Source: Macrostomum hystrix (lineage: Eukaryota; Animalia; Platyhelminthes). From it: a stretch of DNA of 64,000 nucleotides. A model generated the notes under the pieces. The model was not told where the DNA came from. It did not search any database and was given only the letters and a program-made list of their open reading frames with translations. Made by a program: the position numbers and the translations under genes. Positions 1 through 64,000 of this stretch are shown here, piece by piece. Numbering within the stretch: the stretch's first letter is position 1; each line of letters starts with the position of its first letter. The stretch covers positions 1 to 64,000 of the forward strand of contig CATNEN010000031.1 in the NCBI GenBank assembly GCA_950097015.1. Direction: 5' to 3'.

Positions 1-3000
1 ATGGCAATGCAGGAAAAACATCGAAGTGTGCGCTGTATATAAGTTCCGGCTAGCTTTTCTCATAAATCGTAGTTACTTGCTAAATAAGCACTTGAAACAG
101 GCTTTCACAGGTCTAGCTTCTTGCTTGACAATGAAGAGTTTTAAGAACAATTAAAGCACCTTTTACGCGCTGAAGAACAGCTTGGCGCGTGCTGCTTGCA
201 AGGAGTGCGTTACGCTGCTCATTCAGCACAGAGTATTGGCGCTGATGGCAATTTGCTGGATTGAAAAAAGCCTTCACGTTTACCAACACTCACAGTGTGC
301 AGTGCAGGTGCAGTGCAGATGGCAATGCAGGAAAAACATCGAAGTGTGCGCTGTATATAAGTTCCAGCTAGCTTTTCTCATGAATCGTAGTATGTTGCTA
401 AAGAAGCACTTAAAACTGGCTTTCACAGGTCTAGCTTCTTGCTTGATAATGTAGATTTTTAAGAACAATTAAAGCACATTTTACGCGCTCAAGAACAGCT
501 TGGCAAGTGCTGCTTGCAAGGAGTGCGTTTCGCTGCTAATTCAGCACAGAGTATTGGCGCTGATGGCAATTTGCTGGATTGAAAAATGTGTTTAACATTA
601 CCAGCACTCACAGTGTGCAGGAAGATGGCAATGCAGGGCCGACATCGAGCTTGCGCTACACATAAGTTCCAGCTAGCTTTTCTCATGAATCGTAGTTTGC
701 TGCTTTATTAGCACTTAATACAGGCTTTCACAGGTCTAGCTTCTTGCTTGACAATGAAGAGTTTTAAGAACAATTAAAGCACCTTTTACGCGCTGAAGAA
801 CAGCTTGGCGCGTGCTGCTTGCAAGGAGTGCGTTTCGCTACTAATTCAGCACAGAGTATTGGCGCTGATGGCAATTTGCTGGATTGAAAAAAGCCTTCAC
901 GTTTACCAACACTCACAGTGTGCAGTGCAGTGTGCAGTGCAGATGGCAATGCAGGAAAAACATCGAAGTGTGCGCTGTATATAAGTTCCAGGCTAGCTTT
1001 TCTCATGAATCGTAGTATGTTGCTAAAGAAGCACTTAAAACTGGCTTTCACAGGTCTAGCTTCTTGCTTGATAATGTAGATTTTTAAGAACAATTAAAGC
1101 ACATTTTACGTGCTCAAGAACAGCTTGGCAAGTGCTGCTTGCAAGGAGTGCGTTTCGCTGCTAATTCAGCACAGAGTATTGGCGCTGATGGCAATTTGCT
1201 GGATTGAAAAATGTGTTTAACATTACCAGCACTAACAGTGTGCAGGAAGATGGCAATGCAGGGCCGACATCGAGCTTGCGCTACACATAAGTTCCAGCTA
1301 GCTTTTCTCATGAATCGTAGTTTGCTGCTTTATTAGCACTTAATACAGGCTTTCACAGGTCTAGCTTCTTGCTTGACAATGAAGAGTTTTAAGAACAATT
1401 AAAGCACCTTTTACGCGCTGAAGAACAGCTTGGCAAGTGCTGCTTGCAAGGAGTGCGTTTCGCTACTAATTCAGCACAGAGTATTGGCGCTGATGGCAAT
1501 TTGCTGGATTGAAAAAAGCCTTCACGTTTACCAACACTCACAGTGTGCAGTGCAGTGTGCAGTGCAGATGGCAATGCAGGAAAAACATCGAAGTGTGCGC
1601 TGTATATAAGTTCCGGCTAGCTTTTCTCATGAATCGTAGTTATGCTTGCTAAATAAGCACTTAAAACAGGCTTTCACAGGTCTAGCTTCTTGCTTGACAA
1701 TGAAGAGTTTTAAGAACAATTAAAGCACCTTTTACGCGCTGAAGAACAGCTTGGCGCAGTGCTGCTTGCAAGGAGTGCGTTACGCTACTAATTCAGCACA
1801 GAGTATTGGCGCTGATGGCAATTTGCTGGATTGAAAAAAGCCTTCACGTTTACCAACACTCACAGTGTGCAGTGCAGTGTGCAGTGCAGATGGCAATGCA
1901 GGAAAAACATCGAAGTGTGCGCTGTATATAAGTTCCAGGCTAGCTTTTCTCATAAATCGTAGTTACTTGCTAAATAAGCACTTGAAACAGGCTTTCACAG
2001 GTCTAGCTTCTTGCTTGACAATGAAGAGTTTTAAGAACAATTAAAGCACCTTTTACGCGCTGAAGAACAGCTTGGCGCGTGCTGCTTGCAAGGAGTGCGT
2101 TACGCTGCTCATTCAGCACAGAGTATTGGCGCTGATGGCAATTTGCTGGATTGAAAAAAGCCTTCACGTTTACCAACACTCACAGTGTGCAGTGCAGGGT
2201 GCAGTGCAGATGGCAATGCAGGAAAAACATCGAAGTGTGCGCTGTATATAAGTTCCAGCTAGCTTTTCTCATGAATCGTAGTATGTTGCTAAAGAAGCAC
2301 TTAAAACTGGCTTTCACAGGTCTAGCTTCTTGCTTGATAATGTAGATTTTTAAGAACAATTAAAGCACATTTTACGCGCTCAAGAACAGCTTGGCAAGTG
2401 CTGCTTGCAAGGAGTGCGTTTCGCTGCTAATTCAGCACAGAGTATTGGCGCTGATGGCAATTTGCTGGATTGAAAAATGTGTTTAACATTACCAGCACTC
2501 ACAGTGTGCAGGAAGATGGCAATGCAGGGCCGAACATCGAAGTGTGCGCTGTACACATAAGTTCCAGCTAGCTTTTCTCATGAATCGTAGTTTGCTTGCT
2601 TAATTAGCACTTAATACAGGCTTTCACAGGTCTAGCTTCTTGCTTGACAATGAAGAGTTTTAAGAACAATTAAAGCACCTTTTACGCGCTGAAGAACAGC
2701 TTGGCGCGTGCTGCTTGCAAGGAGTGCGTTACGCTGCTCATTCAGCACAGAGTATTGGCGCTGATGGCAATTTGCTGGATTGAAAAAAGCCTTCACGTTT
2801 ACCAACACTCACAGTGTGCAGTGCAGTGTGCAGTGCAGATGGCAATGCAGGAAAAACATCGAAGTGTGCGCTGTATATAAGTTCCGGCTAGCTTTTCTCA
2901 TGAATCGTAGTATGTTGCTAAAGAAGCACTTAAAACTGGCTTTCACAGGTCTAGCTTCTTGCTTGATAATGTAGATTTTTAAGAACAATTAAAGCACATT

Positions 3001-6000
3001 TTACGCTGCTCAAGAACAGCTTGGCAAGTGCTGCTTGCAAGGAGTGCGTTTCGCTACTAATTCAGCACAGAGTATTGGCGCTGATGGCAATTTGCTGGAT
3101 TGAAAAATGTGTTTAACATTACCAGCACTCACAGTGTGCAGGAAGATGGCAATGCAGGGCCGACATCGAGCTTGCGCTACACATAAGTTCCAGCTAGCTT
3201 TTCTCATGAATCGTAGTTTGCTGCTTTATTAGCACTTAATACAGGCTTTCACAGGTCTAGCTTCTTGCTTGACAATGAAGAGTTTTAAGAACAATTAAAG
3301 CACCTTTTACGCGCTGAAGAACAGCTTGGCGCGTGCTGCTTGCAAGGAGTGCGTTTCGCTACTAATTCAGCACAGAGTATTGGCGCTGATGGCAATTTGC
3401 TGGATTGAAAAAAGCCTTCACGTTTACCAACACTCACAGTGTGCAGTGCAGTGTGCAGTGCAGATGGCAATGCAGGAAAAACATCGAAGTGTGCGCTGTA
3501 TATAAGTTCCGGCTAGCTTTTCTCATAAATCGTAGTTACTTGCTAAATAAGCACTTGAAACAGGCTTTCACAGGTCTAGCTTCTTGCTTGACAATGAAGA
3601 GTTTTAAGAACAATTAAAGCACCTTTTACGCGCTGAAGAACAGCTTGGCGCGTGCTGCTTGCAAGGAGTGCGTTACGCTGCTCATTCAGCACAGAGTATT
3701 GGCGCTGATGGCAATTTGCTGGATTGAAAAAAGCCTTCACGTTTACCAACACTCACAGTGTGCAGTGCAGGGTGCAGTGCAGATGGCAATGCAGGAAAAA
3801 TATCGAAGTGTGCGCTGTATATAAGTTCCAGCTAGCTTTTCTCATGTATGTTGCCAAATAAGCACTTAAAACAGGCTTTCACAGGTCTAGCTTCTTGCTT
3901 GACAATGAAGAGTTTTAAGAACAATTAAAGCACCTTTTACGCGCTCAAGAACAGCTTGGCAAGTGCTGCTTGCAAGGAGTGCGTTTACGCTGCTAATTCA
4001 GCACAGAGTATTGGCGCTGATGGCAATTTGCTGGATTGAAAAAATGCTTTCACAGTTACCAACACTCACAGTGTGCAGGAAGATGGCAATGCAGGGAAAG
4101 ACATCGAAGCTGTGCGCTGTACTATAAGTTCCAGCTAGCTTTTCTCATGAATCGTAGTTATGCTGCTTAATTAAGCACTTAATACAGGCTTTCACAGGTC
4201 TAGCTTCTTGCTTGACAATGAAGAGTTTTAAGAACAATTAAAGCACCTTTTACGCGCTGAAGAACAGCTTGGCGCGTGCTGCTTGCAAGGAGTGCGTTTC
4301 GCTACTAATTCAGCACAGAGTATTGGCGCTGATGGCAATTTGCTGGATTGAAAAAAGCCTTCACGTTTACCAACACTCACAGTGTGCAGTGCAGGGTGCA
4401 GTGCAGATGGCAATGCAGGAAAAACATCGAAGTGTGCGCTGTATATAAGTTCCGGCTAGCTTTTCTCATAAATCGTAGTTACTTGCTAAATAAGCACTTG
4501 ATACAGGCTTTCACAGGTCTAGCTTCTTGCTTGACAATGAAGAGTTTTAAGAACAATTAAAGCACATTTTACGCGCTGAAGAACAGCTTGGCGCGTGCTG
4601 CTTGCAAGGAGTGCGTTACGCTGCTCATTCAGCACAGAGTATTGGCGCTGATGGCAATTTGCTGGATTGAAAAAAGCCTTCACGTTTACCAACACTCACA
4701 GTGTGCAGTGCAGGGTGCAGTGCAGATGGCAATGCAGGAAAAACATCGAAGTGTGCGCTGTATATAAGTTCCAGCTAGCTTTTCTCATGAATCGTAGTAT
4801 GTTGCTAAAGAAGCACTTAAAACTGGCTTTCACAGGTCTAGCTTCTTGCTTGATAATGTAGATTTTTAAGAACAATTAAAGCACATTTTACGTGCTCAAG
4901 AACAGCTTGGCAAGTGCTGCTTGCAAGGACTGCGTTTCGCTACTAATTCAGCACAGAGTATTGGCGCTGATGGCAATTTGCTGGATTGAAAAATGTGTTT
5001 AACATTACCAGCACTCACAGTGTGCAGTGCAGATGGCAATGCAGGGCCGACATCGAGCTTGCGCTACACATAAGTTCCAGCTAGCTTTTCTCATGAATCG
5101 TAGTTTGCTGCTTTATTAGCACTTAATACAGGCTTTCACAGGTCTAGCTTCTTGCTTGACAATGAAGAGTTTTAAGAACAATTAAAGCACCTTTTACGCG
5201 CTGAAGAACAGCTTGGCGCGTGCTGCTTGCAAGGAGTGCGTTACGCTGCTCATTCAGCACAGAGTATTGGCGCTGATGGCAATTTGCTGGATTGAAAAAA
5301 GCCTTCACGTTTACCAACACTCACAGTGTGCAGTGCAGGGTGCAGTGCAGATGGCAATGCAGGAAAAACATCGAAGTGTGCGCTGTATATAAGTTCCAGC
5401 TAGCTTTTCTCATGAATCGTAGTATGTTGCTAAAGAAGCACTTAAAACTGGCTTTCACAGGTCTAGCTTCTTGCTTGATAATGTAGATTTTTAAGAACAA
5501 TTAAAGCACATTTTACGTGCTCAAGAACAGCTTGGCAAGTGCTGCTTGCAAGGAGTGCGTTTCGCTACTAATTCAGCACAGAGTATTGGCGCTGATGGCA
5601 ATTTGCTGGATTGAAAAATGTGTTTAACATTACCAGCACTAACAGTGTGCAGGAAGATGGCAATGCAGGGCCGACATCGAGCTTGCGCTACACATAAGTT
5701 CCAGCTAGCTTTTCTCATGAATCGTAGTTTGCTGCTTTATTAGCACTTAATACAGGCTTTCACAGGTCTAGCTTCTTGCTTGACAATGAAGAGTTTTAAG
5801 AACAATTAAAGCACCTTTTACGCGCTGAAGAACAGCTTGGCGCGTGCTGCTTGCAAGGAGTGCGTTTCGCTACTAATTCAGCACAGAGTATTGGCGCTGA
5901 TGGCAATTTGCTGGATTGAAAAAAGCCTTCACGTTTACCAACACTCACAGTGTGCAGTGCAGTGTGCAGTGCAGATGGCAATGCAGGAAAAACATCGAAG

Positions 6001-9000
6001 TGTGCGCTGTATATAAGTTCCAGGCTAGCTTTTCTCATGAATCGTAGTATGTTGCTAAAGAAGCACTTAAAACTGGCTTTCACAGGTCTAGCTTCTTGCT
6101 TGATAATGTAGATTTTTAAGAACAATTAAAGCACATTTTACGCTGCTCAAGAACAGCTTGGCACGTGCTGCTTGCAAGGAGTGTGTTACGCTGCTAATTC
6201 AGCACAGAGTTTTGGCGCTGATGGCAATTTGCTGGATTGAAAAATGTGTTTGACATTACCAGCACTCACAATGTGCAGGAAGATGGCAATGCAGGGCCGA
6301 CATTGAGCTTGCGCTACACATAAGTTCCAGCTAGCTTTTCTCATGAATCGTAGTTTGCTGCTTTATTAGCACTTAATACAGGCTTTCACAGGTCTAGCTT
6401 CTTGCTTGACAATGAAGAGTTTTAAGAACAATTAAAGCACCTTTTACGCGCTGAAGAACAGCTTGGCGCGTGCTGCTTGCAAGGAGTGCGTTACGCTACT
6501 AATTCAGCACAGAGTATTGGCGCTGATGGCAATTTGCTGGATTGAAAAAAGCCTTCACGTTTACCAACACTCACAGTGTGCAGTGCAGTGTGCAGTGCAG
6601 ATGGCAATGCAGGAAAAACATCGAAGTGTGCGCTGTATATAAGTTCCAGGCTAGCTTTTCTCATGAATCGTAGTTATGCTTGCTAAATAAGCACTTAAAC
6701 AGGCTTTCACAGGTCTAGCTTCTTGCTTGACAATGAAGAGTTTTAAGAACAATTAAAGCACCTTTTACGCGCTGAAGAACAGCTTGGCGCGTGCTGCTTG
6801 CAAGGAGTGCGTTACGCTGCTAATTCAGCACAGAGTATTGGCGCTGATGGCAATTTGCTGGATTGAAAAAAGCCTTCACGTTTACCAACACTCACAGTGT
6901 GCAGTGCAGGGTGCAGTGCAGATGGCAATGCAGGAAAAACATCGAAGTGTGCGCTGTATATAAGTTCCGGCTAGCTTTTCTCATAAATCGTAGTTACTTG
7001 CTAAATAAGCACTTGATACAGGCTTTCACAGGTCTAGCTTCTTGCTTGACAATGAAGAGTTTTAAGAACAATTAAAGCACCTTTTACGCGCTGAAGAACA
7101 GCTTGGCGCGTGCTGCTTGCAAGGAGTGCGTTACGCTGCTCATTCAGCACAGAGTATTGGCGCTGATGGCAATTTGCTGGATTGAAAAAAGCCTTCACGT
7201 TTACCAACACTCACAGTGTGCAGTGCAGTGTGCAGTGCAGATGGCAATGCAGGAAAAACATCGAAGTGTGCGCTGTATATAAGTTCCAGCTAGCTTTTCT
7301 CATGAATCGTAGTATGTTGCTAAAGAAGCACTTAAAACTGGCTTTCACAGGTCTAGCTTCTTGCTTGATAATGTAAGAGTTTTAAGAACAATTAAAGCAC
7401 ATTTTACGCGCTCAAGAACAGCTTGGCAAGTGCTGCTTGCAAGGAGTGCGTTTCGCTGCTAATTCAGCACAGAGTATTGGCGCTGATGGCAATTTGCTGG
7501 ATTGAAAAATGTGTTTAACATTACCAGCACTCACAGTGTGCAGGAAGATGGCAATGCAGGGCCGACATCGAGCTTGCGCTACACATAAGTTCCAGCTAGC
7601 TTTTCTCATGAATCGTAGTTTGCTGCTTTATTAGCACTTAATACAGGCTTTCACAGGTCTAGCTTCTTGCTTGACAATGAAGAGTTTTAAGAACAATTAA
7701 AGCACCTTTTACGCGCTGAAGAACAGCTTGGCGCGTGCTGCTTGCAAGGAGTGCGTTTCGCTACTAATTCAGCACAGAGTATTGGCGCTGATGGCAATTT
7801 GCTGGATTGAAAAAAGCCTTCACGTTTACCAACACTCACAGTGTGCAGTGCAGTGTGCAGTGCAGATGGCAATGCAGGAAAAACATCGAAGTGTGCGCTG
7901 TATATAAGTTCCGGCTAGCTTTTCTCATAAATCGTAGTTACTTGCTAAATAAGCACTTGAAACAGGCTTTCACAGGTCTAGCTTCTTGCTTGACAATGAA
8001 GAGTTTTAAGAACAATTAAAGCACCTTTTACGCGCTGAAGAACAGCTTGGCGCTAGCTGCTTGCAAGGAGTGCGTTACGCTGATAATTCAGCACAGAGTA
8101 TTGGCGCTGATGGCAATTTGCTGGATTGAAAAAAGCCTTCACGTTTACCAACACTCACAGTGTGCAGTGCAGGGTGCAGTGCAGATGGCAATGCAGGAAA
8201 AACATCGAAGTGTGCGCTGTATATAAGTTCCGGCTAGCTTTTCTCATAAATCGTAGTTACTTGCTAAATAAGCACTTGAAACAGGCTTTCACAGGTCTAG
8301 CTTCTTGCTTGACAATGAAGAGTTTTAAGAACAATTAAAGCACCTTTTACGCGCTCAAGAACAGCTTGGCAAGTGCTGCTTGCAAGGAGTGCGTTTCGCT
8401 GCTAATTCAGCACAGAGTATTGGCGCTGATGGCAATTTGCTGGATTGAAAAATGTGTTTAACATTACCAGCACTCACAGTGTGCAGGAAGATGGCAATGC
8501 AGGGCCGACATCGAGCTTGCGCTACACATAAGTTCCAGCTAGCTTTTCTCATGAATCGTAGTTTGCTGCTTTATTAGCACGTAATACAGGCTTTCACAGG
8601 TCTAGCTTCTTGCTTGACAATGAAGAGTTTTAAGAACAATTAAAGCACCTATTGCGCGCTGAAGAACAGCTTGGCGCGTGCTGCTTGCAAGGAGTGCGTT
8701 TCGCTACTAATTCAGCACAGAGTATTGGCGCTGATGGCAATTTGCTGGATTGAAAAAAGCCTTCACGTTTACCAACACTCACAGTGTGCAGTGCAGTGTG
8801 CAGTGCAGATGGCAATGCAGGAAAAACATCGAAGTGTGCGCTGTATATAAGTTCCGGCTAGCTTTTCTCATAAATCGTAGTTACTTGCTAAATAAGCACT
8901 TGAAACAGGCTTTCACAGGTCTAGCTTCTTGCTTGACAATGAAGAGTTTTAAGAACAATTAAAGCACCTTTTACGCGCTGAAGAACAGCTTGGCGCGTGC

Positions 9001-12000
9001 TGCTTGCAAGGAGTGCGTTACGCTGCTCATTCAGCACAGAGTATTGGCGCTGATGGCAATTTGCTGGATTGAAAAAAGCCTTCACGTTTACCAACACTCA
9101 CAGTGTGCAGTGCAGGGTGCAGTGCAGATGGCAATGCAGGAAAAACATCGAAGTGTGCGCTGTATATAAGTTCCAGCTAGCTTTTCTCATGAATCGTAGT
9201 ATGTTGCTAAAGAAGCACTTAAAACTGGCTTTCACAGGTCTAGCTTCTTGCTTGATAATGTAGAGTTTTAAGAACAATTAAAGCACATTTTACGCTGCTC
9301 AAGAACAGCTTGGCAAGTGCTGCTTGCAAGGAGTGCGTTTCGCTGCTAATTCAGCACAGAGTATTGGCGCTGATGGCAATTTGCTGGATTGAAAAATGTG
9401 TTTAACATTACCAGCACTCACAGTGTGCAGGAAGATGGCAATGCAGGGCCGACATCGAGCTTGCGCTACACATAAGTTCCAGCTAGCTTTTCTCATGAAT
9501 CGTAGTTTGCTGCTTTATTAGCACTTAATACAGGCTTTCACAGGTCTAGCTTCTTGCTTGACAATGAAGAGTTTTAAGAACAATTAAAGCACCTTTTACG
9601 CGCTGAAGAACAGCTTGGCGCGTGCTGCTTGCAAGGAGTGCGTTTACGCTACTAATTCAGCACAGAGTATTGGCGCTGATGGCAATTTGCTGGATTGAAA
9701 AAAGCCTTCACGTTTACCAACACTCACAGTGTGCAGTGCAGTGTGCAGTGCAGATGGCAATGCAGGAAAAACATCGAAGTGTGCGCTGTATATAAGTTCC
9801 GGCTAGCTTTTCTCATGAATCGTAGTATGCTTGCTAAATAAGCACTTAAACAGGCTTTCACAGGTCTAGCTTCTTGCTTGACAATGTAGAGTTTTAAGAA
9901 CAATTAAAGCACCTTTTACGCGCTCAAGAACAGCTTGGCAAGTGCTGCTTGCAAGGAGTGCGTTTCGCTGCTAATTCAGCACAGAGTATTGGCGCTGATG
10001 GCAATTTGCTGGATTGAAAAATGTGTTTAACATTACCAGCACTCACAGTGTGCAGGAAGATGGCAATGCAGGGCCGACATCGAGCTTGCGCTACACATAA
10101 GTTCCAGCTAGCTTTTCTCATGAATCGTAGTTTGCTGCTTTATTAGCACTTAATACAGGCTTTCACAGGTCTAGCTTCTTGCTTGACAATGAAGAGTTTT
10201 AAGAACAATTAAAGCACCTTTTACGCGCTGAAGAACAGCTTGGCGCGTGCTGCTTGCAAGGAGTGCGTTTCGCTACTAATTCAGCACAGAGTATTGGCGC
10301 TGATGGCAATTTGCTGGATTGAAAAAAGCCTTCACGTTTACCAACACTCACAGTGTGCAGTGCAGTGTGCAGTGCAGATGGCAATGCAGGAAAAACATCG
10401 AAGTGTGCGCTGTATATAAGTTCCGGCTAGCTTTTCTCATAAATCGTAGTTACTTGCTAAATAAGCACTTGAAACAGGCTTTCACAGGTCTAGCTTCTTG
10501 CTTGACAATGAAGAGTTTTAAGAACAATTAAAGCACCTTTTACGCGCTGAAGAACAGCTTGGCGCGTGCTGCTTGCAAGGAGTGCGTTACGCTGCTCATT
10601 CAGCACAGAGTATTGGCGCTGATGGCAATTTGCTGGATTGAAAAAAGCCTTCACGTTTACCAACACTCACAGTGTGCAGTGCAGGGTGCAGTGCAGATGG
10701 CAATGCAGGAAAAACATCGAAGTGTGCGCTGTATATAAGTTCCAGCTAGCTTTTCTCATGAATCGTAGTATGTTGCTAAAGAAGCACTTAAAACTGGCTT
10801 TCACAGGTCTAGCTTCTTGCTTGATAATGTAGATTTTTAAGAACAATTAAAGCACATTTTACGTGCTCAAGAACAGCTTGGCAAGTGCTGCTTGCAAGGA
10901 GTGCGTTTCGCTACTAATTCAGCACAGAGTATTGGCGCTGATGGCAATTTGCTGGATTGAAAAATGTGTTTAACATTACCAGCACTCACAGTGTGCAGGA
11001 AGATGGCAATGCAGGGCTGACATCGAGCTTGCGCTACACATAAGTTCCAGCTAGCTTTTCTCATGAATCGTAGTTTGCTGCTTTATTAGCACTTAATACA
11101 GGCTTTCACAGGTCTAGCTTCTTGCTTGACAATGAAGAGTTTTAAGAACAATTAAAGCACCTTTTACGCGCTGAAGAACAGCTTGGCGCGTGCTGCTTGC
11201 AAGGAGTGCGTTTACGCTACTAATTCAGCACAGAGTATTGGCGCTGATGGCAATTTGCTGGATTGAAAAAAGCCTTCACGTTTACCAACACTCACAGTGT
11301 GCAGTGCAGTGTGCAGTGCAGATGGCAATGCAGGAAAAACATCGAAGTGTGCGCTGTATATAAGTTCCGGCTAGCTTTTCTCATAAATCGTAGTTACTTG
11401 CTAAATAAGCACTTAAACAGGCTTTCACAGGTCTAGCTTCTTGCTTGACAATGAAGAGTTTTAAGAACAATTAAAGCACCTTTTACGCGCTCAAGAACAG
11501 CTTGGCAAGTGCTGCTTGCAAGGAGTGCGTTTCGCTACTAATTCAGCACAGAGTATTGGCGCTGATGGCAATTTGCTGGATTGAAAAATGTGTTTAACAT
11601 TACCAGCACTCACAGTGTGCAGGAAGATGGCAATGCAGGGCCGACATCGAGCTTGCGCTACACATAAGTTCCAGCTAGCTTTTCTCATGAATCGTAGTTT
11701 GCTGCTTTATTAGCACTTAATACAGGCTTTCACAGGTCTAGCTTCTTGCTTGACAATGAAGAGTTTTAAGAACAATTAAAGCACCTTTTACGCGCTGAAG
11801 AACAGCTTGGCAAGTGCTGCTTGCAAGGAGTGCGTTTCGCTACTAATTCAGCACAGAGTATTGGCGCTGATGGCAATTTGCTGGATTGAAAAAAGCCTTC
11901 ACGTTTACCAACACTCACAGTGTGCAGTGCAGTGTGCAGTGCAGATGGCAATGCAGGAAAAACATCGAAGTGTGCGCTGTATATAAGTTCCGGCTAGCTT

Positions 12001-15000
12001 TTCTCATAAATCGTAGTTACTTGCTAAATAAGCACTTGAAACAGGCTTTCACAGGTCTAGCTTCTTGCTTGACAATGAAGAGTTTTAAGAACAATTAAAG
12101 CACCTTTTACGCGCTGAAGAACAGCTTGGCGCGTGCTGCTTGCAAGGAGTGCGTTACGCTGCTCATTCAGCACAGAGTATTGGCGCTGATGGCAATTTGC
12201 TGGATTGAAAAAAGCCTTCACGTTTACCAACACTCACAGTGTGCAGTGCAGGGTGCAGTGCAGATGGCAATGCAGGAAAAACATCGAAGTGTGCGCTGTA
12301 TATAAGTTCCAGCTAGCTTTTCTCATGAATCGTAGTATGTTGCTAAAGAAGCACTTAAAACTGGCTTTCACAGGTCTAGCTTCTTGCTTGATAATGTAGA
12401 TTTTTAAGAACAATTAAAGCACATTTTACGCGCTCAAGAACAGCTTGGCAAGTGCTGCTTGCAAGGAGTGCGTTTCGCTGCTAATTCAGCACAGAGTATT
12501 GGCGCTGATGGCAATTTGCTGGATTGAAAAATGTGTTTAACATTACCAGCACTCACAGTGTGCAGGAAGATGGCAATGCAGGGCCGACATCGAGCTTGCG
12601 CTACACATAAGTTCCAGCTAGCTTTTCTCATGAATCGTAGTTTGCTGCTTTATTAGCACTTAATACAGGCTTTCACAGGTCTAGCTTCTTGCTTGACAAT
12701 GAAGAGTTTTAAGAACAATTAAAGCACCTTTTACGCGCTGAAGAACAGCTTGGCGCGTGCTGCTTGCAAGGAGTGCGTTTCGCTACTAATTCAGCACAGA
12801 GTATTGGCGCTGATGGCAATTTGCTGGATTGAAAAAAGCCTTCACGTTTACCAACACTCACAGTGTGCAGTGCAGTGTGCAGTGCAGATGGCAATGCAGG
12901 AAAAACATCGAAGTGTGCGCTGTATATAAGTTCCGGCTAGCTTTTCTCATAAATCGTAGTTACTTGCTAAATAAGCACTTGAAACAGGCTTTCACAGGTC
13001 TAGCTTCTTGCTTGACAATGAAGAGTTTTAAGAACAATTAAAGCACCTTTTACGCGCTGAAGAACAGCTTGGCGCGTGCTGCTTGCAAGGAGTGCGTTAC
13101 GCTGCTCATTCAGCACAGAGTATTGGCGCTGATGGCAATTTGCTGGATTGAAAAAAGCCTTCACGTTTACCAACACTCACAGTGTGCAGTGCAGGGTGCA
13201 GTGCAGATGGCAATGCAGGAAAAATATCGAAGTGTGCGCTGTATATAAGTTCCAGCTAGCTTTTCTCATGAATCGTAGTATGTTGCCAAATAAGCACTTA
13301 AAACAGGCTTTCACAGGTCTAGCTTCTTGCTTGACAATGAAGAGTTTTAAGAACAATTAAAGCACCTTTTACGCGCTCAAGAACAGCTTGGCAAGTGCTG
13401 CTTGCAAGGAGTGCGTTTCGCTGCTAATTCAGCACAGAGTATTGGCGCTGATGGCAATTTGCTGGATTGAAAAATGTGTTTAACATTACCAGCACTCACA
13501 GTGTGCAGGAAGATGGCAATGCAGGGCCGACATCGAGCTTGCGCTACACATAAGTTCCAGCTAGCTTTTCTCATGAATCGTAGTTTGCTGCTTTATTAGC
13601 ACGTAATACAGGCTTTCACAGGTCTAGCTTCTTGCTTGACAATGAAGAGTTTTAAGAACAATTAAAGCACCTTTTACGCGCTGAAGAACAGCTTGGCGCG
13701 TGCTGCTTGCAAGGAGTGCGTTTCGCTACTAATTCAGCACAGAGTATTGGCGCTGATGGCAATTTGCTGGATTGAAAAAAGCCTTCACGTTTACCAACAC
13801 TCACAGTGTGCAGTGCAGGGTGCAGTGCAGATGGCAATGCAGGAAAAACATCGAAGTGTGCGCTGTATATAAGTTCCGGCTAGCTTTTCTCATAAATCGT
13901 AGTTACTTGCTAAATAAGCACTTGATACAGGCTTTCACAGGTCTAGCTTCTTGCTTGACAATGAAGAGTTTTAAGAACAATTAAAGCACCTTTTACGCGC
14001 TGAAGAACAGCTTGGCGCGTGCTGCTTGCAAGGAGTGCGTTACGCTGCTCATTCAGCACAGAGTATTGGCGCTGATGGCAATTTGCTGGATTGAAAACAG
14101 CCTTCACGTTTACCAACACTCACAGTGTGCAGTGCAGGGTGCAGTGCAGATGGCAATGCAGGAAAAACATCGAAGTGTGCGCTGTATATAAGTTCCAGCT
14201 AGCTTTTCTCATGAATCGTAGTATGTTGCTAAAGAAGCACTTAAAACTGGCTTTCACAGGTCTAGCTTCTTGCTTGATAATGTAGATTTTTAAGAACAAT
14301 TAAAGCACATTTTACGTGCTCAAGAACAGCTTGGCAAGTGCTGCTTGCAAGGAGTGCGTTTCGCTACTAATTCAGCACAGAGTATTGGCGCTGATGGCAA
14401 TTTGCTGGATTGAAAAATGTGTTTAACATTACCAGCACTCACAGTGTGCAGGAAGATGGCAATGCAGGGCCGACATCGAGCTTGCGCTACACATAAGTTC
14501 CAGCTAGCTTTTCTCATGAATCGTAGTTTGCTGCTTTATTAGCACTTAATACAGGCTTTCACAGGTCTAGCTTCTTGCTTGACAATGAAGAGTTTTAAGA
14601 ACAATTAAAGCACCTTTTACGCGCTGAAGAACAGCTTGGCGCGTGCTGCTTGCAAGGAGTGCGTTACGCTACTAATTCAGCACAGAGTATTGGCGCTGAT
14701 GGCAATTTGCTGGATTGAAAAAAGCCTTCACGTTTACCAACACTCACAGTGTGCAGTGCAGTGTGCAGTGCAGATGGCAATGCAGGAAAAACATCGAAGT
14801 GTGCGCTGTATATAAGTTCCAGCTAGCTTTTCTCATGAATCGTAGTTATGCTTGCTAAATAAGCACTTAAACAGGCTTTCACAGGTCTAGCTTCTTGCTT
14901 GACAATGAAGAGTTTTAAGAACAATTAAAGCACCTTTTACGCGCTGAAGAACAGCTTGGCGCGTGCTGCTTGCAAGGAGTGCGTTACGCTACTAATTCAG

Positions 15001-18000
15001 CACAGAGTATTGGCGCTGATGGCAATTTGCTGGATTGAAAAAAGCCTTCACGTTTACCAACACTCACAGTGTGCAGTGCAGTGTGCAGTGCAGATGGCAA
15101 TGCAGGAAAAACATCGAAGTGTGCGCTGTATATAAGTTCCGGCTAGCTTTTCTCATAAATCGTAGTTACTTGCTAAATAAGCACTTGAAACAGGCTTTCA
15201 CAGGTCTAGCTTCTTGCTTGACAATGAAGAGTTTTAAGAACAATTAAAGCACCTTTTACGCGCTGAAGAACAGCTTGGCGCGTGCTGCTTGCAAGGAGTG
15301 CGTTACGCTGCTCATTCAGCACAGAGTATTGGCGCTGATGGCAATTTGCTGGATTGAAAAAAGCCTTCACGTTTACCAACACTCACAGTGTGCAGTGCAG
15401 GGTGCAGTGCAGATGGCAATGCAGGAAAAACATCGAAGTGTGCGCTGTATATAAGTTCCAGCTAGCTTTTCTCATGAATCGTAGTATGTTGCTAAAGAAG
15501 CACTTAAAACTGGCTTTCACAGGTCTAGCTTCTTGCTTGATAATGTAGATTTTTAAGAACAATTAAAGCACATTTTACGCGCTCAAGAACAGCTTGGCAA
15601 GTGCTGCTTGCAAGGAGTGCGTTTCGCTGCTAATTCAGCACAGAGTATTGGCGCTGATGGCAATTTGCTGGATTGAAAAATGTGTTTAACATTACCAGCA
15701 CTCACAGTGTGCAGGAAGATGGCAATGCAGGGCCGACATCGAGCTTGCGCTACACATAAGTTCCAGCTAGCTTTTCTCATGAATCGTAGTTTGCTGCTTT
15801 ATTAGCACGTAATACAGGCTTTCACAGGTCTAGCTTCTTGCTTGACAATGAAGAGTTTTAAGAACAATTAAAGCACCTTTTACGCGCTGAAGAACAGCTT
15901 GGCGCGTGCTGCTTGCAAGGAGTGCGTTTCGCTACTAATTCAGCACAGAGTATTGGCGCTGATGGCAATTTGCTGGATTGAAAAAAGCCTTCACGTTTAC
16001 CAACACTCACAGTGTGCAGTGCAGTGTGCAGTGCAGATGGCAATGCAGGAAAAACATCGAAGTGTGCGCTGTATATAAGTTCCGGCTAGCTTTTCTCATA
16101 AATCGTAGTTACTTGCTAAATAAGCACTTGAAACAGGCTTTCACAGGTCTAGCTTCTTGCTTGACAATGAAGAGTTTTAAGAACAATTAAAGCACCTTTT
16201 ACGCGCTGAAGAACAGCTTGGCGCGTGCTGCTTGCAAGGAGTGCGTTACGCTGCTCATTCAGCACAGAGTATTGGCGCTGATGGCAATTTGCTGGATTGA
16301 AAAAAGCCTTCACGTTTACCAACACTCACAGTGTGCAGTGCAGGGTGCAGTGCAGATGGCAATGCAGGAAAAACATCGAAGTGTGCGCTGTATATAAGTT
16401 CCAGCTAGCTTTTCTCATGAATCGTAGTATGTTGCTAAAGAAGCACTTAAAACTGGCTTTCACAGGTCTAGCTTCTTGCTTGATAATGTAGATTTTTAAG
16501 AACAATTAAAGCACATTTTACGCGCTCAAGAACAGCTTGGCAAGTGCTGCTTGCAAGGAGTGCGTTTCGCTGCTAATTCAGCACAGAGTATTGGCGCTGA
16601 TGGCAATTTGCTGGATTGAAAAATGTGTTTAACATTACCAGCACTCACAGTGTGCAGGAAGATGGCAATGCAGGGCTGACATCGAGCTTGCGCTACACAT
16701 AAGTTCCAGCTAGCTTTTCTCATGAATCGTAGTTTGCTGCTTTATTAGCACTTAATACAGGCTTTCACAGGTCTAGCTTCTTGCTTGACAATGAAGAGTT
16801 TTAAGAACAATTAAAGCACCTTTTACGCGCTGAAGAACAGCTTGGCGCGTGCTGCTTGCAAGGAGTGCGTTTCGCTACTAATTCAGCACAGAGTATTGGC
16901 GCTGATGGCAATTTGCTGGATTGAAAAAAGCCTTCACGTTTACCAACACTCACAGTGTGCAGTGCAGTGTGCAGTGCAGATGGCAATGCAGGAAAAACAT
17001 CGAAGTGTGCGCTGTATATAAGTTCCAGCTAGCTTTTCTCATGAATCGTAGTATGTTGCTAAATAAGCACTTAAAACTGGCTTTCACAGGTCTAGCTTCT
17101 TGCTTGACAATGAAGAGTTTTAAGAACAATTAAAGCACATTTTACGCGCTCAAGAACAGCTTGGCAAGTGCTGCTTGCAAGGAGTGCGTTTCGCTACTAA
17201 TTCAGCACAGAGTATTGGCGCTGATGGCAATTTGCTGGATTGAAAAATGTGTTTAACATTACCAGCACTCACAGTGTGCAGGAAGATGGCAATGCAGGGC
17301 CGACATCGAGCTTGCGCTACACATAAGTTCCAGCTAGCTTTTCTCATGAATCGTAGTTTGCTGCTTTATTAGCACTTAATACAGGCTTTCACAGGTCTAG
17401 CTTCTTGCTTGACAATGAAGAGTTTTAAGAACAATTAAAGCACCTTTTACGCGCTGAAGAACAGCTTGGCGCGTGCTGCTTGCAAGGAGTGCGTTTCGCT
17501 ACTAATTCAGCACAGAGTATTGGCGCTGATGGCAATTTGCTGGATTGAAAAAAGCCTTCACGTTTACCAACACTCACAGTGTGCAGTGCAGTGTGCAGTG
17601 CAGATGGCAATGCAGGAAAAACATCGAAGTGTGCGCTGTATATAAGTTCCGGCTAGCTTTTCTCATAAATCGTAGTTACTTGCTAAATAAGCACTTGATA
17701 CAGGCTTTCACAGGTCTAGCTTCTTGCTTGACAATGAAGAGTTTTAAGAACAATTAAAGCACCTTTTACGCGCTGAAGAACAGCTTGGCGCGTGCTGCTT
17801 GCAAGGAGTGCGTTACGCTGCTCATTCAGCACAGAGTATTGGCGCTGATGGCAATTTGCTGGATTGAAAAAAGCCTTCACGTTTACCAACACTCACAGTG
17901 TGCAGTGCAGGGTGCAGTGCAGATGGCAATGCAGGAAAAACATCGAAGTGTGCGCTGTATATAAGTTCCAGCTAGCTTTTCTCATGAATCGTAGTATGTT

Positions 18001-21000
18001 GCTAAAGAAGCACTTAAAACTGGCTTTCACAGGTCTAGCTTCTTGCTTGATAATGTAGATTTTTAAGAACAATTAAAGCACATTTTACGCGCTCAAGAAC
18101 AGCTTGGCAAGTGCTGCTTGCAAGGAGTGCGTTTCGCTGACTAATTCAGCACAGAGTATTGGCGCTGATGGCAATTTGCTGGATTGAAAAATGTGTTTAA
18201 CATTACCAGCACTCACAGTGTGCAGGAAGATGGCAATGCAGGGCCGACATCGAGCTTGCGCTACACATAAGTTCCAGCTAGCTTTTCTCATGAATCGTAG
18301 TTTGCTGCTTTATTAGCACTTAATACAGGCTTTCACAGGTCTAGCTTCTTGCTTGACAATGAAGAGTTTTAAGAACAATTAAAGCACCTTTTACGCGCTG
18401 AAGAACAGCTTGGCGCGTGCTGCTTGCAAGGAGTGCGTTTACGCTACTAATTCAGCACAGAGTATTGGCGCTGATGGCAATTTGCTGGATTGAAAAAAGC
18501 CTTCACGTTTACCAACACTCACAGTGTGCAGTGCAGTGTGCAGTGCAGATGGCAATGCAGGAAAAACATCGAAGTGTGCGCTGTATATAAGTTCCGGCTA
18601 GCTTTTCTCATAAATCGTAGTTACTTGCTAAATAAGCACTTGAAACAGGCTTTCACAGGTCTAGCTTCTTGCTTGACAATGAAGAGTTTTAAGAACAATT
18701 AAAGCACCTTTTACGCGCTGAAGAACAGCTTGGCGCGTGCTGCTTGCAAGGAGTGCGTTACGCTGCTCATTCAGCACAGAGTATTGGCGCTGATGGCAAT
18801 TTGCTGGATTGAAAAAAGCCTTCACGTTTACCAACACTCACAGTGTGCAGTGCAGGGTGCAGTGCAGATGGCAATGCAGGAAAAACATCGAAGTGTGCGC
18901 TGTATATAAGTTCCAGCTAGCTTTTCTCATGAATCGTAGTATGTTGCTAAAGAAGCACTTAAAACTGGCTTTCACAGGTCTAGCTTCTTGCTTGACAATG
19001 AAGAGTTTTAAGAACAATTAAAGCACCTTTTACGCGCTCAAGAACAGCTTGGCAAGTGCTGCTTGCAAGGAGTGCGTTTCGCTGCTAATTCAGCACAGAG
19101 TATTGGCGCTGATGGCAATTTGCTGGATTGAAAAATGTGTTTAACATTACCAGCACTCACAGTGTGCAGGAAGATGGCAATGCAGGGCCGACATCGAGCT
19201 TGCGCTACACATAAGTTCCAGCTAGCTTTTCTCATGAATCGTAGTTTGCTGCTTTATTAGCACTTAATACAGGCTTTCACAGGTCTAGCTTCTTGCTTGA
19301 CAATGAAGAGTTTTAAGAACAATTAAAGCACCTTTTACGCGCTGAAGAACAGCTTGGCGCGTGCTGCTTGCAAGGAGTGCGTTTCGCTACTAATTCAGCA
19401 CAGAGTATTGGCGCTGATGGCAATTTGCTGGATTGAAAAAAGCCTTCACGTTTACCAACACTCACAGTGTGCAGTGCAGTGTGCAGTGCAGATGGCAATG
19501 CAGGAAAAACATCGAAGTGTGCGCTGTATATAAGTTCCGGCTAGCTTTTCTCATAAATCGTAGTTTGCTGCTTTATTAGCACTTAATACAGGCTTTGACA
19601 GGTCTAGCTTCTTGCTTGACAATGAAGAGTTTTAAGAACAATTAAAGCACCCTTTACGCGCTGAAGAACAGCTTGGCGCGTGCTGCTTGCAAGGAGTGCG
19701 TTACGCTGCTCATTCAGCACAGAGTATTGGCGCTGATGGCAATTTGCTGGATTGAAAAAAGCCTTCACGTTTACCAACACTCACAGTGTGCAGTAAGATG
19801 GCAATGCAGGAAAAACATCGAAGTGTGCGCTGTATATAAGTTCCAGCTAGCTTTTCTCATGAATCGTAGTATGTTGCTAAATAAGCACTTAAAACAGGCT
19901 TTCTAGTTTCTTGCTTGTCTAGCTTCTTGCTTGACAATGAAGAGTTTTAAGAACAATTAAAGCACCTTTTACGCGCTGAAGAACAGCTTGGCGCGTGCTG
20001 CTTGCAAGGAGTGCGTTTCGCTACTAATTCAGCACAGAGTATTGGCGCTGATGGCAATTTGCTGGATTGAAAAAAGCCTTCACGTTTACCAACACTCACA
20101 GTGTGCAGTGCAGTGTGCAGTGCAGATGGCAATGCAGGAAAAACATCGAAGTGTGCGCTGTATATAAGTTCCGGCTAGCTTTTCTCATAAATCGTAGTTA
20201 CTTGCTAAATAAGCACTTGAAACAGGCTTTCACAGGTCTAGCTTCTTGCTTGACAATGAAGAGTTTTAAGAACAATTAAAGCACCTTTTACGCGCTGAAG
20301 AACAGCTTGGCGCGTGCTGCTTGCAAGGAGTGCGTTACGCTGCTCATTCAGCACAGAGTATTGGCGCTGATGGCAATTTGCTGGATTGAAAAAAGCCTTC
20401 ACGTTTACCAACACTCACAGTGTGCAGTGCAGGGTGCAGTGCAGATGGCAATGCAGGAAAAACATCGAAGTGTGCGCTGTATATAAGTTCCAGCTAGCTT
20501 TTCTCATGAATCGTAGTATGTTGCTAAAGAAGCACTTAAAACTGGCTTTCACAGGTCTAGCTTCTTGCTTGATAATGTAGATTTTTAAGAACAATTAAAG
20601 CACATTTTACGTGCTCAAGAACAGCTTGGCAAGTGCTGCTTGCAAGGACTGCGTTTCGCTACTAATTCAGCACAGAGTATTGGCGCTGATGGCAATTTGC
20701 TGGATTGAAAAATGTGTTTAACATTACCAGCACTCACAGTGTGCAGGAAGATGGCAATGCAGGGCCGACATCGAGCTTGCGCTACACATAAGTTCCAGCT
20801 AGCTTTTCTCATGAATCGTAGTTTGCTGCTTTATTAGCACTTAATACAGGCTTTCACAGGTCTAGCTTCTTGCTTGACAATGAAGAGTTTTAAGAACAAT
20901 TAAAGCACCTTTTACGCGCTGAAGAACAGCTTGGCGCGTGCTGCTTGCAAGGAGTGCGTTTACGCTACTAATTCAGCACAGAGTATTGGCGCTGATGGCA

Positions 21001-24000
21001 ATTTGCTGGATTGAAAAAAGCCTTCACGTTTACCAACACTCACAGTGTGCAGTGCAGTGTGCAGTGCAGATGGCAATGCAGGAAAAACATCGAAGTGTGC
21101 GCTGTATATAAGTTCCGGCTAGCTTTTCTCATAAATCGTAGTTACTTGCTAAATAAGCACTTGAAACAGGCTTTCACAGGTCTAGCTTCTTGCTTGACAA
21201 TGAAGAGTTTTAAGAACAATTAAAGCACCTTTTACGCGCTGAAGAACAGCTTGGCGCGTGCTGCTTGCAAGGAGTGCGTTACGCTGCTCATTCAGCACAG
21301 AGTATTGGCGCTGATGGCAATTTGCTGGATTGAAAAAAGCCTTCACGTTTACCAACACTCACAGTGTGCAGTGCAGGGTGCAGTGCAGATGGCAATGCAG
21401 GAAAAACATCGAAGTGTGCGCTGTATATAAGTTCCAGCTAGCTTTTCTCATGAATCGTAGTATGTTGCTAAAGAAGCACTTAAAACTGGCTTTCACAGGT
21501 CTAGCTTCTTGCTTGACTAATGTAAGATTTTTAAGAACAATTAAAGCACCTTTTACGCGCTCAAGAACAGCTTGGCAAGTGCTGCTTGCAAGGAGTGCGT
21601 TTCGCTGCTAATTCAGCACAGAGTATTGGCGCTGATGGCAATTTGCTGGATTGAAAAATGTGTTTAACATTACCAGCACTCACAGTGTGCAGGAAGATGG
21701 CAATGCAGGGCCGACATCGAGCTTGCGCTACACATAAGTTCCAGCTAGCTTTTCTCATGAATCGTAGTTTGCTGCTTTATTAGCACTTAATACAGGCTTT
21801 CACAGGTCTAGCTTCTTGCTTGACAATGAAGAGTTTTAAGAACAATTAAAGCACCTTTTACGCGCTGAAGAACAGCTTGGCGCGTGCTGCTTGCAAGGAG
21901 TGCGTTACGCTGCTAATTCAGCACAGAGTATTGGCGCTGATGGCAATTTGCTGGATTGAAAAAGCCTTCACGTTTAACATACCAGCACTCACAGTGTGCA
22001 GGAAGATGGCAATGCAGGGCCGACATCGAGCTTGCGCTACACATAAGTTCCAGCTAGCTTTTCTCATGAATCGTAGTTTGCTGCTTTATTAGCACTTAAT
22101 ACAGGCTTTCACAGGTCTAGCTTCTTGCTTGACAATGAAGAGTTTTAAGAACAATTAAAGCACCTTTTACGCGCTGAAGAACAGCTTGGCGCGTGCTGCT
22201 TGCAAGGAGTGCGTTACGCTGCTCATTCAGCACAGAGTATTGGCGCTGATGGCAATTTGCTGGATTGAAAAAAGCCTTCACGTTTACCAACACTCACAGT
22301 GTGCAGTAAGATGGCAATGCAGGAAAAACATCGAAGTGTGCGCTGTATATAAGTTCCAGCTAGCTTTTCTCATGAATCGTAGTATGTTGCTAAATAAGCA
22401 CTTAAAACAGGCTTTCTAGTTTCTTGCTTGTCTAGCTTCTTGCTTGACAATGAAGAGTTTTAAGAACAATTAAAGCACCTATTGCGCGCTGAAGAACAGC
22501 TTGGCGCGTGCTGCTTGCAAGGAGTGCGTTTCGCTACTAATTCAGCACAGAGTATTGGCGCTGATGGCAATTTGCTGGATTGAAAAAAGCCTTCACGTTT
22601 ACCAACACTCACAGTGTGCAGTGCAGTGTGCAGTGCAGATGGCAATGCAGGAAAAACATCGAAGTGTGCGCTGTATATAAGTTCCGGCTAGCTTTTCTCA
22701 TAAATCGTAGTTACTTGCTAAATAAGCACTTGAAACAGGCTTTCACAGGTCTAGCTTCTTGCTTGACAATGAAGAGTTTTAAGAACAATTAAAGCACCTT
22801 TTACGCGCTGAAGAACAGCTTGGCGCGTGCTGCTTGCAAGGAGTGCGTTACGCTGCTCATTCAGCACAGAGTATTGGCGCTGATGGCAATTTGCTGGATT
22901 GAAAAAAGCCTTCACGTTTACCAACACTCACAGTGTGCAGTGCAGGGTGCAGTGCAGATGGCAATGCAGGAAAAACATCGAAGTGTGCGCTGTATATAAG
23001 TTCCAGCTAGCTTTTCTCATGAATCGTAGTATGTTGCTAAAGAAGCACTTAAAACTGGCTTTCACAGGTCTAGCTTCTTGCTTGATAATGTAGATTTTTA
23101 AGAACAATTAAAGCACATTTTACGTGCTCAAGAACAGCTTGGCAAGTGCTGCTTGCAAGGAGTGCGTTTCGCTGCTAATTCAGCACAGAGTATTGGCGCT
23201 GATGGCAATTTGCTGGATTGAAAAATGTGTTTAACATTACCAGCACTCACAGTGTGCAGGAAGATGGCAATGCAGGGCCGACATCGAGCTTGCGCTACAC
23301 ATAAGTTCCAGCTAGCTTTTCTCATGAATCGTAGTTTGCTGCTTTATTAGCACTTAATACAGGCTTTCACAGGTCTAGCTTCTTGCTTGACAATGAAGAG
23401 TTTTAAGAACAATTAAAGCACCTTTTACGCGCTGAAGAACAGCTTGGCGCGTGCTGCTTGCAAGGAGTGCGTTTACGCTGCTAATTCAGCACAGAGTATT
23501 GGCGCTGATGGCAATTTGCTGGATTGAAAAAAGCCTTCACGTTTACCAACACTCACAGTGTGCAGTGCAGTGTGCAGTGCAGATGGCAATGCAGGAAAAA
23601 CATCGAAGTGTGCGCTGTATATAAGTTCCGGCTAGCTTTTCTCATGAATCGTAGTTACTTGCTAAATAAGCACTTGAAACAGGCTTTCACCGGTCTAGCT
23701 TCTTGCTTGACAATGAAGAGTTTTAAGAACAATTAAAGCACTTTTTACGCGCTGAAGAACAGCTTGGCGCGTGCTGCTTGCAAGGAGTGCGTTTACGCTA
23801 CTAATTCAGCACAGAGTATTGGCGCTGATGGCAATTTGCTGGATTGAAAAAAGCCTTCACGTTTACCAACACTCACAGTGTGCAGTGCAGTGTGCAGTGC
23901 AGATGGCAATGCAGGAAAAACATCGAAGTGTGCGCTGTATATAAGTTCCGGCTAGCTTTTCTCATAAATCGTAGTTACTTGCTAAATAAGCACTTGAAAC

Positions 24001-26562
24001 AGGCTTTCACAGGTCTAGCTTCTTGCTTGACAATGAAGAGTTTTAAGAACAATTAAAGCACCTTTTACGCGCTGAAGAACAGCTTGGCGCGTGCTGCTTG
24101 CAAGGAGTGCGTTACGCTGCTCATTCAGCACAGAGTATTGGCGCTGATGGCAATTTGCTGGATTGAAAAAAGCCTTCACGTTTACCAACACTCACAGTGT
24201 GCAGTGCAGGGTGCAGTGCAGATGGCAATGCAGGAAAAACATCGAAGTGTGCGCTGTATATAAGTTCCAGCTAGCTTTTCTCATAGAATCGTAGTTACTT
24301 GCTAAATAAGCACTTAAACAGGCTTTCACAGGTCTAGCTTCTTGCTTGACAATGAAGAGTTTTAAGAACAATTAAAGCACCTTTTACGCGCTGAAGAACA
24401 GCTTGGCGCGTGCTGCTTGCAAGGAGTGCGTTACGCTGCTCATTCAGCACAGAGTATTGGCGCTGATGGCAATTTGCTGGATTGAAAAAAGCCTTCACGT
24501 TTACCAACACTCACAGTGTGCAGTGCAGGGTGCAGTGCAGATGGCAATGCAGGAAAAACATCGAAGTGTGCGCTGTATATAAGTTCCAGCTAGCTTTTCT
24601 CATGAATCGTAGTATGTTGCTAAAGAAGCACTTAATACTGGCTTTCACAGGTCTAGCTTCTTGCTTGACAATGAAGAGTTTTAAGAACAATTAAAGCACC
24701 TTTTACGCGCTGAAGAACAGCTTGGCGCGTGCTGCTTGCAAGGAGTGCGTTACGCTGCTAATTCAGCACAGAGTATTGGCGCTGATGGCAATTTGCTGGA
24801 TTGAAAAAAGCCTTCACGTTTACCAACACTCACAGTGTGCAGTGCAGGGTGCAGTGCAGATGGCAATGCAGGAAAAACATCGAAGTGTGCGCTGTATATA
24901 AGTTCCGGCTAGCTTTTCTCATAAATCGTAGTTACTTGCTAAATAAGCACTTGAAACAGGCTTTCACAGGTCTAGCTTCTTGCTTGACAATGAAGAGTTT
25001 TAAGAACAATTAAAGCACCTTTTACGCGCTGAAGAACAGCTTGGCGCGTGCTGCTTGCAAGGAGTGCGTTTCGCTACTAATTCAGCACAGAGTATTGGCG
25101 CTGATGGCAATTTGCTGGATTGAAAAAAGCCTTCACGTTTACCAACACTCACAGTGTGCAGTGCAGTGTGCAGTGCAGATGGCAATGCAGGAAAAACATC
25201 GAAGTGTGCGCTGTATATAAGTTCCGGCTAGCTTTTCTCATAAATCGTAGTTACTTGCTAAATAAGCACTTGAAACAGGCTTTCACAGGTCTAGCTTCTT
25301 GCTTGACAATGAAGAGTTTTAAGAACAATTAAAGCACCTTTTACGCGCTGAAGAACAGCTTGGCGCGTGCTGCTTGCAAGGAGTGCGTTACGCTGCTCAT
25401 TCAGCACAGAGTATTGGCGCTGATGGCAATTTGCTGGATTGAAAAAAGCCTTCACGTTTACCAACACTCACAGTGTGCAGTGCAGGGTGCAGTGCAGATG
25501 GCAATGCAGGAAAAACATCGAAGTGTGCGCTGTATATAAGTTCCAGCTAGCTTTTCTCATAGATCGTAGTTACTTGCTAAATAAGCACTTAAAACAGGCT
25601 TTCAAAGGTCTAGCTTCTTGCTTGACAATGAAGAGTTTTAAGAACAATTAAAGCACCTTTTACGCGCTGAAGAACAGCTTGGCAAGTGCTGCTTGCAAGG
25701 AGTGCGTTTCGCTGCTAATTCAGCACAGAGTATTGGCGCTGATGGCAATTTGCTGGATTGAAAAAAGCCTTCACGTTTACCAACACTCACAGTGTGCAGT
25801 GCAGGGTGCAGTGCAGATGGCAATGCAGGAAAAACATCGAAGTGTGCGCTGTATATAAGTTCCAGCTAGCTTTTCTCATGAATCGTAGTTATGTTGCTAA
25901 ATAAGCACTTAATACAGGCTTTCACAGGTCTAGCTTCTTGCTTGACAATGAAGAGTTTTAAGAACAATTAAAGCACCTTTTACGCGCTGAAGAACAGCTT
26001 GGCGCGTGCTGCTTGCAAGGAGTGCGTTACGCTGCTCATTCAGCACAGAGTATTGGCGCTGATGGCAATTTGCTGGATTGAAAAAAGCCTTCACGTTTAC
26101 CAACACTCACAGTGTGCAGTGCAGGTGCAGTGCAGATGGCAATGCAGGAAAAACATCGAAGTGTGCGCTGTATATAAGTTCCAGCTAGCTTTTCTCATGA
26201 ATCGTAGTATGTTGCTAAAGAAGCACTTAAAACTGGCTTTCACAGGTCTAGCTTCTTGCTTGACAATGAAGAGTTTTAAGAACAATTAAAGCACCTTTTA
26301 CGCGCTGAAGAACAGCTTGGCGCTAGCTGCTTGCAAGGAGTGCATTACGCTGCTCATTCAGCACAGAGTATTTGCGCTGATGGCAATTTGTTGGATTGAA
26401 AAATGTGTTTAACATTACCAGCACTCACAGTGTGCAGGAAGATGGCAATGCAGGGCCGACATCGAGCTTGCGCTACACATAAGTTCCAGCTAGCTTTTCT
26501 CATGAATCGTAGTTTGCTGCTTTATTAGCACTTAATACAGGCTTTCACAGGTCTAGCTTCTT
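1..26562. repeat. Tandem satellite array, ~84 monomers of ~306-319 bp in three classes (A ~319, B ~318, C ~306), mostly as an ABC ~943 bp higher-order repeat plus BC ~625 bp units; extends beyond the left window edge
   Basis: The anchor aagaacaattaaagcac recurs every ~306-319 bp. Diagnostic blocks: A = ttccggct...cataaatcgtagttacttgctaaataagcacttgaaacagg; B = tacgctgctcattc...agggtgc...gtagtatgttgctaaagaag...gataatgtagattttt; C = caagtgctgc...aaatgtgtttaacattaccagc...gggccgacatcgagcttgcgctacacat. The repeated six-frame ORFs recur at 943, 625 and 319 bp spacings. The array stops at ...gtctagcttctt (26562). Confidence 0.98.
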
Positions 26563-26856
26563 ACTTAGTTTAATCTCAATGCTAAACAATTTATTGTACT
26601 CGTAGATTCGCAGTAATTTAATCCCCGGCATGGCCCAGCCAACAGTCTATGGCTGTCATTTAACTGGCCGGGCCAAGAAATCAGTAATTTAATTGACCGG
26701 GCAATTAAACGCCATATAGCAAAATTCAAAGTTAAGGATAAGCAGAACATAATGAACAGTAATTTATTAGCATGACAGAACAGCACGAACTCAACAGCTG
26801 GCAGATAGACATCACAAGAATTGTTACACGAAATTGTCAAGTCTACACGCTCTTCA

Positions 26857-28386
26857 TTAGTCGAAATAGATCACTACCTTGTTGTTAGCTCCGTCAGCTT
26901 CTATTCTCATTTTCTTGCCTTTCGGTTCCAAAACAGAAATTCCAACCTTCTCTAGCGCGACGACATCCGTTTTCTTGGCGTCGGGAGTCACCAGAGGCGT
27001 CTCTGGACCATCCACAGCCAGAGCCACAGCAAGAGCCGCTTCATTGGCGTTGGGAGCCACCAGAGGCGTCTCTGGACCGTCCACAGCCAGAGCCACAGCA
27101 AGAGCCGCTTCATTGGCGTTGGGAGCCACCAGAGGCGTCTCTAGACCATCCACAGCCAGAGCCACAGCGAGAGCCGCTTCATTGGCGTCGGAAGTCTTGC
27201 TCGTCGAATTCCCGCCAATGATGGCACTAGTACGACGTTGCATGCTAACAGACATGCCAATGTAGCGTTCAACGGCACTACTACTATGACCTGTGATCCG
27301 ACAAATGTCCGCGCGTTCAATGCCAGCGTCGTGTAGTCGGGTAGCAGTTGTCTTCCGCAAGCTCTGGTTGGTGTACCGTCCAGAATCTTCCGGCACCGCC
27401 TTATACATCAGGTTGGACTCAAGTCCGGCCAAAGAGTGTCGACCCATCGGCGTTTTCATGAACCATCCACCAGACTTTCCCGGAGCCCAGAACCGATTAG
27501 GCGACAAAAACAGCGCTTGGTCACAGTCCTCAGGTCGCTTCGCGATGTAAGCCTTATAGATGCACACGATGCATCGCTCATTTCCATCAGAATGGAATGC
27601 ACGGACGACCTTCGGATCCCGTCGCAACCCTTTCAGTCCGCCCTGGTGTGTCTTCGTCACAGAATTGTGCACGTACTTAAGGCACTCGCTCCCATCGACG
27701 CAATCCAGTCGAATCTGCTTCTCAAATTGCAAATCTCTGAGCTCAGAACCACCACGCAAAGCAAAGCCAACAAGCCACACAATCGCATTGGACAGAGCTT
27801 GAGGTGTCGACTCTCCAAGAAGTTCGGAGCCCCAGAGGCCGTCCTCGACAGACCACGGAATTGCTTCAGCTCGACGGAGTCCAGCACATTTTCCATCCCT
27901 CGTTGACAGCTTCATCGAGGCATCCAACGCTCGTCGACTCTCGCAAAATTCAGGATCCTTCCAGAAACTCCAATCCTTCTTTAGGGTGTTTTGAAAGTAG
28001 TACTGGATCATCGAAAACAGGTCTTTTAACGTCGATGCGGTGTATCGTTCGCCTTCGTGGGTTCGCACTTCAAATACAAAAAACTTAAGCAGGAAGTTCA
28101 GATCAGCTTTGCTCATTTCTTCGCAACTCTTAATCACCATCAGACCAGGAGCAGATCCATCAGCCCAAGCAGTCTTCTTGGCCTCGTGCCATGCGGTAAA
28201 GACGCTCATAGCCCAATCGGCCTTTTTCCTCGTTGACGCAGGTGCGCTTGCCAACAGCTCTCTTTCAATGTCTTCATTTGTCATCATCTTGAAGCGTTGG
28301 ACTCCTTCGTGCTTCTCTTCGTAGAATTCGAGCAGCTCAGCAGATATAAAAAACTCCGACGGGTCTAAAGACGCTCTGCTTTCCAT
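26857..28386 (-). CDS. Crypton-type tyrosine recombinase (DUF3504/ZMYM-QRICH1-KCTD1-like), intronless 509 aa ORF
   Basis: Crypton motifs: STRKKADWAMSVF..W, LNFLLKFFVFEVR..EGERY..STL, FALRGGSE (Arg-I), TKTHQGG (Lys), RCIVCIYKAY, PMGRHSL, YTNQSLRKTTATRL (HxxR position reads QSLR), TGH and VERY (Tyr nucleophile). Confidence 0.88.
   Translation of the reverse strand: MESRASLDPSEFFISAELLEFYEEKHEGVQRFKMMTNEDIERELLASAPASTRKKADWAMSVFTAWHEAKKTAWADGSAPGLMVIKSCEEMSKADLNFLLKFFVFEVRTHEGERYTASTLKDLFSMIQYYFQNTLKKDWSFWKDPEFCESRRALDASMKLSTRDGKCAGLRRAEAIPWSVEDGLWGSELLGESTPQALSNAIVWLVGFALRGGSELRDLQFEKQIRLDCVDGSECLKYVHNSVTKTHQGGLKGLRRDPKVVRAFHSDGNERCIVCIYKAYIAKRPEDCDQALFLSPNRFWAPGKSGGWFMKTPMGRHSLAGLESNLMYKAVPEDSGRYTNQSLRKTTATRLHDAGIERADICRITGHSSSAVERYIGMSVSMQRRTSAIIGGNSTSKTSDANEAALAVALAVDGLETPLVAPNANEAALAVALAVDGPETPLVAPNANEAALAVALAVDGPETPLVTPDAKKTDVVALEKVGISVLEPKGKKMRIEADGANNKVVIYFD
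26975..27191. repeat. 69-bp tandem repeat x3 (+partial) encoding a 23-aa repeat (PLVAPNANEAALAVALAVDGPET) in the Crypton C-terminal tail
   Basis: Units start at 26975, 27044 and 27113, with a partial unit at 27182 (ttggcgt.gggag.caccagaggcgtctct.gacc.tccacagccagagccacagc.agagccgcttca). Confidence 0.95.
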
Positions 28387-29415
28387 GCCAATTGATTCAG
28401 TTGAACAGCCGAGTAAACTGTCTTTTTGGACATAAACAGCTAACTATGTAGCCTCGCAGAATATCTTCACGGCCAAAGTCAACTTTCTGGAGGGTTCCAG
28501 GCTGTACCAAGCCTAAGATTAAATATACCCCCCAAAAGCGTTGTCTATGGCCATGAAGTCGGCTGAGGACTCGTTTCTTGGCCGAGGCGATTATCTTATA
28601 CAAAATATTGACAAAAATGCCTTGCGATAATCTGATTGGTACCATAAACGATCTAATACTGGGTCAGCTTTTCGATTGATACTCGTAATTTCATTGCAGC
28701 TTCGCAATAAGCCGTAAAAATAAACGGCTTTTCAAAATTTAATATATAGTAGTTTAGCCTCATATTCTCATAGCTGATTAGCCATAATCTCATAGTAACT
28801 ATGTTATTTTCTCATAATGGGCTTTGTAATAATCTAATTGCAGTTTAGTCATAATCTTGCAGCTTAAACAGCTTAGCAATCTCATTGCAGCTTGACTTGA
28901 GTTCGTTTCAGTTGAGTTACAATTAGCTAATGAATTTCGGTCTTTGTGAATAATTTTCTTTAAACAAATGGGCACAATATTCGTGACACGAATTAAGCTA
29001 TCTCATGCATTTAAAATGTATCGACAGGCGAGTAACGTTGTTTAGCAATCGGGCATGGAGCTCTCAGTAAAAATAGTTTTTTTCCAGTACATGCCTATTT
29101 TAATTTGGCCTGGAGCAAAGAAGCCAGTATGGGTGGATAATTCAGTCAGCCAAGTTCAAAATTGAAATGGATTGTTTTGTAAATCTGGGCTATAGCAATA
29201 TACCCCGTTTATTCAAAATGCTTTTCCAATTACGTTACTTGCGCAATCGTTCAGTCACATTATACTAAATCTCTAAGGTGTGTGTTTGACCGGTATATCA
29301 ATTTCACTCTTCCACCAAAAAACGGTTTGGAATGACCAAGACAGGTGGAAAAGCATCACAAAAGCGACTTAAATTTTGATTTTGAGTTCTAAAAAGTGCA
29401 CAGTGAAAACGGACT

Positions 29416-29860
29416 GTGGAGAGCATTGAAACGACACCTGCAGTTTTTGCGATTTGGCTGACGAAAACGCTTAACAATTCGTCAGAATCTGCCCCGCTCT
29501 TCACGCGGGCCGGATTTGACACACCCGGCCTTTTGACTTTCTTGGGACACATCACCATCAATGATGCATGCAAACGCGATCAGGTCATGCGTTACCTTCT
29601 TGCCACTCACAGCCGAACTTCCCAATCTAAGGAGCAACATAGCTGCTGGCAAATCCGAGGGACCAGCCTTGGAGACGCCAACAATTCATCCATGACGGTG
29701 CATCGGTACGTACCCGTACGTACATCGTCATGGGGTTTGCGGAATTGGCGGTCTCGCCTTCCCGCCGTGTCCCCTCCATGACGTTGACTCCCAGCACCTA
29801 AGGCAAAGTCAAAGTCAAAGTCAAAGTCAAAGTCGGAGTCATAGTCAAAGTCAAGTATTG
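29416..29860 (+). pseudogene. Possible decayed SAM-like/gag-like ORF (DIRS ORF1-like N-terminus?)
   Basis: The + frame reads AIWLTKTL..SAPLFTRAGFDTPGLLTFLGHITI, which resembles SAM-like helices. It is followed by stops and an (SK)n low-complexity tract. The resemblance is by eye only. Confidence 0.25.
29804..29854. repeat. (CAAAGT)n hexamer microsatellite
   Basis: caaagtcaaagtcaaagtcaaagtcaaagtcggagtcatagtcaaagtcaag. Confidence 0.85.
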
Positions 29861-30338
29861 TTGAAACTCTCCCGTCTGTTTTCAATATTCCAAAGAAGAT
29901 ATTGTCTGAAATGTCTATTATCTTGGAAAAAGGCTTTCTGTTTTAATCAATTCTGTAGAGAGTTATAAAACCAACTCAGTTTAAACATTCAAAAATCATG
30001 CTTCTTTTGACTCAAGCAATCGCAGCCATGCCTTTTCTGACCACCTGCAAGATCCAAGAAAAGAAATTCCTACTATTATGTTCATTGTTAATATTTCTGG
30101 GTGTATGTTTTTTATATCCAGCTAAAGGAATATATCAGCGACTGCTTGCAATGGGCTTTCAGGTTGAATTTCTCTTAGTTACTCTAACTCAGTATAATTT
30201 GGATCAATCGCATTGTTGTACGTAAAATGCGTATGAATATTTTGTGTGTATATACATGTATATATTCCGCCAACAAAGTTGAGCGCACGCCCCATACAAT
30301 AGCCAAAGAGGTAGTTGTATCTCGAGATTAACAAAAAC

Positions 30339-31627
30339 ATGAGAACTATTCGTCGATTGCAATTGTCCTGCATTCTTGCTTTCGTGGCTGTAGTAATTAT
30401 TGCTGCCCTTCACGATCAGGTTGGTTTTTTGAAGACTATGGAATTAGAAAAATCTGGAAAAATGTGTAAAAAAAACTTTGTCGAAGTACAAAGTAAAGTG
30501 TTCAGTAATTCAAAAATTTTACCGGCAAATGCACCTAAGTCGGCGCCCATAATCCGATCGGCGCACCTGGCGGAGTTTTCGTACATCCATTGGCCAGAAT
30601 CATGCAGTGACAAAGAGACACAGCTTCTACTTTTGGGAGCTGTAATTTCGACACCGATCGACTATACTAGGAGAAAGCACCTTCGACGGCTTTACATGTC
30701 CCAAAGAGAGTACTTAGGATTTCGATTTCGATGGATATTTATTCTTGGCAGTGTTCAAAACGCCAAGTTACAACAGAAGATTGATAAAGAAAGCTATCGA
30801 CTTGGTGATATCGTGCAGCTCGATTTCCGAGACTCATATGAAAACTTAACATTAAAGACTCTTACTGCAATCGATTGGGCAGCTAGCGCATGTCCTGAAG
30901 CGAAGTTCTTTTTAAAGACAGACACAGACTGCATGGTAAACCCTTTTCGCATCGTAGACTATCTTGGACAGCTCACATTGTCTGACTCGCGCTTGCTGTA
31001 CGCTGGAAGCATTCCGCGTTGGCTCGAGCCAAACCGACACAGCGGAGTAGAAAAATGGCGTGTCAGCTACCAAAACTATCCCCTCGCTAAGTACCCGCGG
31101 TACGCAAACGGTATGTTTTGGGTGGTAAATGTGGTAAATTTGAAGTAAAAGTATGGTGTCTATCCAGCTTTAAAGCACCAGTTTTATACGCGTAAATAAA
31201 TTACGCTATATGCACGCTCGTACACGAGCAGAAGCTATAAATCGAGAACTTTATATTCAAAGCGGGAAGTACGACGTATTTATCTAGCCAATGGTTTTAG
31301 GTGTCATTTCTCGCCGTTCAAATAATTTCAGGTCCAGGTTATCTGCTCTCTCGCTCTGCATTAAATACTTTGCTGGAAGCCAGTGATGCCACATTTCCAA
31401 TGCGCCTAGAGGATGTGTACATGGGACTCTGTGCATCGAGAGCTGGTTTAAGACCAAAAAACCAACCGAGCTTCGTAATACATCCATACAGCTACTCAAA
31501 CTGGTGCGAGTATCAAAATGGTCTTGTAATACACCAAGTGCTAGGTTCTGAAATGACAGACATATGGAAGCAAATGCTGGCGCATAAAGATTCCACACGG
31601 TCCACAAAAGAGTGTCCTCTGAATTAG
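30339..31627 (+). CDS. GT31 family beta-1,3-galactosyl/GlcNAc-transferase, type II membrane protein; exons 30339-31110 and 31332-31627
   Basis: N-terminal TM segment ILAFVAVVIIAAL; motifs RRKHLR, FILG, GDIVQLDFRDSYENLTLKT, FFLKTDTD (DxD) and KW.VS...YP..YP.Y. The phase-1 intron 31111-31331 (gtatgt...tttcag) rebuilds YANG|PGYLLS, followed by EDVYMG. The stop is at 31625-31627. Confidence 0.93.
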
Positions 31628-32259
31628 GCGCTTTAAGATTTTAGGAATCCCACAGATAGTAGTGAGCTCCTATAGACTAGGATTGAGAAGGAACCGTGTT
31701 AATCATTATGTGGATCCTGATTATATAATATAGCACTTACAAAGCTTTTTCGGTATATCGATATATCGATATATAAAGCGTATCATCTATCCTCTAATAA
31801 GTAGTTCAATAATATTATTTTGATTGAATATATATATATATTATTTAATATTCGTTTCGTATCGTGTGACCTTTAACGCACTTCATAAGAAAAAAAGCAG
31901 AAACGTTTCTTATTCGAAAATTACGAGTAATTAATTTTTGTCCGAAAAGTTACCGTACAATTCGAACAATTCAAATGTGCTTGTATATGATTGTCCACAT
32001 CCTAATAATAATTAGTGGCATGAGATATAAGCGCATAGCTCACAAAAATACCGCGCCAAATACGATGTTTAAACATTAGTTTAACTTTATTTGGAAATTT
32101 AGTTTACAAGCTTAATCTTAAAAGGTAAACGTTGCTCAAATTTATAGGTAACGAGAAAAACTGCTCATTTTGGTTGTTGGTTGGTTGCAGGATTTCGTCT
32201 TAACTTTCTTCTCAGTTGCCTCAAACTGAGGAATAAATGGTATATATTTCCCATTTATT

Positions 32260-33262
32260 GTGTTGTGTTGCGGGCAAAGGCTCGAGGTGTCTCGTTTATT
32301 GACCAAGGCGAAGCCTTTTACATTTTGTGGCCCGCAAGAGGTGTGCCAGGCCTTTTTTGATGTGCTGGGCACAGTGAAGTGCCAGCGGCCGTCTAAAGCG
32401 ATGACTTTCCTTAGTGTGGAGCTCGATGCTGTCAACGGTGTGAAGCGGCTTCCAGATAAGAAGGTGGAGAGACTGCTGGAAGAGTTGGACAGCACTGCGG
32501 CCAAAGACCTCATCAGCAAGCAAGTTCTGCAGCAGCTAATCGGCAGCTAGTTGACGCCGGTCGACGACGTAGAGCCATTTCTCCATGAGCTGATTTTGTG
32601 TTGCAACGGAGTGGCCTCCAGCAAACGAGTTGAGGTTGATGCTGCCCTGCGAAACCAGCTGCTCTGGTGGAAGACTGCCCTTTTAGGTAGGAGGTGGATG
32701 GCGCTGTGGTTTAACGGTGATTTCGATGTGGCGATCGAGTCGGATGCGTGTCTGGTGGGCGGTGCTTCGGTTGCGGTGGTTGCCAGGAAGCAAGAGCGAC
32801 TGGCGCTACGTGAATTGGGATCTGGACGCTGAGGTGGCCTTCCGGGACCTGTCAACTACAAGGAGGCTGCTGTTTCTCTAATGGCGTTGCTGTAGTGGCG
32901 CGAGTGTCTGTGTAATTGCCGGCTGTGCATCTACTGGGATTATTTTGCGGCGTGCTGTATTATCAACAATGGGGTCTCTAAGTGTCCGCTGCTGATGCGG
33001 CTGTTGCAGACTGGCGCTGCTGTGTATTCGTCAGAACATTCTGTTGCGCGCTTATCACGTCCCGGAGTCGTATCAAATTTTCGCCGACGCTGCGTCTCGG
33101 CTGCATGATCCCAATCAGCTGTTGGACTTTGTGCTGCGCTACTATGGTCCGCTAATGGGCCTCACCACGTGTACGATTGCCTCGCATGCGCTTTCTGCTG
33201 CCACCTTCGCTTTTCTCTGTTTTCAGGTCGCCAGGCTGCGCCAGACCACCTCATTCGTCGTG
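32260..33262 (+). pseudogene. DIRS/Ngaro-like YR-retrotransposon remnant: RT C-terminus, RNase H and start of the YR N-terminal domain
   Basis: KCQRPSKAMTFLSVELD..RLPDKKVERL (RT end), DAALRNQLLWW, IESDAC..GGA, VNYKEA, CIINNGVSKCPLLMRLL and AYHVP....ADAASRL (RNase H). These are followed by LLDFV..GLTTCTIAS.ALSA and PDHLIRRALEG (core-binding-domain-like). There are multiple stops and frameshifts. Confidence 0.75.
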
Positions 33263-33560
33263 CCCTAGAAGGCGCACCTTGCAGCTCATTTATAAATATT
33301 TTTGCCTGCCTGGAAATACCCATTTCGCCAAATAAAACCTAACAGCTAAATTTACCGAGTTGGGTTGATTAGAAAACATCCGAAAAAGTTATTAACTTTT
33401 CAAGTATGAAAATTTAGGCGCGTTTCAGGAAAATGTCCCCCTTTAATGTGCCCTGCAGGGGAACTAATGCCCCCCAGCAAGCAACTAATGGCCCCCCAAC
33501 AAGAAATAAATACCCCCTTTAGCAGCCAATCAATGTCCACACTTGTCAGAGACCCTCGAT
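33263..33560 (+). repeat. Left arm of 298-bp inverted repeat
   Basis: Reverse complement of 34904-35201 with only 2 mismatches seen (ggaAaatg vs ggaGaatg; agcCaatc vs agcAaatc). Confidence 0.97.
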
Positions 33561-33595
33561 AAATCATGCCATCGCGATGTTATATCATAATATCC

Positions 33596-34898
33596 TCATA
33601 ATCCTTGATAAATAATGCTTTCCATCGATACGCAGAGTGCTTGTGCTTGATGACTGACCACGCTCGACGTAGAGGCATGTAGACTATCTGTGATAGCCGA
33701 AGACAATGCGCGCTTCTGGGCCACCGTTGTCCGCTTTGTATAACGGACAACTACCCACTTTTTTGTGCCCAGAGACGGTTTGAATCGCTTCGGCACTGAA
33801 TCTAGCAGAGGACAGGTTTGTTATGGTTGTTGCGAGGATCGAATGGTTGGTGTAGTCCCGCGAGAGCCTGGCCGCTTTCGAGATCGTCTTCATCATGCTG
33901 GCCAATGTGTTCTTGCCCAATACATCCTTTGGGCAATACCATGCTCCATTCTGCCACTTGACGGCAGACCTGGGAAACAGAGAGCCGTTCTCAGATGGAA
34001 GCTTCGAAAGATACATTTTGATCCCTTCAACTGGGCACATAGATTTGTCTTGCACAGGAAAAATCCCAATCTTCCGATTGGACCGAGGGGCATCGGCGGA
34101 CACACACTTTTCTTTCTTTTCTTTCTGCTAGTCAACGCACGTCATACCTCCGGTGGATTCCCGCAGAATGACATCTTTTTTCTCAAGCGCTCGAATCCAT
34201 TCACGTCCACGAAAGGCAAAGTGCGAGCTCAGGACAAAGAAGACTTCCTGTTGCAGTTTCGTTGGCGAGCTCCGGTCAAAGTACGCATGCAACAACGCCA
34301 AATCTTCAGGCTCCAATGCTCGATACCCACCGTCACCATCCATCACCGAAACAGGTTTCTTCAGTGAGTACGTAAGATCAGCTTTGAAAGTCTTCTCAAA
34401 AGCGCTAAATTCAACATTGCCGATGATATCCAAGCCTCGTAAATTCTTCAAATACCGGTAGATTCCTGCGCGCATGCATACCAGCGAACTGCAACTGTGC
34501 GCCGTTCCATCATCCTTTTTAACCACTGAAAAATACAGGCGCAGATAGTGACATAAATATCGAGTCGGTATTGTCATAAGTTGCGATGGCAGTCCTCGAT
34601 CGTCAAGAAATTTTCGGAAACGAGCGGCGTACGTAGCTGTTGCCTTCTCAGTAGACCAGACTTTGCCTAAGTCCTCCATCTTGGCAATTTCATTCAGGTC
34701 TTCGTCAGTCAAAGCCTTACATGTGGACACTTCAGCCAGAAAACTCTCAATCATTTCCGTCTCAAGTACTGGCAGTCCCGTGGACTGATATACAGCTTCT
34801 TCCTCGCGCCGTCCATCACTAAGCGTGGTCACGAATTGAAGTTCGTCCGATGAGAGACCAGAAATTTCTTTCTCTAAAATTGCTTTGTAGTTCAGCAT
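33596..34898 (-). pseudogene. Second, distinct Crypton-type tyrosine recombinase, disabled
   Basis: accATG at 34898, 5 nt inside the right IR. Motifs: STEKAT..YAARFRKFL, YLRLYFSVVKKDDG..S.SSL..RAGIYRYL, LQQEVFF.LSSHFAFRGRE, MCPV..IKMYLSKLP, WYC...LGKNTLASMMK.IS, YTNHSILAT (catalytic R to L) and SGHK. There is an in-frame TAG at 34128-34130 and a frameshift before RYTKRTTVAQKRALSSAI. Confidence 0.88.
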
Positions 34899-34903
34899 GG
34901 TCG

Positions 34904-35201
34904 ATCGAGGGTCTCTGACAAGTGTGGACATTGATTTGCTGCTAAAGGGGGTATTTATTTCTTGTTGGGGGGCCATTAGTTGCTTGCTGGGGGGCATTAG
35001 TTCCCCTGCAGGGCACATTAAAGGGGGACATTCTCCTGAAACGCGCCTAAATTTTCATACTTGAAAAGTTAATAACTTTTTCGGATGTTTTCTAATCAAC
35101 CCAACTCGGTAAATTTAGCTGTTAGGTTTTATTTGGCGAAATGGGTATTTCCAGGCAGGCAAAAATATTTATAAATGAGCTGCAAGGTGCGCCTTCTAGG
35201 G
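34904..35201 (-). repeat. Right arm of 298-bp inverted repeat
   Basis: atcgagggtctctgac...gccttctaggg is the reverse complement of 33263-33560. Confidence 0.97.
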
Positions 35202-35852
35202 GACAGTTTTTTACTGCAATAGGGGTACATTGTTGTCTATTAATGGGAAAAATCTGTTTTCAGTTACTGCTGATGGGCATTAGTTCTGTGCTGCTGGGGG
35301 GGCAATCGGTTTTCTGCTCCTGGGAGGGAACATTTTCGTCTGCTAAGGAGTGGAGGGATTTTATTTTTGCCACTCGCAGGGAGTCTAAATATTCAGTAAT
35401 ATGCTATTTCCGTTTCCGCTGTATATAGGTATATAGGTAGGTATTCACGACTATTTTCTTTTGGATCTTATTTCCAGACAGAAAACACTTCATGTGGAGC
35501 AAGTAACTAACTTTTCTTGTTTTGAGAATTTCACCGGCTGACGAGCTCATGAATATGAATAGTTACTCGTATCAACAAACGCGAACGACGAAATTATTTA
35601 ACCTGCTTAACACGATGCGTGAGTATATGCATGTTAAATGAGGGTATGTTTAGCCAAATTTAACAAAAGCAGTCAGCTTTGATTGGCTGAGATGCAATTT
35701 CAGCCATCTTATTTGCTGTCGTGCTATGTAACCTTGCCAACAAGCATTTTCCCACAGCATTGTGGGCATTATTTGTTTCTTCCACAGCATTGCCCCATCA
35801 AGATATCCAGGATACAGTGAAAAATTTTAGCACTAGGCAGTAGTAAAAAATC

Positions 35853-37023
35853 ATGAAATTCATGCACAAAGTAGCAGAATTAACTGTCTACTTGCTTCTG
35901 CAGCTGGCCACCATGACCATGGCGGCCAGTAATCAGTACCTGTATACGCTGGACCATGATAATTGGGATTATGGAAAGGCTGTCAATCCATCGGCCGCAT
36001 TGGCCCAGTGCACAGATCTAAAGGACGCTCGCTCCGATGTTGAATGCGCGTCAATGTGCGAATTTTTCGCTACTGAATGTGTTAGCATTGCTTGGTGCCC
36101 CCCTGGTAGGTGCCGCCTTTTCGGTGACACTGCCAGTGGCTCCGTCGGGCTTGTAGGCTGTCAAATCCTCGCACTCACCAGTCGGCGCAGAGGTGAGTAG
36201 CTTTGGTTTATTGGCTTTTTAATGCTTTGATGGTTTGCCTTTACAAAGAAAGACGCTGCCTTTATCCCCACTCTTATTTAGTCAGTGGTGGCTGGTGTCC
36301 CTGGAATACCTGGGCCGAATGGAGTACGTCCTGCCACTCAGGAATTCGTATCCGCAAGCGTGTCTGCCAATGCCCGAGGCCACAGGCACCAGCCGCTGGC
36401 GCCACTTGCGAGGATCGCTCAGCTGACGGCGGGAATGATCAGAGTGAACAACGATTTCTCGGCTGGAGTAACTGGAGTGAATGGACAGGCTGGGGGTCTG
36501 GTAAGTTGGGTTTATCGGCCCTATCAGACAAAATAAAATGAAGTAGCTTAAATAAAATATGTGTAACAAGTGAAACAACATAACTCATGAGAATACGGAT
36601 CCCGGCGATTAATGGGGTCGAAGGATTAAAAGATGCTACTTTCTTTTTTACCGATAAGGTGTAATACAGGGTTGTACGAGCATCATTGGTTTAAAAAATC
36701 TACTGGACTCTCGTTGTTTCTCGTTGTTGACAGGCTGTCACGTAAACCAGGAACGAGCAAGGATGAGAAACTGCAACATAAGCATGGAAACAGTAACCAC
36801 ACCGTCAACGCAGGCCTCACAAAACGAGGGCAGATTCGTTGGCTGGTGTTCGTGGAGCTCCTGGAGTGATTGGTCCGACTGGTATCGCAGCAACTGCTTC
36901 GTCCTCTGGAACAGGAAGAACCGGAAGAGAACTCGGAACTGCGCATGTGCAGTGTCCTATACTTCGACTCCATCTTCTAGTAGCTCGGAAACCGATGAGA
37001 CCGAGTGCACCCTAAGCGGATGA
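35853..37023 (+). CDS. Secreted protein with PAN/apple-like domain plus three TSP1 (thrombospondin type-1)-like repeats; exons 35853-36192, 36282-36500, 36734-37023 (282 aa)
   Basis: Hydrophobic leader (VYLLLQLATMTMA) and PAN-like ECASMC..ECVSI.W...CRL. Two phase-1 introns (gtgagt..tttag, 89 bp; gtaagt..ttgacag, 233 bp) keep the frame open. TSR motifs: WCPWNTWAEWSTSC.SGIRIRKRVC, WSNWSEW..W...C..RARMRNC and WSSWSDWSDW...C..RKRTRNC. Confidence 0.82.
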
Positions 37024-39021
37024 GGAGCTTATTGGCCACACATATAAACATACATATTGGCTGACATCAAATAACATAAAGACGATTTCTACTCAACCGA
37101 TAATAAAAGCACTTATATACTTACAGTAAGGCTATGAAGCAAAGCATTACGAGCAAGCTATGTACTAGAACTGTAAGGTAAATGTAACCTAGAAAATGTA
37201 CTGCTAAAGGAATTAAATGGAGCGCAATATACTGAAAATCATAACAACAGTAGCCGACGTAAGTATTTCATGACATTACTTTCTTTCCGGTAACTTATTG
37301 CAGAAATACATTAATTCAAACCGAGTTACGTACACGAAAACCTAGACTGGTTGCAAAACTGTAGTCGCAAAGCAGGTTGCAAAGCCGCAGGAGATGCGGA
37401 ACCGGGGTTTCAGTTTGCAAGAAGCCAGGAATATTTTGTGCTTAGCCCACCGACCCTCGGGCTGGCCGGGACCCTTCTCCACAGCGGCTGATGCAAGAGT
37501 CAACACGGCCCGTTCGGGGGGGTCCGCCGCTAGAAGTAAAATATTAGGTAGAGCTTGTAGACCCTACTGACTTTAATTTTGCAATATGCATATAACGATT
37601 CCTGATCTATACACAGATGTCATAGCGTGAGATTAGTAAAATTACACTATCCTGGTCAAGAGCATCTAGACTAGAATGCTAGAATGCTGAAATGAATGCC
37701 CCAGGTGGTGTTTTGACCTGACAACAACCTGCCTTTCGGACTGAAAACAAGGATGTCGCCTGGGTGGATCTCAAACGGCCGGACAGGTACATTTGGAAGC
37801 ATGTGAAACAGCATTGTCAAGATGCTGTCGTTATATTATGGCAAAGATCGTGCAATTTTTAGATTGGGCATTCGTTTTCTAAATCAAATCCAGCTCGTTT
37901 AAAAAAATATGCACAGTTAAACTATCTTGAATCTGCTGAGAAGCGTCTTAACAACTCACAAAGTTTCTGGTCATTGTTGTTTGACTTAAAACGTTCCAGA
38001 AAGTTATTTTTAAATCCAATTTTGATTTTGTTCTTAATCGCACACTATACTTGACCACAAAGCTCGTATATACATTTTGTTTGCTACTTTCTAATTCTAA
38101 AATTATAAATAGCGTGCTTCAGAGCATATCGTTAGTGTATCCGATAACCATAGTATTTAGTTAATTGCATCTGCTTCTGACCTTCACCTAAAGTTTTGCT
38201 GGCAAATAGACTAATTTGTCAGAAAATGTCAATACGAGTATACAAGCGAGCGCCTGAAGTGTTTTCAAATAAACATTTGGTTGTCAGTCAAACCATGCGG
38301 CACAAGTACGAGCTAAGTGTCATTCAGGACAGCTTCAAGTTTTGTTGACAACTAACAATAAACATTATAATTGACACTTCAAATTCTCTTCATCAAGAAT
38401 TTCCTTATCTGTGTGCTTCCGATCCAGAAGTTACTGTCGTGGCCTCATAGATTCAGGCCTTAAACAATGAAACTTTCACACTGCATTAAATATAAATACT
38501 TATCTAGGAATTTAGCTAGGAATGCTTTTGAGGTGGATAACAATGCTTTAGCTAGCAGGAATATTGGCATATTGTTTGACGGACATTATTACCTCAGAGG
38601 GTCTAGGAAATATTTTTAATGCCAGCGCGACTATGGCAAAATTAAATTATATGCCGTGAACCCGGAACCTATCTAAGCAAAAATGCTAACACTGTTAGTC
38701 GTCAATATAGGAGGTAAAACTAAATGTGATAATAGAAGATTTGCAGAATAGAATTCGAAGGCCAGAAAATATTTTTATAACAAGTGAGAGCTCTACCCTA
38801 AATAGAACAGAGAGAAAACACTAGCATTGCATGCAAAATTACGTAGTTGACTAATTTGACGTAAGTTGACGTAGTTGAAGTGAAACTATTCGAACTTTTG
38901 AATCACAATTCGCAAATACGAGACAATCAACAAATCGCGCCATGGGAACATTGGGAAGGGACGGACTCGAAATCCCTTGCCTCCCCTTTCTCTCACCCGC
39001 TGGACACCGCATTCTTCTCCC

Positions 39022-39139
39022 CCTATTGGCCAAGCTTTCCGCGCCACGCCACACAGACTGGCTCTTCATCTCGGTGTCAACCGAGAACCCGCATAATTAT
39101 TTATTGTGTTTCTGTGTTAGTTAATTCAACAACAGAACA
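39022..39139 (+). repeat. 5' LTR R/U5 segment of Gypsy element (ends in CA; upstream U3 not homologous to 3' LTR)
   Basis: cctattggcc...acaacagaaca matches 46090-46204 (5 substitutions, 2 indels) and is immediately followed by the PBS. Confidence 0.85.
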
Positions 39140-39140
39140 T

Positions 39141-39151
39141 TGGCGACGAGG
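39141..39151 (+). promoter_or_regulatory. Primer binding site (TGGCGACGAGG)
   Basis: TGG-starting motif 1 nt after the LTR-terminal CA and directly before the gag ATG (39152). This is a common Gypsy PBS sequence. Confidence 0.8.
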
Positions 39152-40337
39152 ATGGCGGCTAGCATCCCTGCACCCACGCCCTTCCTGGCGAACTGCGGAT
39201 CACTGACAGTACCATGGAACCGCTGGATTGAGGCCTTTGAATTTTACTACGAGGCGGCCCAATTCAAGGGAAGGAAGAGGCGAAACCTCTGAAGAAGAGC
39301 CTTCTGCTCCATCTGCTTGGATTCGAAGGTCAGCGGGTTGCTCGAGCACGCCAAGCAATCAAGGAGAACGACACGTTCGCAGCAACTAAGACGGGGCTCG
39401 AGAAGATCTTCGGCGAGAAGCCCAACATGATGGTGGCCAGATATCGCTTCCGCCAGCGCCAGCAGCTACCCGGCGAGGACGTCAAGACCTTCGTGGCAGC
39501 CCTGAGGGAGCTGACGGAGCTGTGCAACTACGGCGCGATACAGGATGATCTCATCAGAGACCAGCTGGCTGAGAAGACCATCAACCCCAGAATTCGAGAG
39601 AGGCTGCTGACGGAGAAGGTGGAGGACCTCAACCTGGCGAAAGCGCTCAGCATCGCGGTCTCCATCGAGGAAGCCTCCAAAGAAGCCAAGGCGATGGCAC
39701 CATCAATCTCGAGCACGGCGGCTGCCGTCCAATCGATCAGAAAACAGCAGAGGAGCCAGAAGGTCGCTGCAAAGGGGAGGCACCGCCCAGCACCAGCTGG
39801 CAGGACAGCCAAACCCGGAGGCGAATGCACACGCTGCGGGCGAGGCCACGGACCGACGGCCCCCTGTCCGGCCAAGGGCAAGACATGCGACGCCTGTGGC
39901 AAGAAGAACCACTTCCGAAGTTGCAGTCGCAGCCAGCAGGCTGCTGTCAATGCTGCGGACGAGGTGATCACAGTCTACGCAGTGCCGGGTGGCGACAGGG
40001 AGGTCCGGGCGACGCTGGAACTCGGACAGGACAGGACCGCTGTCAGCCTGATGGTAGACTGCGGCGCAAAGGTGTCGCTGCTGTCCCGACAGACCACCGA
40101 CCGGATCTCAGGTGCAGTCACCTCTCGCACTACGACGAAGCTGCGTGCCTACGGCGGACTACCGATCCAGCTGAGCGGGGTCACCGAGCTGGAGGTGCGC
40201 TATGGTGATAAGGCGATGCAGCACCGGTTCTTCGTTGCGCCAGGCGGCGACAAAATCATCAGCAGACATTTGATGGAGAAGCTGGGCTTCCGAGTCGACC
40301 TGAGCGGGCAGCTGCCCGGAATCGCGGAGGTCAGCAA

Positions 40338-40433
40338 CCTGACGGCGGACTTGCAGGCGCGGTACCCAGTGACCTTCAGCGGCAAGTCCTGATGGCGGAC
40401 TTGCAGGCGCGGTACCCAGCGACCTTCAGCGGC
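40338..40433 (+). repeat. 50-bp-period tandem duplication within Gypsy pol (frameshifting)
   Basis: cctgacggcggacttgcaggcgcggtacccagtgaccttcagcggc (40338) is repeated as cctgatggcggac...cagcgaccttcagcggc (40388). Confidence 0.92.
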
Positions 40434-43400
40434 GCGATAGGATGCTGCGCCGGCGCTGTACACCAGCCCAAGGTCGACCCGGCGGTGCGACCCGTCCAGC
40501 AGCTACTCTGCCGCCTGCCCCTCATGCGACAGGAGCAGGTCGGTGCCGAACTCGACAAGATAGAGAAGGACGGCATCATCGAGCGAGTCAACGCTAGCGA
40601 GTGGGTCTCCAATCTAGTGGTGACGGCGAAGAAGGATGGCAGCATTCGAATCTGCGTCGACGTTCGCGAGCCGAACAAGGCACTGATCGTCGACAAGCAC
40701 CCGATGCCACAGCTGGACAAGATCAAGAAAGGCAGCGGCCGAGTGTTCAGCAAGATTGATCTGAAGTCTGGCTACATGCAGATGCAGCTGCACTAATCGA
40801 GCCGCAATCTGACAGCCTTCATCACGCACAAGGGTCTCTTCCGCTATCGCCGAGTCCCATTCGGCCTGGCATCAGCACCAGCTGCCTTCCAGCGCATGTT
40901 CGACGATCAAGCCGCCGACCTCGACGTATAGTGGAGCACATCCTGGACGACTTCATCGTGTATGGGCGCAGCGAGGAGGAGCACGATCGACGACTGGAGA
41001 AGTTGCTCCAGCGCCTCGAGGACAAGGGCATGACTGTGAACACGCAGAAGTGCGCCTTCAAGCAGAGAGAGGTCGAATTCTTCGGATTCGTGTTCTCGGA
41101 GGCCGGCATCCGGCCAACGGAGTCAGCCACAGCGGCCATTAGGGACATCCGGCAGCCCGGAGATCAGAAGTCATTCTGAAGTCATTCCTAGGCGCCGCCA
41201 ACTTCCTGATGCGCTTCGTGCCGCACTACGCCGACGTCACAGAGCCTCCTTAAGGCCGACGCCAACTTCGACTGGACGCCGTAGTGCCAACGGGCGTTCG
41301 AGGCAGTGAAGGACGCCATCAGCAAGGCACCGACGCTCGCCCACTTCGACCCGAAGGCCGACACTATCGTCACCACGGACGCCAGCGCCAAGGCCATCGG
41401 AGCCCAGCTGTCGCAGATACAGGACGGCGTCGGGCGACCTGTCGCCTTCGCCACCCGAGCGCTGACGACGACGGAACAGCGCTACGCTGCGAACGAGCGC
41501 GAGGCACTGGCGAGCCTCTAGGCGATTCTACCTCTACGGTCGCCACTTCGAGCTGCGCACAGATCATCACGCGCTACAACAGCTGCTTCTGGGACCGGCC
41601 ACTACGGATCCACAGGTGGTGCGAGCAGCTGCTTCAGTACGACTTCCACGTGCGCTACCTGCCAGGAAACAGCAACTACGTTGCCGATCTGCTGTCCAGG
41701 TGGAGCAGCGGACACTCTGCCCGACACTCCAGGCCCGAGAGTCAAGGTGGTCACCCTGGAAGCACTTACCTCAGGGACCGCAGCTGACGAGACACTGAGG
41801 ACAGCCATCAAGAGCGTCATCAGCGGCCGGTGGCCAGCTGACATCGATGACGCCGAGCTGCGGGCTCTCTGGAAGGTGCGCGAACAGCTCAGCGTCTGGA
41901 ACAACGGCGACTGCCTCGCCTTCCAGGAGAGAGCGGTCATCCCGGAGTCTCTCCGCGGCCAACTTCTCGAGCAGGCTCACGAAGGGCACCAGGGCATCGT
42001 GCGCATCAAGCAGGCGCTCCGCGACTCAGTCTGGTGGCCCGCCATGGACAAGGCTGTCGAGACCTTCGCGCGACACTGCGCAGCGTGCGAGACAGCCGAG
42101 ATGAACTTCAAGGTCAATCCGGCTCGGCTCAAGACCATACACTGGCCAGATTCGCCATGGGCAGAGATCGCCGTGGACATAGTCGGAGAGCTGCAGGCGG
42201 CGCCAGTCTCCTGCCGGTACCTTATCGTCGTGACTGACTTGCAAAGTAAGTGGCCGGAGGTCATCCCGACGGCCAGCATCACCACGGAGACCATCTGCCG
42301 AGCGATGCGCAGCCTGTTCGCAAGGTGTGGCTGTGCGAGAAGGTGCTGACGGACAACGGGCCGCAGTTCGGCAGCGAGTTCTCGGACTTCCTGGCCGAGC
42401 AGGGCATCCGGCACGTCAAGACCAGCCTCTACCATCCGCAGACCAACGGCCAGACAGAGCGTCTCAATCGGTCGCTGCTCGCCAGCATCAGAGCGGCCAT
42501 GGCGGAGAACAGGCCGTTTCAAGACGCCGTGACCGACTTCCTATCTGCCTACCGGAGCTCCAAGCACAGCCTGACAGGAAAGTCACCGGCCGAGCTCATG
42601 CTGGGTCGGACGTGGCGCACCGCGATCACCATGCTGTCTCCCGGAGAGGGGAAGACAATGACCGAGGCGACGCCTCAGGCACTGCGGCAGCAGATCGAGG
42701 CGCAGCAGCTGCGGATCAAGGCCTACACCAACGCCAGGCGAAGGGGCCGCCCCGAAATGTTCCACCCCGGCGAGTGGGTGAGAATCCGACGGCCCACCAA
42801 GAAGGGCAAGCTGGGCACCCGCCTCTCACAACCACTCCAAGTGCTCTGTCAGGTGGGACACCACGCGTTCGAGCTCAGCGACGGCACCAGATGAAACCAG
42901 CAGCGGCTGATCCGAACGCCGCACCCGGCGCAGCCGAGAGAGCGGTTCGACCCACTGGTGGACTCGGCGCCAACGACCGGAGCCGGCACGGCGGCACCGG
43001 TGGCACCGGCGGCACCGGCGGCGTAGCCCCCGGCAGGAACAGCAGCGCCCCGCCGATCTGAGCGAGCCAGGCACCAGCCGATGCGCTACATCAGGGGTGG
43101 GCAAACTCCGGCCCGCGGGCCAGAACCGGCCCACAAAGGCCTGGAGTCCGGCCCGCAAGCCTACCTGGCTTTGAGCATACAATCTGGCCCGCCTAGGTTC
43201 CAGCCAAACAATTGACACTATTTCAGCCTGACAATCCTCTTCCTATGGCACGCACATCCCTTTCCCCACCCTCCAACGCTTTGCTCGTGTCACTATCTTG
43301 TACGGACCAGACTATTTTATAGTCCTGGGGAGGCAGTCTTTTTCACCAATTCACCAATCTCTCTCCAATAGCCAAACCCTCCCCAACCAGCCACAGTCAA

Positions 43401-43631
43401 ACCCACAGTAAGAAATCCAACCCCCGCTAAAATGTTATTATTGTTATTATGTTATTAATGATCCCAGTCCCTCCTGTCCCAAACTGTACATTGATCTTTA
43501 TCTTTGTATCTTCCAATCTGCCCTGTACAAGAGACCCCAGCTTTTCGAAATAAAGTGGCAGTCACACATTGCTTAACTCGTTTCTTTTGGTTGCTAAAAC
43601 GAATTACTCCTTGTCAGCTCTACTACTTGTC

Positions 43632-45452
43632 ATGTCTGCGCCTCCAACTTCTAAGAAGAGGAAAGTGGACCTCGAGCGACGCATTTTCAACCCTGAATGG
43701 CAGGAAAAGTATTTTTTCATCGAGCGCTTTGGACAGGCTCAGTGCCTAATCTGCCTAAAGACAGTGGCCGTCCTCAAGGAGTTCAATGTGCGCCGCCATT
43801 GGGAAGCAGATCACCAAGCATCAATGTATGCGCAAATGTCTACTGCCGAGAGGAAAGAGGCCGTTATTCGACTGTCAGGCAACCTGCAAAAAGCGACTTC
43901 TCTCTTCCGCAAGCAAACTGCTGAGGCTGACAAGGTGACACGAGCCAGTTACGAGGTCTCCAGCCTCCTTGCTCGCCGGATGAAGCCATTCTCGGATGGT
44001 GACTTCATCAAGGAGTGCGTCCTTGCTGTGGTGAACCATCTCTGCCCAGAGCAGCGTTCCGTCTTTGAGAGTGTGAGCCTTTCATCCCGCACCATTCGTC
44101 GCCACATTGAGGAGATGTCAGACAATGTGCAGATCTCACTGAAGACCCGCTGCTCAACTCTTGATGTTTTCTCCCTAGCTCTGGACGAGAGCACCGATGC
44201 GAAGGACACAGCCCAGCTGGCCATTTTCATCCGCGGGGTCACTGCTGATCTCCAAGTGTGTGAGGAGTTCCTGCAACTTGTTCCGTTGCGTGGCACCACA
44301 ACTGGACAGGACATCTTTAGCGCCACACTTCAGTGTGCTGAGCAGCACTCACTCGACCTCTCCCGCCTAGTGTGCATCACAACTGATGGTGCTCCTGCGA
44401 TGGTTGGGGGGAAGAAGGGCGCTGCTTCACTGCTAGTACGCCACTGTGAGGCTGTAGGATACACTCAGCCCATCCAAAAACTGCACTGCATCATCCACCA
44501 GGAGTCCCTGTGTGCCAAGTCCGCCAATCTTGTTGACGTCATATCTGTTGTAGTGACGGCTGTCAATTCTATCCTCTCCCGCAGCCTTAACCACCGCCAG
44601 TTCCAAGTGCTTGTGGATGAGGTGAACGCACACTATGGTGACCTGCTCTTCTTCTGTGAGGTCCGCTGGCTGAGTCGTGGGGCCATGTTGTCTCGTGTGT
44701 GCGACCTGCAGCACGAGATTGCCACCTTCCTCTCTCAGAAGAACCATCCCTGTGCTGAGCATTTCTCTGATCCGCGATGACTTGCTCGCCTGGCCCTGCT
44801 CACGGACATCACTACGCACCTGAATGCCCTCAATGTGAAGCTGCAAGGCAAGGACACTCTCGTGACAGACATGCATGCACACTTCACTGCCTTTGAGGTT
44901 AAACTGCGTTTGTGGGAAGCTCAGCTGACTGCCGGCCAGTTTGCGCACTTTCCTCGCCTTGCTTCTTGTGCCTCTGGCGATGTTGACCTGGACACGTGTG
45001 TCAGTGTCATCACTTCTCTGCGAGAAGAGTTCGCCTCCCGTTTCACAGGAGTCAGGTTGCTGGCTGCGGACTTCAGGCTGTTCACCGCTCCCTTCGACTT
45101 CCTTGTGGACGACGCCCCTGCTTCTCTGCAGATGGAGCTGGTGGAGCTGCAATGCAACGATGAATTGAAGGCGAAGTTCCGCACCTCTTCTCCGCTGGCT
45201 TTCTTCCGCGACGTCATTGTCCCTTCTCACAGGCTTCCTAACTACATTGCACATGTTCAGCGCATTGTGGCAATGTTTGGCAGCACCTACTGCTGCGAGC
45301 AGCTCTTCTCCAAGATGAACTTCACAAAGTCTCGCCTTCGCTCCCAACTGTCTGACCGCCATCTCAACGATATCCTTTTGCTGTCAACCTCATCCATTGA
45401 GCCTGACATTGAGTCCATTGTTCGTGGCAAGCAGCACCACCCTTCTCACTAA
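43632..45452 (+). pseudogene. hAT transposase (606 codons) with a single in-frame nonsense codon
   Basis: MSAPPTSKKRKVD..FNPEWQEKYFF, BED-like CLIC..RRHW..H, LALDESTD (D), ITTDGAPAM (D), HCIIHQE, VRWLSRG and FGSTYCCEQLFS (E). TGA at 44778-44780 sits where W is expected (DPR*LARLALLTDIT), and the frame continues to 45452. Confidence 0.93.
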
Positions 45453-45476
45453 TTCAAATGTTTCCATGTACGCGTT

Positions 45477-45548
45477 TTCATGGTCATGGTCATATCATGG
45501 TCATTTCATGGTCATTTCATGGTCATTTCATGGTCATTTCATGGTCAT
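45477..45548. repeat. 11-bp tandem repeat (tttcatggtca) in hAT 3' region
   Basis: About 6 copies of tttcatggtca and variants. Confidence 0.85.
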
Positions 45549-45924
45549 ATAGGGTGCAACATGTTGCAATTGTATTGCATTGCCAGCTTTTTGTCTGTAA
45601 TAATAATTTGTAACTGTATTAACTGTAATCTCACTTTTTAACTCCTCAAGTGTATCAAATGCATTAATTTTGCCCTTTTGTGTAATCCATATCACCTATT
45701 CATTTAAGAATAAAACAAAACAGTTGGCACATTCATTGCATGCATTGTAATAATCAAATATTTTTGATTATTTACAGTCTGGCCCGCGAGCCATTCCTAG
45801 ATATCTCAACTGGCCCTCACTCCAAAAAGTTTGCCCGCCCCTGCGCTACATGAACTGCCGCTGGGACTGATTGATTAAAGGGAAGCTTGAGGACTGTTGG
45901 ACTCTTTCATGGAGGGGAAGATTT

Positions 45925-46204
45925 TGTGTATTGCAAATGCATGCAACGCGCAGGGATAGTTCGGAGACAGGGTTTCTAGAAACTTCCACAGCAGGACTTG
46001 TTTACGCATATTTCCAGAAGTTTCCTCTCCCCGTCTTTCTAGAATCTAGAACCTTATTTCCCCGCGTGCATAAATATACGACCCGCCCTCCTATTGGCCC
46101 AGCTTTCCGCGCCACGCCACACAAGACTGTCTCTTCGTCTCGGTGTCAACTGAGAACCCGGATAATTATTTATTGTGTTTCTGTGTTAGTTCAACAACAG
46201 AACA
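45925..46204 (+). repeat. 3' LTR of Gypsy element (TG...CA, ~280 bp)
   Basis: Starts TGTG just after the purine tract 45911-45921, has a TATA-like cataaata at 46069-46076, and its R/U5 matches 39022-39139. The exact start is inferred. Confidence 0.75.
45973..46025. promoter_or_regulatory. Two perfect three-unit heat-shock elements (nTTCnnGAAnnTTCn) in LTR U3
   Basis: tTTCtaGAAacTTCc at 45973-45987 and tTTCcaGAAgtTTCc at 46011-46025, plus a partial TTCtaGAA at 46037-46044, all upstream of the TATA-like box. Confidence 0.65.
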
Positions 46205-47479
46205 ATTTTACTTTATATAATAAAGCACCTTTTCCCCTAATAGGGGGCATGGGATTAAGAAGAGAGACCTTGTTTCCTAATATCCAAATATACAGATAAA
46301 ATATTTGTTTATCAATACAGTTCAGAAATGCAGTTTATTGCATTATCAATATCTTCTGTTAGGAAAAATACCCAGAAGCAAATCTATAGACAATATAATG
46401 CACACAATTAGACTGGCGGTAGCTAGGTCAATGAATACTATTATTCACAGCCTGTTTCTGTTATTGATAAAGTTCATATAATTTAACGAGTCACGCTTAT
46501 TAAAAAACTAAGCTATGCAGCTTTGCTGTAAACTCAGAACAGTGCTGTAGTAGCAAATTATCAGTATACAAGCTAAAAAGCCAGTCCGTCTGTTAAAACA
46601 CTATTACACCCGTGTTACACTCCGTAAAGCCAAATCTGCGTTACAACACGAGCCTACAAAGCGGTACTCTGCGCGCAGCGGCGTATTGATACGCGCAGCT
46701 TATAGCTTTCAAAGCCAATACAACGCTTTTATGTGGGGCAAACGTCGAACGTGCTGCTATATATAAATACGTGCTGAAATATAAATATAAAGCATGCTGC
46801 TTATGCTGCTTAACAGGACAACTAATCTAACATAATGTATGTTTAGGCTAGTGAAAGCTTAAGCCAGTAATTATACAATTAGGCTATCGTATAATTGGAA
46901 TTGGCTGTTGCTAATTCTATTTTTAGTACTAGCACTAATAGTAGCTAGGCTGAGCTAGTTGAATATGACTATTCAAAAGGATATTAGACAATAGCAAAAA
47001 ATTATATATCATATATCGACTATAGCTTTAGGTATAGCTTGCTTATGTGCTTCTGTGTACTGTGTAGCCTAGCTAAAATATGTTTAGTGTATATATATAT
47101 ATAGGCCTATATATATATATATATAACTGCTATACAGCATTATAGCCTACTTCAAAACCACTTTCACAATTGATAATCATAGGCCTGACAAATATAACTA
47201 GATTCAATGCAAGTACACCAGTATTTAAATAAACTGACTAGTCTAAATGAAATTCTCTTGGTAGCTATTGATATGAAAAATGTTTTGATATACCTAAATA
47301 CCTAAAAATAGCTAAAGGTCCCTACCTATATAAATGTTCTTTTTATTGACTGACAAAATGTATATAATTATATTGATCTAGCTCCTGATCTATTATGTCT
47401 TGTAAATCTATTATGTCTACTAGCAAAATAAAAAGAAACATTATTGCCAGCTAGCTAGTTACTATCCTAAAGGCTTTCC

Positions 47480-50100
47480 TACTCTCCTCTAGCCTCCGCC
47501 CTCCTCAACCATCCTCTACCCTCCACTACTCTCCTCTATCTTCCCTGCCATCCTCTACCCTCCACTACCCTTCACTATCCTCCCCACCATCCTTTACCCT
47601 CCTTCACCATCCTCTACTCTCCTCTACACCCTTCCCTCTTCCCTCTACTCCTCTTCCCTTTACTACTATCCTCTACCCTCCTCTACTCTGCTCTAACCTC
47701 TTCTCTCCACTACCATCCTCTACCCTTCTCTACCCTCTTCTACCCTCCTATAACCTCCTCTAACCTCCTCTACCCTCCTTTACCCTGCTCTACCCTGCTC
47801 TACCCTCCTCTACCCTCCTCTAACCTCCTCTAACCTCCTCTACCCTCCTCTACCCTGCTCTACCCTGCTCTAACCTCCCCTACCATCCTCTACCCTGCTC
47901 TAACCTCCCCTACCATCCTCTACCCTGCTCTACCCTGCTCTACCCTCCTCTAACCTCCTCTACCCTCCTCTACCCTTCTCTACCCTCCTCTAACCTCCTC
48001 TAACCTCCTCTACCCTGCTCTACCCTCCTCTACCCTCCTCTAACCTCCTCTAACCTCCTCTACCCTGCTCTACCCTCCTCTACCCTCCTCTAACCTCCTC
48101 TAACCTCCTCTAACCTCCTCTACCCTCCTCTACCCTCCTCTACCCTGCTCTACCCTCCTCTACTCTCCACTACCATCCTCTACCCTTCTCTACCCTCCTC
48201 TACCCTCCTCTAACCTCAACCTCCTCTACCCTCCTCTAACCTCAACCTCCTCTACCCTCCTCTACCCTGCTCTACCCTCCTCTACTCTCCTCTATCCCCT
48301 TCCCTCCACTACCATCGACCATCGACCATCCTCTACCCTCCTCTACCCTCCTCTACCCTGCTCTACCCTCCTCTACTCTCCACTACCATCCTCTACCCTT
48401 CTCTACCCTCCTCTACCCTCCTCTAACCTCAACCTCTTCTACCCTCCTCTAACCTCAACCTCCTCTACCCTCCTCTACCCTGCTCTACCCTCCTCTACCC
48501 TCCTCTAACCTCCTCTAACCTCCTCTACCCTCCTCTACCCTGCTCTACCCTGCTCTACCCTCCTCTACCCTCCTCTAACCTCCTCTAACCTCCTCTACCC
48601 TCCTCTACCCTGCTCTACCCTGCTCTACCCTCCTCGAACCTCCTCTACCCTTCTCTACCCTCCTCTAACCTCCTCTAACCTCCTCTACCCTGCTCTACCC
48701 TCCTCTACCCTGCTCTAACCTCCTCTAACCTCCTCTACCCTGCTCTACCCTCCTCTACCCTCCTCTAACCTCCTCTAACCTCCTCTAACCTCCTCTACCC
48801 TGCTCTACCCTCCTCTACTCTCCTCTATCCCCTTCCCTCCACTACCATCGACCATCGACCATCCTCTACCCTCCTCTACCCTCCTCTACCCTGCTCTACC
48901 CTCCTCTACTCTCCACTACCATCCTCTACCCTTCTCTACCCTCCTCTACCCTCCTCTAACCTCAACCTCCTCTACCCTCCTCTAACCTCAACCTCCTCTA
49001 CCCTCCTCTACCCTGCTCTACCCTGCTCTACCCTCCTCTACTCTCCTCTACCCCCTTCCCTCCTCTTCCCTCCACTACCATCCTCTACCCTCCTCTACCC
49101 TCCTCTACCCTGCTCTACCCTCCTCTACTCTCCTCTACTCAACTCTACTCTACTCTATCTTTCCCTGCTCTTTCCTCCTCTACCCTCCTCTACTCTCCTC
49201 TACTCAACTCTACTCTACTATATCTTTCCCTGCTCTTTCCTCCTCTACCCTCCTCTACCCTTCTCTACCCTCCTCTACCCTCCTCTACCCTCCTCTACTG
49301 TCCTCTACCCCCTTCCCTCCTCTTCTCTCCACTACCATCGACCATCGACCCTCCTCTACCCTCCTCTACCCTGCTTTATCCTGCTCTACCCTCCTCTACT
49401 CTCCTCTACCCCCTTCCCTCCTCTACCCTCCTCTACCCTCCTCTATCTTCCCCGCCATCCTCTACCCTCCACTCCCCTTCTCTTTCCTACCCGCCATCCT
49501 CTACCCTCCACTCCCCTTCTCTATCCTCCCCAACATCCTCTACCCTCCTTCACCAGTCTTTACTCTCCTCTACCCCCTTCCCTCCTCAACCATTCTCTAC
49601 CCTGCTCTAACCTCGTCGATCCTCCCCACTATCCTCTACCCTCCGCTACCCTCCTCTATCTTCCCCGCCATCCTCTACCCTCCACCACCCTCCCTAGCCA
49701 TCCACTAATCTCCTCTACCCCCTTCCATCCTCTTCCCTCCACTACCATCAACCATCCTCTACCCTCCTCTACCCTGCTCTAACCTCCCCTACCATCCTCT
49801 ACCCTGCTCTAACCTCCCCTACCATCCTCTACCCTGCTCTAACCTCCCCTACCCTCCCCTACCCTGCTCTACCCTGCTCTACCCTCCTCTACCCTCCTCT
49901 ACCCTGCTCTAACCTCGTCGATCCTCCCCACCATCCTCTACCCTCCCCACTATCCTCTACCCTCCACCCTCTTCAACCATCCTCTACCCTCCGCTACCCT
50001 CCTCTACCCTCCCCACTATCCTCTACCCTCCACCATCCTCAACCTCCTCTAGCCTCTTTTAGCCTCCTCCACCCTGCTCTATCCTCCTCTATCCTCCTCT
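47480..50100. repeat. ~2.6-kb strand-asymmetric C/T-rich minisatellite of 10-bp units (cctctaccct / cctctaacct / gctctaccct)
   Basis: Near-pure 10-bp arrays in the core (~47740-49300) with degenerate flanks. An internal block (ctatccccttccctccactaccatcgaccatcgacc...) is duplicated ~533 bp apart (48291 and 48824). Confidence 0.95.
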
Positions 50101-50181
50101 TGCTAAGCTTGCTCTTCCTTTTATAAATCGACATTTTTCGCTGTTTAGTGTTTACTCATAAGGCATTATTTTTTTAGCAAT

Positions 50182-53100
50182 ATGCTGCGTGCAAAAGTTA
50201 CTGAGTTGCACTTTAAAGTAAGACACTACACACCTGGTCAGCGAGCTAGCAGGCGAAAGATAACGGTTGATGGTACTAGCTCTTTGTAAGTTCTGTGATT
50301 ACGGAAAGTGTACGTTGCGCGTAAATGTACAGAATTGTAAGTTTTTAGCGTATAAAAAACCTTCACAGACCGCCGCAACGACCACATGATCAAGAATCTG
50401 CCCCCAGTGCCGAAGAACACCTTTCATTCAGTTCTGCTTCACCACCCCTGTGTGGCAACACACAATATCAGGATCGTATCAATCGTGCTACCAAGGCATG
50501 GTCAGATAGCCAGCGCGATGCAGAGTCAGCAATCTGCGATTTTTTTAGCCCATTAGGCAACTGCGTAAAGTGTAAAACACATGAGGCGCCGTTTCGGTGC
50601 AGTGCATGCCACTTACTGCAAGTCTGCCGTAATTGCCTTGACGAACAACACAAACATCATCCTCCGCACGTGGCGGAACAGTGGAATGTAAGCTTTAAAG
50701 TTAGCTCATACTGCCATCAAACGTAGGCTAGAACACAGTAATTTACTTTCTTAATTCCCATTCATTTTACCACAAAGTAGGTGTACACCAAAACGAGTCA
50801 CTTCATTTCATGGCAGTGTGAACGAGCCTTTACAGTTTTGGCTTTCGGTGCACTTTGAATGATTTTTATGACATTTAAGATTAGTTTATCAATACACTAT
50901 ACTATTGTATTTTTTACAGTGTTTTCACTGTATCATTTGCATTTTTATTCTCAGAATTCAGAATTGTTTGTATTTTTTAATTTACTACTTCCAACAGGGT
51001 CATGTTTACGTTCCACTGACAGCTCCCGCTGTGCTGAAACGTCGATGCTCGTGCTTGGGATCATCGTTTGTCAAGCAAGTGTTTATTTTTGATGACAATG
51101 GTAAGTAAATGCCTATACGATTTTTATCACTATTTGTACAGGGCCAAATTACTTTTTTAAAACCTTTTAAAGCGGAAAACCTTCTTGCTTTCTTACCGAC
51201 ATGTGGGTTTGTAGTTTATAATGTCCGACTCAGGGCTTGAAGGTCGAGGTTCGATTCCTGATTTTACTGTAAACTTTTTGTCTATTAGCACAACACTTAA
51301 CTCTGCATTGCTTCAGTTCACCCAGCTGTTAAATGAGTGCTAGCATTGTCTGGGATTAATTTTGTGAATCTTCAAATGCGCTACGCAATGGCTGTGGCTG
51401 TGCTGTCGGCAGCTCACCCTTAGTTTCTAATCCTAGATCGTGCTGATATTGAGATACAACATATACACAACATACACTCGCTCCACCTCATACATCATAT
51501 ACATATACATTACGCTGAAATCCAATCAAATTTCATAACACAATTTCAGGCGACGAATTCGATGCTTCTTTAGAAGTATGTAATTGCAGCAACATCCGCG
51601 CATCACTGGTTCGCCATGGATTCTGGCCGCTGCAAGCTGAACCAGATCTGGCGATTCGCGTTACTGCTGCCTCTTTCAAGCTCCTTTTACAGCTTATCGC
51701 TATCAACAAAAAGTGTGCAGGCTCCCTACAAAGTGCTTGTTGTGCCATGGCATCTTTCAGATCGCCTATGTGGGGCCGACAAGGGGTACGATGAAGTAAT
51801 TTTTTTGTCTACATGCACGTTAAGTCAGGAAGTTTTGGTACCTGTATACTCTTGGAGCCAAATTTATTTGGTGACAGAATTCAATGCAAAATGTTTTGAT
51901 GCTTGATGTTTTTATAGGTAGTATATGAGGGGGTGAGTGGCAGAGCGGTTAACGCGTTTGCCTCTCGCACCACGGTCCCTGAGCTCGATTCCGCGAGCAA
52001 GGCCACATTAATTTGAGGTGCAGCCGCGGAGAGAAGGCTTGGGGGCTTGTCGTGCAATTTACGCCCATGAGGGCCAACCTCCAACGCACAGAGAAAATGT
52101 ACACCGCCTGACGATGAAAAAGTCAGGGCAGATGTACACCTCTGTGTGAGTGTGTGCCTGCGTACGGTATCTGTGTGCGTGTGTGCTCAGGAGTCAGCGG
52201 AATGGGCAGAATTGCCTCCTCGCTGGCTGCAGGTCTACTGTCAAAAAAATGTTGTGTCAGTGCCCACAGCCCTCCTGCTAACATTATTATTATTACAGGT
52301 AGTATATGTTATCAAGCTTTTTTATTTCAGATGAATCTATACCGGCCGCTGAATACTTTCGGCTCAATGACTGCTTTTCGCCAGCTTTTGAGTTCAATTC
52401 AATGGGATGGAGAGACCAATTGTCCAGCTTGCTATACGGTTTAAGTCGAAGAATTAGCATTTTTCCTTCTCTTATATCTAATAATGGGTATTGTAAATAT
52501 TCACTTGTCCCACTGTGCGAAATGTAATTTATAGGAGCCTCAAAATTTCGTCAAGTTTTGCCCCACTTTCTCCAAACAGTGCTCCAACGTGTATTGTATT
52601 GCTTTTTTAGTCAAAATAATTTTTTTAACCATTCCTAATCTCTGTTTAGTCCGAATGCCAAGATACCTTGTCGGCTCCATTGATTGTTCAGCTCGACGGC
52701 TGCTTCGGAATGCGGCACAGAGCCTCTGCCGGCCTTTCATCTTTTCCTGAGCACGACACCAATAGCTACTTTGTGGAAGCAGACATGTCCGGTGACTTTC
52801 AAGTCAATGCTCAGAGTTGTCCTAATTGGAAAGCAGGTGAAAGAGGTCAGCAGCTCGTCACGACAAGAGACAAAACAAATTTGGATGTCTTTGGCCTGTT
52901 TGCTGCATCTTGCCGCCACGAGTCAATATTAACGCTTTCGGATATGATTACAAGTGGAGAACGGTAATGTGATTAAGAGTTTAGTTTTAGTTAGGAATTT
53001 TCATTTTTCTTTTTTTCTGATCATTGGCAGAGTGGTAATGCATCCTAACGGCTAGTCATGAGCCGCTACAAGGCAAAGCCACATTAAGTTTGGGGTTGGT

Positions 53101-54933
53101 CGCAGAAACTTTAAACTTAATGTACTATGCACTGGACTTACTTGCTAGCCAATCCGAACTACTCCATCTTAGACTCAACTACGCTGTGGCATCAGTGAAG
53201 ACAGCTGTGGCACGCAACCCAGCGGCTCGCATTATTGTCTCATATGACATTGCATGCAAGCTGAAAGCTACATTTCGGGATTCTCAAATTGCTTTCGTAG
53301 TGCCTGCAATGCATGCCTACGGACATTCATGGCCGTGCCAGCTAACAAACGGCGTACGCTTCAAACCGGATGTCGGTCTTACAGACGGCGAAGGTTGCGA
53401 ACGACTGTGGAGCTATTTACGGCGTTTTTCCGCACAAACGAAAGAGATGACTCACGTCAATAGACGTCGATTTTTAAACACTTTAGCTGCTGACATGAAC
53501 TTCGAATTAATCGTCAACATCAGTAAGGCAATACCAGCTACTTGTAGTTTATAAATGAACCGGAAATGCTTTTGCGGGAAGTTTTGCATCTTGTGCTTCT
53601 TGACCTCTTTCTCTTGCGCTCATGCTAATAAGTTATCAAAGTCAGCTAATACTGTACACGTGAAAGTTTTATCCCAATTAGTAACTTAACAACCATCCCA
53701 TCCGATGCCTAAATTCGTGTAGCTAACTGGCTGACGCAGCGCATCAAATACGTCCAGCGGACCAATGCACGCATCGAAAATGAGATAACTGCATTTGCTT
53801 CGAGCCATCAAATCTCACGTATGAACTCGTCAGATAAACTTTGCACAAAAGCAAAAAATTTTAATTTAGTACAGCATGCTTTGCACTCGATTAAATGTAG
53901 CCTCTTTTTACTCTTGCTTTTCCGCAATAATTTTTCGTTACTTTTTTCAGCGACGCTTTCTGCTTTTGAGGCGTACGTGGAATCTTGGGCGCCAGACTTT
54001 TGTGCATCCATCATGGCAACATCTAATCAAAGACGGGTGAGCACTACTCGTGAGTTAGCTATCAACGATCTAGCTGCACTAACCGCAGAGCGGGAATATC
54101 TGGCCCAGCATGTCGCTACCGATCGGGGTCAGAAAATGGCAAAACGCTTGGCGTCGGCTAAGAAAGCAATCGATAAAAAACGCGAGATCATAGTTCGTCG
54201 CTTCAACTCTAGCCTATCTTCTGAGCCTCCACTTAGTCTAGAAGATTTTACGAGCTTTGCAGCTGAAGGCTTTAAAACAGCTAATCTTAGCCAATTGGAC
54301 GCAAATACAACGTCGCAGATGGTTGCCTATCGTCTATATCATATGCGCCTTCGAGCTAAAGAGGAGATAGCCATTGTGGAGTGTGAAGTTCGACGCTCCA
54401 CCCGCTTTCTACTTCGGGCCATTCAGCAAACCTGGGCGCGCATTGCCTCAAGTCATTATAACTCTCCTGTGCTTTACAATCGGCTCATCGGTCTCAGTCG
54501 ACTTCTTCATCGGCATGTCACCGCCTTTCCATCAGAAAAAACCCTGGTTCAAGACACCAACATACTGGCGATGGAGACAGTCGGCTCTGTGGCTCTTGAC
54601 GAAGAAACGTGTGACGTTTACTCTATGAGTGACTCCGGTAAGTAAAAATTGCCAATTTTTAAAAACGATTCGGCGACCATGTCCATGTTATGGTATGATA
54701 GTTTCAGAATGTTGTAAAGATTGAAAGTGTTTGTATCTCATCATCTTTAGACTAGATTATTTCGGGCTCACTTTATTATGCTTTTGTTGCCCACACAGGC
54801 AACAAATTGTCGAATATGCGCGCGTGATTCGTCGCTCGTACTGCTTTACATTGTGCTATAAATAGCTTTTCGTACTATTATTTCATTCCTTCCTGTTCTT
54901 TCAGCATCGGATGATGACACAGACACTGAATGA
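50182..54933 (+). CDS. CxC-cluster + KDZ (Kyakuja-Dileera-Zisupton) transposase, 9 exons, 749 aa: 50182-50285, 50369-50687, 50998-51100, 51550-51785, 52331-52438, 52650-52963, 53173-53522, 53951-54637, 54905-54933
   Basis: All 8 introns are GT-AG with matching phases (2,0,1,0,0,2,1,1), total 2250 nt with no internal stop. Motifs: CVKC..FRCSAC..CRNC...H..PPH.AEQW, LVRHGFWP, CPAC, QLDGCFG, GLFAASCRH, GER|LNY, SYDIAC, VPAMHAYGH..PCQ, GLTDGEGCERLWSYL. Confidence 0.85.
51205..51355 (+). mobile_element. tRNA-derived SINE fragment in KDZ intron 3
   Basis: Degenerate tRNA head with B-box ggttcgattcc (51248-51258), followed by a cttaactctgcattgcttcagttcacccagctgttaaatgagt body typical of invertebrate SINE2 families. 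Confidence 0.6.
51928..52296 (+). mobile_element. Full-length tRNA-derived SINE (369 bp) with 12-bp TSD, in KDZ intron 4
   Basis: A-box tggcagagcgg (51938-51948), B-box-like gagctcgattcc (51981-51992) and a (tta)n tail. The exact direct repeat aggtagtatatg lies at 51916-51927 and 52297-52308. Confidence 0.85.
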
Positions 54934-56733
54934 ATTCAGTTCTCTTAATGCACTGCGTTGTCGGGTCTGCACTTCTTTTTCTCTGACTTACTTGTGAATG
55001 ACATGTGCTCTGGATTCCCAGACCAGTTTAACTTACACATGTATGTGCTAAGAAAACGCGTACGTACGAGCTAGCGATAGGCAGCAAAAATGTTCAGAGC
55101 AGCAGTGTGGCTGTGGCTGTAGGTTATCTGTGGCACTTACAAGCGCAGTTGATTAAAGTCACGTTACTTGCACAGGATAAGCTATAATCTTATGCTCAGA
55201 AATTCTTTTTAATGCTGTTCTTGTTTAGTAATGTACATGCAGTTCACTTATGTATTTGCAAATCAGTCAAGCTTATTGTACTTCAGGTTCTTGTATCTTC
55301 TCGTATAACTTCTCGTATCTCCCTACTTATATTTGTGTTGTTTCTGAACGTACTTCTAGCTATTTTTTAATTGTATAATAGACTAAATTCGAGGCATTAT
55401 ATAAATACCATAGAAACAAGCGTAGCTTAACGTAGCAAGTAATTGTTACATTTATACCGGTTCCGTCCTGTGCCCAACTAAATTCTCGTAATTGTTCCTT
55501 ACGCCCCTTACATTGCATGCCTATGATTGTTTGAATGGTTTCTCTGATCCATAATATATAGAAAGGATAGTTACCCAGTTTTTGTTACAAATTGAGTTCA
55601 GTTGATCTAGAACCTACCGTGATCGCTGATGTCTTAGAGAGCTTGTGGAAAGACGACAAGTTTTGATGAGAATCAAAGCTATGTTCATTATTTATTAAAT
55701 CTAAGGCTCATGGTAAGTCAAAAATATCTCTCCATTTTTGTTACTTCAATCATGAATGTATATTGGATTGCTTTCCTTGCTGCGATTTTTTTAAGGAAAC
55801 GGTTAAAAGCCAAATAAATTGTATATCTGATTGTGTGTTTAACGGAAATTAATTAACGGCGAATAAAATTTTAGGTCTGTATAAAGTTTTATTCATCCGA
55901 TTTCTTTCTTTTTTTCGGTTCTAGAACGTGCCAATTATACCAGAAGGACTACGAGCGTAAGCTTAAATTATGAATCGTTGGTTGATTCGTCCAATTATAA
56001 ATTGTACTTGATGATTGGAACCACATTTCAATCAGGTAAAAGTACTTACAAATTAATATTTTGGTATCGCAATAACCCAAAAAAATGCTAACTCCCAGAG
56101 GATGTAGTCCAAGCAGCAGAAATGCATGGCACGAACAACCGATAGGACGAGGCCGGACAGTTAAAGCGAACATTTATTTGGCGCTAAAATAACCAGCGGC
56201 ACCAGTTTTAGAAATGCAGACTCGAAAAGCAACACGCAGCAGAAGGTGTCAAAAAGCGCGCTGGCACACAGGCTGAAAGCCCTCTTAAATACTGACAGCG
56301 CGGGGGAGAGGCTGAAGCCCCGCAGATTCGCATCAAACTAACAGACATAGGTGCACATGCTCCAAGGTCAAGCGAGACAGGCAGACAGTTACCTGTTATC
56401 TGCCTCACGATGACTTAAACTGAGTCATCGTGCGTGTACGCAATTAAATTAAAATGCTCGTATTAGTGTGCTTGGGCATCGTGACAAGCGTGAATGCCCA
56501 GGGCACATTATAAGAGCGTAGACATGTCAAAGTGATTTTTAACTTACTTTGTCGAAATTATTCACTTCGGCTCACGCAATTTCAACGATTGGCCCGCCAT
56601 CGTCAGCATATCGTTCACCCTTACGCCACCCAAAAAACATTTTGTTAAGAATTTGCCATATACATATGTACGAAGCTTTTTACCACTTCACTTAACTCAC
56701 TTACTCAGAGTCATCCTACATGTATTGTATTTT

Positions 56734-58316
56734 TCGCACTATGTGGAACAGTGGGCATGCAAAACGGAACGGCCCATGGAATTCTATGGCCGAGCGTAAT
56801 TGAACTCACAAAAGAAAGTAAGCCATAGACAACTCATGCAATTGATGCAAGACAATTTGTCATGCTATGTGGAACGATGAGCCAGAATAGAAGGAACGAT
56901 TTTAGATTTTATTTGCAGAAAGAATGAAATTAAGCAGAAACAGAACATTTTTCAGAGTTGCATTCCAATAAATCATATTTTAAGTCTGCAATTGAAACAT
57001 CAAAGTTAAAAAATTTCAACCCCTAAAACAGATGTCGCCTCAAACCCAATCCAAACAATCGATTGCAGCGCAGCTCCCAGCCAGCGCACTTGTCCGCAGT
57101 GATTGCTTGACCAACAGCTTCAGTCGCCTCTCGTTCAAGTAGCATGAATCTCCACTGCTTAAGTGTCACTCCTTCTGTTCAAACTTGCTCATTCTCAACC
57201 ATGCCGGCTTCCGCCAAACGGTTCTTGAGATTTGACTTCAACGCAGCAAATTCGGTCGGGTTTAGAAATGGTGAATACGGGGGTAGGATTCGTGTCACAA
57301 TTCTGTCCCGATGGTTCTCTCGGATCTCCACACCACGATGAAAATTTGGGCCATCCTTAAAAATTACCCAGTTTCCGGTAGGGTCCAGTTGATGGCAGCG
57401 GTCTGCTAGGTGGTCTAAAAATTCTTGAAACCTTTGCTGCGTTTGGCCCCTCTCTGGATGACATAATGCACCAACCGGAACTCCGACGAAATTGCCATGC
57501 AAACCGTAACGTTAGGACCCCTCTGGGTTGTCACCGTGCCGAATCCTTGCGAACACTTGGTGTCCACGAGCCGACCTGCCCTACGACCTCCGGGTCCACA
57601 AGTTAAAACCGGTCTCATCTAAGTAGACAGTGTGAACTCCTGGAGCTAAGTGGAGCATGAAGTTAGCGTATTCGCTTCTGGCGTCCAGGCTTTCGACTCG
57701 GTTGGTGTTTAGGTGAATATATCCGTCCCCTTGGTAGCAAGTTTGACCGTAAAGAGCAAACCATCCATTGTTCGATCAATTGTTTTAAGGCTCACCTGTG
57801 GCTTGTCAGGAAAGCGTCCGATCAGCTTCTCAGCCATTGACTTTAGCGTTTGAAAGGGATTTCGCTGCACCTCATGTTGTAAAAAATCTCGCATCTTTGC
57901 GTCCATTTTGCAGTTTGCTTCCTTGCATCCTCCACGAGGCAAAGCTTCCAACCTGCCATGCAGCTTGTTCGAATGTTGACCGAATACGCTGAACAGAAGT
58001 TTTGGATACTCCTAACAAGACTGACACATCCTTCATCGACAGTCCACGGTGCAAGGCGGCGACGATGCGCTGTACGTCGATCACGTACAGCAATTTGGGG
58101 CGCCATTATTGCTTAACTGATCAAACGAAAGAAAATGAAAGCGTGTTCTTGTCTCTGAAAAACTAAAATCGTTCCTTCTATTCTGGCTCATCGTTCCACA
58201 TAGCATGACAAATTGAGTTGTCTATGGCTTCTTTCTCGTGTGAATTCAAACGCTTGGCCATAGAATTCCATCATGGGCCGTTCCGTTTTGCATGTCCACT
58301 GTTCCACATAGCGCGA
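56734..58316 (-). mobile_element. IS630/Tc1-mariner superfamily (Gambol-like) element with ~154-172 bp TIRs, IR/DR type
   Basis: Left TIR 56734-56905 and right TIR 58163-58316 are reverse complements (the left has an 18-bp insert). ctatgtggaac is repeated at the outer and inner end of each TIR. The exact termini and TSD are unclear. Confidence 0.88.
57179..58106 (-). pseudogene. IS630-like DDE transposase, frameshifted
   Basis: HTH-like DVQRIVAALHRGLSMKDVSVLLGVSKTSVQRI, TLKSMAEKL..VSLKTIDR, YLDETGFNLWTRR..GRS, NVTVCMAIS, D..NFH and LPPYSPFLNPTE. There are several frameshifts and stops. Confidence 0.88.
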
Positions 58317-58325
58317 CAAAAGCAA

Positions 58326-58510
58326 TACTTGCATCCCAGCTGTATTGAATACACTCGCAGTCATCCTACATGTACTTGCATCCCAGCTGTATTGAATACA
58401 CTCGCAGTCATCCTACATGTACTTGCATCCCAGCTGTATAGAATACACTCGCAGTCATCCTACATGTACTTGCATCCCAGCTGTATTGAATACACTCGCA
58501 GTCATCCTAC
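58326..58510. repeat. 47-bp tandem repeat x~4
   Basis: tacttgcatcccagctgtattgaatacactcgcagtcatcctacatg at 58326, 58373, 58420 and 58467. Confidence 0.95.
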
Positions 58511-59510
58511 TTACATCGGAGTCAATCCAGTGCTCGATATACAAGTCACGCGTTTTGAGTTGAATATGGAGTGTAAGTTTAATTTTAGTTTTTTAGACTA
58601 AGCAAAATTTTACGTTTTTTATGGTCTCAAACGACACTGACAACGGCCGGAGTTTGTCCGCTCGCAAGCTGTCTGCTGTGGCGCCCCATTCGACGCGAGC
58701 CTTAATTGATGCCCATTTTTTGTTACCATGCAGTGGGCTACGTAGCGTTTGTTATTATATACCATGTTATTAAGGCCAAGCTTTAAACGGGTGCCAGCGT
58801 AATTGAGGCTGCGCGTGGCCCCGCCCCAGTCCATGGACTGAATAGTCATACCCAGCCTGCGGAGGCACAGCGCAAAATAGCTGCGGCTGTGCTGTCTTCT
58901 GTAAATCTGCCCCAATTGGGGCACGTGCAGTTAATTATTTTATGAATATTACTCCGCAGGATATTCCATACACCATGAAAATGGTTTATGGCTGCATTTT
59001 TTAATTTCCCATTACAACAATTGTCATACATGTAGAACCTCGCCACACTTTCCGTAAGAAGACATAGTAAGTGCTTAGCAAAGAAAAAAGTACCTAGCTA
59101 AATCTAGCGACTTGATTAAGCAAAGTAAAAAAGCCAAGAAAATCCAGGAAAACTGAGAGTACACTTTCAGCCTTTACGAGTAACAACTCACATGAGTGAA
59201 GTCAAACTTTTGGCTGCCAATCACGTATACTTAAATTCCTCTCAAATCTTATTTAATTAGCAAGCTGTATGTTGTCAAGTGGTCATTGATAAAGTCCTTT
59301 TGCCTTGATTGCGCCTGATCAACTCAGTATAAAATTACCATCATGGCCTTTTGCCACTCAAGCACTTCGAAAGGTGAGGGGAGCAGTGCTTACATTCATG
59401 ATAAGCATGTGATAAATGCTGTAGAGCGGGCTAACTTTATTCTGGTTTCTACCTCGTTTTAGTCCAGCTCCCCACTTGTTCTCGTCATCCTGCATTAAAA
59501 ATACGCACCG

Positions 59511-59616
59511 CTAAATGCAACACTATCTAAATGCAACACTACCTAAATGCAACACTATCTAAATGCAACACTACCTAAATGCAACACTATCTAAATGCAA
59601 CATTATCTAAATGCAA
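59511..59616. repeat. 16-bp tandem repeat x6.6 (ctaaatgcaacacta[t/c])
   Basis: Units start at 59511, 59527, 59543, 59559, 59575, 59591 and 59607. The last base alternates t,c,t,c,t. Confidence 0.95.
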
Positions 59617-59908
59617 TCCTGAATTTTAGATGCTCGGTGTTTCTATCGTGGGAAGTTGTACAACTACGAATAAGAACTAAAACAGTGGCTAGAAAGACCT
59701 TAGCGTAAACTACGACCGATTTTATGTTCACAATCTTTAACTGATATGAGCCAGAAAAGAAGACGGTTGCTAAGAGGTGTCTATTCGAAAAACTTTTGTC
59801 GCTACTGAGTCAGAGGAACGAAAGAAAACGCGAATGCCAGACGACCCGGCAACTGTACTCTGGACTAACGAGAAAGGAGGTGAAGGATCGGAGTTAGTGA
59901 TAATGGTT

Positions 59909-60478
59909 CCAGATGTCGAGCGCACCGACGCAGCAGCACCAGATGTCGTGCGCACCGAGGCAGCAGCACCAGATGTCGAGCGCACCGAGGCAGCAGCACC
60001 AGATGTCGTGCGCACCGAGGCAGCAGCACCAGATGTCGACCGCACCGACGCAGCAGCACCAGATGTCGTGCGCACCGAGGCAGCAGCACCAGATGTCGAG
60101 CGCACCGAGGCAGCAGCACCAGATGTCGTGCGCACCGAGGCAGCAGCACCAGATGTCGAGCGCACCGACGCAGCAGCACCAGATGTCGAGCGCACCGACG
60201 CAGCAGCACCAGATGTCGAGCGCACCGACGCAGCAGCACCAGATGTCGAGCGCACCGACGCAGCAGCACCAGATGTCGAGCGCACCGACGCAGCAGCACC
60301 AGATGTCGAGCGCACCGACGCAGCAGCACCAGATGTCGTGCGCACCGAGGCAGCAGCACCAGATGTCGAGCGCACCGACGCAGCAGCACCAGATGTCGAG
60401 CGCACCGACGCAGCAGCACCAGATGTCGTGCGCACCAAGGCAGCAGCACCAGATGTCGTGCGCACCGAGGCAGCAGCA
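59909..60478. repeat. 30-bp minisatellite x19 (ccagatgtcg[a/t]gcgcaccga[c/g]gcagcagca)
   Basis: Exact 30-bp periodicity with variation almost confined to two positions. It explains the four long repeat ORFs. Confidence 0.97.
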
Positions 60479-60639
60479 CCAGAATCGGAAGCGGTCTCGG
60501 AAGATGAGCGCTCAAAGGTGGCTTGATTGGTGCTATCGTATTCGACAAAACCCGAAAAAAACGCCAGCCACGGATGACCTAAAAGGAGTTTAGTGAGTTC
60601 ATGAGTACTTAGCTTAAAAATAGGGAAGTGGGAAGTGCA

Positions 60640-60845
60640 GTTGACGCATTGGACGGTCGGAGGCACACTGTGAGTGTACAAGCGTCGACGAGCTGCCTGA
60701 GGATGAAGTCAGGGCAGAGTTTACATACAGAGTACAAGAGTACACACACAGACACACACACACACACACACTTTCTAGTGAGTATGCGCGTGTCTGTTCA
60801 GGGGTCAGCGAAATTGGCAGAATTGCCTTTTTGCAGGCTGCTAAT
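60640..60845 (+). mobile_element. Degenerate SINE copy related to 51928-52296, with internal (CA)n
   Basis: ctgaggatgaagtcagggcaga and ttcaggggtcagcgaaattggcagaattgcc..ggctgc resemble ctgacgatgaaaaagtcagggcaga and ctcaggagtcagcggaatgggcagaattgcc..ggctgc. Confidence 0.6.
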
Positions 60846-60896
60846 CCAAGCACAACGAACTTAAAAAAAATATGTAAAAAATATGGTATAACAAAC

Positions 60897-63298
60897 CCAG
60901 ACTCATGATCCAGATTTCGATTAAACGATCCGGTTGAAACAGAGGAGCTGCTCCTGGGATTGAACTGTAGCTCGTCTCTGACGCGCCAGACTTTGAGAAG
61001 CTGCTCCTTTGACATCGAATTGACTGGAATATTCGGTGGAACGCCTAGAGGCCATGAGGACCAAAATCCCTGGGCTGGATATTTTACGTAGTTCAGACGA
61101 CGGCCGCCGCCTGACTGCTCTAAAAGCATTACAGGATTGTGCTCATACAAGTTAATTATAATAATCTGAAAGTAGTAACATAATTTGGATAGATGGACAT
61201 ACACAATCGAGGACTACATTACATTCTACATTCTGAAATACGTTTAACGGAATGATATACAATGATATACGATTATGCAGAATAGTCGCACTTACTATAC
61301 TTAAGCTGTAGCATGGAAGCGCATGAAGAGCGCAACTCTTCGATTGTCATGTCATCGGTAGAACCGCTGCTGCGAAAGAACGCATACTAAAAAGAGACAA
61401 AACGTTGAATAACGATTTAACTCGCGTTCAACTTGGTATTCGCATGTGGACTAAAGCGCTAGAAGTTACTTACTGAAGCGAAATTCGTCCGCTCTGCGGC
61501 TCCACTAACATCAGGGGTTTCAAGAATGACTAGTTTGCGGTCTGGCAGACGAATTACACAAGAGGCACTGCCTCCGATTTTTGCCAACTGGGTAACCTAG
61601 TTGAAAATTAAAGGTATGCGAGATATCACAAAATAGGTATATATCTCGTATACGCTCGTATATGTAATTGGTCAGTGCTCAGTGACTAACCAAAGATTCG
61701 AACTTGCGCTTCAGCTTTATGGACTCCACTTTCTTTCCTGCTTGGTTCTCAGCATTCGCTCTCTCAGCAGCTAGCTTAAGACGCTCCAGCTCTTCAGGAG
61801 GCAGGTTTGCAAATATTTGGCTTAAGTTCTGCGAATTAGCTACAATTGGTGGAAAATTGAATATACGCTTTTGTAGTAATGCAAGGTGCAGCAGGAAATG
61901 TGCGGTGGTGCAAGTTGCGGTGAAGCAAGATACGATGGTGCAAGGTTAGGTGAGGCAAGGTGTGGTGGAGCAAGCTGCGGTGGGGCAAGGTGCAGCTGGA
62001 AAGGTGCGTGTGTTGCGTACGTGCAAGTGTTGACTTACATTTAGCATAAAATTCAAGGAGGAAGAATATTGGTAAAATTCAGGTAGTGTAGCTCGCTTTA
62101 GGAACAATAGATAAATGAAGGTAAGAATCAGCATAATATGTTATTGCCGATGCATGTTGTCCACAATGGTAATCTTCAGAACTCAATAATTTATTAAACA
62201 AAAAACGACACAAGAAAAGAAATATATTCATAAATATATTATATTGATTTGAACATATATATATTATTACGGTTGACGAGAGAATAAAAGTACAAGACTA
62301 TGTGCTAAATTTTGGGTGTAAAGGCATGGTACGCGTCAAGTCAGTCCAGTCCAGTTTTGAGCAAGCAAACTAAAAAAGTTGAAGCTGACGGCTAGCACCC
62401 CGCATGGTGAGCTGATTGTTAAGAGTAGGTTTTTGGGCCTTAATGTACATAGCCTCTAATAGGCGAAGTTTGTAATCGTTCTTACAAAACCTTATAGTCT
62501 TAATAATTTCATGTGGTTCAGCGTCACAGCATCTCTTGCGTGGGAGCAGATGTTCATTAATGGCAGAGTTCTTAAGCCAGTGTTCTCTAACCCTCGTGTA
62601 CAGGTTTCGCTTAGTCTTTCCTATATAGGAAATGTTCCGGTCACCAGAACAATAAAATTTGTACACAACACCAGCTGCAGCAAGAGGTCGAGGCACACTA
62701 TATCTCAGATTGCTCACAAACATAGCGATCTTTTCGGTGCGAAAAACAAGACGAATTTGAGCATTGAGATTTTTTTCGGAATAACTTTCTGATCTTTTTA
62801 AACTCAACAGAGCACAATCCAAGAAAGGTAACGAAATAATATGATTCTTAGGCTCAAAAGCTTGCAAACTCTGCGGGTCATCCAGCTTTTCACACAGAAA
62901 CTTGTTAATACTCGTAATTCTAGACAGGAAGGTTCTCAGGTAGCCGATAAGACCAAATAAACGTGTCAGATGTTCAATCTCATTGTGGAACAGCTCCCAC
63001 GAACTGCAGATGAAAAAGGCCCGATGAAGAAAACAACGAACAAGACCAATTTTTCCATTGCTTTGGGCAAAGGGCATCAAACCTAAGCAGGGAAGCAAGC
63101 CTTCATAAAATCAATCTAATATACTTCTGAACAATTTCCTATCATTTTTTCGTTTTGGTTTAATAAATTATGGCAAAAAATAATATATTGACTCTTACCT
63201 AAATTTAAATATTGTTAAAAACTTACAACTCAAGTCACTTCGTCCTTTTTGTTGTTCCATACAGAACACATTCCAAGAAGAAAGCTTTCTCAACATGC
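60897..63298 (-). CDS. Multi-exon gene with divergent HMG-box-like domain; supported exons 63298-63227, 61839-61691, 61596-61474, 61386-61296, 61119-~60897 (5' and 3' ends unresolved)
   Basis: GT-AG junctions with consistent phases (1,1,0,0,1) give one open frame: MLRKLSSWNVFCMEQQKGRSDLS|SNSQNLSQIFANLPPEELERLKLAAERAN..KLKRKFESL|VTQLAKIGGSASCVIRLP..|YAFFR..EELRSSCASMLQLKY|KQSGG..NYVKYPAQGFWSSWPLGVPPNIPVNSMSKEQLLKVW. The first two exons together match the HMG-box pattern (K.S.WN.F..E / S..F..L.PEE..R....AE). Confidence 0.68.
61901..61990. repeat. Degenerate 15-bp repeat x6 (tgcggtgg.gcaag.)
   Basis: Units start at 61901, 61916, 61931, 61946, 61961 and 61976. They read LAPPx pentapeptides on the minus strand and lie in the predicted HMG-gene intron. 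Confidence 0.75.
62135..63095 (-). mobile_element. 5'-truncated Penelope-like retroelement (RT C-terminus + GIY-YIG endonuclease) in an intron of the HMG-like gene
   Basis: GLVRCFLHRA..CSSWELFHNEI, GVVYKFYC...SYIGKTKRNLYTRVREH and LRLLEAMYIKAQKPTLNNQ (ORF 62370-63098). There is a frameshift at the 5' end, and the 3' boundary is approximate. Confidence 0.9.
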
Positions 63299-63399
63299 CT
63301 GCAATTTGAAGATAGGCATATCATTATTTAGAAAAAAACATTGACAATTTAAAAACGCAATCAATAAACGACAAACAAGACGAGAAAAAGAAAATTCAA

Positions 63400-63770
63400 T
63401 ACAAAAAAGAAATAGGAAAACTAGGGTAATATTAAGAATACCATAATTAAGGGCAGAAAGGGGATAAAAAGGAAAAAGAAGGACAACTGGGAAACTGGGA
63501 AGCAGGGAAAGGGAAAGAAGAGGACGAATAGGAAAAATACGAAATAAGGAGCAGGACAAAGGGGATATAAGGAGACAAGAAGGGGGTGGAAAGGAGGGAC
63601 TTGAATACAAAGAAGGGGAGGAAAGGGGATTGGAAAAGAGGAAGAAAAAGGAAAGAAGGCGAAGGGAGGGGATTGGAAAAAAAGGGAGGAAAAGGAATGG
63701 AAAAGAGGACACAAAGGGGGTTAGAAAGGAGAAAAGGATTGGGAAGGAATGGAATAGTAAAAATGAGCAA
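63400..63770. repeat. Purine-rich (G/A) low-complexity tract
   Basis: Almost exclusively A/G on + (ggaaaaagaaggacaactggga...gaaaggagaaaaggattggg). The F/P/S/L-rich and K/R/E/G-rich ORFs here are compositional artefacts. Confidence 0.9.
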
Positions 63771-64000
63771 AACTTATTCTATATGGCTAAGATAAGATTA
63801 GCTACTACTAGCTATTGGCTATTGCTAGATCAGGATCAAGAACCGTCTTTGCAACCTTCCTAATCTAGTAGTGGGGTCGGGATCGGAGCAGGAGCATGGA
63901 TACCCGAAATAATCTTACTGCATGGTGTGCAGTGAGATTGAACGCGAAGTAAGGAATCGTAGAGCAATCAAGAGGAGGCTGAAAAAGGCAAAATTAACGA

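What the first reader, a model, noticed from the sequence alone, without database searches (positions are those of the whole stretch)
50182..63298. Convergent KDZ transposase + divergent HMG-box gene: candidate large, intron-rich two-gene KDZ element (or domesticated pair) in an animal
Seen: a fully open spliced KDZ transposase on + faces a spliced HMG-box-like gene on -. The spacer between them is largely secondary insertions (IS630-like element, minisatellites, SINE). Established: fungal KDZ-class transposons are linked to TET/JBP genes and to genes for divergent HMG-domain proteins. Inference: this is a metazoan KDZ element longer than 13 kb carrying an HMG accessory gene without a recognisable TET/JBP, or a co-domesticated pair. 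Neither gene can be reconstructed from the single-ORF track alone.
Basis: partly seen in the sequence, partly recalled or inferred. Interest (0 to 1): 0.85.

Follow-up and report, generated by a model that had tools for sequence, protein, structure and literature searches.

The report
Flatworm KDZ transposase with companion gene
A Macrostomum-type flatworm locus holds an intact, intron-rich KDZ cut-and-paste transposase gene facing a second, expressed and conserved gene of unknown fold; it is probably one more copy of a two-gene jumping element already seen in this genome, and the claimed HMG box could not be confirmed.

Summary
Ten GT-AG coding exons (50182-54933, +) give an open 781-aa protein. 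It carries the Pfam KDZ domain, aligns end to end with Macrostomum KDZ proteins, and diverges less in exons than in introns from a related copy.

The facing gene (63298-59770, -) is real. RNA contigs from three runs confirm four of its five introns. One contig carries the Macrostomum spliced leader joined at 63299/63298. Against a diverged copy, exons 2-5 give pN/pS of about 0.18.

Three points of the finding do not hold or stay open:
- The Penelope-bearing intron 1, which would assemble the "HMG box", is retained in the only contig that spans it.
- Pfam finds no HMG box (no family at E<=10), and no homologue of the companion gene was found.
- The 30-bp minisatellite is not spacer. It lies in the companion's last exon, and in the RNA frame it encodes a decapeptide-repeat tail. 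The window has one extra T there.

No termini, TIRs or TSD are visible in the window, so transposon versus domesticated pair is unsettled here.

The scan already reported complete two-gene KDZ transposons on other DNA of this genome. This is most likely an older, insertion-riddled copy of a known kind.

The parts
50182..54933 (+). KDZ transposase gene. Ten coding exons: 50182-50285, 50369-50687, 50998-51100, 51550-51785, 52331-52438, 52650-52963, 53173-53522, 53723-53818, 53951-54637, 54905-54933. Product 781 aa. If the last intron is not used, the ORF ends at 54645.
   Evidence: Pfam KDZ. tblastn exon cores. All nine introns are GT..AG. 47% identity over 631 aa to M. lignano P0002 and 43% over 711 aa to P0004. 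The motifs LDGCFG (305), SYDIACK (418) and TDGEGCERLW (465) are conserved.
50170..50181 (+). Pyrimidine run plus AG (50176-50177), 4 nt before the KDZ ATG. Candidate spliced-leader acceptor; inferred only.
   Evidence: Sequence read. Same layout as the proven acceptor of the companion gene. No reads were laid here.
59770..63298 (-). Companion gene. Exons: 63298-63227 (ATG at 63296), 61839-61691, 61596-61474, 61386-61296, 61119-60897, 60578-59770. As written in the window it gives 233 aa, with the stop at 60535-60533. In the RNA frame it gives 487 aa, with the stop at 59772-59770.
   Evidence: Joints in RNA contigs. Model translated. 14 synonymous against 8 non-synonymous changes versus the X3 copy, pN/pS 0.18. 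Exon 1 and its joint to exon 2 are inferred.
63299..63300 (-). AG acceptor for spliced-leader trans-splicing of the companion mRNA.
   Evidence: X9 contig 12 carries 23 non-genomic letters beyond 63299. Together with g63299 they match the last 24 nt of the 35-nt M. lignano SL exactly (PMC8629364).
61840..63226 (-). Proposed intron 1 (GTAAGT..TTGTAG) holding the Penelope fragment. It is retained in the assembled RNA contig.
   Evidence: X9 record 12 is colinear from 63299 to 61687. X3 divergence is 16 in 95 nt just upstream of 61840, against 4 in 149 nt inside exon 2, which supports a coding boundary at 61839.
62051..63171 (-). 5'-truncated Penelope-like retroelement fragment (ORF 63110-62373) in the same orientation as the gene. 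Secondary insertion.
   Evidence: Atlas scores of 0.95-0.96 to clusters with HTH_animal, GIY-YIG and RVT_1. The related X3 copy leaves colinearity exactly at 62051. The upstream limit is approximate.
60555..60561 (-). T7 run in the last companion exon. All three RNA sources have one T fewer, which shifts the window's own frame.
   Evidence: read-laying table 4: one letter left out at 60555 (X7, X9) and at 60558 (X3). Sequence.
59909..60483 (-). 30-bp minisatellite, 19 copies. In the RNA frame it encodes an (SGAAASVR[ST]T)n tail.
   Evidence: TRF. ORF 59770-60681. Contigs run from 60578 past 60484 into the array. All three frames are open, so the frame rests on the RNA T-count.
56719..58331 (-). 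Decayed Tc1/IS630-like DNA transposon with roughly 190-bp TIRs, inserted into the 47-bp minisatellite.
   Evidence: Inverted repeats I1 and I2. 82% over 195 nt. DDE_3 at 5.3e-09. Flanks match the minisatellite unit.
58326..58510 (.). 47-bp minisatellite in the true intergenic spacer (54934-59769).
   Evidence: TRF.
52174..52230 (+). 57-bp SINE-like core in KDZ intron 4. A second copy lies at 60785-60841 in companion intron 5.
   Evidence: blastn, 82% over 57 nt.
47499..50100 (+). 2.6-kb (CCCTCCTCTA)n array directly upstream of the KDZ gene. A shorter C/T-rich tract (63400-63790, read on the minus strand) lies upstream of the companion gene. They might be degenerate inverted arms; this is not shown.
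   Evidence: TRF. Sequence. No significant inverted match between the two sides.

Best explanation
This is a copy of a large two-gene DNA transposon of the KDZ (Kyakuja-Dileera-Zisupton) superfamily in a Macrostomum flatworm. Its ends are not visible in the window.

The plus-strand gene encodes a complete 781-aa transposase. It has an N-terminal cysteine cluster and a KDZ catalytic core with the conserved motifs LDGCFG, SYDIAC and TDGEGCERLW. By analogy with other KDZ elements, this enzyme would bind the element's ends and cut and paste it (inferred).

The minus-strand gene converges on it. It encodes a protein that the host processes like its own mRNAs, by spliced-leader trans-splicing and four confirmed cis-introns. 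The protein has a small, charged N-terminal part predicted from its sequence to be helical, a conserved middle part, and a Ser/Ala/Gly decapeptide-repeat tail encoded by a minisatellite. I infer that it is an accessory factor for the transposase, for DNA binding or bending, nuclear import or regulation, as in PIF/Harbinger or MuDR.

This particular copy is old. It has since taken up a Tc1-like element, a Penelope fragment and SINE pieces, and as assembled it carries a +1 T in the companion's last exon.

Shown: gene structures, expression of the companion, selection on both coding sequences, and the secondary insertions. Inferred: that the two genes belong to one mobile unit, what the companion does, and that exon 1 joins exon 2.
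For: KDZ domain and full-length colinearity with relatives.

Intron positions are shared with the M. lignano gene in L001 (compared with the exon table).

Against the unspliced related copy L002, exon divergence is 3.0% and non-exon divergence 7.6%, and all 22 indel columns fall outside exons.

RNA runs hold 0.10-0.64 of the KDZ words.

For the companion: four spliced joints in three runs, and an SL match of 24 in 24 nt. pN/pS is 0.18 in the predicted frame. Divergence steps up at the predicted exon-2 acceptor.

The related X3 copy lacks the Penelope insertion at 62051, so that insertion came later.

KDZ loci in M. lignano behave as large mobile units. L004 and L005 share at least 23 kb at 99.6-99.9%, with a sharp left end (CATCAGTG...) and unrelated flanks.

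Earlier scan notes report complete two-gene KDZ elements with TIRs and a 7-bp TSD elsewhere in this genome. I did not check them.
Against: No TIR, TSD or terminus is visible. The right end, if any, lies beyond 64000.

I could not show a second copy of this pair, nor any homologue of the companion gene.

The three M. lignano KDZ loci examined show no detectable companion within 10 kb.

Both ORFs have stayed open and constrained while several TEs landed around them, which also fits host genes.

X1 (organism A) holds KDZ words, but no companion contig was laid from it.
Confidence: 0.55

Rival explanations
1. Co-domesticated pair. Both genes are now host genes derived from an immobilised KDZ element. 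They are kept by selection and expressed through the host's trans-splicing machinery, and the element's ends have been lost.
For: Both coding sequences are under purifying selection. The KDZ ORF is intact and the companion is readily assembled in small RNA runs, despite at least four later TE insertions in introns and spacer. The companion is SL trans-spliced. No TIRs are found in the window. The related copies (L002 at 94%, X3 at about 90-95%) could be orthologues in sister species.
Against: Purifying selection between copies is also expected for active transposon lineages. Earlier notes describe young complete elements of the same layout in this genome. The window's own companion sequence is frameshifted relative to the RNA. 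SL trans-splicing affects 20-30% of Macrostomum genes and says little on its own (PMC8629364, PMC10468722).
Confidence: 0.2
2. Chance neighbours. A KDZ transposase gene (mobile or domesticated) lies next to an unrelated, lineage-specific host gene that merely converges on it.
For: There is no detectable homology of the companion to anything near other KDZ genes. There is no domain link: no HMG and no other family. 4.8 kb of unrelated DNA separates the two 3' ends.
Against: Earlier first-stage notes list at least six other loci in this genome where a KDZ gene faces a gene described in the same way, with a small N-terminal head and a repeat tail. They are unchecked and come from the same kind of reader. 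Both genes are found together in RNA of organisms B and C and in the wastewater samples.
Confidence: 0.15
3. The companion's productive mRNA is not the exon1-exon2 form. The gene may use another start, or be non-coding at its 5' end, so there is no 'HMG' head at all.
For: In X9, the only contig across the region keeps all 1,387 nt between 63226 and 61840. The X3 copy, which lacks the Penelope, still carries at least 316 nt upstream of exon 2. Pfam sees no domain in exons 1+2.
Against: The exon-2 frame has no ATG before exon 4. The SL acceptor sits 2 nt before an ATG, whose 23-codon ORF ends at a consensus GTAAGT in the phase that continues exon 2. Contigs drop minor isoforms. Conservation begins at the predicted acceptor.
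Confidence: 0.1

Closest known systems
Macrostomum lignano hypothetical protein BOX15_Mlig024767g1 (P0002; NIVC01000166) and BOX15_Mlig019149g2 (P0008)
   Same: KDZ domain. 47% identity over 631 aa for P0002 and 33% over 752 aa for P0008. Same N-terminal Cys cluster. Intron positions of P0002 are shared. The P0008 locus exists as two copies of at least 23 kb with a sharp common left end.
   Different: These are different families, at no more than 47% identity. No companion homologue is detectable within 10 kb. Downstream of P0002 lies a Gypsy-type retroelement.
Zisupton-type animal KDZ transposases (e.g. Xiphophorus maculatus LOC111609322, Betta, Branchiostoma, Halichondria)
   Same: Nearest relatives outside flatworms, at 25-32% identity over 480-600 aa. 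They share the LDxxFG / YDIAC / TDGExxERLWS motifs. Zisupton is the one KDZ lineage that was well characterised early on as a TIR/TSD transposon, with 8-bp TSDs (PMC12730594).
   Different: Those proteins score for Pfam CxC1/CxC2; the window's pieces do not at E<=1. No termini or TSD are known for this locus. From my own recollection, unchecked here, fish Zisupton is described with a SWIM finger and a Ulp1 protease rather than a separate companion gene.
Fungal Kyakuja/Dileera/Zisupton elements carrying TET/JBP genes (Iyer et al. 2014; PMC12730594)
   Same: Same transposase superfamily. They are multi-gene elements in which the transposase travels with a second gene. Kyakuja makes 7-bp TSDs with CA..TG ends (PMC12730594), the TSD length that earlier notes report for this genome.
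   Different: No TET/JBP is found here. The link of fungal KDZ elements to divergent HMG-domain genes is my recollection of Iyer et al. 2014, which the paper tools do not hold. HMG identity was tested here and not met.
Two-gene cut-and-paste transposons with an accessory protein (PIF/Harbinger with its Myb/SANT protein; MuDR mudrA/mudrB)
   Same: A transposase plus a second, separately transcribed protein. MuDR also has a convergent layout. The Harbinger two-protein layout is cited in PMC12730594.
   Different: These are unrelated superfamilies. The role of the companion here is wholly inferred.

Membership tests
KDZ transposase (Pfam PF18758) | Significant match to the KDZ profile over its full length | tested here: met
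   Profile positions 3-98 match at 2.5e-11 and positions 101-217 at 1e-27, on two adjacent exons. Both are above the gathering score.
KDZ transposase (Pfam PF18758) | Conserved acidic-residue motifs of the catalytic core present and ORF uninterrupted | tested here: met
   LDGCFG, SYDIACK and TDGEGCERLW align with all four flatworm relatives and with the fish proteins. The 781-aa product has no stop. Which residues are catalytic is taken from the literature, not tested.
KDZ transposase (Pfam PF18758) | N-terminal CxC cysteine clusters (Pfam CxC1/CxC2) | tested here: inconclusive
   No CxC family at E<=1 on the exon pieces; only zf-B_box at 0.027. The cysteines do align with relatives that carry CxC1/CxC2.
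KDZ-class DNA transposon (mobile element) | Defined termini (TIRs or CA..TG ends) flanked by a 7-8-bp TSD | tested here: not met
   No inverted match between 44000-50400 and 63200-64000. The right end may lie beyond the window, so this is absence within the window only.
KDZ-class DNA transposon (mobile element) | Multiple copies at unrelated sites sharing both genes | not testable with these tools
   There is no search of this genome. Only L002 (94%, KDZ part) and the X3/X7 RNA copies are seen. Earlier notes claim several such elements.
HMG-box protein | Match to an HMG-box sequence profile | tested here: not met
   hmmscan of exons 1+2 (73 aa) against Pfam gave no family at E<=10. Exon 2 alone gave none. 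phmmer against the PDB gave none. The Atlas gave no HMG cluster.
HMG-box protein | L-shaped three-helix fold | not testable with these tools
Spliced-leader trans-spliced Macrostomum mRNA | The SL sequence joined to the transcript at a genomic AG | tested here: met
   24 of 24 nt of the SL 3' end are joined at AG 63300-63299, in one X9 contig. The SL sequence is from PMC8629364.
Tc1/mariner-IS630 element | DDE_3 transposase remnant between TIRs | tested here: met
   DDE_3 at 5.3e-09. Arms of about 190 bp at 82% identity. The ORF is broken into several frames.
Penelope-like retroelement | RT C-terminal part followed by a GIY-YIG nuclease | tested here: inconclusive
   Pfam found no family. The Atlas scored 0.95-0.96, with 184-200 shared features, to clusters carrying HTH_animal, GIY-YIG and RVT_1. 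The GIY..YIG motif is visible in the translation.

The most novel reading that the evidence does not exclude
Animal KDZ transposons of this flatworm lineage are obligate two-gene elements. Their second gene encodes a new, fast-evolving DNA-architectural factor: an HMG-like head too diverged for profiles, plus a minisatellite-encoded repeat tail. Both genes have adapted to the host by placing a spliced-leader acceptor directly before the start codon.
Probability: 0.2. Interest if true: 0.55.

Novelty: new member of a known kind. Interest (0 to 1): 0.35.

Why it matters
KDZ elements are well described in fungi and fish but hardly at all in flatworms; a search of the held literature found no paper pairing Zisupton with flatworm terms.

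This locus gives a full exon model of an intact flatworm KDZ transposase. It also gives direct RNA evidence that the gene facing it is spliced, spliced-leader trans-spliced and under purifying selection.

If the pairing holds across copies, the companion would be a candidate accessory factor for KDZ transposition in animals. It would also be an example of a transposon gene that uses host trans-splicing and a coding minisatellite.

On its own the locus adds little beyond the complete copies already noted in this genome.

Tried and rejected
1. Companion homologues. Two searches of the 5.8-billion-protein set found nothing: the exon-5 region, and the last exon with its tail. The length windows were 110-348 and 172-546 aa.
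2. tblastn of the spliced companion model against the M. lignano KDZ loci L001, L004 and L005 gave nothing at E<=1. The 21-bp repeat downstream of P0002 belongs to a Gypsy-type pol ORF, not to a companion.
3. Two exact-pattern scans of metagenome contigs found no match: the exon4/5 junction and a conserved KDZ 29-mer.
4. Look-ups of the Penelope ORF and of P0003, P0005, P0006 and P0007 for genomic context were not on record.
I did not resend it anywhere.
6. TIR search between the two flanks returned only chance-level short matches.
7. The Atlas on exon 5 gave weak SAP-like leads (score 0.58), too low to use.
8. The right end of the M. lignano P0008 element runs into an assembly gap, so no TSD could be read.
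9. Iyer et al. 2014 is not held, so the 'fungal KDZ linked to divergent HMG' premise rests on memory.
10. The search of earlier findings by sequence was blank.


Full report
**Organism and setting**

The window is from a Macrostomum-type flatworm. An RNA contig laid on the locus carries, beyond the genomic AG at 63300-63299, letters that match the 3' end of the 35-nt Macrostomum lignano spliced leader 24 out of 24 (SL sequence in PMC8629364). That leader is highly conserved in the genus (PMC10468722). The closest named proteins are also M. lignano hypothetical proteins.

Left of the finding the window holds:
- an 84-copy 319-bp satellite at 1-26566;
- a TE-rich stretch;
- a 2.6-kb (CCCTCCTCTA)n array at 47499-50100.

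**KDZ gene (plus strand)**

Pfam KDZ (PF18758) is split across two open pieces: 52650-52964 (2.5e-11, profile 3-98) and 53039-53551 (1e-27, profile 101-217).

A phmmer scan of 1.84 billion representatives with the second piece gave 1609 hits. The best full-length ones were P0002 (630 aa, 61% in the core), P0003, P0004 and P0008. tblastn of these four onto the window recovers seven colinear exon cores between 50382 and 54576.

I enumerated frame-keeping GT..AG pairs and corrected the exon-3 acceptor against the alignment. This gives ten coding exons, listed under parts, and a 781-aa product without stops. Its alignments are:
- 47% over 631 aa to M. lignano P0002;
- 43% over 711 aa, including the whole C-terminal region, to P0004, which sits on an intron-less 2.9-kb RNA contig;
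- 25-32% to fish, amphioxus and sponge proteins that carry CxC1, CxC2 and KDZ.

The motifs LDGCFG, SYDIACK and TDGEGCERLW are conserved throughout. Exon ends fall at the same protein positions as in the M. lignano gene of L001, so the intron-rich structure is old in this family.

A related unspliced copy, L002 from a Logan run, is colinear with 52475-54177 at 93.8%. Exons differ at 3.0% and the rest at 7.6%, and all 22 indel columns fall outside exons. That indicates purifying selection.

Expression of the KDZ gene is only indirectly supported: RNA runs hold 0.10-0.64 of its sampled words. A pyrimidine run plus AG four bases before the ATG looks like an SL acceptor but is untested.

**Companion gene (minus strand)**

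Reading the minus strand gives six exons with consensus splice sites. Contigs of three runs were laid on 60484-64000. They confirm four joints exactly: 61691|61596 (X3, X9) and 61474|61386, 61296|61119, 60897|60578 (X3, X7 and X9). All are CT..AC on the plus strand, which is GT..AG for this gene.

X9 is identical to the window (1 other letter in 2,071). X7 is near-identical. X3, a wastewater metatranscriptome, is a diverged copy.

The listed X3 differences in exons 2-5 amount to 14 synonymous and 8 non-synonymous changes, giving pN/pS of about 0.18. Most replacements fall in the Ser-rich end of exon 5. X3 divergence jumps from 4 in 149 nt within exon 2 to 16 in 95 nt immediately upstream of the predicted acceptor at 61840. 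So exons 2-5 encode a protein under selection in the predicted frame, and exon 2 begins where predicted.

**What is not shown for the companion**

The X9 contig that carries the SL runs colinear from 63299 to 61687. It therefore keeps the whole proposed intron 1 (63226-61840) with its Penelope fragment. The X3 copy, which lacks the Penelope because it leaves colinearity at 62051, still carries at least 316 nt upstream of exon 2.

The exon1-exon2 joint thus rests on sequence logic only:
- the SL acceptor lies 2 nt before an ATG;
- a 23-codon ORF ends at GTAAGT in phase 1;
- the TTGTAG acceptor continues the frame;
- there is no other in-frame ATG before exon 4.

Contigs drop minor isoforms, so this is not a refutation.

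**The HMG claim**

The 73 residues of exons 1+2 hit no Pfam family at E<=10. Exon 2 alone hits nothing relevant in Pfam, the PDB or the ESM Atlas.

By eye, the start (KLSSWNVFCMEQ...) resembles HMG helix 1, and "LPPEELERLKLAAERA" resembles helix 3, with a much shorter helix 2. That is a resemblance, not a test. The label is therefore unsupported but not excluded.

**The tail**

Exon 6 starts at 60578 and runs into the 30-bp minisatellite at 59909-60483.

All three RNA sources have one T fewer than the window in the T-run 60555-60561. With the RNA count, the frame continues through 19 decapeptide repeats (SGAAASVR[ST]T) to a stop at 59772-59770, giving 487 aa. With the window's seven Ts, it stops at 60535-60533, giving 233 aa. 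X9 is otherwise identical to the window, so an assembly homopolymer error or an allelic difference is likely.

The minisatellite is thus part of the gene, not spacer. The lead for this came from earlier notes on repeat tails in sister loci.

**Spacer and insertions**

The true spacer is 54934-59769. It holds a decayed Tc1/IS630-like element at 56719-58331, with roughly 190-bp TIRs and a DDE_3 remnant, inserted into a 47-bp minisatellite.

The Penelope fragment scores 0.95-0.96 in the Atlas to HTH_animal/GIY-YIG/RVT clusters. A 57-bp SINE-like core lies in one intron of each gene.

**Is it one mobile element?**

Inside the window there is no TIR or TSD, and the right end would lie beyond 64000. 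Both genes are preceded by C/T-rich tracts on their own strands, which might be degenerate inverted arms, but the sequences do not match.

I could find no homologue of the companion anywhere, nor near three M. lignano KDZ genes.

There is indirect support:
- M. lignano holds two copies of at least 23 kb of another KDZ locus at 99.6-99.9%, with a sharp common left end and unrelated flanks.
- Both genes' relatives occur together in RNA of organisms B and C and in wastewater samples.
- The scan has already reported, on other DNA of this genome, complete two-gene KDZ transposons with TIRs and a 7-bp TSD, two of them followed up. Those notes are unchecked by me.

**Verdict**

The most likely reading (0.55) is an old, insertion-laden copy of that two-gene KDZ family, with the transposase intact and the companion still expressed. 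A domesticated pair (0.2) and chance adjacency (0.15) remain open.

The kind is known: the KDZ superfamily, nearest to Zisupton-type animal proteins. What this locus adds is the RNA-backed structure, the SL trans-splicing, the selection on the companion, and the coding minisatellite tail.

Noticed in passing
window 1-26566: A 319-bp satellite in about 84 tandem copies (89% matches) fills the first 26.5 kb of the window.
   Followed up: no
window 26857-28386 (-): An intact 509-aa ORF with DUF3504 (1.6e-18) and a QRICH1-like domain (below the gathering score). From my own recollection, this pair occurs in Crypton-type tyrosine-recombinase genes and their domesticated derivatives. It lies apart from the Crypton noted at 33263-35201.
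   Followed up: partly
window 30315-31148 (+): An open piece with a galactosyltransferase domain (PF01762, 2.8e-35). Probably an exon of a host gene.
   Followed up: no
window 43569-44780 (+): A 403-aa ORF with a Spin-doc-type zinc finger and a weak DUF4371 match (below the gathering score). From recollection, this combination is typical of hAT-like transposases.
   Followed up: no
window 60555-60561: The assembly has seven Ts where RNA contigs of three runs have six, including one contig otherwise identical to the window. Possible homopolymer error in the assembly.
   Followed up: partly
runs X3-X6 (wastewater metatranscriptomes): Diverged copies (about 90-95%) of both genes and of the Penelope element occur in wastewater metatranscriptomes. 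A Macrostomum-like flatworm therefore seems to live in those plants.
   Followed up: no
L004:5002-28258 and L005:5004-27841 (M. lignano NIVC01000126 / NIVC01000227): Two copies of at least 23 kb of a KDZ locus (P0008) at 99.6-99.9%. They share a sharp left end (CATCAGTGTCAC...) next to unrelated flanks, and contain kilobase inverted arms filled with short tandem repeats. The right end falls in an assembly gap.
   Followed up: partly
L001:18801-24397 (-): A Gypsy-type retroelement whose 1,284-aa pol ORF ends in an (NQVQSSE)n repeat encoded by a 21-bp minisatellite. This is another coding minisatellite tail in a Macrostomum mobile element.
   Followed up: no
window 63932-64000: An RNA contig of run X7 covers the last 69 bases and runs beyond the window's end, so something is transcribed just to the right of the companion's upstream region.
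   Followed up: no
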